Positions 1-64,000 of a stretch of 64,000 bases of DNA are shown piece after piece. The position numbers were made by a program, and so were the translations under genes. The stretch's first letter is position 1; every line of letters starts with the position of its first letter. The notes beneath the pieces are model-generated. The model did not search any database and was not told the origin of the DNA. It saw only the letters and a program-made list of their open reading frames with translations. The stretch covers positions 186,001 to 250,000 of IMG/VR virus record IMGVR_UViG_3300024262_006558; one strand, given 5' to 3'.

Positions 1-130
1 CAAGTTCATTAAAGAACAGTTTGAGGATTCAAACAAAATGTATATCTTAGACTATAAAACTAATGAGTATGTTTCGAATCCAAACTGGATTACTCCAGAG
101 AGGTAATCTCAATTTATATTCAATTTTAAA

Positions 131-160
131 AGCCATGAATTAACGTTCATGGCTTTTTTA
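131..160 (+). terminator. Intrinsic terminator
   Basis: AGCCATGAA-ttaacg-TTCATGGCT hairpin followed by a T-run. Confidence 0.7.
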
Positions 161-208
161 TTGATTTTTTTAAAGTATATAACTACATTATCTTAAAAAG
201 ACAAACTA

Positions 209-811
209 ATGAGAATTGTAAGTAAAGCATTAGACAGGAGGCCAATTGACTTCTTTGCCAAAGACGAGGCTGGAAACGATATATCTATATCACTAGGATA
301 TCATCAATTTATTTTTACTCCAACTAATGAAAAAACTAGAACCATTAACATTCTAGGAAGAAGAGGAAATATATTTATAGATTTTGAAGAAAAACCAGAC
401 TTTGCGGAATACTTTAAAGCGTATACCGTAGCAGATCTAGACAGAATCAAAGCCATTCTTAATGGAGAACTCAAACCAACTACCTCAACCGCTACTAACA
501 GCGTTCAAGTTGAGATGGATGCGAATGAGGCAAAGAATCAGATGATAGAAGAGATTCAAAATGCGGATCCATATGAAGCTTTAAATGTGGCAAAACTAGC
601 TGAAGAAATACCAGCAGCAATACCTAGTTTGCAAGACATATTCGCAAATGATCTTTCTGAATCAGGATTTGAGGATGACGAAATAGAAGAGGTGATCGAA
701 GAAGAAAAACCTAAGAAAAAAATAGCTTCAAAAAAAGGTCCAGGACGCCCAAAGAAAAGAGGTAGACCTAAAAAGAAAAACCCTAGAGGAAGACCTCCTA
801 AAAAGAAATAA
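209..811 (+). CDS. Hypothetical protein with acidic region and C-terminal AT-hook-like repeats
   Basis: Ends KKGPGRPKKRGRPKKKNPRGRPPKKK (three GRP cores) after an E/D-rich tract. Confidence 0.6.
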   Translation: MRIVSKALDRRPIDFFAKDEAGNDISISLGYHQFIFTPTNEKTRTINILGRRGNIFIDFEEKPDFAEYFKAYTVADLDRIKAILNGELKPTTSTATNSVQVEMDANEAKNQMIEEIQNADPYEALNVAKLAEEIPAAIPSLQDIFANDLSESGFEDDEIEEVIEEEKPKKKIASKKGPGRPKKRGRPKKKNPRGRPPKKK

Positions 812-813
812 TT

Positions 814-1074
814 ATGAACTCAAAAGCTTTTAAAATAACAAGAGACGAGTTTGGCAGGAGAAAAAAGACAATCATTCAACATAAGTTAAGAGTGGTCTTA
901 AAATGTTACACTGTATTTAATTTTGTTCTTAATGAAGAAAATGATAATTTTACGTTTAGTAAGAGTTATAAAATTAGAGGTAGAAGAATAGAAGATCAAA
1001 ATATATTACAAGGCTTCTATGAATTGGAAGATCTTGATGATGATCATTTAAAATTGAAGATTTCAGTTCTATAA
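814..1074 (+). CDS. Hypothetical protein
   Basis: ORF tightly packed in an operon, TAATG overlap with the next gene. Confidence 0.6.
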   Translation: MNSKAFKITRDEFGRRKKTIIQHKLRVVLKCYTVFNFVLNEENDNFTFSKSYKIRGRRIEDQNILQGFYELEDLDDDHLKLKISVL

Positions 1075-1778
1075 TGGAGTTAACAAAAAAAGAACAGCAT
1101 ATTATTGACACCTATAAATTAGAAATGGGAGACATTTCTAAAATAAGGGGTATATCTGAAAAACTAGGGACCAACAAGTACTCAGTGTGGATTGCTAAAG
1201 AAGCTAGAAAGAATCCAGAATTACTAGAGGACTACCAAGGTATGTCTAGCGTAATAGATTGGGCTACTGCAAACAAAGCTGATATTTTTCGTTTCTCTTT
1301 TGAAGAAGCGAAAAAAGAAGAGGAAAATTGGCACGAGTCTTTAATTAACAATCCAGTCATATCTGAAAAAATAAAGAACAAAGAAATCGATGAAGATCGA
1401 ATTATTTTTAGATGCAGTGACAATAAATATTTCTTTTATTTATTAAACGAATACGACCTATCAGTAGAAGGTAATCAAATGATGCATTGTGTAGGCGGAG
1501 CTAACTATAAACAAAAAGTTAGGAATGCTGCAGAAAATAAAGGAGGATCCTTTATAGTTTCTTTGAGAGATGAACAGAATAGACCTCATGTTACAATTGA
1601 GATAAATTCCAATACGGGAAACGAAATTCAGATACGAGGAAAAGGGAATAGCAACCTTTCTAGCAAGCTTAAAAAAAAGATAATTGAATTTGCACTTTTT
1701 GCCAGCGGATATCAAAATATCAAAGACAAAGAAATACTGGATCTAATAAACATGAACCTCACACATTTCAACCAATAA
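1074..1778 (+). CDS. PcfJ-like domain protein
   Basis: EGNQMMHCVGG...SLRDEQNRPHVTIEI...QIRGKGN motif typical of PcfJ-like phage proteins. Confidence 0.7.
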   Translation: MELTKKEQHIIDTYKLEMGDISKIRGISEKLGTNKYSVWIAKEARKNPELLEDYQGMSSVIDWATANKADIFRFSFEEAKKEEENWHESLINNPVISEKIKNKEIDEDRIIFRCSDNKYFFYLLNEYDLSVEGNQMMHCVGGANYKQKVRNAAENKGGSFIVSLRDEQNRPHVTIEINSNTGNEIQIRGKGNSNLSSKLKKKIIEFALFASGYQNIKDKEILDLINMNLTHFNQ

Positions 1779-1840
1779 ACTATAAATCTTTTTCTATTTA
1801 TTAAAATAAAGCATTTATTTCAATAAATAATACATAAGAT

Positions 1841-3916
1841 ATGGGGCTGGGTTTACAAACAATCAATGACAGTGATGATCCTAACGCTGGAAAGGATAAG
1901 ATAAATTATAATTTTGGTATACTTGAAAATTTTTCTCCAAGTGGAATAACAAGCGCAAGCTCAGTTTCTTTTAGCGCAACATCAATTAGTGCTACCACGT
2001 TTTATTCAGGAGCTACAGATTTATCATTACTATTTGGATCAGGCGGGGGCGGAAGCAGTGATATCACAAGAGTGCAAAGCGGTGTAAACACATTCACTGG
2101 CGGGACGGATAATTTACCAACGATAAATGTTACTGGATTAACTGTCGACAACATAACGGTTAGCGGAGAGTCATCTTTCACTTCATTAAGTGCGACTACT
2201 TTGTATTCTGGGAGCACAGATTTATCTGACTTGTTCCAAGTCGCTGGAGGTTCAAGTTCACCATTTAGCGGTAATCCAACATTTGGGTCTATTATGGCTA
2301 TTAGTGGAAGCAGTATAGCAACTGGTATAAACTCATTCGCTTCAGGCTATGAAACTATAGCTTCAGCTAACTTCTCTAACGCTGAAGGTTATAGAACTAC
2401 AGCATCAGGTTTAGGATCTCACACCGAAGGTAATACTACAACAGCTTCTGGTTATCAAGCTCATGCTGAAGGTAACAGTACAATAGCGTCAGGTAATAGA
2501 GCTCACGCTGAAGGTCAAGGTACACTAGCATCAAGTGACACAGCTCACGCTGAAGGGTTAAATACAAGAGCAATAAATGCTCCAGGTGCTCACGCTGAAG
2601 GGGTTTCAACCCTAGCTTCTAATTATTGTTCTCACGCTGAAGGTGGATCAACATCAGCTACTACTGCATTTGCTCACTCAGAAGGTAGACAAACTTTAGC
2701 TTCAGGGCTTGCGTCTCACGCTGAAGGTTATCAGACTATAGCATCTAACTCATCTTCACACGCTGAAGGTCAACAAACAACTGCCTCTGGTATTTTCTCA
2801 CACGCTGAAGGACTCGGTTCTGATGCAACTGGATCACAATCTCACGCAGAAGGGCAAGATACCTTAGCATCAGGAAACACATCTCACGCTCAGAACTTTG
2901 GCACTGTTGCTGGAGGTGTATTTTCTCACGCAGAAGGTTATAGAACAACAACTACAGGAAATAATTCTCACGCTGAAGGGTGGAATACGTTAGCTATTGG
3001 CGTAACTTCTCACGCTGAAGGGTATAGAACTCAAGCTTCTGGGCAATACTCTCACTCTCAAGGGTGGTTAACATCAGCTACAACACAAGCCTCTCACGCT
3101 GAAGGGTATAAAACATTATCTTCAGGGTCAAGATCTCACGCTGAAGGAACAAGGACTACAGCTATTGGAGGGGCTTCACACGCTGAAGGTTCATACAATA
3201 GAGCTATAGGGCAAAATTCTCACGCTGAAGGTAATGACACTGAATCCATAGGCGTTTCTTCTCACGCTGAAGGTTTTTCCACATCATCTACAGGTGATCA
3301 TTCTCACGCTGAAGGTGGACAAACGGTTTCCCACGGATTCCGATCACACGCTGGTGGAGATAATTCAATAGCATCTGGGATAACATCTTTTGTTCATTCA
3401 CTTAGATCCACCGTTGAAGCTAATTATGCTGTTATACTTGGTGGCAGCAACAATAGACTAACATCTTTAGCTACTGGATCTACCATACTTGGAGGCACTG
3501 GAATAACTGGTGAAACGGAGAATACTGTATATGCTCCTAATTTTTATGTTCAAGGATCAGTTTCAGCTACTACGTTTTATTCTGGATCTACGGATTTGGG
3601 AGATTTAATTTTAAGCACAAATTCTATATTACCTTTAGTCAATGTTACCGCTGGAGACTCTTTAACGGCGACAACATCAAATAATGTAATAGCAATTAAT
3701 ATAGCGTCTGGAGTTACATACTCACTGCCTGATAATCCAGCACATGGACAATCTTTTGTTATAAAAGACGCCTCTGGACTAGCATCATCAAACAATATAA
3801 CTGTAGACGTTGTCGGAGGCGCCTATCTTATTGATGGCGCCGCTCAAGAGGTTTTGAGCGTTAATTATGAATGGGCTAAATATGTGTTTAACAGTATTCA
3901 ATATCTAAAGATATAA
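1841..3916 (+). CDS. Tail fibre/adhesin-like protein with YadA-head-like 14-aa SHAEG repeats
   Basis: More than 20 tandem xSHAEGxxTxAxG repeats; S/T/G-rich; C-terminal LPDNPAHGQSFVIKDASG fibre-type segment. Confidence 0.7.
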   Translation: MGLGLQTINDSDDPNAGKDKINYNFGILENFSPSGITSASSVSFSATSISATTFYSGATDLSLLFGSGGGGSSDITRVQSGVNTFTGGTDNLPTINVTGLTVDNITVSGESSFTSLSATTLYSGSTDLSDLFQVAGGSSSPFSGNPTFGSIMAISGSSIATGINSFASGYETIASANFSNAEGYRTTASGLGSHTEGNTTTASGYQAHAEGNSTIASGNRAHAEGQGTLASSDTAHAEGLNTRAINAPGAHAEGVSTLASNYCSHAEGGSTSATTAFAHSEGRQTLASGLASHAEGYQTIASNSSSHAEGQQTTASGIFSHAEGLGSDATGSQSHAEGQDTLASGNTSHAQNFGTVAGGVFSHAEGYRTTTTGNNSHAEGWNTLAIGVTSHAEGYRTQASGQYSHSQGWLTSATTQASHAEGYKTLSSGSRSHAEGTRTTAIGGASHAEGSYNRAIGQNSHAEGNDTESIGVSSHAEGFSTSSTGDHSHAEGGQTVSHGFRSHAGGDNSIASGITSFVHSLRSTVEANYAVILGGSNNRLTSLATGSTILGGTGITGETENTVYAPNFYVQGSVSATTFYSGSTDLGDLILSTNSILPLVNVTAGDSLTATTSNNVIAINIASGVTYSLPDNPAHGQSFVIKDASGLASSNNITVDVVGGAYLIDGAAQEVLSVNYEWAKYVFNSIQYLKI
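2370..3360 (+). repeat. 42-bp coding tandem repeat (TCTCACGCTGAAGG core)
   Basis: Core recurs every 42 nt in frame within 1841..3916. Confidence 0.85.
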
Positions 3917-3919
3917 AAT

Positions 3920-3952
3920 AAAAAAAGGGAAGTTAATAACTTCCCTTTTTTT
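3920..3952. terminator. Bidirectional intrinsic terminator
   Basis: AAAAAAAGGGAAGTTA-a-TAACTTCCCTTTTTTT between convergent genes. Confidence 0.8.
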
Positions 3953-4779
3953 TATTTTTCTCCAGCCATCTCGTTTATATCTGCATACTCTCTATCTATC
4001 CATTCACATACTTGCGGAGTGAGAATTTTTTCCCAATTTGGTCTCTTGTATTCTATTTCTTGCCTAATCTTGTGAAGCTCCATACCATGAACGGTATCAT
4101 CCTCTTTAGTTATTTGCTGAACATTGCTTGGATCATAGTCAAAGTGAGGCAAGCCTAATTGATCATGTAATTGATTCATAACTACATTAGTATTAGTTGT
4201 TAGCTCTTTATAGGGAAGTATTATTAACCTATCAGACACCCCTCTATCCAAAGCGTCTCTTGTTCTAGTTATTGAAAGACCAGCCACCGCCTTTACATCA
4301 AGCAGCTGCCTTGCTCTACCACCTATACTTTGAAGATCGTAGAAAGCATTTCCAGAAGGGCTTGGTTTTGTCAAATGATTCTCTCTATGTTTCATTTCAA
4401 AAGAAGCCACAATAGCTTTAACATCTCTTACAGTTACAATAACTTTAATCGGTCTTTGCAAGATATCTTCTAGTAATTCTATATTTGCAATCCACCCTCT
4501 GGATTTATCAAATACAATTTTGTTATTCAAAAACTCTTCAGAATAAAATCCCCACATCATAGCCTTCATAGCGTTTATAATACGAGGCTCTACAGTCTTT
4601 AGACCTTGAGCTTTAAAGCTAATATGGTTTTGCCAGCTATTTCTCAAAGTAACTATCAGCTCTATGAGATCATTAGTGGGTGTAACGTGATTTTGAGAGT
4701 TTTGACCCAATAGATTCATGAGAAGTGTGGAACCACTTCTAGGAAGGCCAGAAACAAAGAATATTGGTAAGTTTTTCAT
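3952..4779 (-). CDS. Sulfotransferase family protein
   Basis: N-terminal PAPS-binding loop SGLPRSGSTLL; DKSRGW; VRDVKAIVASF. Confidence 0.85.
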   Translation of the reverse strand: MKNLPIFFVSGLPRSGSTLLMNLLGQNSQNHVTPTNDLIELIVTLRNSWQNHISFKAQGLKTVEPRIINAMKAMMWGFYSEEFLNNKIVFDKSRGWIANIELLEDILQRPIKVIVTVRDVKAIVASFEMKHRENHLTKPSPSGNAFYDLQSIGGRARQLLDVKAVAGLSITRTRDALDRGVSDRLIILPYKELTTNTNVVMNQLHDQLGLPHFDYDPSNVQQITKEDDTVHGMELHKIRQEIEYKRPNWEKILTPQVCEWIDREYADINEMAGEK

Positions 4780-4833
4780 TAAGTTCTACTTTTTGTAAAA
4801 CTTAATGAAAATTACTTATATACCAAAAAGTTT

Positions 4834-5127
4834 TTAAAGATTGATGACTAAAACCTCATCATTACCAGAAGATTTTTTTGTAGACTCAGAAAGTATCTTT
4901 CCACTTTCCCTTTTTTTATTTTCAGCTAAGAATTTATCTACTTCACTAGCAGCATTCTCCTTTTGCTCACTAATAACCTGAGTACCCTCAGATGCTTTAG
5001 CTTTATTTTCGTTTATAGTTTTAAGAACGTCTTTGTCAGTAATGTAATCCTCAGAGTAAAGAGGTTTTTTCTCTGGATTAACTGATTCTCCTATAAGTTC
5101 TTCAAATCTTTTTGAGTTATTTGACAT
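4834..5127 (-). CDS. Hypothetical protein
   Basis: ORF with upstream TATTTATA. Confidence 0.6.
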   Translation of the reverse strand: MSNNSKRFEELIGESVNPEKKPLYSEDYITDKDVLKTINENKAKASEGTQVISEQKENAASEVDKFLAENKKRESGKILSESTKKSSGNDEVLVINL

Positions 5128-5154
5128 GATTCAATTTTTTCTTTATAAATATGC

Positions 5155-5985
5155 TTATAAAAAAGGAATTCTAAACAATTGATAATTTAAACCAATGCCA
5201 ATTTGAGGCCCCATTCTAACAACTCCGTTACCATCGGTTCCAAATCCATACCCGCCATATATTCCGACAGCTACATTTCCCTTCTTTTTATTTTTGCTAT
5301 TATTGTATTTGGATTTATAATACTCCTCTAACTGAACCGCGTCTAAATTATCAAAAGTAATTTTATTAGTATAAGGATTTGATTTAGCGAAAACTCGATC
5401 TATACCATCTTTATCCTCTTTTATCCCCAGGACAAGACCAATCTTTATTTCAGTGGAATCGAAGTAGGTTGTTCCAGGATCGATATCTAACCCTAGACGC
5501 GTTTTAGAGCCGTCTAAGAACTTTGGATTAGCTAAGAACTCTGATCTACCATGTATCTTTAAAATGCCGTCAGAATCGTTATAAACGAATTTAAGAGAAT
5601 ACTTATTTGAATCTAGTTTTGCCACCGTATTTTTTACGTATCCAGTATCTCTATAAACAATTTTAGTTTTAATTATAATTTTTGGCTTAGACTTCTCTTT
5701 CTTCAATATATCATATTGTTCTTTTAAGTCTTTATTAAGCGAGTCTAGCTCTTTTTTACCCGCAATCAAAGTCGCTTTCTGAGCTATTACTTCTCCATTT
5801 TTAAGAGTTACAGTCTCCACATTTTTGGTAAGAGCTTCTATATTTTGCCTATTCTTTTTGCGTTCATACTTTACTGATCCGCATTGCTTTAAATATAGTA
5901 TTGCTAATATAATAGCAATACCTAGAGTTATCTTTGTTCTATGCGTCCATAGAAATGTCCCTGTACTTTTTACTTTGTTTATCAT
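5155..5985 (-). CDS. Membrane-anchored coiled-coil protein (possible lysis accessory/spanin-like)
   Basis: N-terminal TM helix, coiled coil, C-terminal GxYGGYG..GPQIGIGLNY beta-strands. Confidence 0.5.
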   Translation of the reverse strand: MINKVKSTGTFLWTHRTKITLGIAIILAILYLKQCGSVKYERKKNRQNIEALTKNVETVTLKNGEVIAQKATLIAGKKELDSLNKDLKEQYDILKKEKSKPKIIIKTKIVYRDTGYVKNTVAKLDSNKYSLKFVYNDSDGILKIHGRSEFLANPKFLDGSKTRLGLDIDPGTTYFDSTEIKIGLVLGIKEDKDGIDRVFAKSNPYTNKITFDNLDAVQLEEYYKSKYNNSKNKKKGNVAVGIYGGYGFGTDGNGVVRMGPQIGIGLNYQLFRIPFL

Positions 5986-6003
5986 GGCAATTATAAATAT
6001 CCA

Positions 6004-6258
6004 TTATTTAATAATATCACCAACTCTCCCAAACCACCCTCGTTTTTCCTTAGCTTCTTGCGCAGCTTCCCCTGGAGCTTCTATTCCAACATTTGTTTGA
6101 ACTTCAAGGCCAGACAAAGCTTCATTAAGAAGGTCTTCAACTATTTCTTGAGATAAAACTTTTAACCCCTCTTTTGTAGAGTCATCATTGTGCCAAATAG
6201 CAATTTTGTTATATGTTTTCAAAATTGCGTTATCCATGCTAATTTTCTTTGTATTCAT
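6004..6258 (-). CDS. Hypothetical protein
   Basis: ORF in minus-strand operon. Confidence 0.55.
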   Translation of the reverse strand: MNTKKISMDNAILKTYNKIAIWHNDDSTKEGLKVLSQEIVEDLLNEALSGLEVQTNVGIEAPGEAAQEAKEKRGWFGRVGDIIK

Positions 6259-6694
6259 AATTTATTAATTTAATCCAGTTATTAATTATCGCGTGATCAA
6301 CATTAAACAAAATATTACTCTCAATCAACTTATCCTTTTCATAATATTCTGAATAAGCAATCTTTTTATCGCCTAATATTTTAGTTTTCTTTTTCCATAC
6401 AGTTTCTTTTTCAATATTCAATCGATATTCGTAACTATACTCACCATCTATCCAGATAGAGGATAAATATTTGCTATCTATACTCTTTTCTGTTGAATTT
6501 TCATCAGATCCATTGTATCTTTTTAAATATACTACTCGATCGCTATTGTCTATTTTAACCTCTTCAACATAATTATCATAGTATTTATATAAAGATATGA
6601 TTCCGAATTTGCTAACATAAATTCGCCTTCTACCTTGTTTATCATACACTCTTACTGAAGGGTTCATGTTAAAATGTAATAAACAAATGAGCAA
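6239..6694 (-). CDS. Hypothetical protein (start probably about 6667)
   Basis: ORF track; overlaps the downstream gene. Confidence 0.5.
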   Translation of the reverse strand: MLICLLHFNMNPSVRVYDKQGRRRIYVSKFGIISLYKYYDNYVEEVKIDNSDRVVYLKRYNGSDENSTEKSIDSKYLSSIWIDGEYSYEYRLNIEKETVWKKKTKILGDKKIAYSEYYEKDKLIESNILFNVDHAIINNWIKLINYEYKEN

Positions 6695-7589
6695 ATTACA
6701 AGCTAAGGATGTTTACGGTAAAATAAAGTTCACGTTTATAAACTATGTGATCAAAGCATGTCAAGATGAAATTGAAGTTAAAGAACTTGCTCATCTCATA
6801 AAGAATGCTGATTGGTCCCGTATGGCTGATCATATTTTAACTGATGATAACATAATAGATTACGTAGACTGGTCTCAAATAAAGCCAGCTCAAGCTTTAC
6901 GATCAGCAGCCAGATACAGGGATGTGGCTGAAAAAATTCCTTTGGAAATATACCTTTTTAAAATAAGTGATGTTTTATCATCACTCACTATGCAGCCACA
7001 TTTAATCAATAGAGTTAGAATTGATTTAGAGAACGCTAGTAAAGATGAAATGCTACAATTATGCATGATTGGAAAAGATGAGATTCTTGAAAAAATTAAT
7101 CTTGAGTCTTACGGGTTGAAACCTGCTGATAAGCTAAAGATTTTGAAAGCATTTAACTTTTCAAAGTTATCTGTAGAAAAAACTCAAATACTAACTAAAA
7201 AAATTAAAGATAGATATACTATTAAAGAAATATTATTTTATACTGGAGATAAATATATTGATGATATTGACATAGGTCTATTGGCAAATCAAGATTGGGT
7301 TAACCTATTAAAGGAAAGACCTGAGCTGGTGAGCTATGTAAACATAAACGCCCTTTTAAAGGGCGATATGTATTACTTAGTTATTATTTCTATAAATTTT
7401 CCTGAATTTCTTCAGTATATTACTGATGATAATATCTATAAATTAAGTTCTTTAGGATGGGAAAAGTTAATTATTAAATATCCAGAACAATTTATACATA
7501 GATGCACAACATCTAGCTTAGAGAATAGTAGTTGGCTTAGGATACGGGAGCATTATCCAAATCTTGTACCTTCCTCACTAGGTTCATAA
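6666..7589 (+). CDS. Hypothetical helical-repeat protein
   Basis: 307 aa ORF with recurring W-xx-L-I-xx-xPE segments. Confidence 0.6.
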   Translation: MLKCNKQMSKLQAKDVYGKIKFTFINYVIKACQDEIEVKELAHLIKNADWSRMADHILTDDNIIDYVDWSQIKPAQALRSAARYRDVAEKIPLEIYLFKISDVLSSLTMQPHLINRVRIDLENASKDEMLQLCMIGKDEILEKINLESYGLKPADKLKILKAFNFSKLSVEKTQILTKKIKDRYTIKEILFYTGDKYIDDIDIGLLANQDWVNLLKERPELVSYVNINALLKGDMYYLVIISINFPEFLQYITDDNIYKLSSLGWEKLIIKYPEQFIHRCTTSSLENSSWLRIREHYPNLVPSSLGS

Positions 7590-8127
7590 ACTCGAAATCA
7601 TATTGGCCCTCGATAAATTCTGAGTATTCAGATGAAATGTTTACTTTCTCTTTTTCAGTTAAGTTATTAGCAGTTTCATATACTTGTCGGTGCGATTCTA
7701 GATTTTCTATCCCCCAAGTATTTTCGAAATCAATAAAAGGAAAATAAGTATCCCCTTCTACAATTTCTTGAACTCTAGTTAAATATATTTTATCAGCTAG
7801 ATCCATTGATTGATCATATATGTTTCCGCCTCCAGCGATAAATAACTCTTGTTCACCAGCCATTCTTGCTAATGCTATACCGCTCGCCAAACTATGACAC
7901 ACGTGACACCCTGGAGCTTTATAATCTTTATTTCTTGTCAGGACTATTATTGTTCTACTTGGCAAGGGTTTACCAATTGATTCATACGTGGACCTACCCA
8001 TTATAACATGGTGCCCAGTAGTTATTTTTTTAAATCTTTTAAGGTCTTCAGGGATATGCCATGGCATGTCATTATCTTTACCAATTACCCCATTTGCTGA
8101 CGCAGCTACAATTATTGAAATATTCAT
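7537..8127 (-). CDS. folA: Dihydrofolate reductase
   Basis: IVAASANGVIGKDNDMPWHIPEDLKRFK, VIMGRSTYESIGKPLP, IAGGGNIY, EGDTYFP. Confidence 0.95.
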   Translation of the reverse strand: MNISIIVAASANGVIGKDNDMPWHIPEDLKRFKKITTGHHVIMGRSTYESIGKPLPSRTIIVLTRNKDYKAPGCHVCHSLASGIALARMAGEQELFIAGGGNIYDQSMDLADKIYLTRVQEIVEGDTYFPFIDFENTWGIENLESHRQVYETANNLTEKEKVNISSEYSEFIEGQYDFEFMNLVRKVQDLDNAPVS

Positions 8128-8136
8128 AATTTTAAA

Positions 8137-8409
8137 TTACCCCAAATAATCGGAATTATCAATAGTAGTAGTTAAATTTTGACTTCCCCGCCCCGCTATG
8201 TGAACGCTTGAATCATTAGTAACCCAAGTAATTAAATCCTGTTGAGGAGGACCTATCATAGGCATTGTATTAGGATTAAAACTTGGAGTTTGCGTAAAAG
8301 GAGCTCTTACTGAGTCATTATTTCTATTTTCCTCTTTTAGGGATTTTATTTCTTTCTCAAGACTCTCTAATTTGTTGAGTATCTTTTCAAGCATATAAGC
8401 GTTGTCCAT
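8137..8409 (-). CDS. Hypothetical protein
   Basis: ORF track. Confidence 0.55.
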   Translation of the reverse strand: MDNAYMLEKILNKLESLEKEIKSLKEENRNNDSVRAPFTQTPSFNPNTMPMIGPPQQDLITWVTNDSSVHIAGRGSQNLTTTIDNSDYLG

Positions 8410-8488
8410 AATTAGTTTTTAAATAAATATAACAATCACAATTAATTAAATCAATTATGTTGATAATATATTACCAGTTCCAGACATT

Positions 8489-8752
8489 TTAGTCCAATTG
8501 CTTATTAATCTTTTTCTTCCAAATCTTCAGACTTCCAGTTACCTTATCGATCAGAATTACACCTTTCTTGTACTCGTCATCTTCAAGATGCTTCATGAGC
8601 ATAACCATATCAGATCTTAGCTCTTTTTTTGCTTGACTCCAATCTTCTTTCTTTTTATAAATCAAGTCATATTCCTGGATTTCTTCATCGTTCATGATCA
8701 TATCTTTGATCATTTCTTTGATTTCAGCTTTTAATTTGTCGTTATTATCCAT
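8489..8752 (-). CDS. Hypothetical protein
   Basis: ORF track; upstream TATTTATA. Confidence 0.55.
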   Translation of the reverse strand: MDNNDKLKAEIKEMIKDMIMNDEEIQEYDLIYKKKEDWSQAKKELRSDMVMLMKHLEDDEYKKGVILIDKVTGSLKIWKKKINKQLD

Positions 8753-8860
8753 TATTGTATTCTTTTATTATAAATAGTGCTCTAAAACTCTTTTTGGCTT
8801 ATTCTTTATAATGGTCTCTTTTTTTCCTAATATTTATTTAGGAGAACAAATGCGCGTTTT

Positions 8861-10057
8861 ATGAATGAAAAAATCAACCTTGACTATTGTATCATGAAAA
8901 ACCCATTTGGGTTTGACTGCGAAGATGACTACAGCATATTTTTCACTAAAAAAGGCTTAGTTGATATAGATGATTCCCTTAAGCAGGAAGATCAGTATAG
9001 TAAGTTAGTGGACTTTCTTAAATCTAAAGGATACCTTGAAACGGATGACTTTAAATTTGAGTACATAGATAATAAGCTTAAATTAAAAAGGCTTAATATT
9101 GACCAAATCAAAAATATGTTAGAAAAAGCTGGAGCTAGATACAATCCCAAATTCGAACAAACTATTCAGGAAAGCTATGACCAGATCATGGGAGACTTAG
9201 ATCCAGAACTTCTAAGGGGAGCTTTTGAGATCATGCAAAATGATACTGATTTAGTAGAAATACTTCAAAGCCCAGAAGAATACATAGAAGAAGCTAAGAT
9301 GGAAGAAAATAAAGAAAACAAAAAAAAGAAAATAACAGATAAGATCAAAAGAAAGATAAATGTCCCCAAAGTTGGAGACAAGATTATGCTGAGTCTTTAT
9401 CTATTTTTGCAATGCACCTATCTTGAGGATGAGTCTGACTTTGACATAGACCTTCACACATCATTGACGCTTAAGAACAAAAAGAGTCAAGCATATAGAA
9501 GCTATATAAAGGTAATAAATACAGAATTTGAAAGAACTGAAGATTTAGACGGTGTAATGGTTTTAAAATCAGTTAGAGACAAAGGGGATTTCTTAAAAGA
9601 AATAAGCTTCTTATATGATGGCTTTTTTGATATAGTTAAATTGAAAGATTATACTAATGAACAATTATTCTTTGAAAAGAATAGATTCTTTTTTTGCATG
9701 ATGGATGTTAAAGATAGAATTAGAGAAGAGGAACGCTTAGTTCTTGAAATAGAAGATAATGATGAATACTTTGGTATGATAGATATTTCTGATGAGATAC
9801 TTGAAGAGCTTGAAGAGCAGAAAGATCACATGTTAAAAATTGAAGACATTGAAGACATGACTGAAGACGTATTAGATATATTAGAAAGTAAAATGTTTGA
9901 CTTCTCTGAAGATGAAGAATTTTTAGAAGCAGCAAGAGTAAAAAAAGAAATCGGTTATATAAAAAATGTTGTTGACAAGTTAGTTGAGGATAAAGGTGAG
10001 GATGGGGAGATTAACTTCCACGAGTTCCACGCTTTATTACCAGTGAAACCAAGTTAA
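8861..10057 (+). CDS. Acidic hypothetical protein with C-terminal UVR-like motif
   Basis: 398 aa; EEFLEAARVKKEI resembles a UvrB/C coiled-coil motif. Confidence 0.6.
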   Translation: MNEKINLDYCIMKNPFGFDCEDDYSIFFTKKGLVDIDDSLKQEDQYSKLVDFLKSKGYLETDDFKFEYIDNKLKLKRLNIDQIKNMLEKAGARYNPKFEQTIQESYDQIMGDLDPELLRGAFEIMQNDTDLVEILQSPEEYIEEAKMEENKENKKKKITDKIKRKINVPKVGDKIMLSLYLFLQCTYLEDESDFDIDLHTSLTLKNKKSQAYRSYIKVINTEFERTEDLDGVMVLKSVRDKGDFLKEISFLYDGFFDIVKLKDYTNEQLFFEKNRFFFCMMDVKDRIREEERLVLEIEDNDEYFGMIDISDEILEELEEQKDHMLKIEDIEDMTEDVLDILESKMFDFSEDEEFLEAARVKKEIGYIKNVVDKLVEDKGEDGEINFHEFHALLPVKPS

Positions 10058-10155
10058 CAAAATTTACCTACCGCATTATTAAAAGACGACTATTTGTAAT
10101 GGTCGTCTTTTTTAGTATATTTGATGTTCGAAGTAATAAACATTTAAAAAAAACT

Positions 10156-10818
10156 ATGAACAACACCACTGAGATAATCTGCGTATTAGACAGATCTGGA
10201 TCCATGAGCAGCATCAAAGCAGCTTCAATAGAAGGATTCAACACTTTCCTACAAGATCAAAAAGAAGAGGAAGGGGAAGCATTTATATCCGTACACCTTT
10301 TTGATGATCAATTTGAAACTCTTCAAGAAAGAGTTGCTATAAAAGATGCTCAAGAATTAAACGAAGGCAACTTTGTGCCAAGAGGGATGACAGCCCTCTA
10401 TGATGCGGTTTGCAAAACAATAAATGAAACAAACGGAGCTCATGCTTTATTAGCTGAAGACGAAAGGCCTTCAAAAGTTTTGTTTATAATCTTGACTGAT
10501 GGTGACGAAAACTCTTCACGAGAATATTCTTCTGAAAATCTTAAACAACTAGTTCAAGAACAGACTGACAAAGGGTGGGCATTTGTTTATCTTGCCGCAA
10601 ATCAAGATGCTGTAGAAACGGCTCAGAGCATGAATATTTCCGCATCTAACGCTATGAACTTCTCAGCTTCAGACAGCAGTTCTAAAGCGTTATACAGCTC
10701 TCTATCTAACAAGACCAAGATGTATAGATCAATGTCTAGCGTTCAAGCTAGATCAGCTTCACTGAACTTGTTTGACGCCGATGAGCAAGACGTTAGAGAT
10801 GACATTGACAAAAAATAA
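10156..10818 (+). CDS. vWA domain protein
   Basis: MIDAS motif LDRSGSM, TALYDA, ILTDGDENSS; ATG at 10156 lies downstream of a TATATTTG promoter. Confidence 0.9.
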   Translation: MNNTTEIICVLDRSGSMSSIKAASIEGFNTFLQDQKEEEGEAFISVHLFDDQFETLQERVAIKDAQELNEGNFVPRGMTALYDAVCKTINETNGAHALLAEDERPSKVLFIILTDGDENSSREYSSENLKQLVQEQTDKGWAFVYLAANQDAVETAQSMNISASNAMNFSASDSSSKALYSSLSNKTKMYRSMSSVQARSASLNLFDADEQDVRDDIDKK

Positions 10819-10926
10819 TTTTAGTATTTATTCTGAAGGGAAGATAAAAAGTTTATCTTCCCTTCTTGCTAAGAAGTAAAAATATCTTTAACTTTGACTA
10901 CATCTAGTCATTAAATAAATAAACAA

Positions 10927-11247
10927 ATGGGAGAAAACACAGTAGAGCTTACTAAAGATAATTTCGATGAAATCATATATGGAGAAAAGCCAGTAATAGT
11001 AGATTTTTGGGCTGAATGGTGCGGGCCTTGTAGATCAATAGCTCCATTGCTAGAAAAATTTGCAGGAGAACATGAAGAGGTTGTAGTTGGTAAGGTTAAT
11101 ATCGAAGATCAAACAGAATTAACATCTAAGTACGGAATTAGATCATTACCAACTTTCGCCTTATTTAGGGAAGGTAAGCTAGTTGCAACTAAAGTTGGAA
11201 TGCAATCAAATGAACAGTTGTTAGAATTAATAAAAGAAGAAAAATAA
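10927..11247 (+). CDS. trxA: Thioredoxin
   Basis: VDFWAEWCGPCR active site; GIRSLPT. Confidence 0.95.
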   Translation: MGENTVELTKDNFDEIIYGEKPVIVDFWAEWCGPCRSIAPLLEKFAGEHEEVVVGKVNIEDQTELTSKYGIRSLPTFALFREGKLVATKVGMQSNEQLLELIKEEK

Positions 11248-11251
11248 TAAG

Positions 11252-11629
11252 ATGGATAAAATTAATCACGCAGACATGGTTGCGGCTTTAGTTAAGCCAG
11301 GTCAAGACATTAAAGACTCTATAACTCCTGAGGAATGCGATTTATTGCATATGGCTGTAGGAGTTGCTGGTGAAGCTGGAGAATTGCTAGACGCAGTTAA
11401 AAAGCACATCATATACAGAAAGCCACTTGACATGGTTAACATGAAAGAGGAGTTAGGTGATTTAGAATTTTATATGGAGAGAATTCGACAAATTTGTAAA
11501 TTTTCTAGAGAAGAAGTTCTTGAAGCTAATATAGAAAAGTTAATGACTAGCGACAAGGCTAGGTATAAGCTAGGAAAATATACAGATGATGCGGCTCAAA
11601 ATAGAGCAGATAAAGAATCAGGAGAATAA
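11252..11629 (+). CDS. MazG-like nucleotide pyrophosphohydrolase
   Basis: GVAGEAGELLDAVKK...EELGDLEFY...NIEKL. Confidence 0.85.
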   Translation: MDKINHADMVAALVKPGQDIKDSITPEECDLLHMAVGVAGEAGELLDAVKKHIIYRKPLDMVNMKEELGDLEFYMERIRQICKFSREEVLEANIEKLMTSDKARYKLGKYTDDAAQNRADKESGE

Positions 11630-11644
11630 ACCCCATATATAATA

Positions 11645-12757
11645 ATGCAGCAATTCGTAGATTTAATTACCCGTATAATCAAAGAAGGCACTAGGAAAGA
11701 AGATAGAACTGGTACAGGGACAGTTTCTATATTCGGCCATCAATCCACATACAATATGGACAAAGGCTTTCCTTTACTTACTCTAAAAAGAACTTATTAT
11801 AGAGGGATATTCCATGAACTTTTATGGTTTTTAAATGCGGTTCCAGAAAAATATAAAGACTTTGGAAATACTAACATCAGATATTTAGTAGATAATAAAG
11901 TCAATATTTGGAATGAATGGCCTCATAAAAACTATAATGAAAAAAATCCAGACAGCCAACTAACTTTGGAAGAGTATGTTGATAAAATTAAAAATGATGA
12001 CGACTTTGCTTTTGAATGGGGCGATCTTGGCCCAGTTTATGGCAAGCAGTGGACAGCTTGGGAGCCTCCAGCTTGGAACATTGAAGGTGGCTTAATAAAC
12101 CAAGTTGACAAAGCGATTGATCAACTTAAGAACAATCCAGATTCAAGAAGAATTATTGTATCAGCTTGGAACCCTGGAGAAATTGATCAGATGCTATTGC
12201 CTCCATGTCATGCATTCTTTCAATTTTGCGCAGAGACATTATCTGATAACGAAAGATATCAGCTATACAATGTTAAAATGAGGGACATGGGCTGGGCTCT
12301 TAGAGCTTTTGATGATATACCAGAAGATGAGTTATCTCTGCATGAAATACCATCAAGAAGGTTAAATCTTCAATTATACCAAAGAAGCGCTGATGTATTC
12401 CTGGGAGTACCATTCAACATAGCTTCATATGCTTTATTGCTGCATATGGTGTCTCAAGTTGTTAATATGAAGCCAGGCAATTTTGTTCACACCATGGGCG
12501 ATGCTCACCTATATATGAATCATGAAAATCAAGTCAATGAATTCTTAAGTAGAACTGATAAGGATTGTGAAAAGGTTTTCGATTACTTCAACAACCCTAA
12601 AACAGCAGAGTCTATGCTAGGGTCTTATGAGGGACCTCCCTTGCCAACGCTTAAGCTAGATGATTCTATTAAAAATATTGAAGATTTTAGAATGGAGCAT
12701 ATAAACGTTGTAGATTATACTCCTTTAAAAACAATTAAAGCTCCAGTTGCAATTTAA
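11645..12757 (+). CDS. thyA: Thymidylate synthase
   Basis: DRTGTGT, GDLGPVYGKQW, SRRIIVSAWN, LPPCH, YQRSADVFLGVPFNIASY, GDAHLY. Confidence 0.97.
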   Translation: MQQFVDLITRIIKEGTRKEDRTGTGTVSIFGHQSTYNMDKGFPLLTLKRTYYRGIFHELLWFLNAVPEKYKDFGNTNIRYLVDNKVNIWNEWPHKNYNEKNPDSQLTLEEYVDKIKNDDDFAFEWGDLGPVYGKQWTAWEPPAWNIEGGLINQVDKAIDQLKNNPDSRRIIVSAWNPGEIDQMLLPPCHAFFQFCAETLSDNERYQLYNVKMRDMGWALRAFDDIPEDELSLHEIPSRRLNLQLYQRSADVFLGVPFNIASYALLLHMVSQVVNMKPGNFVHTMGDAHLYMNHENQVNEFLSRTDKDCEKVFDYFNNPKTAESMLGSYEGPPLPTLKLDDSIKNIEDFRMEHINVVDYTPLKTIKAPVAI

Positions 12758-12793
12758 ATGCATCTGTAGTATATTTAATTTAAAATTAAAACT

Positions 12794-13597
12794 ATGGGAA
12801 AAACCTTACAAGAGAAAATAGATGGAATAGATCTAAAGATACCAGAAGAGTTCTTTGTTTCTGAAAAGCAAGATAAGATTGACTTTACTCTATTAGAAGG
12901 GAAGACTCTCGTAGGTCTTCTTGGATATGCTAAAAGCGGAAAGGATACTGTTGCTGAAACTCTTGAGTCTAAGTATGGATATCATAAAATAAAATTTGGA
13001 GACGCTCTTAAGCAGGTTTTAAATAAGAATTTTAAAGAAATTGTATTTGAAGACCTTCAAAAAAAAGGTGAATATATCGAATTTAGTCAAGTAGACTTTT
13101 TAATAGAGGAAGATCGTATAATAAAAGAGAAGCTGAGACCTTATATGATATGGTTAGCTGAAACTCTGAGGCGAGAAAATGGGGTTCACTTCTGGACCAA
13201 CAAAGCTCTTAAGTCTATTGGTCCAGAAATAAAAAAAATTGTTGGCGCTGACTTTAGGCGAACTGATGAATTGGACTTCTTTAGAGGAAACTACAACTCT
13301 CTTAAAAGAGAGTGGAATAGCAGCTCTAAAGCTGGAATGCTTACTAAAAGTGTTAGAGATGAATTTGAAGCAAGAGAACTTGAAGTTAAAGGTTATTCAA
13401 CAAATCTATTCCTTGTTAATCAATATGGTTTAGAAGAAGAGGATTCTCTAACTAAAGACACTATTTTATTAGCATTGCATGAGTGGTTAATTGATGGAAC
13501 AGTAAATGTAGACTCAAGAATACCAGATGAGGGAGAGTATAGAAAAATCTTCATGGAGAACACCGTGACAAATCTTGCTCTAGATCACAAACTTTAA
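12794..13597 (+). CDS. Deoxynucleoside monophosphate kinase-like protein
   Basis: P-loop GYAKSGKDT, KFGDALK, ADFRR; adjacent to thyA. Confidence 0.75.
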   Translation: MGKTLQEKIDGIDLKIPEEFFVSEKQDKIDFTLLEGKTLVGLLGYAKSGKDTVAETLESKYGYHKIKFGDALKQVLNKNFKEIVFEDLQKKGEYIEFSQVDFLIEEDRIIKEKLRPYMIWLAETLRRENGVHFWTNKALKSIGPEIKKIVGADFRRTDELDFFRGNYNSLKREWNSSSKAGMLTKSVRDEFEARELEVKGYSTNLFLVNQYGLEEEDSLTKDTILLALHEWLIDGTVNVDSRIPDEGEYRKIFMENTVTNLALDHKL

Positions 13598-14016
13598 TTT
13601 GAAGGACCTAATGGGGCATTAGCTCTATTAGGTGTAACTTCATTAACATTATTAATAGCCGTTCTAATACCTAATTGTTTTTCTATAATTAGCTTTACAT
13701 CACCTTTTATTTCACCCTGCTCTTTAACGATTTCTAGAATGTTTTGATTCATAGGGTTTACTATCACAAGAATATCATTTTTAAAAGACTTCAAGTCCTC
13801 TCTTATCTCTAATCTAACCTCCTTTTTACTGGCTTCCATATCTTTCTTTAGCTGAGCTCTCTCTGAGCTAGAATTAAAGTAAAACCATGTAAATAATAAA
13901 CTTAGCAATCCAAGAAAGCCTCCTAATATCCAAATAGCCACTTTAACGGTTAGCGTGATCTTTGTAGATTCTCCAATGACTCTAGTTCCTATTTGTAGTT
14001 CTTTATCGTCAGACAT
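13594..14016 (-). CDS. Membrane protein with coiled coil (holin/hemolysin-like?)
   Basis: Single TM segment then coiled coil; ATG at 14016 avoids overlap with the upstream gene. Confidence 0.5.
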   Translation of the reverse strand: MSDDKELQIGTRVIGESTKITLTVKVAIWILGGFLGLLSLLFTWFYFNSSSERAQLKKDMEASKKEVRLEIREDLKSFKNDILVIVNPMNQNILEIVKEQGEIKGDVKLIIEKQLGIRTAINNVNEVTPNRANAPLGPSN

Positions 14017-14018
14017 GC

Positions 14019-14453
14019 TTAATAAGGGACTGGTGATGTATATGTAACTTTCACAATGGAGTTTGAATTTATACTCCAATAAGAAGCATAATAATAATCT
14101 CCCGTGACTAGCATCCAATTAGGGCCTATAACTATACCGTCTATTGTAATAGTGTAAGAAGGGATGTAAGTACCCATCTTTACCCATTGATTGTTTATTT
14201 TATTATAACTTTGATTGTAAAAATATACGTAATAGTAGTATACATAAATATACTTACCATTATAAAACATTTCATATGTATTTACAGATCTATCTACCTG
14301 ATAAGCTGTTTGCCCATACGAGTAAGAGTTAACCCAATTCTTTGAACCCTGAACTTTAGAAATATAGCGTACAGTGGATACTTGAGCATGGCCCAAGAAT
14401 CCTATAAAAAATAACGCTATAAATAATATAAGTTTAGAGATCGTAGATTTCAT
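14019..14453 (-). CDS. Secreted Tyr-rich hypothetical protein
   Basis: Signal peptide MKSTISKLILFIALFFIGFLGHA|Q. Confidence 0.6.
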   Translation of the reverse strand: MKSTISKLILFIALFFIGFLGHAQVSTVRYISKVQGSKNWVNSYSYGQTAYQVDRSVNTYEMFYNGKYIYVYYYYVYFYNQSYNKINNQWVKMGTYIPSYTITIDGIVIGPNWMLVTGDYYYASYWSINSNSIVKVTYTSPVPY

Positions 14454-16683
14454 CGTATCCGTTATTATGTGTAAAGTCTTTAATTAGCATGCCAGCAACA
14501 GAGTCAGCCTCATTTTCAATTTCACCCCCAATGTTCTGAACCTCTTCACCTAAGTTAAATTTACCTATTTCAATCTGTCTATTGTGAGTGAGTTCATGCG
14601 CTATAGATCTGCAAATATCAACTAGTGATCTACCTTGATAATTTATATGGTTGGAGTTCTCACTTGGAACATAAGACGCAGTAGTTTTAATGTACTCATC
14701 TCTTCCGTTTCTAAAGTGTATAGTAATAGGATTTTCCATACCAACCTTCAAACAGACAAATTCAACGAAATCCCTTAACAGCTCCATCTTTTCAGGAGTC
14801 ATCCCATCCCCTTTGTGGAAGAAAATAGAATTATCTCCATTTTTGGAATTATATTTAACCAATCTATCAACAGGTATATTTGGATTAAGAGGCCAATTTA
14901 TTCTTTTCCCACTAGGAGCAGAGTAAGACATCTCAGCACCCTCAAGCACTAAAGCTTGCGGTTTAAATTTGCTTGCATATCTTTTACCCATTCCTGGCTT
15001 AAGATAAGCTATAGTAATGTGCGGTTGATAGTTAGGGTAATCATTACTATGAGAAAACCCTTCCTTCATCACACCATTTAATCTATGAAGCTCTTTCCCA
15101 TCCACATCAAATTTTAGGACGTCATATTTATCCCCCTCGAAGCAAGACGCTCCTTTAACTTCTATTTTAAGAGGCCCTGAGCAATTATCTCTAGTTTTCT
15201 GTATAATGTCTTCGTAATCTATTTCATCATCGTGAAAGCCAAATAAAACAGTTGCATGAGGATCTTTTTCTAAGCCGAATCCAGGCTCATCTTCATACAG
15301 ATCTCCCTCTTCTATTTTAGATAATATTTTACTATCCCATGTAGGAATATCCATTTGCAACATTAAACACCCTTTTTCATACTTGTGATTTACACTACTC
15401 TCATTTAGATCTCCAGATTCCATTCTATCAAGCTTGTCGTAATATTTAGGATCTTCTAATAAATGATCTAAAGCTATTTCTTTAGCCATAGCCGCATCAT
15501 CAGTGTGCTCCATTTCTACTTGAACCCCTTTGTGTAATTGCGATATTATTTCCCATGAAGAAACACCATGCTTATTTGCGATGTCCTCATAAGTCATATC
15601 ATCAGATAAACCTCCAGGCACCATGTCTTCTTTAACTTTCTCTGGAAGCCCATCGTGATCGGTAGACGCGAAGTCTTCCACATCTTTATGACTCATATCT
15701 TTAGCCGCTTTACGAGCCTTTTTAGATGCTTTACTTAAAGGTATTTCTCCTAATTGTAAACCTCTAACTATACCAAAGAATCTCTGCTGAGATTTACTAC
15801 TTGATTCTTCATCTATAAGTTTAAACGCTTCAGCAAAGTCTTCATCTAAAGTGAGAGACTTGTCGAAAGAATTTATTTTAGTATCGGACAATTTTTCAAG
15901 GTAACCGCTATTTCTCAATGTTTTGAACGCGAGGTTTTCAACTGAGTATTCTCCCGCTGAAGAAAGTCCAGTTTGCCTCATTTTCCTAATCTTCTCTTTG
16001 ATAGCATCTGATTCACTCTCTCTTTCTTCATCATCTTTGATTCCAGCAAGAGCGTTAATCATATCAGCCATCATTTGAGATTTTTTTCTTACAGATTCTT
16101 TGTCTACTTTGACGTTTTCTTTCTCTGGCTTAACTATCCAGTCATCATTTTTAATAGAATAAATTCCAGAAGAATGATGCTCTTCTCTTTCATCCTGCAC
16201 ATACAATTCAACATCATGCCCTTTAACAGTGATGTCATGCTTCAAACCCCATAGAGCTTTCTGTATATCAAAGTAATCTCTTACAAATTCAGTGTTATCA
16301 TCGACATCATCAAAGTTGATGACGATGTGCAAGTCAATATCACTCGTATCAGTCCAGTTGTAGTTTGCCATACTACCAGTAAAGATAACGTCTTTAATAG
16401 GAGCTTTAAGACCAATGGATTCAATAAATTTAACAGCAATCTTCTTTAGCTGCTTTCTAATTTCAGACTTTAATTTATCTTGGTCATCCCATAATTCTCT
16501 ATTAAGATCATCCTGCACCCCAGAAGGCACAAACTTTTCTAAAGATTTATCAACAGCCTCACCAATCTCTTTTTTACTTTCACCTCTTCCTTTGTGGAAT
16601 CTGTAATAAGGATTATTTCTCCATTTAGCGCTATTAGCTGAAGCTAATGACATGTTTTTTGGTTGTTCGTTAATTCCAGGCAT
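14434..16683 (-). CDS. Multidomain protein: Pol-beta-like nucleotidyltransferase + DUF3008-like + DUF5661-like + 2H phosphoesterase + HExxH domain
   Basis: GSMANYNWTDTSDIDLH; SKSQQRFFG..DFASTDHDGLPEKV; VEMEHTDD..EIALDHLLEDPKYY; PHATV and PHITI; AHELTH. Confidence 0.75.
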   Translation of the reverse strand: MPGINEQPKNMSLASANSAKWRNNPYYRFHKGRGESKKEIGEAVDKSLEKFVPSGVQDDLNRELWDDQDKLKSEIRKQLKKIAVKFIESIGLKAPIKDVIFTGSMANYNWTDTSDIDLHIVINFDDVDDNTEFVRDYFDIQKALWGLKHDITVKGHDVELYVQDEREEHHSSGIYSIKNDDWIVKPEKENVKVDKESVRKKSQMMADMINALAGIKDDEERESESDAIKEKIRKMRQTGLSSAGEYSVENLAFKTLRNSGYLEKLSDTKINSFDKSLTLDEDFAEAFKLIDEESSSKSQQRFFGIVRGLQLGEIPLSKASKKARKAAKDMSHKDVEDFASTDHDGLPEKVKEDMVPGGLSDDMTYEDIANKHGVSSWEIISQLHKGVQVEMEHTDDAAMAKEIALDHLLEDPKYYDKLDRMESGDLNESSVNHKYEKGCLMLQMDIPTWDSKILSKIEEGDLYEDEPGFGLEKDPHATVLFGFHDDEIDYEDIIQKTRDNCSGPLKIEVKGASCFEGDKYDVLKFDVDGKELHRLNGVMKEGFSHSNDYPNYQPHITIAYLKPGMGKRYASKFKPQALVLEGAEMSYSAPSGKRINWPLNPNIPVDRLVKYNSKNGDNSIFFHKGDGMTPEKMELLRDFVEFVCLKVGMENPITIHFRNGRDEYIKTTASYVPSENSNHINYQGRSLVDICRSIAHELTHNRQIEIGKFNLGEEVQNIGGEIENEADSVAGMLIKDFTHNNGYDEIYDL

Positions 16684-17177
16684 TAGTTCATAAATATTTT
16701 GTATCTATCCTTTGGAGTGTTCTCCAGGGAATTAATTGCTTTCATTGTGTTCTTACCCAATTTCTCTCTCAATTCTTCAATGGAGTTATTATAGTCATAA
16801 ACTATGTCTTTTAGGTTTTCGATAATGCTAACATACATGTTTATTTTTTCAGCCAAATCCTCAGCTACATACATGTCTTGCTCAGAAACATCGTCTATAG
16901 TAAGAAAGTGGTCCATATAATTTTGAACAGCTTTAAATGGCTCACCTAAAGCTGTTAACTTTTCATCATACCCCTTTAGTTTTGAGGATGCATCCCCTCC
17001 AATACCTATTTTAAATATGCCTTGCTCTATCTTCTTGAGATCTTCGTGATTATCTTCGATTAGCTTGTTAAATACATTAACCTTTTCTTTCAGGTCTGGG
17101 TATTTCTCTAAAAGCTCTTCTAACTCGAACAGTTTGGCAATTTCTTCTTTGATGATTTTTTTTATACTAAGACTCAT
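16683..17177 (-). CDS. Hypothetical coiled-coil protein with N-terminal KKIIKEE motif
   Basis: MSLSIKKIIKEEI. Confidence 0.65.
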   Translation of the reverse strand: MSLSIKKIIKEEIAKLFELEELLEKYPDLKEKVNVFNKLIEDNHEDLKKIEQGIFKIGIGGDASSKLKGYDEKLTALGEPFKAVQNYMDHFLTIDDVSEQDMYVAEDLAEKINMYVSIIENLKDIVYDYNNSIEELREKLGKNTMKAINSLENTPKDRYKIFMN

Positions 17178-17257
17178 GTTGATCCACTTTTTTAATAAAT
17201 AGTCTATTTTTTTAGTGTCTTTGACAACAAATTCCTTACATTAGCGTTAATAGCAAT

Positions 17258-17611
17258 ATGGAAGCAAAAGGAACAATTTGGATCAACAATAAATTTGAGC
17301 ATACTGAAATATGGCCAGAGAAACAAACTTTACCCAGCCTAGCTGCTGGGGTACCTGATTTAGAAGAGCACTATAAAGAGTGTCTTGCTGGAAAAGTATG
17401 CACAGTAATGGACATCTCTAAAGCTGGGCCAAAGTCATATCTCGTTTTAGGGAATAGTGATAAAATGGGGCAATTTATATGGCTAATTGATGAGAAAGAC
17501 ACTAAAGGATTTGTTCCAATCATAAAAAAGAATGGAGTAGTTATGCCAGCGGGAATGAGCCCTATGGAACAATTCGCTTGGATGGCAAGAAGTGATAAAT
17601 CAGGAAAATAA
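17258..17611 (+). CDS. Hypothetical protein
   Basis: ORF track. Confidence 0.6.
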   Translation: MEAKGTIWINNKFEHTEIWPEKQTLPSLAAGVPDLEEHYKECLAGKVCTVMDISKAGPKSYLVLGNSDKMGQFIWLIDEKDTKGFVPIIKKNGVVMPAGMSPMEQFAWMARSDKSGK

Positions 17612-17994
17612 TGAGAATAAAACCTAGAGAATTCATTGTGTTATTAGCGCTATCATCAGCAGTATCATTTTCTACATTAAGCTGTTCTTCAGGAGAAAAG
17701 GACCTTTCCTATAAGAATGGTGAGAAATTTGAAGAAGTTATAGATCCACCTATCCTATGGAGAGTGGTACTTCTTTCCCCTAGTGGACATTTGGTGAAAC
17801 AGTGGCATTTAACAAAAAAACCAACTTGGTCAGGGGGTGAAGTGTTAAGATGCTATTTCTATGATCCGATCACTGGCGCTAATATAGTTTCCAAATACAC
17901 ATATATAGAGCCTTATTACGCGACAGAACCCAAAGATTCTATAGGATTGATAGATGGTCGTAATGATTCATTTTACGCAGATACCATAAAATAA
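17611..17994 (+). CDS. Putative lipoprotein
   Basis: Hydrophobic N-terminus ending TLS-C. Confidence 0.55.
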   Translation: MRIKPREFIVLLALSSAVSFSTLSCSSGEKDLSYKNGEKFEEVIDPPILWRVVLLSPSGHLVKQWHLTKKPTWSGGEVLRCYFYDPITGANIVSKYTYIEPYYATEPKDSIGLIDGRNDSFYADTIK

Positions 17995-18006
17995 TTCAAG
18001 ACACAT

Positions 18007-18040
18007 GCAACAAAAGTATGCATTTTACGTTCCTATATTA
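18007..18040 (+). promoter_or_regulatory. Putative promoter, motif C (GCAAC-N16-CGTT)
   Basis: Same motif and spacing at 21099, 29515, 31870, 33836, 52282, 59898 (+) and about 45297-45322 (-). Confidence 0.6.
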
Positions 18041-18059
18041 GGAACTAACTTGTAATGCT

Positions 18060-18911
18060 ATGAAAAATTTGATAATAATTTTATTGTTTACTTCATTTAT
18101 ATCTTCTGCCAATAAGATTAATTGGGAGAACTTCAACTATGAAGATTATAATACTGCCCTAACGGAAGAGATTTCAAAAGTAAGAGCTAATTTGCTAGCT
18201 CCTAAGTATGATACAATTTTATTAAAAGCGGCTCAATACCATGGATACTACACGGCTTCAAATGAGTTAGTTGGTCACTATGACACCTCTAATGTTATGT
18301 CTAAAACTTGTTCTGATAGAATAAGAATGTTCCTTCCTAGCGCAAGCATTGTAAGTTACTACACTTTATGTGAATTAGGCTCTAGCAATGTAATAGATGA
18401 TAGCTATAGCCGTGAAATAATTTGTTCATTCACATTTAACAAAAGCATAAAAACTTATAGAGACTTAGCTGTTTATGTGTTGAGCATTTACAAAACATCT
18501 CCAGGGCATTGGCAGAGAGTTGTATATGGAAACAATAACAATAACACTAGCGCTAGTGAAAGGGTGGCAGGGTTTGCTGGAATGATAGATGGTAAAGTTT
18601 ACTCAGTTATATTATTCTATGATGATTCATATTACCATGATAATCAAAAGTGTTTTATTTCATTGATAGATCAAATGGGTGAAGGTATCCACAACGATGC
18701 ATATGATTATGTGCAATTAAACAATGTGGCCGCAAAAAACAACTCTACTTTAAAAGTATTAGATATTGGGGGTGAGAAGTTTGAAATAAAAGTATCTATA
18801 GATTACATAAATCATATAGACGAAGGCTTAATAGATTCTAACTTAAGAGATAGAATAGATAGAGATCTTCAGAAAAGAAAAAGTGATTACATAAAAAAAG
18901 CGGGATTTTAA
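18060..18911 (+). CDS. Secreted CAP (SCP)-like domain protein
   Basis: Signal peptide; LLKAAQYHGYY...GH; SPGHW. Confidence 0.6.
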   Translation: MKNLIIILLFTSFISSANKINWENFNYEDYNTALTEEISKVRANLLAPKYDTILLKAAQYHGYYTASNELVGHYDTSNVMSKTCSDRIRMFLPSASIVSYYTLCELGSSNVIDDSYSREIICSFTFNKSIKTYRDLAVYVLSIYKTSPGHWQRVVYGNNNNNTSASERVAGFAGMIDGKVYSVILFYDDSYYHDNQKCFISLIDQMGEGIHNDAYDYVQLNNVAAKNNSTLKVLDIGGEKFEIKVSIDYINHIDEGLIDSNLRDRIDRDLQKRKSDYIKKAGF

Positions 18912-18925
18912 ATCCCGCTTTAGTT
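18894..18925. terminator. Bidirectional terminator
   Basis: AAAGCGGGATTT-t-AAATCCCGCTTT between convergent genes. Confidence 0.75.
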
Positions 18926-18926
18926 T

Positions 18927-20501
18927 TTACTTAACCGTTTTCAGTGTGATATTTGCAAATTGATCAGGTGCATACTTCTGAGCATTTTGCGGATCATTAG
19001 CATATTCAATGTCCCCAATTTTAGAAGTTGTATTTACTCCTGTAATTCTTTTAAGAATATCTGGATCTTTAACTTTAAGATCAACTAGAACTTGTTTTAA
19101 TAAAGCATCAGCTCTATCTTGCGCAAGCATTTTGTTGTTATCTACTCCAGCTTGTCCTGGAAGAGATTTAAAATTGTCACCAAGATTGTTGTTATCCTTA
19201 GTGTTGTCATATGATGTAGGAACTTGAGAAGAGTTACCATGAACCGTAATCTCAAATTTAGCTTCAGGATACTTTTCTACAAATACTTCAATTTGATTAA
19301 TCATTTCTTTGTAAGAATCCTTGTCAGTTTGAACGGTTGTTCTATTGTATTTGAAAAGATCATTCTCTTTAACAGACAGCTGTTCTGTAGAAGTTGAATC
19401 ACCTGGAGTCTCATTGCCTTCTATCCCTTTTCCATAAACCAATCCAATACTAATACTATTTCCCTTTACAGAAAAAGAAGTTTTACCTGGAGCTGCAATG
19501 AAATCTTTTGAACCTCCTTTTAATTTAGCAAAGTTAACGCCTTTTTTATCATAAAACGCGTTCTTGTTTCTAGGATTAGATTTTATTATGAAAAAACCTA
19601 CAAACTGCATAGTTTCTCCATTATTTGTTATCTCTTGAGGATAATCTGAAACCGTATATATAATAGGGGATTCATCCTCACTAGCAACAACTACATAATT
19701 TTTATTATCAGTAACACCTTTTACTGTATCTGTTTTATAAGCGTCATAGCTTCTTGATAATTGATGACCCCATCCAGCGCTTAACTTCTCTGATGTCTTC
19801 AACGTATAAGGAACTGCTATACCTCCAATATCGCTTCCATATTGATAATCTGAAACATCAATAGAAGCTTTCATGTCACTAATATTTTGATTAGTTAATG
19901 TATCTTGTACGAACATACCTCTTACAATACCAAAATTAAACACATCAGGTTTACCTTGAACATCAATACCTGCTTTCTCAGCAGCCATTTCTATTTTATC
20001 AGGATCAATACCAGCTTGTTCTAATTGTTGAGCGCTTGCTAAATTAGTACCTAACAAGTTAGCCATTATAGCAACAGTAAGCACTCCTCTTCTAAGATAC
20101 CTTTTAAGAACGTCAGTAATAGCCTCCTCAAGCATGCTAACCTCTTGTATTTTGTGCATTTCTGCCTCTAGAGCTAATTTAATTTCATTAAACACTCTTT
20201 CTTCTTGTATAACCTCAGACAAAATATCTCTGTCACCATCTGGCACAACTTGGTATTCAACCAAGTTGGAGAATCTACTTGTTTGTTCTGTAGGTATTAA
20301 TTTTTGCTTAGGCTTAGCGTCTTCAGCAACAAATTTGTCATTAAATTCATAAGAATTAGTAACTATCTTACATTGCTCAGTAAGACTTTTTATATCATCA
20401 AGTGTGATGTTTTTAAGTTCCTGGCGTTTTTTATCCGCTTCTTCTTTAAGCATTTGTCTTGCTTCAGAAATTACGTGCTTTTCGAAATCTTCTCTGTTCA
20501 T
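18927..20501 (-). CDS. Hypothetical protein with C-terminal OmpA-like domain
   Basis: LFKYNRT..ITVHGNSSQVP..NKMLAQDRA resembles the OmpA_C fold; E-rich N-terminus. Confidence 0.55.
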   Translation of the reverse strand: MNREDFEKHVISEARQMLKEEADKKRQELKNITLDDIKSLTEQCKIVTNSYEFNDKFVAEDAKPKQKLIPTEQTSRFSNLVEYQVVPDGDRDILSEVIQEERVFNEIKLALEAEMHKIQEVSMLEEAITDVLKRYLRRGVLTVAIMANLLGTNLASAQQLEQAGIDPDKIEMAAEKAGIDVQGKPDVFNFGIVRGMFVQDTLTNQNISDMKASIDVSDYQYGSDIGGIAVPYTLKTSEKLSAGWGHQLSRSYDAYKTDTVKGVTDNKNYVVVASEDESPIIYTVSDYPQEITNNGETMQFVGFFIIKSNPRNKNAFYDKKGVNFAKLKGGSKDFIAAPGKTSFSVKGNSISIGLVYGKGIEGNETPGDSTSTEQLSVKENDLFKYNRTTVQTDKDSYKEMINQIEVFVEKYPEAKFEITVHGNSSQVPTSYDNTKDNNNLGDNFKSLPGQAGVDNNKMLAQDRADALLKQVLVDLKVKDPDILKRITGVNTTSKIGDIEYANDPQNAQKYAPDQFANITLKTVK

Positions 20502-20625
20502 AGCTATTAATTGATCAATAATCGCAAACCGATTTACTTATAAATATCAAAAAAAACAGTATATTCAACTTTTTAATTTTTTTGTTGTAATTTGTTTTTT
20601 CACTTTCCTTTCTTTAGATTTAAGC

Positions 20626-20811
20626 ATGGAATTTTCAGATTTAAATATAGACACATTTATTGAGAATAAAGATAGTAAATTACAAGTGAAATATCACTGT
20701 GTTTGCGATGATCCAGAGAACCCTAAATTCACATTATTAAACGAGTCTGGAGAAGTAGTTTTTAAAACTCTTCAGGAAATAAAAAAAGAAGAATATGTCA
20801 AATGTAGTTGA
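20626..20811 (+). CDS. Hypothetical protein
   Basis: ORF track. Confidence 0.5.
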   Translation: MEFSDLNIDTFIENKDSKLQVKYHCVCDDPENPKFTLLNESGEVVFKTLQEIKKEEYVKCS

Positions 20812-21091
20812 AAGCTTACAGAAAATACTTGATAAGTCTAGCGGTAATGGTTTTGAGTTTAGAACTGGTTCAGAAATAACAAACATAGAATATTTAGGTT
20901 TTGGTAGATTTGATGTTGGGATAATACCTTCAGATTCAGACACGGAAATTTCTTTTATTTTTCATTGGAACGAGTTGTTTTTTAATCACAATTTTGCTAA
21001 ATGTTTTTTCGGAGAAGACTCGTATAAACAACAGTTGCAAATTATGGTGCTGGAAGAGAATCCTTTAGAGTATCTTTTGAAATTAATCTAA
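20795..21091 (+). CDS. Hypothetical protein
   Basis: ORF track. Confidence 0.55.
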   Translation: MSNVVESLQKILDKSSGNGFEFRTGSEITNIEYLGFGRFDVGIIPSDSDTEISFIFHWNELFFNHNFAKCFFGEDSYKQQLQIMVLEENPLEYLLKLI

Positions 21092-21148
21092 ACATTTAGC
21101 AACAATTAATTGTTTTTTTCGTTTTATAATTGAACGTGCAATTAATTT

Positions 21149-21667
21149 ATGTTAAAAAAGATTATAAGTGGAGGTCAGACTGGGTCTGACCTAGGAGGAT
21201 TAGAAGCAGGTAAAGATCTCGGTCTAGAAACTGGCGGAACGGCTCCAGAAGGCTGGCTGACAGAACTAGGCCCACAAAAAGAGCTACTACAACAGTATGG
21301 TTTATCTGAAGGTCCAAAGGATGTTAGAAAGTTTGTTAAAAGAACAATGCTGAATGTAGATTGTTCTGATGCTACTATTGCATTTAGATTGAAGAAAAGC
21401 CCTGGCACTGATAAAACCATTGGATATGCTCACAATAAAAAGTGGGAATATCCAAATGACATCTTGGAAACAAGCAATTATAAACCTATATTTGTCATCC
21501 ATAATCTCAACGCTGTGCCTATTAGAAAAATTGCCGCATGGTTAATAGATAATAAAGTTAAAGTTCTTAACGTTGCTGGGCATAGGGAAAAATCTTGGCC
21601 AGGACTACAACAGATAACAAGAGAAATAATTAAAGCAATATATTATGAGCAAAAATCTAAAGCCTAA
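21149..21667 (+). CDS. SLOG-superfamily protein ('putative molybdenum carrier' family)
   Basis: KKIISGGQTGSDLGGL, TGGTAPEGW, RTMLNVDCSDAT, VLNVAGHRE. Confidence 0.8.
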   Translation: MLKKIISGGQTGSDLGGLEAGKDLGLETGGTAPEGWLTELGPQKELLQQYGLSEGPKDVRKFVKRTMLNVDCSDATIAFRLKKSPGTDKTIGYAHNKKWEYPNDILETSNYKPIFVIHNLNAVPIRKIAAWLIDNKVKVLNVAGHREKSWPGLQQITREIIKAIYYEQKSKA

Positions 21668-23162
21668 AGATTGTGCAGTTCCATCCGCTTCAGCACCTAT
21701 GGTAGCTGATGCATATGAATACACTATGGCGGAAGCCAATATTGTAAACCAAATAACAGGAATCAAGTCTATATTCAACGCAGCCTTAAGAGGTATGCCA
21801 ACTAATAAGGTAGTTGGAGAGTTTGAGCATAAAGGTATTAAATACCCTGAGTTGCAAAAAAGGAGCTTCATGATTAATTGCGGACTTGAACAAGTACTAG
21901 CTCTTGTGACAAACACAACCCCAGAGGGGATGGTAGTCATAAAGAATTATTTCAAAGACATTCTAGGGAACAAAAATCAAGAATTTCTAGATTGGATTGA
22001 GCAATTTTCATTCAAAGGCGATTTATATGCCATGGATGAAGGGATTCCATTTTTCTCTCATGAGCCACTAGTTAAAGTGGTTGATGATTTTGAGAGCGGT
22101 CAATTATTCGAAAGCGTAATACTATCGGTCCTTAATAGGGAAATAAATGTAGCAACTACCGCACATGACGTTTATAATGCATGCAAGGATAAGGTGTTGC
22201 TGGAAGGAGCTTCTCGTAGAGCAATGTCTCAACAGGATGCGATAATGCTGTCAAGAGCAGCTTTAATAGGCGGATTCACAGCAACTTCAAATGTGGGATA
22301 TGGAATTCAAAACGATACAAAAGTAGGGGGTACTCACGGCCATTCTTACGTATTGCTTTATGGAAGCGAATACGAAGCTTTTACAGCGCAAGCAAAACTG
22401 CATGGCGATAACACCACTTTCCTTTTAGATACTTATGGAAACGTCAAGAGAGCCATGTTTATAGCGCTTATAGTAGCGGAAGAGCAAGGTTTAAACCATT
22501 GGAAGTACAGATTAGATAGCGGAGACCTACTAAAGCAAGCTATATGGATCCATAGCGCTATGAAAAAGTGCAATTTCAAAAGGAATCAATACGACATTGT
22601 AGCTAGTGATGATCTTAATGCGGGTAAAATCGCAGCAATAGAAGCTGGCGGAGGGGATATTGCATCATATCTAATGGGCACATTTCTAAGTATTCAATCG
22701 AAAGGTCCAGGTATTGTATTCAAGCTTACAGCAAGGGAAGGTGAAGAAGGTAGATGGATTCCTACAGCTAAGTATTCAGAGAACCCAGCAAAATCAACTA
22801 TTGGAGGAGATCTTCAAATTTACAGAATAGAAGGGTCTGATGGGTTCTATGTGAAAGACATAATCGCATTAGCTGATGAAGAAATAGGAGGGTTGATTAA
22901 AGAGGGGGAAAAGGCTAAAGGGTTATTGAAGCAAAGGATTCAAGGGGGTAAGTTAATATATCCAATACCTACTATATCTGAAATACAGCAAATAAGAGAT
23001 GAGGAGTTAGCTAAATTCAAAGATATTGAAAACTACCCTGTTTTTAGAAGCAATAAAGTTAAAGATACTCAGGATGAAATAAAGCGAGAGATTGACTCTC
23101 AAAATTCTAAAGTAATTATTCCTGAAAAATTCAGAAAAATATTTGAAGAAGAGTGTAAATAA
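21645..23162 (+). CDS. pncB: Nicotinate phosphoribosyltransferase
   Basis: ADAYEYTM (PncB-type DxYxxTM), EGASRR, ATSNV, GTHGHS, LLDTY, RLDSGDL. Confidence 0.85.
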   Translation: MSKNLKPKDCAVPSASAPMVADAYEYTMAEANIVNQITGIKSIFNAALRGMPTNKVVGEFEHKGIKYPELQKRSFMINCGLEQVLALVTNTTPEGMVVIKNYFKDILGNKNQEFLDWIEQFSFKGDLYAMDEGIPFFSHEPLVKVVDDFESGQLFESVILSVLNREINVATTAHDVYNACKDKVLLEGASRRAMSQQDAIMLSRAALIGGFTATSNVGYGIQNDTKVGGTHGHSYVLLYGSEYEAFTAQAKLHGDNTTFLLDTYGNVKRAMFIALIVAEEQGLNHWKYRLDSGDLLKQAIWIHSAMKKCNFKRNQYDIVASDDLNAGKIAAIEAGGGDIASYLMGTFLSIQSKGPGIVFKLTAREGEEGRWIPTAKYSENPAKSTIGGDLQIYRIEGSDGFYVKDIIALADEEIGGLIKEGEKAKGLLKQRIQGGKLIYPIPTISEIQQIRDEELAKFKDIENYPVFRSNKVKDTQDEIKREIDSQNSKVIIPEKFRKIFEEECK

Positions 23163-23173
23163 ACATTATTATT

Positions 23174-23776
23174 ATGGATAAATTAAATATAAAAAAAGAA
23201 GAAACGGTTTTTGACAATTACTTTCAAATAGTTCAAGCTGATATTGAAGTAGGGAAAGGCGATGGCGCTAGGATTATTAAGCGTTTAAAACTTGACAGGC
23301 CTGACGCTGTATCTGTGTTAATTTTTAATTCTGACACAAATGAGTTTGTTTTGGTAAAACAAAATAGGTATCCTATTGTAGCTAAAAATGGAAACGATCC
23401 AATCTATGAAACACCAGCGGGTATTGTAGATCCAGGTGAAGAGCCAATAGAGGCTGCTATTAGAGAAACTAGGGAAGAGGTTGGGTATGAAGTTAAAGCT
23501 GACAATATGGATCTTTTCCGTGAATACTATTCTGGGGTAGGTTATTCTTCTGAAAGAATTTTTCTTTATTTCACAACTGTCACCAACAAAGATAGAGTGG
23601 AAGAAGGCGGGGGTCTAGAAGATGAAGGGGAATTCCTTGAAGTTATACATGTTTCAAAAGATGAAGTGTTTAGAATGTTAGACACAAATGAGATAGTCGA
23701 TGGTAAAACAATCATTTCTCTTTTCTTTATAAGAACGGCTCTTATGGATGCTGAAATCGAAAATCTAAACGGATAA
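23174..23776 (+). CDS. Nudix hydrolase, ADP-ribose pyrophosphatase family
   Basis: Nudix box AGIVDPGEEPIEAAIRETREEVG; GGGLEDEGE; IVDGKT. Confidence 0.9.
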   Translation: MDKLNIKKEETVFDNYFQIVQADIEVGKGDGARIIKRLKLDRPDAVSVLIFNSDTNEFVLVKQNRYPIVAKNGNDPIYETPAGIVDPGEEPIEAAIRETREEVGYEVKADNMDLFREYYSGVGYSSERIFLYFTTVTNKDRVEEGGGLEDEGEFLEVIHVSKDEVFRMLDTNEIVDGKTIISLFFIRTALMDAEIENLNG

Positions 23777-23780
23777 TAAA

Positions 23781-23984
23781 ATGTCAAACATAACGTTATT
23801 TAGCATGAGTATGGGGGCTTTATGGTCCGCATACTCATGGCTTGTTATTGGCGACTCGTTAGTTTGGGGATGGAAAATTCCAATAGGAATAGTTGTGTGC
23901 GTGATTTCTCAAGCGTTAATTGAGATTTCTTTAAACGGTTTAGGTATTTTAATCCAAATGTTATGGAAAAAAATAAGAAAATAG
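23781..23984 (+). CDS. Small membrane protein
   Basis: Two hydrophobic segments. Confidence 0.55.
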   Translation: MSNITLFSMSMGALWSAYSWLVIGDSLVWGWKIPIGIVVCVISQALIEISLNGLGILIQMLWKKIRK

Positions 23985-24604
23985 GATTATATTTTGGATC
24001 ATTTAACCCAATAACTAATGCTCACATAATGGTATCTTTACAAGCTATAGAGTATAAAAATAAATTCGAATTAGATGAAGTTTGGTTTGTGGTTTCTCCG
24101 CAAAACCCTCACAAGGACCCAATCGATCTCGCCCCTGTAGAAGATAGAGTGAAAATGATAAGGGGTGCAATAGAGGATATAGGTGGCTGGAGTGATGAAA
24201 ATCATCGTTTAAAATGCTGCACTAAAGAGCTTGAGCTTCCCTCACCATCTTACACCCACATTACATTCGAAGAACTTGAAAAAGAGAATCAAGATTGTGA
24301 ATTCGTTATTGTTTGTGGAGCTGATACTTACGACAATATTCCTAAATGGAAATATGGAGAAAGCATTTGGAAAAAATATAACTTTCTTATCGTTGAGAGG
24401 GGTGACAGTGGAAAGGGAGGGTTTTACCGAAAGTCTGGAGATGATTTTATTCCTGGTCATTTTAGCGTTTCAGCATCCCTAGTGAGAGAGCGTTTGAAAA
24501 ACGGATTGAATATAACTCCTCTGGTTTCAGAAACAGTAAAAAAGCACATATTAAATAATAAGCTTTACGTAAGTTCAGCATCAACAAGCAATGAACTTAA
24601 TTAA
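23963..24604 (+). CDS. nadD: Nicotinate-nucleotide adenylyltransferase
   Basis: IGLYFGSFNPITNAH, VWFVVSPQNPHK, PSYT, GADT..KWK, VSASLVRERL. Confidence 0.9.
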   Translation: MEKNKKIGLYFGSFNPITNAHIMVSLQAIEYKNKFELDEVWFVVSPQNPHKDPIDLAPVEDRVKMIRGAIEDIGGWSDENHRLKCCTKELELPSPSYTHITFEELEKENQDCEFVIVCGADTYDNIPKWKYGESIWKKYNFLIVERGDSGKGGFYRKSGDDFIPGHFSVSASLVRERLKNGLNITPLVSETVKKHILNNKLYVSSASTSNELN

Positions 24605-24926
24605 GCCTCATATATTATTTGTAATATCAGCATTCCTATTTAGCACACTGTTCATAGTTGTCTCAGTAACAACTATGACAGCTAATAGTAATATTAAAAC
24701 CTATCACAAAGACAATAAACAATTATTATCACTCTACATAGATGAATATAGTGATAGCTTATATTGCGCAGTAACTGTTGAGCAGATACAGGTTCATATA
24801 ATGTTTCTTAATAGAGTTTATGAAGAAGTTGATGTTGAAAATGCAACAATTGAGTACTTTCTCTCGTTATACGTTATAAGGTACGGATCAACCATATATG
24901 AAGAAGAGCATCAAATAAAAAATTAG
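24591..24926 (+). CDS. Membrane-anchored hypothetical protein
   Basis: N-terminal TM segment. Confidence 0.5.
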   Translation: MNLIKPHILFVISAFLFSTLFIVVSVTTMTANSNIKTYHKDNKQLLSLYIDEYSDSLYCAVTVEQIQVHIMFLNRVYEEVDVENATIEYFLSLYVIRYGSTIYEEEHQIKN

Positions 24927-24932
24927 AATAGC

Positions 24933-26747
24933 ATGAAATTAAAAACAGCAATTAGTCAGATTAAGCCAGTTACTGGAGATATTGATGGGAATACCCATCA
25001 AATAATCACGGACATTAGAAAAGCTATTAATGAAGGCGTTGATATTATCGTTTTTCCAGAATTAGCAATTACTGGATATTGTTGCGGAGCTCTTTTTGCA
25101 CAAAAACACTTCATTCAATATAATCTTGATTTCCTTTACAAAAAAATATTGCCAGAGGTGACTGGCGACCTTATTTGCGTAATAGGTCACGCGTCTTTCC
25201 ACAAAATAGATGAAGATAACCCTTTCGACAAAGGTGTTGAAAATCAAGACTTTGCATTATACAATTCATGTTCAGTCATTCAGAGCGGGGAGATATTGAA
25301 AAAATACAATAAAGTGTTTCTAGCAAATGATGGACATCATGAGGATAGAAAATATTTCACCCCAGGCATTCATAGCGATAATCTAGATGAAAACCCAATA
25401 GGGCTTTCCATTAAAGTCAAAGGTCAATACATACGTCTTAACACGCTTATTTGTGAAGACATATGGCAAAATCCTGAAGTGTATGATTATGCATTTGACT
25501 CAGTACACACGCAAGGTTTCCCATCAGTAACTATCGCATTAAATCATTCTTATTTCTATTATGGAAAAACAAAAGAAAGATTAAAGATTTGTGAAAAGAT
25601 AGCTAATACATTTGGGCATTCGGTTATCTATTGTAATCCAGTGGGGGTCGGAGACATTGTCAAAAACATCATGATATATGATGGAAACAGTTTTGCTATA
25701 GATGGGTTTGGTCAACTAGTATATCAGGCCCCAGCTTTTAAAGAGGAGTTAGGTATATTTAATCTTGACATCAAAAATGCTAATGAAACAATTAAAGAAA
25801 ATCACCCCAGCAAATACGAAGAAATATTTGACGCCCTAGTATTTACTCAAAAAGAATTCTTTAGAGTTTGCGGATTGAAAAGAGCTCAAGTTCACATAAG
25901 TGGCGGCTTAGATTCAGCGGTTGCTGCAGTTATTAGCGTAAAAGCTATGGGGGCTGAAAATTGCTTTTTCATCTCTAATCCAACATCCTTCAATGGCGAG
26001 GAAACTAGGAGGGCAGCTCAAAGTATATCTCAATTCTTAAGAGTTAAGTTGTGGTGGAATCCAACTGGTGAAATAGTTAATCTTATTGAAAGAGTTCATG
26101 AGAAATCTTTCAATGATAAACCTAATCAAACTGGATTAGCATCTATACACGCTGTCTCTAGAACTGTTCAAGGTTTAGCTGCGTCACACTTCTTCTCTAG
26201 CGGTATAGTAGCTGCAGGCAATCATACAGAGATAGTTTTAGGATGGGCTAGTTTCCATGATATAGGTAGCATTGGGGTCATGTCTATAATAGGAGACCTT
26301 ACTAAAGTTGAAGTGTTCGAGTTAGCTAAATATATTAATGAAAGACTTGAATTAGAAGTGATACCTTCAGAACTGTATGATGGAAGAATGAAGCCTGCGG
26401 CTGAATTGCCAGATGCAAATGAAGACCCGTTTGATTACTTTGTGGTAAGCGGTATATGCGCAGAGATTATAAGAAATAAAAAAGGTATTAAAGAATTAAC
26501 CGAAGCATTCAATACTAAAACTTTAACTGAAGAGTTTTTCCCGCTAGACTGGGATAATAAGACCGTTTATGAAAAGCTAACGTTAGAACAATTTAAGAAG
26601 CAGTTAGAGGGATGTTTTCACCTCGCTAGAGTGAGTGTTTACAAAGCCGCTCAAAGTGCTCCAGTTCCATTGATATCTAGATTTAGTAGAGGGTTCTCAA
26701 GTAGAGAGACCCTTATTAATCACTACAAAGGAGATTATAAATTATAA
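24933..26747 (+). CDS. nadE: Glutamine-dependent NAD+ synthetase
   Basis: Nitrilase triad motifs FPELAITGY, YNKVFL, ICED; synthetase motifs SGGLDS, GDLTK, PAAEL. Confidence 0.9.
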   Translation: MKLKTAISQIKPVTGDIDGNTHQIITDIRKAINEGVDIIVFPELAITGYCCGALFAQKHFIQYNLDFLYKKILPEVTGDLICVIGHASFHKIDEDNPFDKGVENQDFALYNSCSVIQSGEILKKYNKVFLANDGHHEDRKYFTPGIHSDNLDENPIGLSIKVKGQYIRLNTLICEDIWQNPEVYDYAFDSVHTQGFPSVTIALNHSYFYYGKTKERLKICEKIANTFGHSVIYCNPVGVGDIVKNIMIYDGNSFAIDGFGQLVYQAPAFKEELGIFNLDIKNANETIKENHPSKYEEIFDALVFTQKEFFRVCGLKRAQVHISGGLDSAVAAVISVKAMGAENCFFISNPTSFNGEETRRAAQSISQFLRVKLWWNPTGEIVNLIERVHEKSFNDKPNQTGLASIHAVSRTVQGLAASHFFSSGIVAAGNHTEIVLGWASFHDIGSIGVMSIIGDLTKVEVFELAKYINERLELEVIPSELYDGRMKPAAELPDANEDPFDYFVVSGICAEIIRNKKGIKELTEAFNTKTLTEEFFPLDWDNKTVYEKLTLEQFKKQLEGCFHLARVSVYKAAQSAPVPLISRFSRGFSSRETLINHYKGDYKL

Positions 26748-27068
26748 TAAAGTTTCTAAAAAAGCAACAACTTCTCTATAAGGAGAAGTGTTGCTTTTTT
26801 TACTATCTTTTAAAGTAAGCGTGACATAATTTAATATATCTTGTCCAGACAATTGCATTTCTTCACCTGAAGAATCAAACATATCCATCTCATAAAAACT
26901 AGCAGGTTTTTTCTCAAAGTAATTATCTTTAGCCTTCAATATTTGATCAATAGCCTGGTCATTCATTGGTGAAAGAGCTTGAGACATTTCTTCATCAGTG
27001 TAAGCTGGAGCTCCATACTCATTTAAGTAGCTCACTAATTCTTCTTTAACTATTTTTTTTAAATCCAT
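26742..27068 (-). CDS. Hypothetical protein with N-terminal KKIVKEE motif
   Basis: MDLKKIVKEEL. Confidence 0.6.
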   Translation of the reverse strand: MDLKKIVKEELVSYLNEYGAPAYTDEEMSQALSPMNDQAIDQILKAKDNYFEKKPASFYEMDMFDSSGEEMQLSGQDILNYVTLTLKDSKKSNTSPYREVVAFLETLL

Positions 27069-27316
27069 TATCTATTAATTTTTTTCCAAAATTTACGTAC
27101 ATGTCGTTTAATATACCCCCAAATCCCCTCTTCCGCATTTAGAATAGATAATTCTTTTTTTAGCTCAAATGCTAAATCATACTTCTCTTCTTCTACGCAT
27201 ATTGATATCCAGCTATTTAGAATAACTCTCCTCTTATCTTGAGTAAAGTTAGCCTTTTCCCTTACATACCACGTTAGGATATCCTCATTTTTATTTTTAT
27301 CAGATTCTACAATCAT
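27068..27316 (-). CDS. Small protein with UVR-like motif
   Basis: EEEKYDLAFELKKEL. Confidence 0.55.
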   Translation of the reverse strand: MIVESDKNKNEDILTWYVREKANFTQDKRRVILNSWISICVEEEKYDLAFELKKELSILNAEEGIWGYIKRHVRKFWKKINR

Positions 27317-27951
27317 TTTGTTTTATAAGCCTGAAGTTTTTTGTAATATTTTATTTGAGGTATTTTGTTTAATGTGTTAATTAACCCATTATACTTCCAT
27401 TCATACCTATCTTTTAACATCTTCACCAAATCATCATCATCTGAATCATCTCCTAAGGTTTTAAGAGTTCTGTACACATCTTTCAAATCTTCTAAATCCC
27501 CTTCAGGAACGGCTTTCAAATCATCCCCCATGCTTAATAGCATTTTAGAAAGCGTTATTACTTCAGAATTCAATGCTCCAAAGTAATCATTGCTCAGATT
27601 TTTAGGGTCTAACAATGGGTTTTGAGGCAGTTTTTTATTTAACTCGTACACTAACTCTTTATATTCAATAAAAGGCCCCCACTTCAACTCCCCGCCAGTA
27701 GCGTGTTTCAGGCTGTTAGCATATTTTAAATCACAACTCCACCCTGAATCAGATTTGCTAATAGTCACAACTATGTCATTGTGATTTTTTGATTTACTAA
27801 AACTAAATAGCATATTTTCTGGATCAGCATCTACAGCAACAATTTCTAAATCTTGAAGATATACAATGTCTTTTTGTATCTGAGACACAGCTTGTTTACC
27901 ATTGTAGATAGCAAGCTCTTCTTTTATTATTTTCTTGATCCAACTTTTCAT
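27313..27951 (-). CDS. Hypothetical protein with N-terminal KKIIKEE motif
   Basis: MKSWIKKIIKEEL from ATG at 27951. Confidence 0.6.
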   Translation of the reverse strand: MKSWIKKIIKEELAIYNGKQAVSQIQKDIVYLQDLEIVAVDADPENMLFSFSKSKNHNDIVVTISKSDSGWSCDLKYANSLKHATGGELKWGPFIEYKELVYELNKKLPQNPLLDPKNLSNDYFGALNSEVITLSKMLLSMGDDLKAVPEGDLEDLKDVYRTLKTLGDDSDDDDLVKMLKDRYEWKYNGLINTLNKIPQIKYYKKLQAYKTK

Positions 27952-28099
27952 AAATGCTTTTACCTGCGGAAACCCATTCATCAACTAAGTTGTGAAAGGG
28001 TCATTGACTTTAAATAAATATAAACAAATAGATTGTAATTGACTTTGTCTTTGGTTTTTAGTATATTTTTTTAACTATTATTTAAATAAAACATTATTC

Positions 28100-28390
28100 A
28101 TGGTATCAGTATACGTAATTATTAAAGGCACTTATCCAGATCAATACGAACCAGTAGCAGTTGCTGGCAATTTATCAATAGCAAAAAAAACAGCATTAGA
28201 ATGGGTAAATAAATTTAATCTAGAAAATGATGGATTTAATAATGAACTAAGCAAAGATGGGGACAATGGAGCAAGGATATCGGATTATGAATTTAAAAAA
28301 CCGCTTACAGAAAAAGGGGCAAGCGGAGACTATTGGGACAATGACATGGACTTCGTAACATTCAAACAAATGGAAATAGTTACAGAATAA
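28100..28390 (+). CDS. Hypothetical protein
   Basis: ORF track. Confidence 0.55.
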   Translation: MVSVYVIIKGTYPDQYEPVAVAGNLSIAKKTALEWVNKFNLENDGFNNELSKDGDNGARISDYEFKKPLTEKGASGDYWDNDMDFVTFKQMEIVTE

Positions 28391-28392
28391 AC

Positions 28393-29148
28393 ATGGTTAC
28401 ATTAAACACTTCAGATTTTACAAATCTATTACACGACATATATACTATATACGCTCCAGATAAGATGGACGGGATAGATGTTCTTATTGCAAAGTATGAT
28501 GGAGAATACACATCTCAGAGAAACGCAATTCAAATGGCTTACATAATATATAACAAGCCTAAACACCCTAGTTTTAACCCAGAATCTGGCACTGAGATGT
28601 ACATCACTAAGTTGATGGAAAAATATGCTAGAGGAGAGAGAATAATCTCTCAGGAGACTATAAATGAGGAAAAGTCATTAGCGGCTCAAGCAGCAGAAAG
28701 GCAAAGTGAAGAATCTCAACGTGAAGCTGAGGAAAGAGCTATGAGAGAAATTGAAGCAAGAAATGCTTCAGAGGACGAAAAGAAAAAAGCTTTAAAAGAA
28801 ATATTAGAACAAACTAATGAGCAAAGTAAAAAGCTAAAAGAACTGGATGAACTAAAAAAGCAAATTGAACAACAGAAAGAATTCATTAAAAGTGAGAGTC
28901 AGAATTTGCAAAAAAACATCACATCTACTGGGAGTTTGTTTTCTGAAATAACACTGGAATGCGATATACCTATAAACTTTCCTGGAGGAAATGATTATCT
29001 AACAACTCTATGCATAGGGCAACGTTTAATCTATCAAAACCCAGATTCTGGAGCCATAATAGGTTTAGAGGTTGAAGATATTAATGATGACCTTTTTTCT
29101 TCTGAAGATAAAAAGCCAATTAGGATAATGAAAATAAAGAGAATATGA
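28393..29148 (+). CDS. Hypothetical coiled-coil protein
   Basis: Central E/K/Q-rich coiled coil. Confidence 0.6.
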   Translation: MVTLNTSDFTNLLHDIYTIYAPDKMDGIDVLIAKYDGEYTSQRNAIQMAYIIYNKPKHPSFNPESGTEMYITKLMEKYARGERIISQETINEEKSLAAQAAERQSEESQREAEERAMREIEARNASEDEKKKALKEILEQTNEQSKKLKELDELKKQIEQQKEFIKSESQNLQKNITSTGSLFSEITLECDIPINFPGGNDYLTTLCIGQRLIYQNPDSGAIIGLEVEDINDDLFSSEDKKPIRIMKIKRI

Positions 29149-29450
29149 TTTGTTATGGGCATATTTCTTCCGTTGATGATGATCAGTCGTATATTGTGGC
29201 TAGTCCAAAGAATAAAATTATAAAATATACACTTAGAATAGATCATGATTGTGAGGAGCTAGGCCCAAAGCAGAGAGTTTGGATTAAAACTTTGGGAAGA
29301 ATAGTAAAGCTTAACATCACTAAGAATGAGGATGATAGCCTAGAGTTAGATTCAATAACTTTCCCGCGAGGTAAAAACATGACTCAAGAAGAGCATCAAA
29401 ACGTAATGAATCAAACTGAAAAATTGTTTAAAGGAATATCTTGGGAATAA
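29145..29450 (+). CDS. Hypothetical protein
   Basis: ATGA overlap with the upstream gene. Confidence 0.55.
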   Translation: MICYGHISSVDDDQSYIVASPKNKIIKYTLRIDHDCEELGPKQRVWIKTLGRIVKLNITKNEDDSLELDSITFPRGKNMTQEEHQNVMNQTEKLFKGISWE

Positions 29451-29580
29451 TAATTTATTTATGGAATTAGAGTTGTCTATTTTGGAAACTTATAAAACTT
29501 ATTCATTAAACAAGGAAACAAAATAGAATTTTTGGCGTTATATGTCCTAGAAGGAAGTTAAACTAAACAGGAAACATATA

Positions 29581-30444
29581 ATGAAACAACTTAAGATACA
29601 GCACAAAATCTCTAATAGAGACTCAGAGTCAATTAACAAATATTTTACAGAGGTGTCTCAGATTCCAATGATTACAATAGAGGAAGAAAGAATCTTATCC
29701 GAAAAAATACAACAAGGAGATCAATTAGCAAAAAATAAATTGGTTAGCGCTAATCTTCGTTTTGTTATATCTGTCGCTAAACAATATCAAACTGGTAACG
29801 TATCTTTATCTGATGTAATTAATGAGGGCAATCTAGGGTTAATGGTGGCCGCAGAACGATTTGATCACACTAGAGGCTTCAAGTTTATTTCATACGCAGT
29901 ATGGTGGATTAGGCAAAGTATAATTGCATCAATCGACAAAAACAGCAGAGTTGTTAGGCTGCCAGGAAATCGCTCATCACTTCTTAATAAGATAAATCAA
30001 TTTGTAGACCTTAGAGTAAAGGAAACTGGAGAAATTCCAGGTCCAGACGAAATATGTCAACATGTTGAAATAGAGCATAGCACATATATTTTAATCATAG
30101 AAACTTCACTTCCTCACGCGTCTTTAGATAAACAATTGACGGAAGGAGAGTCTTCCACATTAGCTGATGTGATTGAATCTGATCTTTTTGAAGCTCCCGA
30201 CAACGATATAATCTGCGAAGGTAGAGACAAAAGAATAAATAATATGCTTTCTCAACTAAGCGTTCGTGATGCTGAAATAATCACATTAGCATTTGGAATT
30301 GGAGAAACTCAACCATGGACTCTTGAGGCTATTTCTGAAAAGCTAGGCTTATCTAGAGAGCGAGTTAGACAAATAAAAGAGAAGGCAATATCTCGATTAG
30401 GACGAACTCAAGGGTTGAGAAAGAATTATGCTGAATATTTATAA
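29581..30444 (+). CDS. RNA polymerase sigma70 factor (RpoD/RpoS family, Bacteroidota type lacking region 1.1)
   Basis: MKQLKI..NRDSESINKY, ANLRFVISVAKQY, NEGNLGL, GFKFISYAVWWIRQSI, LSRERVRQIKEKA. Confidence 0.92.
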   Translation: MKQLKIQHKISNRDSESINKYFTEVSQIPMITIEEERILSEKIQQGDQLAKNKLVSANLRFVISVAKQYQTGNVSLSDVINEGNLGLMVAAERFDHTRGFKFISYAVWWIRQSIIASIDKNSRVVRLPGNRSSLLNKINQFVDLRVKETGEIPGPDEICQHVEIEHSTYILIIETSLPHASLDKQLTEGESSTLADVIESDLFEAPDNDIICEGRDKRINNMLSQLSVRDAEIITLAFGIGETQPWTLEAISEKLGLSRERVRQIKEKAISRLGRTQGLRKNYAEYL

Positions 30445-30549
30445 ATAACCCCGATCATTATTCAATTGTTTTTAGAGAACCTCAGAGGTTCTCTAAAAAC
30501 AATTAGGTCAAAATTTGTTTTTTAATATTAAAATTTTAAATTTTGCATT

Positions 30550-30867
30550 ATGAATAAGTATCAAACACTAATTCAACAATTAGAAGAAAAAGGAGAAGGA
30601 GAAATGACCTGTTTTGGTCAGAGTATGAAACCTATCCTAAAAAGCGGAAGCACGCTTAAATTCAAGAAGCAGGAAACCTACGAAAAAGGTGATATTGTAT
30701 TCTGTAAAGTCAAAGGGCGATTTATAGACGCTCACAAGATCATTAAGACTAATAAGGTGAAAGGTTTTCTTATAGCCAATAATCAAGGTTGGGAAAATGG
30801 GTGGACTACAACTATTTACGGACGAGCAGTAGAAGCAACTCACAAAGGAGAAAGTAAGAAATTATGA
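30550..30867 (+). CDS. S24/S26 peptidase-like protein
   Basis: GQSMKPIL..KGDIVFCKV..AHKI. Confidence 0.65.
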   Translation: MNKYQTLIQQLEEKGEGEMTCFGQSMKPILKSGSTLKFKKQETYEKGDIVFCKVKGRFIDAHKIIKTNKVKGFLIANNQGWENGWTTTIYGRAVEATHKGESKKL

Positions 30868-31292
30868 GTGAAGAAAGAAAGAGTGTTGATATTAAACAAG
30901 TCATCGTCCTCAGGAAAGATTTAAAAAACCAGGAAGGTCATAAAATTAGAACGGGAAAGCTGGTAACTCAGGGTTCTCACGCCTCTAGTCAAGTGTTCTT
31001 CCAAAGAGGGATTGTAATAGAAGAGGGTGGGAATAAATTCTTAAAAATCCCATTAACCGATGAGATGGGAAAGTGGCTAGAAGACAGGTATGCAAAGATA
31101 ACTCTTAAAGTAGAAAGTGAAGAGCAGCTGCTTGACACCTATCAGCAAGCTCTTGACCAAGGACTTCCTTGCGCTTTAATACAAGATGCTGGTTTAACCG
31201 AGTTTAATGAGCCTACATATACAGCTATTGCTATTGGTCCAGCTCACAAAAATGATCTGGATAAAATTACAGGAGGGTTAAGTCTATTATAA
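30864..31292 (+). CDS. Peptidyl-tRNA hydrolase, Pth2 family
   Basis: KQVIVLRKDL, GKLVTQGSHAS, KITLKV, IQDAGLTEF, TAIAIGP. Confidence 0.9.
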   Translation: MSEERKSVDIKQVIVLRKDLKNQEGHKIRTGKLVTQGSHASSQVFFQRGIVIEEGGNKFLKIPLTDEMGKWLEDRYAKITLKVESEEQLLDTYQQALDQGLPCALIQDAGLTEFNEPTYTAIAIGPAHKNDLDKITGGLSLL

Positions 31293-31871
31293 ATGAGAAT
31301 TCACGCCTTTATTAAAAAATGCATTAAAGACGTTTCTCAGAAAATAACGTCTCTACCAGACCTAGGAGAACATGAGATCTATTGCTGGGAACAGTCATGG
31401 CCAAATAACTCTAAAGGTTTTTCAAATATTGGAGCAGACATGCTAACAACATCTATGAGCTGCGTAATTTCATTTGAGGAAATTTCCTTTGTGTATCACG
31501 ATGATTTTGCTTATGCATGTAAAACAGATAACAGTCTAAAGAAAACCCTTAAAGAAAAGTATATACCTGGACTTGTAGAGACTCATGACGCTAAAATAAC
31601 ATTGATGCAATACAGAGTGCATCCATTTAAATCTTTAGATCACACTAAAAAAAAGCCTCCCCTGTCAATCACATCCAAAAGTGAGTCAACATTAGAGAAG
31701 GTTAAAGGTATAGTTACCATATCCGTTCGAGTTAATACAGAAAAAGCTAAAGAAATATATGAGTCGGAGAAAGAACATAATGATGTGTTTACTAGATCAG
31801 GAATGACTTTCGACCAATGGATAGACCATCAAAAATGGCTAGCTCTTAGAGAAAGAATTAACAAATTATAA
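31293..31871 (+). CDS. Hypothetical protein
   Basis: ORF track. Confidence 0.55.
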   Translation: MRIHAFIKKCIKDVSQKITSLPDLGEHEIYCWEQSWPNNSKGFSNIGADMLTTSMSCVISFEEISFVYHDDFAYACKTDNSLKKTLKEKYIPGLVETHDAKITLMQYRVHPFKSLDHTKKKPPLSITSKSESTLEKVKGIVTISVRVNTEKAKEIYESEKEHNDVFTRSGMTFDQWIDHQKWLALRERINKL

Positions 31872-31932
31872 AACAAATATAAGTTTTATGCGTTATACAA
31901 GTATAAATTATTACACTATAAACCATGAAGTT

Positions 31933-32553
31933 ATGGCAAGACCTGATTTTAACATACCAAACGATTTAGAGACTAAAGATTATAAAAAATTTTTAGACAA
32001 TTTTATCAAAATCCTTAGAGGATACGAGAAAGTAGAGGATAGAGGAGAATTCTACGCTACCATGATGCACAAGTTTAGGAGATATGATTATAATGGCAAT
32101 GAATATTCATTTCACTTAAACATGGTTAAAGATGCGGCTATGAAACACATTAACTTCTTTCCAAAAGAAGTTAGAGGGCATGTTATAGCATCTATTTGGG
32201 TTCACGATATCATAGAGGACTGCGGAGAGACTTATAACAACGTTAAAGATATATGCAGTAGAATGACCGCAGATATTGCCTTAGCCGTCACTAATATTCC
32301 AGATAAAAACAGAGACCTTAGATCGCTAAGAACTTATCCTCACATTATTAAAGAAGGAATTCTTGCAATGTTTGTTAAGTGCTGCGACAGATATGCGAAC
32401 ACTAAATTCTCTAAAGATTCTGGTTCAGGTATGTACAAAAAATATAAATCAGAATATCCAGGTTTTAGAAAAGCATTCCACCAATATTCTCCAAACAATC
32501 CAATATGGAATGATCTGGATGAAATAAACGAATATTCAGATGATAGAGGTTGA
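31933..32553 (+). CDS. HD-domain hydrolase (RelA/SpoT-hydrolase-like)
   Basis: YSFHL, WVHDIIED, VKCCDRYAN; ATG 31933 lies downstream of a motif-C promoter. Confidence 0.75.
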   Translation: MARPDFNIPNDLETKDYKKFLDNFIKILRGYEKVEDRGEFYATMMHKFRRYDYNGNEYSFHLNMVKDAAMKHINFFPKEVRGHVIASIWVHDIIEDCGETYNNVKDICSRMTADIALAVTNIPDKNRDLRSLRTYPHIIKEGILAMFVKCCDRYANTKFSKDSGSGMYKKYKSEYPGFRKAFHQYSPNNPIWNDLDEINEYSDDRG

Positions 32554-32675
32554 AGTTAAAATACTCCCTCATGGACAATGAAAAATGTATAGGCTATAAA
32601 AAGAGTTAAAAATATTGTATAACAAATTTATTCGACATACATTTGTTGTCTCATAATTAATATAAATTAGAAAAC

Positions 32676-33506
32676 ATGTCAGAAATTTCACTACATGAAG
32701 AGCTGAAGCAAACCAAAAAAAAATTTACTAAAAAAAGTTTAATTCAGAAAAATTCCAGCCCAACACTTTTATTAGCTGAAACTAATGAAATTAGGGAAAC
32801 GGAAGCACTTCGAGCAATGGGTCTTGTTCCAGAAGTTGAGGAAGACCTCGCGGAGAGAGGTCGTCAAATTGTTAGGAAAAATTTAGAAGACAAATATGAC
32901 ACTTTATATTCGGGAGAAGAAATAAAAGATCTCTGCATTAAGTATGGATTAAGATTTCTTCCTACAAAACATTATTCTGGACCTCTTACTGAAGATTTCG
33001 GAAACAAGATAGTGGAATTCAATGAAATTCATGGAGTTAATTCAAACTTAAGTGAACATGAGGCTATGAACTATAAAATTTTAGCCCCATCTGAAGCGTT
33101 TGGTAAATCTTCTAGAAAATCACACCTTTCCACGGACCCTATTCTATTCTATAAAGTAGATGATAATGACAATGGAACTTCCAGTCACGATAGTCACACT
33201 AAAGAACAGTATTACACAATCGTTTACGAATGGGGCAATAAATTTAACACATGGAGAATGATTACTTCTTATAAAAACAGAAGTACTGAATCTAATTTAA
33301 TTCACACATTCTTTACAGTATTTTCACTATCCCTAATTGTAGCAGGGCTTATCGGATTTAGATCAACACCAGTAGCAATGGCATCATCTATGGCGGTAAG
33401 TTTTATTGCAACCATAATTAAAATGTCAGCACTCACTGGTTCAAACTCAAGTTTTGGAAATAATATAATAGCAAGAAATTGGAACAAAGAAAAAACAATA
33501 ATATGA
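32676..33506 (+). CDS. Hypothetical protein with two C-terminal TM helices
   Basis: 276 aa ORF; TACATTTG promoter upstream. Confidence 0.6.
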   Translation: MSEISLHEELKQTKKKFTKKSLIQKNSSPTLLLAETNEIRETEALRAMGLVPEVEEDLAERGRQIVRKNLEDKYDTLYSGEEIKDLCIKYGLRFLPTKHYSGPLTEDFGNKIVEFNEIHGVNSNLSEHEAMNYKILAPSEAFGKSSRKSHLSTDPILFYKVDDNDNGTSSHDSHTKEQYYTIVYEWGNKFNTWRMITSYKNRSTESNLIHTFFTVFSLSLIVAGLIGFRSTPVAMASSMAVSFIATIIKMSALTGSNSSFGNNIIARNWNKEKTII

Positions 33507-33823
33507 AAAAAGATATCTTAAAGCAATTTATTGAAAGACGTGGGATATTTATGTATTATGCATTCTTCATCCTATTGTCAACAGCATCCTTTCTAGGAAT
33601 AAGATGGACTAAGTATAAAACTAATCCTGATGTTTATTCAGAAACAGTAGAAAGGCAAATACCTGAAAATCAACTTGAATCTAGAGTCAAGAACCCTCAA
33701 AGTAATAGAAATTATTTTGAGACCGTTGAAATTGTATACGTTACTGAAGCGTTAAATTTTCCCAACGTTATAACAAGGGAAAAGGAACAAATAGTTAAAG
33801 GCGGGAAGTCGAAACCTAAATAA
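33479..33823 (+). CDS. Membrane-anchored hypothetical protein
   Basis: Single TM segment. Confidence 0.5.
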   Translation: MEQRKNNNMKKDILKQFIERRGIFMYYAFFILLSTASFLGIRWTKYKTNPDVYSETVERQIPENQLESRVKNPQSNRNYFETVEIVYVTEALNFPNVITREKEQIVKGGKSKPK

Positions 33824-33889
33824 GTTTCTATTTTAGCAACATTTTATACTATAATTACGTTATATAATTAGAAACTAACTTATAAAATT

Positions 33890-34108
33890 ATGTTGATAAC
33901 CGAAAATAACGAATTATATTACCCTAATCCAGATGGAACAATACAACTAGGTCAAGTAATAGCTCCTCCAGCTAATGTAACATGGACTCTGTGTACTATT
34001 AAAATAGACGATGGGCATTATGGTATTTATCCAGGAGAAGCTATTCTTAAGGCTCAGCTACAAATTATGGCCGAAGAAGAAGGTTTAGAAAATAAAGAAG
34101 TTAATTAA
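33890..34108 (+). CDS. Hypothetical protein
   Basis: Follows a motif-C promoter; terminator at about 34162-34199. Confidence 0.55.
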   Translation: MLITENNELYYPNPDGTIQLGQVIAPPANVTWTLCTIKIDDGHYGIYPGEAILKAQLQIMAEEEGLENKEVN

Positions 34109-34428
34109 GTTTTTGAATATATTGACATATTTATATAAGCATTCAGGCTTTCACAACTTTGAAAAAGCTCTAACCTTAAAAAGTTAGAGCTTTTTTTTTA
34201 CTTTAAATCAGGGTTGTGCTATATTTACAATATGGAATTAAATAAAGAAATCTCAACACATGTAACAGGTAAGTATGAAGAATGGTTAAGTAGCGCAGCT
34301 TTAAACGACTTTCAGAAAGAAGAAATAGCCTTAATAGTTAGCATGGCTTATTCGGATGGTAAATCAAAAGGTAAAAGAGAGGGCAGCATAATGTCCAATA
34401 AAATAGGACCTTACCTTAATAGGTAATA

Positions 34429-35382
34429 TTATTTATTAATATCATCTTTATTTTTTACAGAACGTAATTCATCAAGGAAATCTAAAATACAGCATGTAGA
34501 AAGCAATAAGAAAGAAAAAGGTCCAAATAAAAAAAAGATAGCACACCCAAACATGACTTCATCATCCTCCCAATTTACAAAACCATTAACCCACACTAAT
34601 GCAACAGACATAATGCTAAAAAATAAATATATAATAGAAAATTCTATAAAACTCATATCTGTTTTTTTCTAAAATCTACATATCTTGTAACTTCCTCTCC
34701 TAACAAAACAGGGAAGACAGCTATTCCAAATATAATTAGAATTATACATAATAAAGCGTGGAAAAAATACCCTCTAAACGCCCACTCCGCAGGTCCAGTA
34801 CTAACGTATATCATGACTATAGACATTAATCCAAATACTAAGTCCAAACACGCTAATTCTTGCCAAATATTCATTTCTTTTTGCTTTTTATCTCATTTAT
34901 GCATTCTTGCGCGTCGTCATCTTCAATCCATGATAATAAAATCATAGGCACCACAAAAAAACCCATGATAATATAAATAGGAATAATCAAAAACAGATAA
35001 GGCCATTTTTTAACCTCTTCCCAATCTCCCCATATAAAAATAAATGTAGAAATACACCCAGCTAACAAGTAAAGAGAAAGTATAATGTAAATAAAGATTA
35101 ACATTCCCACCATTTTTTCTTAGTAAACAACAGATTAATAAAAGGCTTTACTACAGCATCATACAAAATAGCGATTAAAACAATATACCCTAACCCTAAA
35201 GACCCTATCAACATCACCCATTGAGGGTAAGGGTCAGTTTTTATCTTTTTATGCAACCCGTCTTCATCAGGGAATAAAAGTGTAGCCAGGTAAATCGCTA
35301 TCTTTTTAAAGCAAAACCCCATGAACCCAGATATGAAATGCCATATAAATATTGTTAACCACATATATTCTAATTTAACCAA
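34429..35382 (-). CDS. Four consecutive small two-TM membrane proteins (35098-35382, 34871-35113, 34653-34874, 34429-34656)
   Basis: Overlapping start/stop codons; each 73-94 aa with two hydrophobic helices. Confidence 0.6.
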
Positions 35383-35444
35383 AACTTTAAAGGTAAATAT
35401 ACTAATTTATTTGACATTTACCATAAGTATATCGATATTGAATT

Positions 35445-35933
35445 ATGAAAAAGACATTCTTTTGGCTTTCTATTTTAATTATGTTACTAGTAAGTTGTGC
35501 AGATAAAGTGATCACAGCCACATACACGTCAGATAAATATTTATACGAACAAACATTTAATTTGCCATATGTTGTCATCTATCAATCGCAAATAGACAGT
35601 AATGAATACGTATTCTGGAAAGACTCTTGCTCTCATGAATTAAATCTAAATATAAAACAGGTTAACCAAAGATTTGGATCATGGTTTATAGATACTAATG
35701 GAGACGCTAATTTAGACCAAATGAAGACCTATATAATTGGATCAAAAGGCACCTTCACAGTTTTACAGACATATTACACAACAGTAAACTATTCATACAG
35801 TAAGTATACACAGGATATGGTAACAACATATTTTGCAGAGGCAGATTCAATCCTGCAAATAGGAATTATGCACATGAAGAGTGATCTTGAAATAAAAATA
35901 GAGAATGATAGTTTAGAATTAATTACTCGTTAG
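35445..35933 (+). CDS. Putative lipoprotein
   Basis: MKKTFFWLSILIMLLVS-C lipobox. Confidence 0.65.
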   Translation: MKKTFFWLSILIMLLVSCADKVITATYTSDKYLYEQTFNLPYVVIYQSQIDSNEYVFWKDSCSHELNLNIKQVNQRFGSWFIDTNGDANLDQMKTYIIGSKGTFTVLQTYYTTVNYSYSKYTQDMVTTYFAEADSILQIGIMHMKSDLEIKIENDSLELITR

Positions 35934-36789
35934 ACTTCCCCATTTCATTAGCCAATTCTTCTCTGACATCCGTCATTCCATGCATGCTATGGAATCGGAA
36001 CCAGTTATTCTTTACTATTCTTATATAGTTTTCCTTTTCCATATAAGCAAACTCTTTAGCTAACAAACTTATATACCTTTCTGGGAAAAAAGTTTTAAAA
36101 TTAGCATGAGTTAACATGCTCCTATTATTTATTTTATTTTTTAATATCTTAATTAAATTATCAAATAAATATTTTTCTTGAGTTTTAAAAGAAAGAGTAA
36201 GAAGACTCCTGATATCTTTTGAAGTCAGACTCTCATTAACCGAGTTCCACTCCAAAAAAACATCTATTAATTCTTTGTATTTACTCTCATTGTAAGGGAT
36301 AAGTTTATCATCATTTTTGTTCATCTTATCAATAGCCGACGAAAATACGCGAACCACTTTATCCTTTAATGTGAGTTTCATGCCAAGTAAATGGATGCTT
36401 TTACTTACGCCAGTCTCTATATTTAATAAATCTTTATATTCACTAGCAATATGCTGAGCGCCATCTATATCACTATGAAGGATAGCCTTAATAAATAACT
36501 CAACCTTATCATCCCACAATAAACCAGTCTCCTCCTCATAAGTCGGAGTCCACATATTAACTAATTTAACAAAACCTTGCTTCTCCCATAAGAGAAGCAA
36601 GGTTTGTAAATTGGGTTTTATATTTAATTCGCTAGAAAACTCTAGTAAAAAATCTTCTGAAAACTGCTTTATAGCACTCACGCTCAACTGACTTAGGTCT
36701 ATTATATCAGAATTACATCTAATCATCTCTTGAGCCTGCTCAAACTCTCGACCCATACTAACCTCTATTCTTAAAATAACCTTTTCCAT
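35923..36789 (-). CDS. Hypothetical protein
   Basis: 288 aa ORF. Confidence 0.6.
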   Translation of the reverse strand: MEKVILRIEVSMGREFEQAQEMIRCNSDIIDLSQLSVSAIKQFSEDFLLEFSSELNIKPNLQTLLLLWEKQGFVKLVNMWTPTYEEETGLLWDDKVELFIKAILHSDIDGAQHIASEYKDLLNIETGVSKSIHLLGMKLTLKDKVVRVFSSAIDKMNKNDDKLIPYNESKYKELIDVFLEWNSVNESLTSKDIRSLLTLSFKTQEKYLFDNLIKILKNKINNRSMLTHANFKTFFPERYISLLAKEFAYMEKENYIRIVKNNWFRFHSMHGMTDVREELANEMGKSNE

Positions 36790-36858
36790 AAGAGCAAATA
36801 TATAGAAACTAAACTAAACTTTCAAAAGTCAAAGTTAAATACTATCTTTACTTAATAG

Positions 36859-37299
36859 ATGGGAAGAAAATTGTTTTATGTAAACGCTCCTAGTAATGCG
36901 GAGATAATGAACTGGCACAAGCAAGGTCAGATGCAAATAAAGATACCATCCAGGCCCGCTACGGACATCTCTCTTCTAACCGAGAAGATTGTATCAAAGG
37001 AAGATATGGAGAGCATGTACGCATGGGCATTTGGCTCAAACTGGAGAATGGAGATACAGTGGAAAGACTTATCGCTATTTGTTGGAACAAAAAGATCATT
37101 CTTCACTAAGAACATTGGATTGTTTGAAATAATAGAGGCGGAGTGGTGGTGGACGCTAAATGTCGTAAGCGAAAACAAAGACCTAATAAAGATAACGCAC
37201 CAAATCTGGACATATTTCAAAAATAAAGCATCACAACAATCAAACTACATAATCTCTAGGAAAAATTATGAGGAAACAGTTTTACATACAACCAAGTAA
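36859..37299 (+). CDS. MRKxFY-family protein
   Basis: MGRKLFYV. Confidence 0.7.
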   Translation: MGRKLFYVNAPSNAEIMNWHKQGQMQIKIPSRPATDISLLTEKIVSKEDMESMYAWAFGSNWRMEIQWKDLSLFVGTKRSFFTKNIGLFEIIEAEWWWTLNVVSENKDLIKITHQIWTYFKNKASQQSNYIISRKNYEETVLHTTK

Positions 37300-37729
37300 T
37301 TTAAGCTTCATAGCAAGAAGGCACACAGGTAATATGTACTCCCTGGAAAAGGATGTGAGAAACTTCTATGAAGATCATGTAACCTGGAAAGTAATAGACG
37401 TACTAATGTCTTGGGCGGCTCAAAACAAAGAATGGTACAAGATGGGGCATAATGAATTTAAAAAAGCTTTTCATTCTCACGCCAAACCAATTAACCACAT
37501 CCCTAAAAACGCCAGCGTAAATATAGGGCTCAAACAAGTCGAAACCGCTTATTTCTCATACTTGCTAAGCCCAAAAAGAATTAGCATAGAAGAAGAAAAG
37601 AAGTACTATATCACAAAGTCCCTGAAAAACGCAGAGCGAATTCGCGACCATATTTTTTTTAGGCAATTCTTTAGATATCCAAAACAAAAATCCTATATTT
37701 ACTCAAAATATATTAACTATGTCAAATAA
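37268..37729 (+). CDS. MRKxFY-family protein
   Basis: MRKQFYIQP. Confidence 0.7.
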   Translation: MRKQFYIQPSNLSFIARRHTGNMYSLEKDVRNFYEDHVTWKVIDVLMSWAAQNKEWYKMGHNEFKKAFHSHAKPINHIPKNASVNIGLKQVETAYFSYLLSPKRISIEEEKKYYITKSLKNAERIRDHIFFRQFFRYPKQKSYIYSKYINYVK

Positions 37730-37982
37730 AACCGAAGTATTTCAATATACCATAACAGGAATGAGCGAACTATCTAATCAGGTAAAAGATGTGTTCCTAT
37801 CCAATATGCTAAAACAAAATATAATTACCAATTCTCAATACGAAGAAATGATTAAGTATTCGGTAATAGCCGCTGAAGAAAAAATGTTAGGTAATATTTG
37901 GAAAAAGCTTTGGTCAAAAGACAAAACAACAACCAAATTAGTGGTGGTAAAAGTAATTCAAGAAATAGAAGAAGAATCATGA
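37719..37982 (+). CDS. Hypothetical protein (no MRKxFY motif)
   Basis: ORF track. Confidence 0.55.
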   Translation: MSNKTEVFQYTITGMSELSNQVKDVFLSNMLKQNIITNSQYEEMIKYSVIAAEEKMLGNIWKKLWSKDKTTTKLVVVKVIQEIEEES

Positions 37983-38284
37983 GAAGATTTATACAAAAAA
38001 ACAAGTTCCCATTTGTACTAATAGGAATAAATGTAGGTATATATTTTTTGTTCGGAGGGTTTTTTAGCCTATTCATAGCATTAGCAATAATAGGAATGAT
38101 AATCTGGAAAAAGTAAATATATGAACCCTGCGCTAATACTAATTATTTATACGTTTGCAATATTGTCTAATTTATTGCCCCTACTTAAACGTAACAACCT
38201 TAAAAAATTCTGGGTAAACTGGCATTCGACACTACTCGGATATTTCATGTTTATGTTTTCCGTTAGAATAGTATCTTACATATT

Positions 38285-38500
38285 TTGAGAAAACTGTTCT
38301 ACATAAGACAAGGAGGCAATGCTATACCATACTACATCACAAGAGCAAAAGAGTTAAACGCGATTATACTTGCTCACAGAAGAGGAGGGTCAAGAGTTAG
38401 AGCCGCTATGCTAAGCATATCCTTCTATAAAGCTAAAGATGAAGCAAGAAGAGATAATTATTCAGAATCATTAAAAATTCTTATGAAACATGGGCTCTAG
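38285..38500 (+). CDS. MRKxFY-family protein
   Basis: TTG start, MRKLFYIR. Confidence 0.65.
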   Translation: MRKLFYIRQGGNAIPYYITRAKELNAIILAHRRGGSRVRAAMLSISFYKAKDEARRDNYSESLKILMKHGL

Positions 38501-38717
38501 AAAACTATTCTACATAGGATCTAAAAAAGCTCCATCAAAAGAAACAAAGGTGTTCAAAAAGATTGTGTGCAACTGTTCAGAATGCCCATTAGTCTCCAGA
38601 ATCGCTATACCCCATAAAGGAATGCTAAATGAAATGTATAGATGCGAAGAACTAAACATCAATCTATATGCGGCTAAAAATACCATACACCCAGATTGTC
38701 CACTAGATAAAAAATGA
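38490..38717 (+). CDS. MRKxFY-family protein, Cys-rich (possible zinc binding)
   Basis: MGSRKLFYIG; CNCSECP...C...HPDCP. Confidence 0.7.
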   Translation: MGSRKLFYIGSKKAPSKETKVFKKIVCNCSECPLVSRIAIPHKGMLNEMYRCEELNINLYAAKNTIHPDCPLDKK

Positions 38718-39043
38718 GAAAGCAGTTTTATATTTCAAATGGGTGGAGTATATACCACATCATAGTAACAATAACTCAAGAAGGCGGGGGTCACGCCTTT
38801 GACTTGGAAGTGTATGCTCAAAATGAAAGTGGAGCAAGAAATAAAATATACAAAGAAGTGTTAGGAGTTTCCGATGGAGAAAAAGAAGGGGATACATTCG
38901 AATATAAAGGAATCACGTTCACGGACCCATGCCACATAAGTTTCAAAAAAGGACCGCTTAATAAATTGAGGAGCCCGCTAGATGCATCCTCTACTTCAGA
39001 CGAAAACTATTACCCTGGAGGTGAAGAATATGATATAAATTAA
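38714..39043 (+). CDS. MRKxFY-family protein
   Basis: MRKQFYISN. Confidence 0.7.
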   Translation: MRKQFYISNGWSIYHIIVTITQEGGGHAFDLEVYAQNESGARNKIYKEVLGVSDGEKEGDTFEYKGITFTDPCHISFKKGPLNKLRSPLDASSTSDENYYPGGEEYDIN

Positions 39044-39092
39044 TATGGAAAAGATTATTGACATTGTCCTCTAAATTCCGTATTTTTGCCGA

Positions 39093-39308
39093 GTGAGGAA
39101 ACTGTTCTACTATTCTATGTCATACAATATCAGAGTCGAAGTTAGACCCAAAAGAGGAGGCGTTCCAGAAAATATCATTTTCAAAAATGTAGAAGGAATA
39201 AACCCAGACGAAGCCATAAAGAACATTAAATCTACGGCTCTAGATATCGCAGAAGACCTAAAAGACTTCTGGGAATGTAGAGTAGTGGTTAAATACTTCA
39301 TAGTATGA
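39093..39308 (+). CDS. MRKxFY-family protein
   Basis: GTG start, MRKLFYYS; TATTTTTG promoter-like site immediately upstream. Confidence 0.65.
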   Translation: MRKLFYYSMSYNIRVEVRPKRGGVPENIIFKNVEGINPDEAIKNIKSTALDIAEDLKDFWECRVVVKYFIV

Positions 39309-39739
39309 GAAAGCAGTTCTATATATCCAATAAAGACAATAGGCTTACAAAGAATTCTTTCTTAGCGGTAAATAGAGCCTTCCTATCGGCTTCCGAGAAA
39401 TTCTATAAGAAAAAGAAAGAACTTCATGAGAAGTTTCCAGCCCTAGAAAAGAAATCTATGAAAGATATATTCAAATGGGCCTTCGCCAATAAAAAACAAG
39501 AGGTATACCTCTTCAATATGGACCAGTTTAGAACAACCTGGAATAATAAGTTTCCAAAATCTAAACTGTCTAAAGGTAAAGCTGGAGCCCTCTCCGAAGG
39601 AGAGATATCTTTTATAATTAGAGAGTACGTGAGGATTGGCGCCCTAGAGCCAAAGACTCACATAGAACAAGCAATCGATAAAACAATTAAAGTGTCATAC
39701 ATGACGCGCGAAATAATAAACCAATGGAAGAATACTTAA
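39305..39739 (+). CDS. MRKxFY-family protein
   Basis: MRKQFYISN. Confidence 0.7.
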   Translation: MRKQFYISNKDNRLTKNSFLAVNRAFLSASEKFYKKKKELHEKFPALEKKSMKDIFKWAFANKKQEVYLFNMDQFRTTWNNKFPKSKLSKGKAGALSEGEISFIIREYVRIGALEPKTHIEQAIDKTIKVSYMTREIINQWKNT

Positions 39740-40005
39740 TAACCACAGACAACGAACCCCACTACACATGCACCGTAAAAGAAAACGATGTTAAAAAGTT
39801 CACCCTTAAAAAAATTAAATCAGAATCTTTCCATGATGCTGGAGAAACCCTAATAACCATAAAAGATACTGGAGATGGAATTAAAGTAGGTAAACATAGT
39901 TATGAATACCATGAACTGCAAGAACTATACTGCATCCTTAAAGTGGTAATGGAACATAATGATTCAGAATTTGGAGGAGAAGTAAGTCTGTATAAAAAAC
40001 AATGA
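39724..40005 (+). CDS. Hypothetical protein (no MRKxFY motif)
   Basis: ORF track. Confidence 0.55.
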   Translation: MEEYLITTDNEPHYTCTVKENDVKKFTLKKIKSESFHDAGETLITIKDTGDGIKVGKHSYEYHELQELYCILKVVMEHNDSEFGGEVSLYKKQ

Positions 40006-40211
40006 GGAAGCTATTCTATATAAAGCCCTCTAAGAGAACTTTTAGCTTTAAAGCCGCTATGAGCTGGGATGAATATGGAAACCCTTTATTCGACTACCTT
40101 GAAACTTTAACGGGGTATTACACAAAGAAGGAAGCAAATAACATATTTCAAAAAAACATTAAAAGAACTTATTCATTAGACCCATTAGATTATTCAATAG
40201 AAGAAGTATGA
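40002..40211 (+). CDS. MRKxFY-family protein
   Basis: MRKLFYIKP. Confidence 0.7.
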   Translation: MRKLFYIKPSKRTFSFKAAMSWDEYGNPLFDYLETLTGYYTKKEANNIFQKNIKRTYSLDPLDYSIEEV

Positions 40212-40507
40212 GAAAACTGTTTTACATAGGACCAAATCCGTTAGCGTATAACATACACATGATATTCTATGTAGCAGATAACTCAGATTTTAGAAATCAT
40301 AATATAGTACATCAACATTGCTTTCCATTTACAACAATTTACTTGCTGGATAAAGTCATGGAAGAATGTAAACCTAAAGCTAAAGAGTTTGCAAGAGAGG
40401 TAGCTGGAGAATGCGGATTCACTCACTACACAATAGATATTTCAATTGGACTCGTAACATTAATTAAAAGCGTCACATTAAAAAGAGAAGAGATATTCAA
40501 GCCATGA
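40208..40507 (+). CDS. MRKxFY-family protein
   Basis: MRKLFYIGP. Confidence 0.7.
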   Translation: MRKLFYIGPNPLAYNIHMIFYVADNSDFRNHNIVHQHCFPFTTIYLLDKVMEECKPKAKEFAREVAGECGFTHYTIDISIGLVTLIKSVTLKREEIFKP

Positions 40508-40800
40508 GAAAACTTTTCTACATAGCGCCAAGATTTAGATTGTATGTGGCTCTAACTACAGATTATATATTCGACATTACAGATGATAGATACTATTTCT
40601 TATGCTACGGACCATTCAATAAAAAAGAAGCTACCGATATATCAATAAGAGAATTAGCTATGCATAAAGATTATATATTCCAAGAAGTGATGGAAGTTGA
40701 GGATTTAACCGATCTAGTTATTCCATATAAACCCTGCTTTTATAAATACCTACTTGGAGAAAGTGTAGAAAAAGCAATAAGCAATATTATATACCTATGA
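40504..40800 (+). CDS. MRKxFY-family protein
   Basis: MRKLFYIAP. Confidence 0.7.
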   Translation: MRKLFYIAPRFRLYVALTTDYIFDITDDRYYFLCYGPFNKKEATDISIRELAMHKDYIFQEVMEVEDLTDLVIPYKPCFYKYLLGESVEKAISNIIYL

Positions 40801-41186
40801 GAAAACAATTCTACATACCATTTACTAAACAAGTATACGATGTTGTATTTAAATGCGAAGGTTATGATGTGTTTATAGGAGGGCATCATGATTTTACAGC
40901 AATAGCTAGCGTAGAATCTCTCAATTGGAAAGATTTAGTAGAAAAACAAAACCACCTTAGCGAAATGCTCGGCTTCATTCCAGGCAATATAGAAATTACC
41001 GACTATTATCTGTACAGCATAAGAAACAAACATGGTGAAAAACTATGGGAAACAACTAGGCCAGATAAAAAACCTACACACCGCGCCTTGCGAATATTTA
41101 AAGAGTACTTGAGCATATTTTACTCACCATTTCTTTTGTTAGCCGTAGGAGCAGCTTATATTTGTAATAGATTTAATAAAAAATGA
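40797..41186 (+). CDS. MRKxFY-family protein with C-terminal TM segment
   Basis: MRKQFYIPF. Confidence 0.7.
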   Translation: MRKQFYIPFTKQVYDVVFKCEGYDVFIGGHHDFTAIASVESLNWKDLVEKQNHLSEMLGFIPGNIEITDYYLYSIRNKHGEKLWETTRPDKKPTHRALRIFKEYLSIFYSPFLLLAVGAAYICNRFNKK

Positions 41187-41455
41187 GAAAACAATTCTAC
41201 TTACAAACAACCGTACCCGTAGAATCGGCGGCTAAAGAATGGATTGAAAGGTGGTCTAAGAAAAACCCATATTTATCCATGGATTACAATGACTATGACC
41301 AGCTATTACAATTAGGCAAGTATATAGAACTAAGGTCTGGAGTAGCAAGCTGCTTAGCAACCCTTGAAGAAATAACGCACAGTTATATATTCCTTAAACT
41401 ACACATACACAAATGGAATAAAGAACAAATAACTATAAACGAAATTATAATTTAA
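41183..41455 (+). CDS. MRKxFY-family protein
   Basis: MRKQFYLQ. Confidence 0.7.
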   Translation: MRKQFYLQTTVPVESAAKEWIERWSKKNPYLSMDYNDYDQLLQLGKYIELRSGVASCLATLEEITHSYIFLKLHIHKWNKEQITINEIII

Positions 41456-41564
41456 CAACACTAGATAAACTATCCATTGCAATCACTAAATTTAACAACC
41501 TCATACAATATCCTAGTAGAAAAATATTAGAACTAGCTACTAAACTATGGAGCAAGTATATCCC

Positions 41565-41792
41565 ATGAGAAAACAATTCTACATATCACCGCCTGAAGTA
41601 AACTATTACTTCAATACCACAGTAAAAGATATGCATACGCATAATGAAAGTCTTACAAGCTATGAATCCATCACTATGTTAGATTTCCTGGGACAAAAAG
41701 AAAGAGCTCTCAAAAGAGCGGAGAAATTCGCCCCAACAGTATTTAGTTATACAATAGTAAAAATTGAACTAGCTCGATATGAAATTATATGA
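41565..41792 (+). CDS. MRKxFY-family protein
   Basis: MRKQFYISP from the internal ATG at 41565. Confidence 0.7.
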   Translation: MRKQFYISPPEVNYYFNTTVKDMHTHNESLTSYESITMLDFLGQKERALKRAEKFAPTVFSYTIVKIELARYEII

Positions 41793-42112
41793 GGAAACTA
41801 TTCTATATAGGTCCAAAGATAGGATACTCCATAATACAATGCGGATCATCTGAAAGAATAGCGGGAACCCCATTCTGTACCAGAACTATAAAATCATACA
41901 ATCAGTATTCTAGAAAAGAATTACTCAGTATGTTTGAAATAGAACTTGAAGCTGAACTATGGGAAAAGTTTGATGAACATCTCTTCATATTTGACTTTAC
42001 CACAATATTTGTTGAAGAATATCTCCTGCCAAAACCAAACAAAGTACTACAAATTAGAATATCCCACTTCACGGAAGATCGACCAAGAAAAGGAGTAACA
42101 ATAATAACATGA
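41789..42112 (+). CDS. MRKxFY-family protein
   Basis: MRKLFYIGP. Confidence 0.7.
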   Translation: MRKLFYIGPKIGYSIIQCGSSERIAGTPFCTRTIKSYNQYSRKELLSMFEIELEAELWEKFDEHLFIFDFTTIFVEEYLLPKPNKVLQIRISHFTEDRPRKGVTIIT

Positions 42113-42366
42113 GAAAACACTTCTATTATAGACCACCAAAATCTACATGGAGAGTAACCTTCAAACCCTTTATAATGATAGGGTATAGAGAAGAAATGTC
42201 TACAGAGTATATCTCTGGAGTATTCATGAATAAAAACAGAGCAATTGAATCTTACTTCCAAACATTACAACACAGAGGAATCAAAGAAGCTCTTATAACG
42301 GATATATATGCTATAGAAGTAAAAGGTAGACCAATAGTATTTAATTATGAAAACATTATAATTTGA
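42109..42366 (+). CDS. MRKxFY-family protein
   Basis: MRKHFYYRP. Confidence 0.7.
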   Translation: MRKHFYYRPPKSTWRVTFKPFIMIGYREEMSTEYISGVFMNKNRAIESYFQTLQHRGIKEALITDIYAIEVKGRPIVFNYENIII

Positions 42367-42617
42367 GAAAAAGATTTTACATATCACCAGCATATAAGAA
42401 GTATAAATACTCATTCATAGCCGAAAGCCCTAAAGCTACACCTAACAGACAAAAATTCCACGTAATCAGAGCATATGTGAATTCCGCATTCGGAAAAGAA
42501 ATCGCCGAATTAGCTGGAGCCAAAAAAATAAAACATCTCATAACAAAACTCAAAAAGAAAGATGAACGAGAAGGGAAGTTTAGAATTTATTACACAGAAT
42601 TTGTAGAAGTGACTTAA
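42363..42617 (+). CDS. MRKxFY-family protein
   Basis: TTG start, MRKRFYISP. Confidence 0.65.
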   Translation: MRKRFYISPAYKKYKYSFIAESPKATPNRQKFHVIRAYVNSAFGKEIAELAGAKKIKHLITKLKKKDEREGKFRIYYTEFVEVT

Positions 42618-42658
42618 AAACGCTATTTTTAAAAAGGGCGCTAAAGCCCTTTTTAAAA

Positions 42659-42949
42659 ATGAGAAAAAGATTCTACTTTATGCCGCACAAAGAAACTAAG
42701 GTGACGCTAACCTTTCTAGCTCAAGGGACAAACTTTAGGGGAGCCGTGGAAAATGTATATAAAAATATAGAAACCACGTTGCTTAGAAGAAATATAGTAG
42801 AACAAGCTAAGAGATATGCGGAAGCCAGCTCATACCTAAGGCCATGCTTTGTAATACACGACTACCTGGCCGACTGCAAATCTATGCTAGTGAATATTAA
42901 AGGCCCGCAAGGAGATATCATCTGGGAAAATGATATGCAAGAAATATGA
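42659..42949 (+). CDS. MRKxFY-family protein
   Basis: MRKRFYFMP. Confidence 0.7.
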   Translation: MRKRFYFMPHKETKVTLTFLAQGTNFRGAVENVYKNIETTLLRRNIVEQAKRYAEASSYLRPCFVIHDYLADCKSMLVNIKGPQGDIIWENDMQEI

Positions 42950-43149
42950 GAAAAGTATTCTACCTAGGAATTAGAAGATACACAATAATAGGAACCGTGC
43001 AAAAATATGACAATGGAGGATACTCAATGCACACAATGAAAAAAACCTACTTTGGACTACATATCACATCAGCTGACGTGTTTGAAAGATTTAGTGAAGA
43101 AGCAGAAGGAACACTAATACTTTCATCAGTAAAAATAATACCATTTTGA
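42946..43149 (+). CDS. MRKxFY-family protein
   Basis: MRKVFYLG. Confidence 0.7.
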   Translation: MRKVFYLGIRRYTIIGTVQKYDNGGYSMHTMKKTYFGLHITSADVFERFSEEAEGTLILSSVKIIPF

Positions 43150-43361
43150 GAAAAGTATTCTACATAGCCCCTCACAAAAAAGATCCAATGCATATTATTT
43201 ATAATACGCCATTCGAAGATCTACTGGCAATTAATATAGCAGACATATTAAAAACAAAAGATATAACAATAGAATTTGTGGAAAAACCCGAAGATCACCT
43301 TAGTAACGCGTACACAGTACACTACAAAGACGGAACCAGCGTACCACTTGAATGGATTTAA
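43146..43361 (+). CDS. MRKxFY-family protein
   Basis: TTG start, MRKVFYIAP. Confidence 0.65.
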   Translation: MRKVFYIAPHKKDPMHIIYNTPFEDLLAINIADILKTKDITIEFVEKPEDHLSNAYTVHYKDGTSVPLEWI

Positions 43362-43364
43362 TAT

Positions 43365-43682
43365 ATGAGAAAAGTATTCTACATAGCGCCCTCCTTCTCT
43401 GGATACGAATTATCCACCCCAGTACACATACACTCTAAAGTAGGATTCGTTTCTAACAGTCTCATAGGACGCTACGTAGGGCCTTCGATTGATTTAGATA
43501 AAGTACGAGCTGATTATAAAGAAAAAGTCCTTAAATACATACAACATAGGCGAGCAGAGGGGTGTGGGTTAACCTTGGGAGATCTTAATATTAATCTAGT
43601 TAGAAATGTTTGTGAATATTCATACAGTTTCGATTCTGTAATGATTTTTCTTAATGAGGACAAGTTGGTGTCTGAATTTTAG
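43365..43682 (+). CDS. MRKxFY-family protein
   Basis: MRKVFYIAP. Confidence 0.7.
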   Translation: MRKVFYIAPSFSGYELSTPVHIHSKVGFVSNSLIGRYVGPSIDLDKVRADYKEKVLKYIQHRRAEGCGLTLGDLNINLVRNVCEYSYSFDSVMIFLNEDKLVSEF

Positions 43683-44060
43683 ACCTAAAAATTTGGGGAA
43701 AAAATTTTAAGACCTCACTATTTGGATAAGTCGAAAAGAGGAGGGGGTGTTGTTTTTAGACATAGTGTTCCCTAAAGAAATCTTTCCTGGAGAAGTGCGT
43801 TTCTGGGTCAAAATAGATGGTGGGATTTTTTGGGAAAAAATTTGGTAGAAAATTTCTCTACGCACTGGGCCTCCCCACCACACCCCCCTGTTTAGGGGGT
43901 TAATTATTGATACGACCCTAAATAGACCCCCTAATTAGACCCCTTAAATACCACATTAGACCCCCTAACCGCTTGCTTAAGGGGCTTAAATAACCAAACC
44001 CCCTTACAGGGTTTGGATTCATTAGGGGCTTAATTAGACCCCTTAAGATTAGACCTCTAA
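43680..44060. repeat. Non-coding region with TAGACCCC iterated repeats and G/C runs
   Basis: TAGACCCC at 43923, 43936, 43957, 44035; variants at 43680 and 44050; opposing TWAGGGG elements. Confidence 0.75.
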
Positions 44061-44276
44061 AACACCGTCCTCTATATGTCCAAAGAATGGTGAAAGACCA
44101 TTATAAACATTACTGTCAAAGTTACGAGGGAATTCAATAGCTTTTACTTTGCCTATCTTTTTTACGTTCGCCTCTTTAGAGTATAAGCCGTCTACGAATT
44201 TAAAAACTTCACCTTTGGAGTTTTTAAAGTAAGGTGTATTGTTTCCTTTGTTGTCGTTAATTGCTGCAAATATCAT
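44049..44276 (-). CDS. Hypothetical protein behind repeat A
   Basis: ATG at 44276 just downstream of the minus-strand repeat copy. Confidence 0.55.
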   Translation of the reverse strand: MIFAAINDNKGNNTPYFKNSKGEVFKFVDGLYSKEANVKKIGKVKAIEFPRNFDSNVYNGLSPFFGHIEDGVLEV

Positions 44277-44327
44277 AATCCTTTGTTTTGATTCACCAAT
44301 ATATACCACGAGTGGGATATTATGTAC

Positions 44328-45095
44328 TTACTCATAGAAGTTCAATTTATTTTGTAGTGCTACTAACATGTTAATATCTTGTATTGGGGTCATTGTATTT
44401 ACGCTCTCTATTTCTTTTGTTGATATAGGTGTTTTGTTTCTTTTTATATCTACAATCATAATAGTATTATCTAAAAATGAATGAGATATATTTATGACGT
44501 CTATACGTTTGTCTTTAACTATTATTGTGTTACCAATAAATTCATAGACAGGTAGGATTCCAGTATTTACTTTTACAGTATTTTTATTCTTATAAAAGTT
44601 CTTTTTAAATCTTGTTAAGTTTGGCACGTTACAAGTCGCTCTTTTACATAAGTGAATTGATTTTTTAACGTTATCTAGTGAAATATCTTTTACAAAGACG
44701 TTTCTTAGTGGCATATCATTTACATATATGGCTATTTTGTCTCCATACATAAAAGCGTTTACAGTAACGTTATTAAAAACAAATGTAGTGTGTTTAGATT
44801 CTCTATGTATGTTTATGCGTTCGATTTGTTTTTTACTTCTATATTCTATTTCAGAATCAATTTTACTTTTTACATATTCTAGGCTTGTTCCGTCAACAGG
44901 TTTAGGTGAATAGCATCCTGTTTGAAATGTGTAGTTTTTATATTTACCAACACTAACGGAATAATAAGGGTTGTCGATTGAGTTAAGCTTTAACCCATCC
45001 TTGTCAGTTATAGACACGCTATTGGAGATAGGCTCATCGTTCATAAAAATATCTACACCTCTATATGTTTCAATTACTGTTTTTTGATTAATCAT
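44328..45095 (-). CDS. Hypothetical protein behind repeat A
   Basis: 255 aa; its stop abuts the next repeat copy. Confidence 0.6.
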   Translation of the reverse strand: MINQKTVIETYRGVDIFMNDEPISNSVSITDKDGLKLNSIDNPYYSVSVGKYKNYTFQTGCYSPKPVDGTSLEYVKSKIDSEIEYRSKKQIERINIHRESKHTTFVFNNVTVNAFMYGDKIAIYVNDMPLRNVFVKDISLDNVKKSIHLCKRATCNVPNLTRFKKNFYKNKNTVKVNTGILPVYEFIGNTIIVKDKRIDVINISHSFLDNTIMIVDIKRNKTPISTKEIESVNTMTPIQDINMLVALQNKLNFYE

Positions 45096-45472
45096 AATGC
45101 GTTTCTTTTTGATTCGATAATATATACGTTGGAGGGGATATTGTGTACTAAATAAGAAAAACCCTTAGTATGGGAGTACTAAGGGTTTTATAGCGAAAAT
45201 GAAAACAAAACTTTAGAAGTGATATCTAATTATAATTTTGAAGAAATAAGTTAATCAAGTATCTACGAAGTTTTATCATTTCATTTATATATACACTAAC
45301 GAAGTAATTTTAAATTTGTTGCCACATATGAAACATTTATATTTCTCTTAGTAATTCCGCACCTTCGTATACCATGATATTCAATACACTATAGGGTTGG
45401 AGCTTGTATCCTGGAAAGTACATAATGTCCCCGTGGTCGTATATATTGTTGAATCAAAAAAACATACATATT

Positions 45473-45853
45473 ATGAAAGCTCACATGGAAATCGCAAATA
45501 CAATTTTATCACAGTTAAAAACTGGACAACAAAGCAAAATTAGAATGATGCGTTGGGGTGCAACTGGTTTTATGGGAATGAAGAAAGAAGGCAAGCTTGG
45601 CACGCTTAGATTTAAAGTGAACGGTTTGAAGTTCAAAGGATTTGTTTATATCTCTTTGAATGGCTCAGATACTTACGACATTGAATTTGTGAAAGTTAAG
45701 AGACGTAAAGATGAAGAGCTTAGCAAATTATACGGAAGAACTAAGTTTGAAGAGTACACTGAAACGGTGAAAGAGATGAACGGTATCTATTGCGACCAAA
45801 TGAATGAGTTGATAGATGAATATGTAGAGAAACAAAGTAACTATGCGTTTTAG
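45473..45853 (+). CDS. Hypothetical phage protein
   Basis: ATG after repeat A; IANTILSQL..FKVNG..SDTYDIEF..IYCDQM. Confidence 0.65.
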   Translation: MKAHMEIANTILSQLKTGQQSKIRMMRWGATGFMGMKKEGKLGTLRFKVNGLKFKGFVYISLNGSDTYDIEFVKVKRRKDEELSKLYGRTKFEEYTETVKEMNGIYCDQMNELIDEYVEKQSNYAF

Positions 45854-45905
45854 TACATAGTTTCCCCTTGGGGGTATATATTATTGAATTTTAAAAGAAG
45901 ATATT

Positions 45906-46124
45906 ATGTCACTTATAAAAAATGCAAAGTATAAAGATAACACCACTTACAAGTATGGGACACTTACTTATACGGGTAAAAAGAAAGATATTAATTATGG
46001 CATGGGTTCTTTTGAAATGTCTCATTGTTTTGATTACGTAGATAACAACTTCCCAAAAGAGTTTGGAGTAACAAAGAAATGGCTTACAGAATCTTATATT
46101 AAAAATCATTTAACAGCTCTTTAG
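45906..46124 (+). CDS. Hypothetical protein
   Basis: Behind repeat A. Confidence 0.6.
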   Translation: MSLIKNAKYKDNTTYKYGTLTYTGKKKDINYGMGSFEMSHCFDYVDNNFPKEFGVTKKWLTESYIKNHLTAL

Positions 46125-46289
46125 TTAGAGCTGTTTTTTTATTTGTGTATCTCTGAATTTTTCCGCAACTGCGTAAACCTTATCAGATACAGAGGGAGAG
46201 ATTGAGGTCACAAAAGCTGAAAAGTAAACTTTCCTATAAGTACATAGTTTCCCCCTCGTGGTATATATTGGTGAATCAAATTTAAAGAC

Positions 46290-46529
46290 ATGAAAACCAT
46301 TAAAGATTATAAAGTAGATTTTAAAGTAGCCAATAGTGATTATGGAACTTTAACTATACCAAAAGGAACAAGTGTGACAAATCAAACAGCAATGGGAATT
46401 GATAAAAACTATCATTTTGTTAATGATTTTTCATGGGTGAAAAAACATGAATGCGGTACTATACAACATGGCTTATTGCATGATTTAAAACACTATGGAA
46501 TTAATGTCCCAAAAGAATATGTGTCTTAG
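46290..46529 (+). CDS. Hypothetical protein
   Basis: Behind repeat A; stop overlaps the next copy. Confidence 0.6.
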   Translation: MKTIKDYKVDFKVANSDYGTLTIPKGTSVTNQTAMGIDKNYHFVNDFSWVKKHECGTIQHGLLHDLKHYGINVPKEYVS

Positions 46530-46797
46530 TACATAGTTTCCCCCTCGTGGTATATATTGGTGAATCAAATTTAAAGACATGAATCAATTACTTAGTACTC
46601 CGAACAAAAGCAAACAAGCATCAAAGGTTTTACAGTTGATGGATAGAGATTATAGTTATGAAGAATCTTTAGCAATCATATTGAATGCTGACAAAAGGCT
46701 TAGTAAGTCGAAGTTAGAAACTGAATTAAATCTTTACATATAAAGTACACAGTTTCCCCTTGGGGGTATATATTGGTGAATCAAAACAAAAAAAGTT

Positions 46798-47130
46798 ATG
46801 TGTTATTATTCAGATGAATTAAAAAGAATTAGTACAAAGTCAGAATTTCCAGCTCAAGTAAAATTATCTGATGCGGAAGGGAATAAGACAAAATTCTTAA
46901 GTCTCAATAAAGAGAGTGCAAAGGTTTTAGTTGAGTGGTTAACTACTAACTTTTTAGAAGCACCCGCAACTTTAAACGAAGTTATTGAAGGTGGTAAAAT
47001 GGTTGCCGAATATGAAACGCAGGATTTTGATGATACAGAAATGTATTTAGTAGAAGTCTATCATTTTGAGGATTCTCTTTATTATATCGCAAATGGCGCA
47101 ATAATCAGAAGAGGCCCTATAAAGAAATAA
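46798..47130 (+). CDS. Hypothetical protein
   Basis: Behind repeat A. Confidence 0.6.
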   Translation: MCYYSDELKRISTKSEFPAQVKLSDAEGNKTKFLSLNKESAKVLVEWLTTNFLEAPATLNEVIEGGKMVAEYETQDFDDTEMYLVEVYHFEDSLYYIANGAIIRRGPIKK

Positions 47131-47519
47131 AGTACACAGTTTCCCCTTGGGGGTATATATTATCGAATCAAAAAAACATTAAGATTATGAAGACTAATAA
47201 AAGACAAGAGAGAAGAGACGTTTCAGAAAAGAAAAAAGAAACATTCAATCAAAGTGCTAAAAAAGGGATGACTCCTTACAAGAGCAGAAAGCCTAAGCAC
47301 AAGAATGAAGATTTATTTGCTCATCTTGATGCTGTCTTAAAATACTAAAAGTACCATAGCGATAGTTCAAATAAAGAGGTTTCTAACCTCTTTTTTTTGT
47401 TTACTTGCTTCTCTGGTTTTTTCCGCACATTCGTAAACCTTGATGTCCCCCTATGCTGTTTGACCAAAAGTACATAGTTTCCCCGTCACCGTATATATTA
47501 GCGAATCAAAACAAACATT

Positions 47520-48419
47520 ATGAAAACGGCTGATATTTACCAAAAAGTTACAGATAGAATTTTAGACCTAATAGATAATGGCGGTAAATTGCCATGGGAA
47601 AAGCCATGGGACTATAATGGTCAGCTACCTTGTAACTATGCAAGTAAGAAGCCTTACAGAGGTATTAATTTAATTATGACTGCATTCGATGAATTTAATA
47701 GTCCTTTTTACTTAACTGCAAATGAGATCAAAAAGCGTAAAGGCTCTTGGAGCGGTAAGGGTACTTTAATAGTATTTTGGAAGTTCTTAAAATTCAAAGA
47801 CAAAGATGATGAAAACAAGTTAAAGACTGTACCAATGTTAAAACATTACTATGTTTGGAATGAAGAACAAATAACGGGTATAGAGTTCAAGCATAACGAT
47901 AAGCATGAAATAAAAGATTTCGGCACAATCAATGAAGTAGAAGACATTTTTGCAAATATGCCTAATAAGCCTTCTATCATTCATGAAGAACAAGACAGAG
48001 CTTGTTATTCTCCAATTGCTGATACTGTAATGATGCCTTTAAAAGGTCAGTTCAAATGTTTAGAGTCTTATTACAAAACATTTGCGCATGAATTAATTCA
48101 TTCTACTGGTCATGAAGACAGATTAAATAGAGATGGTGTTGCAAACTTTGACAAATTCGGTTCACATCAATATTCTAAAGAAGAACTAGTTGCTGAAATG
48201 GGTGCATCTTTTATTATGGGTATGGCTGGATTAGAGTCAACTCAAGAAAATTCAGCATCTTATATTAAAAGCTGGAGAAACAAAATAGCTGGAGATAATA
48301 AGTTAATTATTCAAGCTGCTGGACAGGCTCAAAAAGCGGTGGACTATGTTTTGGGAACTTACAAGGATTACGCTGAAATTGAGAAGGAAAACGATAATTC
48401 AAAAGCAATGGCGGTTTAA
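47520..48419 (+). CDS. ardC: ArdC-like antirestriction ssDNA-binding protein with zincin domain
   Basis: IYQKVTDRI..PWEKPW..YRGIN; AHELIHSTGH..RLNR; YSKEELVAEMGA; NSASYIKSW; AAGQAQKAVDY. Confidence 0.85.
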   Translation: MKTADIYQKVTDRILDLIDNGGKLPWEKPWDYNGQLPCNYASKKPYRGINLIMTAFDEFNSPFYLTANEIKKRKGSWSGKGTLIVFWKFLKFKDKDDENKLKTVPMLKHYYVWNEEQITGIEFKHNDKHEIKDFGTINEVEDIFANMPNKPSIIHEEQDRACYSPIADTVMMPLKGQFKCLESYYKTFAHELIHSTGHEDRLNRDGVANFDKFGSHQYSKEELVAEMGASFIMGMAGLESTQENSASYIKSWRNKIAGDNKLIIQAAGQAQKAVDYVLGTYKDYAEIEKENDNSKAMAV

Positions 48420-48573
48420 TAAAAAGGGTGGATTATTTTCCACCTTTTTTATTGGGGAGAGTTCTCTGAAAAATTCCGCATTATCGTAAACCTTAACCTC
48501 GTAATACATACCAATAACAAAGTACATAATATCCCCTTCGCCGTATATATTGATGAATCTAAACAAAATCATC

Positions 48574-48894
48574 ATGAAAATAGAGTTAATAAACAAAAAA
48601 CAGCATAAAGTTCTAAAAGACATTCAATCTAATCACCCATTGTTAACATTTCAAAATGTAGGTTACGAATACATTAACAAAGACAAATTAAGCAATGATG
48701 ATTTAGAGGCTTTAGAAGTGATAAAAGGTATTTTAAAATCGCACGTTTGCGGTTTCTCAAAATTCTTCAATTTCAAAATAGATAGTGATAATGATATAGT
48801 TATGCGATTTGATTATAATTATGGTTATGATGGTGGTCAATACTTCATTGGGGTTGGATATCTAAAGTTAGATGAATTACTAAAGGGGTTTTAG
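48574..48894 (+). CDS. Hypothetical protein
   Basis: Behind repeat A. Confidence 0.6.
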   Translation: MKIELINKKQHKVLKDIQSNHPLLTFQNVGYEYINKDKLSNDDLEALEVIKGILKSHVCGFSKFFNFKIDSDNDIVMRFDYNYGYDGGQYFIGVGYLKLDELLKGF

Positions 48895-48971
48895 AAATAA
48901 GGTACATAATATCCCCCTCACCGTATATATTAGTGAATCAAAAGTTAAACAAAACCAAAACAAATACAATT

Positions 48972-49226
48972 ATGAAAAAGACTTATGCAATCATCGCAAT
49001 TTATCTATTAGCTGGTCTTGCAGGACACGCAGGAAACAGCACTGAGGTTACTGAGTTTATGACTCAAACGGTTAACGTCAACGGTCATGGGGTGAACAGT
49101 TCACTTCAAATGTGGCAAAGCTTATTAGCATTAGCTACACCCGTTATCCTCATAGGAGGTGCAACGCTAATCGGTTACGTAAAGTATCGTAATGCAGAAG
49201 CAAAAAAAGCTACACAATTAGGTTGA
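48972..49226 (+). CDS. Small membrane protein
   Basis: Signal/TM segment plus a second TM; behind repeat A. Confidence 0.6.
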   Translation: MKKTYAIIAIYLLAGLAGHAGNSTEVTEFMTQTVNVNGHGVNSSLQMWQSLLALATPVILIGGATLIGYVKYRNAEAKKATQLG

Positions 49227-49519
49227 AACCCTTCGGGGTTTTCACATTCAGACAAGGAAGGCGAATATGGCTGAATGCGTTAAGTCCGCGAAGTACGGCT
49301 AAGTATAACATAAGAAAAGAAATAAACTTAATTGAAAGCATAAAAAACCCATCTATTAAATTAGATGGGTTTTTTATTAGGGAGAGTTCTCTAAGTATTT
49401 CCGCAATATCGTAAACCTTAATCTCATGATACATATCCAGAAAAGCTGAAAAGTAAACTTTCCTATAAGTACATAGTTTCCCCATTACCGTATATATTGG
49501 TGAATCAGAATTTAAAGAG

Positions 49520-49996
49520 ATGAAAAAGATAGCATTAGTAGACGTATTCAATGGAGAGGGATATTCAGACCCTACGGTCAAAGTAGTAGAAGATTGTAGT
49601 CAAGAAATGTTTGACTCAATAGAGGAAATGCGTACTTCTTATGGGGGAGATGACTTCGAGCAAGTGGAGGGAGAGTTAGAAGATTATTCTGATACCGTTC
49701 ACATGGCTTTTAATGGGATAGGTCATTCAGAAGATGATAACGGAGCAATTCATGTTATTGAAATTCCTAAAGGGAGAGTTTTACTTTTGTTATTGCAACC
49801 GTGTGAATGTGAGGTTAAAGTTTTTGGAACGTATGATTCAAAAGAAGAAGCTGAAATTGCTATGAAAGAAGAGGTTTATAAGGATTCAAACGGATATGAT
49901 TCTGATGAAGTAGAAGAATGGGAAGAAGAAGAAATTACTGATAGCTTTTCAGCACATGGAAAAGATAGTTTTGATTTTTATAAAATCATTAGTTAG
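49520..49996 (+). CDS. Acidic hypothetical protein
   Basis: Very D/E-rich; behind repeat A. Confidence 0.65.
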   Translation: MKKIALVDVFNGEGYSDPTVKVVEDCSQEMFDSIEEMRTSYGGDDFEQVEGELEDYSDTVHMAFNGIGHSEDDNGAIHVIEIPKGRVLLLLLQPCECEVKVFGTYDSKEEAEIAMKEEVYKDSNGYDSDEVEEWEEEEITDSFSAHGKDSFDFYKIIS

Positions 49997-50046
49997 TACA
50001 TAGTTTCCCCATCACCGTATATATTGTTGAATCAAAAATTAAGAAC

Positions 50047-50289
50047 ATGGAATTATTAAATGCAAAAGAAATGGCAAATAAAGTAGTTATTGACGAAAGT
50101 TTTCTTAAAGAAATAACTAAAAAAATTAATGAAAACGCTAAAAGTGGACGAATAGCTATTAACTGCGGTTGGAGATGGTGTTCCGCACAAGCAAAGTCTC
50201 ACGCTATTAACGTTTTAAAAAGTAATGGATATGGTATTGGATTTAGTACAAATTGTCATGGTGTGGACAGGCTGATAGTGACTTGGTAA
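50047..50289 (+). CDS. Hypothetical protein
   Basis: Behind repeat A. Confidence 0.6.
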   Translation: MELLNAKEMANKVVIDESFLKEITKKINENAKSGRIAINCGWRWCSAQAKSHAINVLKSNGYGIGFSTNCHGVDRLIVTW

Positions 50290-50427
50290 CAATATATAAC
50301 TTAAAAATAAAGATAACTCTATAGGGTTATCTTTATTTTAGTTATCGGTACATAATATCCCCATCACCGTATATATTGGTGAATCGGACAAACAGATAGT
50401 TTGCCAGTAAACGAAACAAAATCAGTT

Positions 50428-50739
50428 ATGAATAAGTCGGAAGAAAAGTTACACAATCAAGCGGTTAAGTATTTGGAATCTATAGGAGCAAAAGCTATAG
50501 ACAAAGAAGATATGCAAAGGTCGTATACTCACGCTTATGAATGTGCTATTGGAACTTTGTTTTTGAGAGTGGATACAGAGGGAACTATTTTCACTTTGTT
50601 TGGAAACTTTTTAAATGACATAGAAAAAGCAAAGAAAGAAATTGGGCATTGGAAACACAATTTACATATGTCAAAGAAATGTTTGAAATTAGTAGGATAT
50701 AAGAATGCTATTGATGAGCATTTAGAAATCGTGTCATAA
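50428..50739 (+). CDS. Hypothetical protein
   Basis: Behind repeat A. Confidence 0.6.
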   Translation: MNKSEEKLHNQAVKYLESIGAKAIDKEDMQRSYTHAYECAIGTLFLRVDTEGTIFTLFGNFLNDIEKAKKEIGHWKHNLHMSKKCLKLVGYKNAIDEHLEIVS

Positions 50740-50822
50740 GTACATAGTCTCCCCATCACCGTATATATTGTTGAATCGGACAAACAACAAGTTTGCCAGT
50801 AAACGAAAAACAAACAAACATT

Positions 50823-51035
50823 ATGAAAAGAGCATTATTTATCGCATTAAAAGAAAACGGTCAAGTTGTAGATTACGTTGATAGCGTAGGGGTAAAGAAC
50901 AGAACCGTTGAAGACCTTATCGAAATGATTGTTGCTAAAGGCGACAAAGTAACCAACATGGTTATTAACAAAGTAAAAACAGCTCCAAAGGAGACTTGGA
51001 ACAAATTGAAAGCGGGATTCGCTAGAGCAAACTAA
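50823..51035 (+). CDS. Hypothetical protein
   Basis: Behind repeat A. Confidence 0.6.
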   Translation: MKRALFIALKENGQVVDYVDSVGVKNRTVEDLIEMIVAKGDKVTNMVINKVKTAPKETWNKLKAGFARAN

Positions 51036-51212
51036 TTGTTTGATTCAAAGATTCGGGGACTTGTTCCCCTTTCTTTTTGTTTGTGCATCTCTGAGTTTTT
51101 CCGCATCTTCGTAAACCTAATCTTTTGTTAACCAGATCCAGGAAAGCTGATCTTTCCCATAAGTACATAATATCCCCATGGTCGTATATATTACCGAATC
51201 AAAAGTAAAAAC

Positions 51213-51545
51213 ATGAACTATTCAAAAAACAATCGTTTAATAGCAGAATTTATGCAAGCGCCATTTTATTCTCCAAATGATTTTGATTTATATAGCACTA
51301 GCGGTTTAAATCATATCTTTAGAGATGTTGAAAGTGATGATGCTAATGCTCAACACTTCTTTAGAGGTGAACAAATGTTATTTCATAATTCATGGGACTG
51401 GTTAATTCCTGTAATACAAAAAATTAAAGAGATTGATTCTTCTATTGGTATAGAGCAAAGGCTTAATCCTTTTACTTACAACTTAGATTCTGTTTATGCT
51501 GGAGTTATTGAGTTCATTAAATCTTATAACCATAAAAGTACATAA
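51213..51545 (+). CDS. Hypothetical phage protein
   Basis: NNRLIAEFM..FHNSWDWLIPVIQKI; the stop is supplied by the next repeat A. Confidence 0.65.
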   Translation: MNYSKNNRLIAEFMQAPFYSPNDFDLYSTSGLNHIFRDVESDDANAQHFFRGEQMLFHNSWDWLIPVIQKIKEIDSSIGIEQRLNPFTYNLDSVYAGVIEFIKSYNHKST

Positions 51546-51590
51546 TTTCCCCCGTACCGTATATATTGGTGAATTTAAACAAAGCATATT

Positions 51591-52163
51591 ATGAAAACTA
51601 TTGAACTATCAAATAATCGAGTATTAAAGATTGAGCAAGATACAGATTTAGAAAGTCCACGTAATTGGGATAACTTAGCTAAAATGATTTTCTTTGGCAA
51701 GTATTCTCATTTAGGAGATAGTCACGAGATTAACAGTAGAGACTATGAAAGTTTTGAAGAAGTTGAAGCTGCAATCAAAAGAAAGTATAATGTAGCTTGC
51801 ATTAAAAAAATATATGGTTATTCGCATGGTGGATTAACAATAGCAACAACGCCTTTCTCTTGCTCTTGGGATAGTGGAGTTTTAGGATTTGCTATTATCA
51901 CAAAAGAAGACCTTAGAGAAAATTACTCTATCAAAAGAGTAACAAAACAATATGTTAAAAAAGGAAATGGGCATATTGAAGGTGAAGTAAAAACATTAGA
52001 TCAATTCATTAGCGGTGACGTTTACGGCTTCACGCTAGAGAAAGAGGGCGAATATGAAGATTCATGTTGGGGGTTCTATGGGGACAACGTATTAGAAAAT
52101 GGTATGCTTGACCACATAACCGAAGAAGTAAGTGAAGAAATTAAAAAAGCCTTAGCGGCTTAA
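51591..52163 (+). CDS. Hypothetical phage protein
   Basis: SPRNWDNL, YSHGG, WDSG, DSCWGFYG. Confidence 0.65.
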   Translation: MKTIELSNNRVLKIEQDTDLESPRNWDNLAKMIFFGKYSHLGDSHEINSRDYESFEEVEAAIKRKYNVACIKKIYGYSHGGLTIATTPFSCSWDSGVLGFAIITKEDLRENYSIKRVTKQYVKKGNGHIEGEVKTLDQFISGDVYGFTLEKEGEYEDSCWGFYGDNVLENGMLDHITEEVSEEIKKALAA

Positions 52164-52371
52164 AAAGAATTGTGTTTGATTCAAGAACTAAGGGGCGAAA
52201 GTCCCTTTTTTCTTTTTCTTGTTTCTCTGAGTTTTTCCGCATTTTCGTATACCTAGGTTTTAAATTCAAGTTTCCATTTTGGCAACAAAAAGCAAAAAAT
52301 TTCGTTATAGTAAAAGTACATAGTTTCCCCACCACCGTATATATTGGTGAATCAAAAAACAAATAGAAGTT

Positions 52372-52920
52372 ATGAAAAATGAAGTTAAAAGAATATCGCA
52401 AGAACAATTTATCGCACTTATCAACGGTAGTTCAGATGTAACAATCAACGGTAACACGTTTATCAACATCGAAACAATGACCGCAGTAAGTGATCTTGTT
52501 AAGCCAAAAAGCAATCCTTTTAACGGTGCAATGAAAATGAACATATCAAATGTTCAAATCTTTCAAAACAAAAACGGTTCATCTTATGAAGCGAAAGTTA
52601 AAAGAGAGATGGCGAAAGAGGGTAAAGATCCAGAGTCTTTCGAGTTACAGCCTAGAACGTGGGGCGAAAGAATCAAAAACACTCCATTAGTAATGCACAA
52701 AGGAGAATTTTACTTGGAAGTTATGTTTAACTCACAAGTGGGAGCAACAAAATTCTTCCACGAAGGAAAAGAAATTTCAGCCGAAACTTTAAAGCCTCAT
52801 AGAAGAATAAAGGTAGAAGGTAAGCAAGGAGGATTAGAAAACAAAGTAATCATTAGAACTTACAAAGTAGCTTCTATTCAATCAATCACTATCGCAAAAC
52901 AAAAGTATGTGATAATGTAA
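52372..52920 (+). CDS. Hypothetical protein
   Basis: Behind repeats B, C and A; terminator follows. Confidence 0.65.
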   Translation: MKNEVKRISQEQFIALINGSSDVTINGNTFINIETMTAVSDLVKPKSNPFNGAMKMNISNVQIFQNKNGSSYEAKVKREMAKEGKDPESFELQPRTWGERIKNTPLVMHKGEFYLEVMFNSQVGATKFFHEGKEISAETLKPHRRIKVEGKQGGLENKVIIRTYKVASIQSITIAKQKYVIM

Positions 52921-53069
52921 AAACAAAAAAGGAACTTTAATTAGTTCCTTTTTTTTGCTTGTTGTTTCTCTGAATTTTTCCGCAACTGCGTAAACCTAGT
53001 CCACTCCATAGGGAGAGGTGCAGATCACCATTAGTACATAATCTCCCCACCACCGTATATATTGTCGAG

Positions 53070-53333
53070 ATGAAAAGAAAACTATTCAAATACAAGTATA
53101 CTCGAAGAACTTTCTCTAAGGATGGAAGTTTTTGCACGGAGGAACATACTAGGGAGAGCGACTTTAGCTTAAAAGCTTTTGAGGGAGAGGTTGCTGACTG
53201 GCATCGACAAGGGCAAATGATGAAGCACAGAGACACTCTAAGCGAGATTCAAGGCTATGACTACTTCATCACTAAGGAGCAGGGAGAGTTTAACGAGAGA
53301 GCCTATAAAGTTAGAGTACTAGTAAGTACATAG
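53070..53333 (+). CDS. Hypothetical protein
   Basis: ATG directly after repeat A; stop lies inside the next copy. Confidence 0.55.
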   Translation: MKRKLFKYKYTRRTFSKDGSFCTEEHTRESDFSLKAFEGEVADWHRQGQMMKHRDTLSEIQGYDYFITKEQGEFNERAYKVRVLVST

Positions 53334-53377
53334 TCTCCCCATGGTCGTATATATTGGTGAATCTAAATAAAGGAATC

Positions 53378-53545
53378 ATGTATCAAAAACAATATGCAGA
53401 TAGAAGATTGGAATCTTTGATTAAAAGTCACATAGGAGCATCTGACTCTTATATAGAAGCGGTTGCTTGGGCTAGTTTTAGCGGAACTCATAGTATTACT
53501 GAAATAGCAAATGAGGTAGCTAGATTAAAAAAATGTCATTCATGA
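53378..53545 (+). CDS. Hypothetical protein
   Basis: Behind repeat A. Confidence 0.5.
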   Translation: MYQKQYADRRLESLIKSHIGASDSYIEAVAWASFSGTHSITEIANEVARLKKCHS

Positions 53546-53868
53546 AAAACATTATAATCATAGGAGCTGTAAGCGTTAGTCAATCAGTCCATATAATGAA
53601 TGTATTGGCTGGTATGGATACGGATATTTCTATTGTCGTAAACGCTAAAGGCGGCATGATGCAAAACTTCATGGATATGGAGAGAGGAACGAGTCTTTCA
53701 TCTCTTAAGTTTGATGTCACAAAAGATTATTGTTTAGAAGATATTCCCGAATTTGAATATGAAAAGATTGGAGACCGTAAACAGTTAACCTCAAAGCAGC
53801 GTAAAAATAGAAAAGCTAAAAGAAGGCAAGTAAAGCAGTCAAGGAATTTTATGCACAAAAGTACATAG
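53533..53868 (+). CDS. Hypothetical protein with basic C-terminus
   Basis: Stop lies inside the next repeat A. Confidence 0.55.
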   Translation: MSFMKNIIIIGAVSVSQSVHIMNVLAGMDTDISIVVNAKGGMMQNFMDMERGTSLSSLKFDVTKDYCLEDIPEFEYEKIGDRKQLTSKQRKNRKAKRRQVKQSRNFMHKST

Positions 53869-53914
53869 TCTCCCCATCACCGTATATATTAGTGAATCGA
53901 AAAACAAGACACAA

Positions 53915-54259
53915 ATGGAAAGTTCAGCATCTTATACGCATTTACCTTTAGCATCATTAGAAAGCTTATTACAAACGGCTTTAAAATCAGAGAATTATAA
54001 GAAGGCTCACCATGTGCAAAAAGCAATGGAGCATAACTTACTACATTCAACTATATCTTTCACTAAGAATGGAGATATGATATTGACTCCCGCATTTGAA
54101 GAGGTTGTTGAGTACTGGTTGAATGGTAAGGTTATTTTAAGAGAAAGCGTTGATGGGTCAAGTGTTGAATCCGTTGGATTAACTAGAGGGTTATTAGCTT
54201 TTGAGAATGAAGTTAGAGAAACTGAAATTAGTATCAACGTAAACATGAGGAGGGTATAA
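53915..54259 (+). CDS. Hypothetical protein with UVR-like motif
   Basis: LQTALKSENYKKAHHVQ. Confidence 0.55.
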   Translation: MESSASYTHLPLASLESLLQTALKSENYKKAHHVQKAMEHNLLHSTISFTKNGDMILTPAFEEVVEYWLNGKVILRESVDGSSVESVGLTRGLLAFENEVRETEISINVNMRRV

Positions 54260-54261
54260 TT

Positions 54262-54729
54262 ATGAATCATTTATCATTAGCAACAGTAGCAGCAATCATA
54301 TCGGATACAATCATAAAAAAGTTGTATAAGCACGTTCAGAAAAACATTGGAGAAGGTTATATCTATACGGTTGACCTTATTGGTCAATGGGCGGTGGAGT
54401 TTGAAACTAAGTATGGAGAGGTAGATTGGGAGGATTTCCAAATGAATCCTACTAAGTACGGATTTGATGAAAGTCATTGTGCATGGGATGATGCGGTTAT
54501 GTCATTCGCTAAAAAGAAATTTAAAGAGTTAAAGGGAGAGGTTGAGAAAGAGGTAAATGAGTTTACCCCTGTTCCCAAAGAAGAAAGAAGCTTAACGCAT
54601 TGTGTATGTCCTAAATGCGACAAGAAACATGAGTACACAAAGTACGCTTTGGCTCAAATGGCTTCGGGCGTTCATTTAAAGAAGGCTTGTGATTGTGGAA
54701 AGAATATTGTAATAGCACCATTTAAGTAG
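54262..54729 (+). CDS. Hypothetical protein with C-terminal zinc ribbon
   Basis: CPKC...CDCG. Confidence 0.6.
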   Translation: MNHLSLATVAAIISDTIIKKLYKHVQKNIGEGYIYTVDLIGQWAVEFETKYGEVDWEDFQMNPTKYGFDESHCAWDDAVMSFAKKKFKELKGEVEKEVNEFTPVPKEERSLTHCVCPKCDKKHEYTKYALAQMASGVHLKKACDCGKNIVIAPFK

Positions 54730-54959
54730 GGAGAGTTATGGAAAGATTAGGCTACTATGCAAAAGATGTTGAAGACAATTTGTTTCAATTCAAATGGGGA
54801 GAGGATGATAAATTCTATATCTTCAAGAATCAAAAGTATCATTTAGATAATCCTAATAACTATGTGATATTAGAGGTAGGTTTCTTTACGGCTGATAATC
54901 CAAGTACATAATATCCCCATCACCGTATATATTGTTGAATCAAAAAACAAACAAACATT

Positions 54960-55355
54960 ATGGAAAAGCATTTAGTAACAATTGAGTTCAGATATTCAAG
55001 TGCTCCCGATAAATTCGATTCTACTAGTCAAGACAAAGTAGTGACAATAGGGGTTTATGACGATTTTGATGAAGCTTGTAAAGAGGGAAACAAAGCCCTT
55101 GAATTACTTGAGAGTAAATTTGACATTCATACTTTCCCTCAAGGAAATAAGGCTAAAAAAGAAAGATTTAGTAAAAATGGCGGTTGCTTTGGAAGTAAGA
55201 ACACCTTAGTTTCAAACTTGGCTTATTTGAAAACACCATTTCAGTTTTTTGCAAAGATAGAAACATTAAAGCTTGATTCGTTAGAGGATGCAGTTAATGA
55301 AGTAGTTGATTCTGTAAAAGGATATAGAAAATATAAAGCCTCAATTGAGGATTAG
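54960..55355 (+). CDS. Hypothetical protein
   Basis: Behind repeat A. Confidence 0.6.
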   Translation: MEKHLVTIEFRYSSAPDKFDSTSQDKVVTIGVYDDFDEACKEGNKALELLESKFDIHTFPQGNKAKKERFSKNGGCFGSKNTLVSNLAYLKTPFQFFAKIETLKLDSLEDAVNEVVDSVKGYRKYKASIED

Positions 55356-55407
55356 TACATAGTTTCCCCATCACCGTATATATTTTTGAATAGAAACAAA
55401 AGCAATC

Positions 55408-55599
55408 ATGAAAAAGCAATTTAGAAAAACTTGGAGACACGAAGTAATTATTGAAGCTGAAACAAAAGAAGAAGCACAACAGATGTGGGAAAGTATTTCA
55501 CTTGGTAAACTTGACAAAGAAGTAGCTGATGGAGAAATATATTCACACGAATTTGTGGAGAACGTTTCTTTTGAAGATGAAAACTACGATGATGTATAA
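55408..55599 (+). CDS. Hypothetical protein
   Basis: Behind repeat A; followed by the first attC-like site. Confidence 0.6.
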   Translation: MKKQFRKTWRHEVIIEAETKEEAQQMWESISLGKLDKEVADGEIYSHEFVENVSFEDENYDDV

Positions 55600-55710
55600 T
55601 GGCATACAACGGCTTGGATATGCACCGTAAAGCGTAGCACAATGTTTAATCTTAACACTTCACTATCACGCTTAATGGTGTATAGGTTGTGTTAGCAAAT
55701 CGTTTTAATT

Positions 55711-55956
55711 ATGGAATTTAGGGAAGAAACAATACAAGAATTTAACTCATACAGAGATACAACATTAACAGAAGATATGACTTTTGCAGACGCAGTTGAA
55801 AATATTGAAAATGCAAATAATAGTTATTTTTATATTTCACTTAGTCAAAATGATGTTATTGAAGCTATTAATGATGAAAAAGAAATAGCAGAGCAGTTTG
55901 ATTTAGATTTAGTTTACTTGTTACCTCAAGGAATAGCTATTGCATTACAGGTGTAA
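55711..55956 (+). CDS. Cassette-borne acidic hypothetical protein
   Basis: Between GTTAGCAAA and TTTGCTAAC. Confidence 0.6.
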   Translation: MEFREETIQEFNSYRDTTLTEDMTFADAVENIENANNSYFYISLSQNDVIEAINDEKEIAEQFDLDLVYLLPQGIAIALQV

Positions 55957-56047
55957 TGTTTGCTAACGTTTAGTGTATGGTGTCGTTTGAGGCACGAAAA
56001 TGCACTATACATATTGTTGTGTGTAGTGCGGAATTTAAAAACTAAAC

Positions 56048-56236
56048 TTGATTAAAATGAAATACAAAAGTAAAACCACAAATAATATTGTAACCGTTAT
56101 TGAAAAAATAGGTGCTGGAATGTGTAGTAAAACATTAGGTATGACTTTAGTTATATTTAAGTTTGAAGACGATTTAGACTTTCATAGAGTAATGGAACAT
56201 AGAGAGTTCTATGCTAAATACGAAGAGGTAGAGTAG
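56048..56236 (+). CDS. Cassette-borne hypothetical protein
   Basis: Between GTTGTGTGTAGTGC and GCATTACACACAAC. Confidence 0.55.
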   Translation: MIKMKYKSKTTNNIVTVIEKIGAGMCSKTLGMTLVIFKFEDDLDFHRVMEHREFYAKYEEVE

Positions 56237-56336
56237 CATTACACACAACGTTTTGGCTATGTGCTGAACGTAGAGCAACGGAGTTTTGCATATAGGTAGT
56301 GTTATATGCTTTTATTAACAATTAAAATTAAACAAG

Positions 56337-56915
56337 ATGAAAATATTATTTCAAAGAGAAAGTGAAAACCTTAACTGTATTGTTTCTTGTAAAGACAATT
56401 CAAGAATAGAGACACCAAATGAGAGTAAGAGTTTATTGAATGAGAATGATTTATATGAAATTGCAAAATGGGGATTAGAAGGTGAATATTCATCGAGTGG
56501 GTGTTGGGATGATACTGATAATCTTGAAGATGCTATAAAATGTGCTGTTGAAGATTTTAAACTGTTTTTATCAAAACCATATCCGATTGAATTGGGTAAC
56601 ATACCAAATAATCCAATAATATATAGATTAGTTAGATTAAAAAACATAAATGACCTAAGAAAAAACGAATTAGGTAATAGTTGGTTTTCAAATCCAAACC
56701 AAATCCACGAAGAAGGGTTTTTTCAGATGTTAGATTATTTAAAACCGTTTAAAAATAAAGATGGTCAAGTTTATATAATCAAAGGACAGATAAATAAAGA
56801 CAATATTGATATGAAAAGAACTTTATGGGAACGAAGCACACAGTGGTGGGAAAACGAAATAGTGGTAATTGATGATTCCAACATAAAAATAATTTCAATC
56901 GAAGCACTATCTTAG
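56337..56915 (+). CDS. Cassette-borne hypothetical protein
   Basis: 192 aa between attC-like sites with non-matching ends. Confidence 0.6.
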   Translation: MKILFQRESENLNCIVSCKDNSRIETPNESKSLLNENDLYEIAKWGLEGEYSSSGCWDDTDNLEDAIKCAVEDFKLFLSKPYPIELGNIPNNPIIYRLVRLKNINDLRKNELGNSWFSNPNQIHEEGFFQMLDYLKPFKNKDGQVYIIKGQINKDNIDMKRTLWERSTQWWENEIVVIDDSNIKIISIEALS

Positions 56916-57061
56916 TATTGGTGCTAACGTTTAGTATAAGATTAGTTGCGATTAATAGCACTCACCTACGCAAACTACAACAGTTGATTAAAAGTAAAAT
57001 GATTAAATAACCAAACAACGTAGCAATTAATTTTATACGTTGTTATAAATCTGTAAAAATT

Positions 57062-57244
57062 ATGGAATGGATAGTAGTACCAAAGATTGGATTTAAACAT
57101 AAAATTGGTAACATGATATGTGGATTATTAAAAGTGATTGATGGATTGATTATGGTAATTTCATTCGGAAATTTAGCAACCAATTTTTGTTTAAATTTTA
57201 CAATAGTTAGAAAAAGGCACAACTTTATGTTAGACAATAAATAA
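57062..57244 (+). CDS. Cassette-borne hypothetical protein
   Basis: Between GTTATAAA and TTTATAAC. Confidence 0.55.
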   Translation: MEWIVVPKIGFKHKIGNMICGLLKVIDGLIMVISFGNLATNFCLNFTIVRKRHNFMLDNK

Positions 57245-57441
57245 TTTTTATTGTTTATAACACGAAAATAAAGATAAGCGTTAAGCGACCCGAAGGGTTA
57301 TCTTTTATTTTCTGTTATGATCTGATAGTCCAAGTACATAGTCTCCCCATCACCGTATATATTGGTGATGGGGAAACAGAAAAATGGTAATGGGTTATAC
57401 ATTGTGTTATAGCCTTTTAATTAACAATTAAATAAACAAAA

Positions 57442-57639
57442 ATGAAAGATTTAGATTTAACAAAAGACCAACACTTAATGAGTATTAGAGTTGATGGGGA
57501 ATGTATAGGACACGTTGAAATAGAGGATGGTAAAATAATTACAAATGGCACAGTAGGAGAAAACACTTACGAGAATTTTGTAGACTTAATATACGGACTA
57601 CAAGGGTTTGGGATAAGTGTAGATGACTTCTTCTTTTAA
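57442..57639 (+). CDS. Cassette-borne hypothetical protein
   Basis: Between GTTATAGCC and GGCTATAAC. Confidence 0.6.
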   Translation: MKDLDLTKDQHLMSIRVDGECIGHVEIEDGKIITNGTVGENTYENFVDLIYGLQGFGISVDDFFF

Positions 57640-57764
57640 TTGGCTATAACGGTTAGTATATGAGCCTGTACTTGTATGGCTTATATACATTGTTGTATGC
57701 TGGTGCGGTTTTGAAGCACTAATTTTCAAATAATAACTAAAGTAATAATTAAATATTTTGAGCG

Positions 57765-58130
57765 ATGGAAAAACAAAAAAATCAAACAAGTGCAATAAAT
57801 GCACAAGTTGGTGTAAAAAATGCACATACTGAACTAATCGGAAATTCCGAACAGTTGAACTTTACAAAAGGCGAATGGAAAGCCGAAAGAAAATCAGAAA
57901 ACCAAACTTGCCACTTAGTAAAAACAGGCGCTAAATACACTATTCACGTGTACGACTCTAAATATGGGATAGAAGAGTCTGAAAGTTGGCAAAATGCTAA
58001 ATTAATAGCAAAAGCACCTAATTTGCTGGAAATGCTAAAAAAAGTAACTGATGAATTAGAATTTTACGCAGGGAATGAAATTATAAAACACCCACTTATA
58101 AATGAATCAAGAAATTTAATGAAATTATGA
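57765..58130 (+). CDS. Cassette-borne hypothetical phage protein
   Basis: FTKGEW...NAKLIAKAPNLLEML; between GTTGTATGC and GCATACAAC. Confidence 0.6.
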   Translation: MEKQKNQTSAINAQVGVKNAHTELIGNSEQLNFTKGEWKAERKSENQTCHLVKTGAKYTIHVYDSKYGIEESESWQNAKLIAKAPNLLEMLKKVTDELEFYAGNEIIKHPLINESRNLMKL

Positions 58131-58805
58131 AAAACTTTATAACAAAAGCAAATGAGTTGAAAGTTAGTTATTCAACACTATACAAACTAATTTTAGGAAA
58201 AGAAATTGAGTGTATATTAGTTTGTGGTAGGTATTATTTTAATTAAGAGCGAGGGCAAAAATATTTAATTATGGTATTAGAAGCACTAAACTTGAATATT
58301 AGCACTAATGTAGCACTTGCATACAACACGAAAATAAAGATAAGCGTTAAGCGACCCGAAGGGTTATCTTTTATTTTCTGTTATGATCTGATAGTCCAAG
58401 TACATAGTCTCCCCATCACCGTATATATTGGTGATGGGGAAACAGAAAAATGGTAAAGCGTTATATGGATTGTATCTATATAACTAACGTGGGGAAATAA
58501 ATAGACGACTGATTTGAGTACTTGAAAAAGTTTAAAAGATTCCTAAGATGTTGGAATATCATAAAAAACTCTGTTAACTGTTGGGCAGTCGAGCCAATTG
58601 CGTCTATAACGTAGTATTGTTGAATACAATCTGTCCCAATTACCTAGGAAGTCTGATTAATTTCAGGCTTTCTTTTTTTATATTTGTTTCTCTGACTTTT
58701 TCCGCAACTGCGTAAACCGATCGATTATATTCCCTGGAGGAACCAATCAACAAAGTACATAATATCCCCATCACCGTATATATTGGTGAATCTAAACTTA
58801 AAGAC

Positions 58806-59228
58806 ATGAAAGACTTATTTGAACATTACGAAGAAATGCCTAGCCACCTTACCGCTATTTGCGATAAGTGGACAGAGAAGCATTTGGATGAAGGTTTAAG
58901 TTACATTGACTGTGCAGACTTCCTAAAAGAATTGGAAGCGATTGGATATACTTTCGAGTATGGTTTGGATGCAGAGCCGTATGGATTAGTTGAAATTTCT
59001 AAAAAGAAAGTATTTGTTTACTTGGCAAAACTTGGAGTTGTGGTAAGTACAGATGAAAATGGAGAAACGGAGGTTCAAAGAATTGACAGTCCCGAAGAGT
59101 TTAGAGATGACAACGAATTGTTTTTGGATTTCACTCCTCCATTATTGGAGAGCGACCAAGAAGCAAAAGACATTTATAATAGCATCACGCATTCAATGTG
59201 GATTCATTTAACTGGAGACAAAACGTAA
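58806..59228 (+). CDS. Hypothetical protein
   Basis: Behind repeat A. Confidence 0.6.
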   Translation: MKDLFEHYEEMPSHLTAICDKWTEKHLDEGLSYIDCADFLKELEAIGYTFEYGLDAEPYGLVEISKKKVFVYLAKLGVVVSTDENGETEVQRIDSPEEFRDDNELFLDFTPPLLESDQEAKDIYNSITHSMWIHLTGDKT

Positions 59229-59283
59229 AAGTACATAATATCCCCGCCACCGTATATATTGGTGAATCTAAACAAAGGAAATT

Positions 59284-59781
59284 ATGAAAACTATAAAAGT
59301 AAGACACTACAACGGAACGGAATTACAAGTTAGTCTTGGAGATGTTATAATAGGCGAAGGTACTATGGGAACATCAAAAGGTAGAGATGTAACTGGGGTA
59401 GTTCACAAAATAGAAGTAGGTAACATCACGTTGAAAAGAGGTAACACTTTACACTTGGTAGACCACACGACTTTAAAAGTTGCTCAAATGAGAGAAAACA
59501 ACTTTGAAGTGTATACTAAGAATCCGAAAACGGGTGAAGAAGGTTGGGAAATTGAAATGGTATCGGTAATAGCATATAGTACATATCACGCTAGGCAGAT
59601 ATTGAAGAAGTGGAATTTGTTTGACGAAGTTATCTTGTTTAATTTCTCTGCTCCACTCGCAGAATCTAACGAAGCAGGATTGTACACTTTAAATGAAACG
59701 ATGAAAGCAGTAGAAGGTACAATTCTTGAAACGGATTACCACAACAAATATTATAAACCATTAGCACACATTAAAGCATAA
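59284..59781 (+). CDS. Hypothetical protein
   Basis: Behind repeat A. Confidence 0.6.
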   Translation: MKTIKVRHYNGTELQVSLGDVIIGEGTMGTSKGRDVTGVVHKIEVGNITLKRGNTLHLVDHTTLKVAQMRENNFEVYTKNPKTGEEGWEIEMVSVIAYSTYHARQILKKWNLFDEVILFNFSAPLAESNEAGLYTLNETMKAVEGTILETDYHNKYYKPLAHIKA

Positions 59782-59955
59782 GTGTTTGATTCAGAAATTT
59801 AGAGGGCGAGAGTCCTCTATTTTTCGTTATTGATTTCTCTGAGTTTTTCCGCAGCTGCGTAAACCATACGATCGGAATCCCTGGAGGATCCGATCATGCA
59901 ACAAAGTACATAGTTTCCCCGTTAGTGTATATATTACTGAATCAAAAGAATTATA

Positions 59956-60762
59956 ATGAATATCCCAAAAGAACAATTAAAGCGAATAGTGGACTTACTT
60001 AATAGCGATGTCTTTGCGGTAACGTTTAGACTGGAAACGGGTAATAAGTTAGAAACGGCAGAACAAGCCGTTGACGCGCTCTTTGATGGGGTAGTCACTT
60101 TAGAGGATATGTTCTTTTGTAGATTGGACGAGTCATTTAGACACGCAACCCAAGAGGTAAATGATACATGGGAGGATAATATGGAAATGTTTGCTCCAGA
60201 AAACTATCTTCCAAGTGAAAAAACATTACCCGAAGGTGGAGCGTGGATAAAGGTTAGGCATGAAACTGGATACCAATTACATTTTGCAAAGGTTTCAAAT
60301 AGAAAAAGAAGATTTGCCGAAGAGATAAAGAAAGTTTCTCAAACTCTCAATAAAGAGATGGAAAAAGTAAGAGAGTTCAATTGTTCTATGGACAAAGCTG
60401 AAGCTCTCCACAAAAAGATGGACATTCTTTTTGTTTATCATGAGATTGATATTCCTTTATATGAAGTTAGATATCAGAGAACTAAAACAAAAGTCGAATA
60501 TTTAAACCCATTTCAATATGAGATTTGCAGCGATGAAGATTTGCAAATGATATTGGATGCGGTTAGAAAGAAAACCTTTGGCGTTAAGATGAGAAATCTT
60601 TACACGTCAGTAAACAAGGACCAAATCTTTTATTTGAGAAGCAGAGGTATAAGCGAGCAAGAAGCGATGATTATGGCTAACTTGAAACAATGTTACTTTG
60701 ATGTTGATATTATGGGCATGAACGAGGTTTTTAATGAGTCATTCAGACTTGTAAAAGCATAA
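59956..60762 (+). CDS. Hypothetical protein with SufB/SufD C-terminal-like motif
   Basis: VNKDQIFYLRSRGISEQEAM. Confidence 0.6.
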   Translation: MNIPKEQLKRIVDLLNSDVFAVTFRLETGNKLETAEQAVDALFDGVVTLEDMFFCRLDESFRHATQEVNDTWEDNMEMFAPENYLPSEKTLPEGGAWIKVRHETGYQLHFAKVSNRKRRFAEEIKKVSQTLNKEMEKVREFNCSMDKAEALHKKMDILFVYHEIDIPLYEVRYQRTKTKVEYLNPFQYEICSDEDLQMILDAVRKKTFGVKMRNLYTSVNKDQIFYLRSRGISEQEAMIMANLKQCYFDVDIMGMNEVFNESFRLVKA

Positions 60763-60826
60763 CTCTCCCCATAGTACATAATATCCCCCGTACCGTATAT
60801 ATTGGTGAATCTAAACAAACAAAGTC

Positions 60827-61156
60827 ATGAATATTATAGTTTTCACATTAAACACTAAAGCGAAATCAGAGTACAGAAATGGAAATGGTGAAATTGATCG
60901 CAATGAATATCCAGTTCATATCAAATTAGATACTGATTATTCACATGGTTTTATTTTGAAAATTGAAGACACTCCAGGCTCTTGGCATATGTCTACTCTT
61001 ATGGGTGATCGTTATGGTAATGCATACAATGAAGACAATCAAGTTTTAAGTATTCATGGTACGGAGTGGATGTGCGTTAACATATTTGATTTAATCAAGG
61101 AAGCGAATGAAACGCTAGAAAAAATGGATATGAAAGTAATTCCCGACAATAGATAA
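60827..61156 (+). CDS. Hypothetical protein
   Basis: Behind repeat A. Confidence 0.6.
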   Translation: MNIIVFTLNTKAKSEYRNGNGEIDRNEYPVHIKLDTDYSHGFILKIEDTPGSWHMSTLMGDRYGNAYNEDNQVLSIHGTEWMCVNIFDLIKEANETLEKMDMKVIPDNR

Positions 61157-61214
61157 CGGAAGTACATAATATCCCCACCACCGTATATATTGGTGAATCT
61201 AAACAAAACTCATT

Positions 61215-61730
61215 ATGGCAACAGATTATAAAAAATTAGCACTAGAAGCATTAAGTTTCATTAGAGATAACACCGACAACGAAGCTTTTCAAAGCACCGT
61301 TGATGGAACGGAGATTGACATAGATAAAACTATCCAAGAACTTACTCCTATCTTGCCAGATGTTGACTTTACATTATCTCAAATAGTCGAAGGCAAAAGA
61401 CAACTTAATCTAGCATCTCAAATTGTTAAACAAAACATGAAACTTCTTATCATGCACTACATGAAAGAGGCGGGCTTAGAAGAAATAATCATTGAAGATT
61501 TAGATGTTATCCACAGTGATGCAGGAATTTCAGCTGGAGATTATATGGATTCGGTTACTAGAGTCCTAGCAAATGGAGATTACTTCTATACTCACAATGG
61601 CGAAAGAAGCGAAGAAACGGAAGCAGGCGGAATTGAAAGCTTGCCAGTAAATTCTTTAGACAAATTATTAAAAAGATTACAGGATTATAATGGTAGTAAT
61701 TTAGCATTAAGCACAACGCTTACTGTATGA
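61215..61730 (+). CDS. Hypothetical protein
   Basis: Behind repeat A; followed by an attC-like site. Confidence 0.6.
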   Translation: MATDYKKLALEALSFIRDNTDNEAFQSTVDGTEIDIDKTIQELTPILPDVDFTLSQIVEGKRQLNLASQIVKQNMKLLIMHYMKEAGLEEIIIEDLDVIHSDAGISAGDYMDSVTRVLANGDYFYTHNGERSEETEAGGIESLPVNSLDKLLKRLQDYNGSNLALSTTLTV

Positions 61731-61853
61731 TTAGAATTTGAAACTAAATCTTAGTTGTTGCTAACGTACCGTATAAGAAGCGTTGAGAGGTACGAACAAT
61801 GATTTTTATACATTGTTATATGCTTTTATTAATAACAATTAAAATTAAACAAG

Positions 61854-62102
61854 ATGAAAAAAGTAACCCATTGCATAGTATATAGATTACACAAAGACAA
61901 TTCACCAACTGTAATAGATTGTTCTTCGGAAAAGGAACAAGGTGAACAGTTATCTAAAATAATAAAAGAGGGGTATAAAAATGCGTATAAAGCAACACCT
62001 GAACAAGCTACGAAAGTCTTGAATGATTACGGAAAACAATTTGAACCTAAGCCATTAACACAACAGGAAAGATGGGATAATTGGGCTATAGGTAAAGGGT
62101 AA
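61854..62102 (+). CDS. Cassette-borne hypothetical protein
   Basis: Between GTTATATGC and GCATATAAC. Confidence 0.6.
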   Translation: MKKVTHCIVYRLHKDNSPTVIDCSSEKEQGEQLSKIIKEGYKNAYKATPEQATKVLNDYGKQFEPKPLTQQERWDNWAIGKG

Positions 62103-62196
62103 TTGCATATAACGAATTGTATATGAGGCGTGAGGAACGAATGACTGCATATACGCTGTTATATGCTTTTTTATTAACTAATTAAAACAGATTAAA

Positions 62197-62520
62197 ATGA
62201 TTATAGGATTAATACAAGGAAATAGAGTTGAATTAGGAGAAACTGATAACGGATATGTATACAAAAACAGTTTTGCGTTTGACAAAAAGACTGATGAAAT
62301 ATGTTATATACCAGAGTTAGGGATTGAGGGAGATATAATTACAGAAGACACTTCTGTTTATAGATATTCCGACTTTTTAGAAATAGCTACTGATTATGTA
62401 AAAAGAAATGGGTTAAGTAATACACCTCAAGATATGGCTGAACAATTATTTGAATGTGTTGATTGGCAACATCCAAGTACATTACTTGATGAATGGGAAA
62501 TTCATTTAGAAGATGAGTAA
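62197..62520 (+). CDS. Cassette-borne hypothetical phage protein
   Basis: ICYIPE..LFECVDWQHPSTL; between GTTATATGC and GCATATAAC. Confidence 0.6.
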   Translation: MIIGLIQGNRVELGETDNGYVYKNSFAFDKKTDEICYIPELGIEGDIITEDTSVYRYSDFLEIATDYVKRNGLSNTPQDMAEQLFECVDWQHPSTLLDEWEIHLEDE

Positions 62521-62604
62521 TTGCATATAACGGTTAGTATATGAAATGTGGAGCAAAGCGGAATTTTTTATATACCGTGTTATGCTCTTTTAAATTAGAT
62601 AATT

Positions 62605-62760
62605 ATGATAAGTTTTAAATATTACAAGAATTACGGAATTGAATACTGCTTTGGTAGTGCAACTGTACAGGGATTTATGGGTAGACCTCTTAAAACTTTT
62701 ACAGGTGGATGTATAAAGGCAGTAGAAAAAGCAGAAAAGTATATAGATAGCCTTAATTGA
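62605..62760 (+). CDS. Cassette-borne 51-aa protein (not in ORF track)
   Basis: MISFKYYKNYGIEYCFG...YIDSLN*; between GTTATGCTC and GAGCATAAC. Confidence 0.55.
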   Translation: MISFKYYKNYGIEYCFGSATVQGFMGRPLKTFTGGCIKAVEKAEKYIDSLN

Positions 62761-62858
62761 GCATAACGGTTAGCGTATAGTGACGTGAAACGAAGTGAAA
62801 TGCACTTATACGCCTTGTTGTGGTGAGTACGGGTTATTAACCAATAAATTAAATTGAA

Positions 62859-63080
62859 ATGATACAAGACAAATTAGAAAATCAAATCCATAACGTAATT
62901 ATGGAAACGGCAAGAGAACCTAAACTTATTGTAATGCACCCACAAACATGGGTTGACCTTGCAAAAGAAGTTACTGGCAAAGATGGGATGACAATAAATA
63001 GATACGACCCAAATATGAAGTACAGAGGGATTAAGGTGATTAGAAGTTTGGATTTGTTGGAGGGTGAGTTTGAAATGTAG
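62859..63080 (+). CDS. Cassette-borne hypothetical protein
   Basis: Between GTTGTGGTGAGTAC and GTATTCACCACAAC. Confidence 0.6.
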   Translation: MIQDKLENQIHNVIMETAREPKLIVMHPQTWVDLAKEVTGKDGMTINRYDPNMKYRGIKVIRSLDLLEGEFEM

Positions 63081-63205
63081 TATTCACCACAACACGAAAA
63101 TAAAGATAAGCGTTAAGCGACCCGATAGGGTTATCTTTTATTTTCTGTTATCGGTACATAATATCCCCCGTACCGTATATATTGGTGAACTTAAATAAAA
63201 ACATC

Positions 63206-63472
63206 ATGGCAAAGCAAAACTTTAAAAAGAGATATAGAGATTTAGAGGTACAAGTATTCGCAACCCTTAGGGATGCGATTGAGAATAGTGAGTTTAAATC
63301 TGAACACTTAAGCGAAAAAGCTATTAAGGTAAATGTGTTTGATTATACAGAATTATCAATACTTAATGACCGCTTGGTATTATTAGACCATAAAGGTTTC
63401 CATTATTCAATTTATTCTGATTGTACGTTGGAAGATTTAATTGACATCATTAACAAATTGGAAGATGAATAA
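63206..63472 (+). CDS. Hypothetical protein
   Basis: Behind repeat A. Confidence 0.6.
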   Translation: MAKQNFKKRYRDLEVQVFATLRDAIENSEFKSEHLSEKAIKVNVFDYTELSILNDRLVLLDHKGFHYSIYSDCTLEDLIDIINKLEDE

Positions 63473-64000
63473 ATATTCAAATACCGTAAAAATGTTAGGT
63501 GTAGATACTAGAAGCTCATTTCTTTTTGGGGATGCGTGCGACAATTTAATTAAGTGTAGCAGTAAAGAAATCCAACAAGAAGCAAAGGACGAAATTAGTC
63601 AGATACTAATCAAGCTAAAGCCCGTTGAAGGCGGTATAACTATTCAAATGGTTGACGCGCTTTTACATGGTATGATTACGGAACATGCACACAAAGATAC
63701 TTTGCCTTTAAAAGGGTTTAGTATAAAAGTACATAATTCCCCCGAAGCCGTATATATTGGTGAATCAAAAGAAAAGAATATGCACACTATAAGAAAAAGA
63801 ACGCCAGTATTTGAAACCGATGACTTTCAAGAAGTATTCAATACAGATTCTTACAATGTATTTGTGAAACCTGAATTTGAATCTAAATTCAAAAGCTCTT
63901 TATCTTATCCTGATATCGTACTAAGAAAGTATGACCACGAAAATGGAATGACTACAGTAGTGGCGGACTATCAAAACAAAATAGGAAGCAAGATGCTTGC
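63465..64000 (+). CDS. Partial ORF reading in frame through repeat A into the ORF starting at 63780
   Basis: No stop from ATG 63465 to the window end; in-frame ATG at 63780. Confidence 0.5.
   Translation, partial: MNKYSNTVKMLGVDTRSSFLFGDACDNLIKCSSKEIQQEAKDEISQILIKLKPVEGGITIQMVDALLHGMITEHAHKDTLPLKGFSIKVHNSPEAVYIGESKEKNMHTIRKRTPVFETDDFQEVFNTDSYNVFVKPEFESKFKSSLSYPDIVLRKYDHENGMTTVVADYQNKIGSKML

What the first reader, a model, noticed from the sequence alone, without database searches (positions are those of the whole stretch)
57259..58456. Fused attC-like hairpin plus promoter unit, duplicated exactly and closing each cassette run
Seen: each cassette run ends in the same site (AAC-ACGAAAATAAAGATAA...TTATCTTTTATTTTCT-GTT at 57259, 58325 and 63091), followed within about 20 nt by repeat A. 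A shorter version at 50298-50348 has no cassettes. 57259-57390 and 58325-58456 are identical over 132 bp and flank two cassettes. In these two copies repeat A forms a perfect hairpin, TCCCCATCACC-GTATATATT-GGTGATGGGGA. Inference: this is a phage-resident docking site into which cassettes insert, linking the two repeat systems.
Basis: partly seen in the sequence, partly recalled or inferred. Interest (0 to 1): 0.65.

Follow-up and report, generated by a model that had tools for sequence, protein, structure and literature searches.

The report
Duplicated terminator-promoter unit in jumbo phage
The 132-bp repeat is a hairpin "end-cap" that closes each run of small phage genes, joined to the phage's repeated promoter; this resembles the terminator-promoter motifs that T4-type phages use to shuffle gene modules, and it shows no sign of being an integron-style docking site.

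Summary
57259-57390 and 58325-58456 are identical over 132 nt. Each unit has a 60-nt A/U-rich hairpin (T), a 15-nt spacer, and one copy of repeat A.

- **Repeat A** occurs 58 times in this 388-kb phage record, at a fixed distance from start codons, so it reads as a promoter. Only these two copies form the 11-bp hairpin.
- **T** closes all seven small-ORF arrays of the source contig. Three of these are not followed by repeat A. T shares its outer AAC...GTT stem with the cassette junction hairpins. It carries a small GC hairpin and a U tract, like an intrinsic terminator.
- **Recombinases:** no tyrosine, serine or Y1 recombinase was found. A RecA/UvsX-like gene and a gp46/47-like gene are present.
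- **Relatives show module shuffling.** One has promoter plus the 58806 gene with no array and no T. Another has a different array, then T, then the promoter and the same gene. In others the 121-aa cassette keeps the same 3' flank, which is followed by a junction hairpin or by unrelated sequence. These breaks fall at the AAC.

I read the unit as PeSL-like punctuation (PeSL: promoter-early stem-loop of T4-type phages) and portable homology. T travels with the arrays and is not a resident docking site. A hairpin-directed exchange mechanism is not excluded.

The parts
57259..57318 (+). T element, copy 1. A 60-nt A/U-rich hairpin runs from AACACGAAAATAAAGATA to TATCTTTTATTTTCTGTTAT. It encloses a conserved AAGCGTTAAGCGA bulge and a small GC hairpin ACCC-GAA-GGGT that is followed by a U tract.
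57319..57333 (+). 15-nt spacer GATCTGATAGTCCAA, found only in the two duplicated units.
57334..57390 (+). P*, a variant copy of repeat A (promoter-like). The core GTACATAGTCTCCCC-N6-GTATATATTGGTGA is intact. The downstream AATCAAA is replaced by TGGGGAAAC, which gives an 11-bp hairpin at 57344-57374.
57391..58324 (+). Module enclosed by the two units. It holds a junction 3' arm and leader (57391-57441), ORF 57442-57639 (65 aa), junction hairpin 57640-57705, ORF 57765-58130 (121 aa, PF27050/phrog_1273), ORF 58127-58246 (39 aa), and a 3' flank that ends in the 5' arm TTGCATACAAC.
58325..58456 (+). Second, identical T-spacer-P* unit (T 58325-58384, P* 58400-58456).
58457..58754 (+). ORF-less stretch after the second unit. 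It contains degenerate junction arms ('empty' 3' arm plus 5' arm), a canonical terminator at 58646-58673, and the D5 motif. The ordinary repeat A at 58755, which drives ORF 58806-59228, follows.
63091..63151 (+). T element, copy 3 (loop GATA). It is followed after 2 nt by a canonical repeat A at 63154. It closes the array 61162-63080.
50298..50345 (+). Short T, a perfect A/U-GC hairpin without the AAGCGTTAAGCGA bulge. It is followed after 2 nt by repeat A at 50348. It closes a single-ORF unit.
55355..57258 (+). Array 1. Repeat A at 55355 is followed by five small ORFs. They are separated by junction hairpins, including 55957-56029 and 56239-56314, and the array is closed by T copy 1.
61162..63090 (+). 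Array 3. Repeat A at 61162 is followed by five ORFs. They are separated by junction hairpins at 61755-61828, 62103-62171, 62521-62592 and 62757-62830, and the array is closed by T copy 3.
44313..64000 (.). Window part of the promoter-dense hyperplastic block. It holds 30 plus-strand and 2 divergent minus-strand copies of repeat A. The block continues to genome position 274633.

Best explanation
The 132-bp unit is composite regulatory punctuation in the hyperplastic small-gene region of a 388-494 kb jumbo phage. The phage has a T4-type portal and terminase and probably infects a host that does not use Shine-Dalgarno sites. The first half, T, is a specialised member of the hairpin family that follows each small ORF. 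It shares that family's outer AAC...GTT stem, but its interior is an A tract, a GC mini-hairpin and a U tract. I infer that it ends or attenuates transcription and/or forms a stable mRNA 3' end at the end of each array. The second half is a copy of the phage's repeated promoter, which restarts transcription for the next genes. I infer that host RNA polymerase uses it with a host or phage sigma factor; three sigma-70-family genes are present. Because T, the junction hairpins and the promoter repeats are short, conserved and present many times, they also act as portable homology. Modules bounded by them are gained, lost and reordered by the phage's own homologous-recombination machinery. This matches what was shown for the PeSL terminator/promoter motifs of T4-type phages. 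The exact duplicate flanking a 934-bp module is the footprint of one recent event of this kind, either integration of a circle or unequal exchange between two T-P* units. The 11-bp hairpin in P* arose before the duplication. It could have formed by quasi-palindrome correction of the usual 4-bp repeat, but that was not tested. Shown here: the anatomy, copy numbers, positions, structural covariation, absence of the tested recombinases, and shuffling among relatives. Inferred: termination, promoter activity and the recombination pathway.
For: Repeat A as a promoter. There are 56 plus-strand copies within 43 kb of co-oriented ORFs, plus 2 divergent copies at the left edge. Two conserved blocks sit at fixed spacing, and the start codon lies 50-56 nt downstream in most copies. 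The same motif occurs in front of homologous genes in relatives L028 (13 copies in 9 kb) and L030 (6 copies in 3 kb). T as an end element. All 7 copies in the contig lie at the 3' end of co-oriented small-ORF arrays. The terminator scan flags GACCCGAAGGGTT + ATCTTTTATT. The fold has z of -3.7 to -7.7. 93% of cells are paired, and the inner stem shows compensatory CCC/GGG to CUC/GAG changes. T elements also close arrays in L030, L001 and possibly L019 and L023. Kinship with PeSL. The record has a T4-type portal and terminase, a RecA/UvsX-like gene and a gp46/47-like gene. Other repeat A copies are preceded by ordinary terminators. The genes are ORFans. Shuffling. L028 has 54262h-P-58806h with no array. 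L030 has a different array, then T, P and 58806h, and then 60827h and 53915h in another order. The 121-aa cassette is 86-96% identical at nucleotide level in L033, L034 and L038 but has unrelated neighbours on both sides. One junction element is 94% identical in L001 and L028 between unrelated ORFs. The promoter in front of 58806h in L030 has a 5' half like P* and a 3' half like the promoter at 58755, as expected from a crossover inside the promoter. No Tyr, Ser or Y1 recombinase was found. PeSL properties are taken from PMC2839356 and PMC4122927.
Against: T's GC stem has only 4-5 bp. The 11-nt bulge AAGCGTTAAGCGA, almost invariant across unrelated phages, is not explained by termination. In L001, L011 and L012 the next ORF starts 3-50 nt after T with no repeat A, so T cannot be a tight terminator there. 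A hybrid in L019 keeps the bulge and GC hairpin but lacks a clear U tract. Repeat A matches neither the sigma-70 consensus nor the Bacteroidota -33/-7 consensus (and my own reading). There is no RNA data. The informative breakpoints cluster within a few nt of AAC (3 of 3 cases). This could equally reflect a site- or structure-directed process. No empty allele of this exact site was seen in the source sample: unitig depths were about 40-41x for the module and 43-47x for the flanks, from contigs only.
Confidence: 0.6

Rival explanations
1. Hairpin-directed cassette exchange. The AAC...GTT hairpins, T included, are recombination sites. They are cut or resolved at the AAC by a structure- or sequence-specific activity, either host-encoded or an unrecognised phage enzyme. 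This would make the arrays an integron-like cassette system that needs no IntI.
For: The element layout resembles attC: outer and inner inverted repeats with asymmetric spacers, and conserved AAC/GTT triplets. Cassettes have the form [3' arm-leader-ORF-5' arm], and their neighbours differ between relatives. Breaks fall right after AAC, AACAC or AACG in the 3 informative cases. ORF-less '3' arm + 5' arm' units look like emptied cassettes. Clusters of attC sites without an integrase have been reported in virulent phages (PMC9892861).
Against: The record has no Tyr, Ser or Y1 recombinase. The full RYYYAAC/GTTRRRY consensus is not met. Junction hairpins fold better on the sense strand in 14 of 15 cases, with an invariant G.U pair, which points to RNA. 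The crossover lies at the 5' arm and not at R'. T and J share only about 9 nt, so a break at AAC is also what microhomology would give. The 132-nt duplicate extends far beyond any hairpin.
Confidence: 0.15
2. T is mainly an RNA processing, stability or protein-binding element and not a terminator. For example, it could be an RNase III-type site or the operator of a phage RNA-binding protein. Its adjacency to the promoter would then only reflect tight gene packing.
For: The AAGCGTTAAGCGA bulge is conserved, while the stem covaries and the loops vary. In relatives, ORFs follow T directly without a promoter. The long imperfect stems with internal loops resemble the RNase III sites between T7 early genes (my own knowledge, not tested here). 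The related junction hairpins show a sense-strand folding bias.
Against: T itself shows no strand asymmetry. The U tract directly after the GC hairpin is kept in nearly all copies. T is always the last element of an array and never an internal one. No Rfam family matches.
Confidence: 0.18
3. T is a small mobile palindromic element (MITE/REP-like) that inserts on its own.
For: A sharply bounded block of about 60 nt is 90-98% identical in phage contigs that share no detectable proteins with this genome.
Against: There are no target-site duplications. T is always co-oriented with the flanking ORFs and always at an array end. No transposase was found. The pattern is rare in IMG/VR and absent from 185,579 prokaryote genomes.
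Confidence: 0.04
4. The duplication is an assembly artefact.
For: The window comes from a metagenome assembly, and repeats can be mis-joined.
Against: An independent assembly of the same sample gives unitigs for all four junction types at equal depth: 57020-57287, 57361-57675, 57667-58348 and 58427-58782, at 40-44x.
Confidence: 0.03

Closest known systems
PeSL (promoter-early stem-loop) composite terminator/promoter motifs of T4-type phages (Arbiol et al. 2010, PMC2839356; Comeau et al. 2014, PMC4122927)
   Same: Both have a stem-loop directly upstream of a repeated promoter. Both occur in many copies concentrated in a hyperplastic region of small ORFans. In both, modules bounded by the motifs differ in presence and order between relatives. 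In both, direct repeats of the motif flank a module, which is the substrate or product of mini-circle exchange. The phage here encodes RecA/UvsX-type and gp46/47-type recombination proteins.
   Different: The phage is not a Tevenvirinae member: it has a family A polymerase and a 388-494 kb genome. The promoter is not sigma-70-like. The stem-loop is a 60-nt sequence-conserved element with a conserved bulge. It is related to a second, promoter-less hairpin family, and that family, not the promoter, bounds single cassettes. Mini-circles were not tested.
Integron attC/attI sites and attC clusters without integrase (CALINs) in phages (Qi et al. 2023, PMC9892861)
   Same: Imperfect hairpins with AAC...GTT ends follow promoter-less small ORFs in co-oriented arrays. 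Cassette content varies between relatives.
   Different: There is no IntI or any other tyrosine recombinase. The full core consensus is not met. The breakpoints lie at the 5' arm. The better-folding strand is the sense strand. T sits at the 3' end of arrays and is absent from the empty state.
Intrinsic (Rho-independent) terminators with an A tract and a U tract
   Same: T has a GC hairpin followed by a U-rich tract, with an upstream A tract that pairs with it. It lies at the 3' end of co-oriented genes, and a promoter follows it.
   Different: The GC stem is very short, there is an 11-nt conserved bulge, and the nucleotide sequence is conserved across unrelated phages.
RNase III processing hairpins between phage T7 early genes (my own knowledge)
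   Same: Both are sequence-related imperfect hairpins of about 60-80 nt with internal loops, placed in each intergenic space of a polycistronic early transcript.
   Different: No cleavage data exist here, and the resemblance was not tested. It concerns mainly the junction hairpins.

Membership tests
PeSL (T4-type phages) | A stem-loop lies immediately upstream of a repeated early-type promoter, with a start codon at fixed distance. | tested here: met
   T or ordinary terminators precede repeat A by 2-15 nt (or about 60-90 nt where the D5 motif intervenes). The ATG lies 50-56 nt after the motif start.
PeSL (T4-type phages) | Many copies are concentrated in a hyperplastic region of small ORFans. 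| tested here: met
   58 copies occur within genome positions 230-275 kb, and the ORFs have no Pfam or PHROG function.
PeSL (T4-type phages) | Indels, replacements and reordering between relatives occur at the motifs. | tested here: met
   L028, L030, L033, L034 and L038 compared with the window. The relatives are 67-87% identical, not near-identical pairs.
PeSL (T4-type phages) | The promoter resembles sigma-70 (-35/N17/-10). | tested here: not met
   Repeat A is not picked up by the sigma-70 scan. It has a TATATATT block but a GTACATA..TCCCC upstream block.
PeSL (T4-type phages) | The host phage belongs to the T4 superfamily. | tested here: inconclusive
   Portal_T4 and Terminase_6N are present and gp46/47-like and RecA-like genes are present, but the DNA polymerase is family A.
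PeSL (T4-type phages) | Mini-circles form by recombination between flanking motifs. | not testable with these tools
   This needs inverse PCR or raw and long reads. Only contigs were available.
Integron attC / attI | An IntI tyrosine recombinase is encoded next to the array. | tested here: not met
   PF00589 gave no match in the 388-kb record, while the controls were positive. The 105 kb of the source contig outside the record could not be searched.
Integron attC / attI | R'' matches RYYYAAC and R' matches GTTRRRY. | tested here: not met
   Only the AAC/GTT triplets are conserved. Typical arms are CATATAAC / GTTATATG, and for T they are (Y)AACAC / CTGTTAT.
Integron attC / attI | The site works as a folded bottom strand. 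| tested here: inconclusive
   Junction hairpins fold better on the top (sense) strand in 14 of 15 cases, by a mean of 6.7 kcal/mol, with 53 G.U pairs against 16. T is symmetric. RNA energy parameters were used, not DNA parameters.
Integron attC / attI | The docking site (attI) is resident, lies at the promoter-proximal end, and persists when the array is empty. | tested here: not met
   T lies at the 3' end. The empty state in L028 lacks T. T is replaced by other sequence in L034 and L038.
Integron attC / attI | The site is recognised by attC covariance models (IntegronFinder/HattCI) and by IntI in an attC x attI assay. | not testable with these tools
   Those models are not available here. 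Rfam gave no match.
Intrinsic terminator | A GC-rich stem is followed directly by a U tract, in the direction of transcription. | tested here: met
   GACCCGAAGGGTT + ATCTTTTATT was flagged at 57287, 58353 and 63119. The stem has only 4-5 bp.
Intrinsic terminator | Transcripts end there. | not testable with these tools
   No RNA run holds this phage.

The most novel reading that the evidence does not exclude
A clade of very large phages keeps its ORFan genes as cassettes of the form [3' hairpin arm-leader-ORF-5' hairpin arm]. These cassettes are exchanged at the AAC of a conserved structured element by a hairpin-directed process that needs no integron integrase. One possible route is cleavage of the extruded hairpin followed by recombinational repair. 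T would be the array's end-cap. This would be a phage-borne functional analogue of the integron, built on elements that double as RNA signals.
Probability: 0.15. Interest if true: 0.8.

Novelty: new variant of a known kind. Interest (0 to 1): 0.5.

Why it matters
The finding extends the 'mobile regulatory cassette' principle beyond the classical T4-like coliphages and vibriophages. It now covers a clade of environmental jumbo phages (subsurface, marine and wastewater samples) that use a different promoter. It also adds a second, promoter-less hairpin family that bounds single genes. These hairpins and the T end-cap are not in Rfam. They stay 85-98% identical at nucleotide level between phages whose proteins are unrelated or at most 56% identical. 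They could therefore serve as markers for this phage group. They also give a tractable system for asking how large phages acquire and turn over ORFan genes, and whether short structured signals act as recombination hotspots.

Tried and rejected
- **Phage database:** a search of the INPHARED phage records for the 56-64 kb stretch gave only a 46-nt chance-level hit.
- **Rfam:** scans of the window at 44-64 kb and of the two other array regions gave nothing except a sub-threshold RefA9 hit on a bidirectional terminator. No tRNAs were found.
- **Minus-strand ORFs:** the apparent small minus-strand ORF family that overlaps repeat A and the D5 motif was rejected. The translations are full of stops.
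- **General hairpin promoter (N4-like):** rejected. The N6 spacer is variable, and 38 of 57 copies have 0-1 bp of stem.
- **Phage-encoded RNA polymerase:** no beta-subunit homologue was found. The T7-type search was uninformative because its control did not ring.
- **Pattern scans for T:** there were 2 IMG/VR loci, 5 metagenome loci (4 of them on the source contig) and none in prokaryote genomes. An exact repeat A pattern and one junction pattern gave nothing in IMG/VR.
- **L002:** this is the same phage from another sample (99.96% identity, no indels), so it says nothing about polymorphism.
- **Reads:** only Logan contigs were available. No joint skipping the module was seen, and the 'joints' listed were cross-matches between repeat copies.
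- **Other searches:** The search for related loci with the 121-aa protein found nothing in IMG/VR. The source contig outside the record could not be searched for integrases. Homologues of ORF 56337-56915 in other large phages (L025, L027) are not flanked by these elements.
Full report
**Setting**

The window is bases 186001-250000 of a 388,594-bp IMG/VR virus record with 34% GC. The record was cut from a 494-kb metagenome contig, Ga0210003_1000004, from a subsurface sample. It encodes:
- a T4-type portal that carries an intein, and a T4-type large terminase;
- a fused gp47/gp46-like nuclease, a RecA/UvsX-like protein and a family A DNA polymerase;
- three sigma-70-family proteins.

It has no RNA polymerase beta homologue. 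The search for a T7-type polymerase was uninformative, because its control found nothing anywhere. Shine-Dalgarno-like words upstream of long ORFs are no more frequent than at random positions (8% against 9.6%). From general knowledge, this suggests a Bacteroidota-type host; that is an inference.

**Observation**

57259-57390 and 58325-58456 are identical over exactly 132 nt, and the flanks diverge at once. Each unit has three parts:
- T (60 nt): AACACGAAAATAAAGATA-AGCGTTAAGCGA-CCCGAAGGG-TTATCTTTTATTTTCTGTTAT.
- A 15-nt spacer found only in these two copies.
- P*, one copy of repeat A.

T also lies at 63091-63151. A short form without the AGCGTTAAGCGA insert lies at 50298-50345. In both places a canonical repeat A follows after 2 nt. 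The perfect 11-bp hairpin in P* is real. It is a private feature of these two copies: among 57 scorable copies the stem has 0-1 bp in 38, 2-5 bp in 17, and 11 bp only here.

**Repeat A**

The consensus is GTACATAnTnTCCCC-N6-GTATATATTgGTGAAtcAAA, with the start codon 50-56 nt after the motif start in most copies.
- There are 56 copies on the plus strand between genome positions 231418 and 274633.
- Two divergent copies lie at the left edge, in front of minus-strand ORFs.
- The window shows 32 matches against 0.84 expected by chance.
- The N6 spacer is variable and is not systematically complementary to GGTG, so the element is not a hairpin in general.

Its position, orientation and two fixed blocks make it a promoter; this is an inference. 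It is neither sigma-70-like nor obviously Bacteroidota sigma-A-like, so a phage sigma factor may read it. The same motif precedes homologous genes in relatives L028 (13 copies in 9.25 kb, variant GTATACATT) and L030/L031 (6 copies in 3.1 kb).

**The T element**

A covariance model built from nine T sequences finds only six copies in the record, five long and one short. A seventh lies on the source contig outside the record (L012). All seven sit at the 3' end of a run of small co-oriented ORFs. The copies at genome 86572 (minus strand), genome 122269 (plus strand) and in L012 are not followed by repeat A.

The structure holds up:
- 93% of cells are paired.
- The inner stem shows compensatory CCC/GGG to CUC/GAG changes.
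- The A/U stem of the diverged copy L011b also carries compensatory changes.

The inner GC hairpin with its U tract is picked up as terminator-like.

T occurs at 90-98% identity, with sharp ends at AAC and GTTAT, in contigs that share no detectable proteins with this genome (L001, L011). It also occurs in the true relative L030, where it closes a different array and abuts repeat A. The AAGCGTTAAGCGA bulge is nearly invariant, with one G>T change in L030. I cannot explain it.

**Junction hairpins and their link to T**

Within the arrays almost every ORF is followed, starting at or next to its stop codon, by an element of this form: TTGCATATAACGG-TTA-GTATATG-(loop, often ..CGT..GAGG.ACGAA..ATG)-CATATAC-NNN-TGTTATATGC. 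A short leader and the next ATG come after it.
- A model of this element finds 13-14 copies in the record, and all lie in the three array regions.
- Further copies occur in at least seven other IMG/VR contigs and in L028, L030 and L038.
- The outer stem is AACG/TGTT, with a G.U pair in all 12 aligned copies.
- The sense strand folds better than the antisense strand in 14 of 15 elements, by a mean of 6.7 kcal/mol, with 53 G.U pairs against 16.

This strand bias points to a function in the mRNA. T has the same outer stem (AACA/TGTT) and the same kinds of 5' prefix (GCATACAAC, CATTACACACAAC, GCTAAC). L019 carries a hybrid with junction arms around the AAGCG..AGCGAC-CCGGAGGG core.

**Tests of the docking-site idea**

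*Recombinases.* No tyrosine recombinase, serine recombinase or Y1 transposase was found in the 388-kb record, and the controls were positive.

*Empty and filled states upstream of gene 58806-59228.*
- L028 has 53915h-54262h, then 29 nt, the promoter and 58806h. It has no array and no T.
- L030 has a promoter, three small ORFs unrelated to ours separated by junction hairpins, T, 3 nt, the promoter and 58806h. Homologues of 60827 and 53915 follow in a different order.
- This genome has two arrays and two T-P* units, then an ORF-less remnant, an ordinary terminator, the D5 motif, the promoter and 58806.

So the polymorphism exists. But T comes and goes with the array, and the element common to all states is the promoter.

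*Is T itself exchangeable?* The 121-aa cassette is 86-87% identical over 57680-58134 and 96-98% identical over its 3' flank in L033, L034 and L038. After the shared ...GTAGCACTTGCATACAAC come different sequences:
- T in this genome;
- a junction-type arm (GGTTTGCAAAC...) and another ORF in L038;
- unrelated A-rich sequence in L034.

The upstream neighbour is also unrelated. On the left, homology starts at the 3' inner arm (57680).

*Extent of the duplicate.* The 132-nt identity includes the private spacer and the whole P*. This fits a duplication or insertion through homologous exchange between two complete units. It does not fit a crossover at a hairpin core.

*Trace of a promoter crossover.* The L030 promoter in front of 58806h is GTACATAGTCTCCCC (the P* type) in its 5' half. 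Its 3' half and leader match our promoter at 58755. This is the pattern expected if a crossover inside the promoter separated P* from its gene.

**Reads**

Only the source sample holds the region, and only as contigs. Unitigs support all four junction types at 40-44x. The module (40-41x) is as deep as its flanks (43-47x). The duplication is therefore real and the module is present in essentially all copies. A minor empty allele below about 10% cannot be judged. A freshwater run carries a 513-nt stretch that is 99.6% identical to ORF 56337-56915. The match ends at 56929, just after the GCTAACG of the following hairpin.

**Interpretation**

The closest known system is the PeSL of T4-type phages. 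PeSLs are composite stem-loop/early-promoter motifs that are concentrated in hyperplastic regions. They flank ORFans and mediate deletion, insertion and replacement through recombination between copies, with mini-circles shown by inverse PCR (PMC2839356 and PMC4122927). The unit studied here has that architecture, context and comparative behaviour.

It differs in four ways:
- the phage lineage;
- the promoter type;
- the long, sequence-conserved end-cap hairpin with its unexplained bulge;
- a second, promoter-less hairpin family that bounds single cassettes.

What remains open is whether the breakpoints cluster at AAC only because that is all T and the junction hairpins share, or because a hairpin-directed process exists. 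Three of three informative cases break there. Since attC clusters without an integrase have been reported in virulent phages (PMC9892861), I keep that reading at about 15%.

**Verdict**

I rate it a new variant of a known kind, with interest 0.5.

Noticed in passing
window 48444-59865 (7 copies, e.g. 52205-52253 and 58670-58718); 20 copies genome-wide: A third repeat, the D5 motif TCTCTGAnTTTTTCCGCAnnTnCGTAAACC, lies 60-90 nt upstream of many repeat A copies. It is often just after a canonical terminator and is also present in relative L030. Minus-strand translations are full of stops, so it is non-coding. Its function is unknown.
   Followed up: partly
genome 119826-120132 (L004:7826-8132), outside the window: A 307-nt intergenic stretch inside a cassette array folds at -80.6 kcal/mol. 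It has no Rfam match and may be a structured RNA.
   Followed up: partly
window 55974-56062: This junction hairpin with its leader, up to the ATG, is 94% identical to elements in L001 and L028 that sit between unrelated ORFs. Other junction copies within this genome are only about 50% alike. This implies recent horizontal spread of this particular regulatory cassette.
   Followed up: yes
window 58457-58490; genome 86622-86682 and 121678-121733: ORF-less units consist of a junction 3' arm followed directly by a 5' arm (e.g. TGTTGTATGGC...GGCATACAAC). They look like cassettes that have lost their ORF.
   Followed up: partly
window 56337-56915: This 192-aa ORF belongs to a widespread family of unknown function. 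There are 91 homologues, some on contigs of about 600 kb. In those other phages the gene is not flanked by the hairpin elements.
   Followed up: partly
genome 52456-56097 (L010:2456-6097, minus strand): The T4-type portal gene is interrupted by an intein that carries an HNH endonuclease domain.
   Followed up: no
whole record; L012: IMG/VR classes the 388-kb record as a provirus cut from a 494-kb contig. However, a further cassette array with a T element lies outside the cut (L012). The trimmed part may therefore also be phage, giving a genome of about 0.5 Mb.
   Followed up: partly
window 29740-29949; genome 10111-10296 (minus strand) and 267997-268212 (plus strand): There are three sigma-70-family genes. 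One lies at the distal end of the repeat A block. They are candidates for reading the phage-specific promoters.
   Followed up: no
window 49340-49377: A bidirectional terminator-like perfect hairpin gives a sub-threshold Rfam RefA9 hit (E = 0.05). The hit is probably just the terminator.
   Followed up: no
L033:150-375 and L038:360-580: In relatives, the junction hairpin upstream of the 121-aa cassette carries a loop of 100-120 nt where this genome has 10 nt. The hairpin loops therefore tolerate or accumulate insertions.
   Followed up: no
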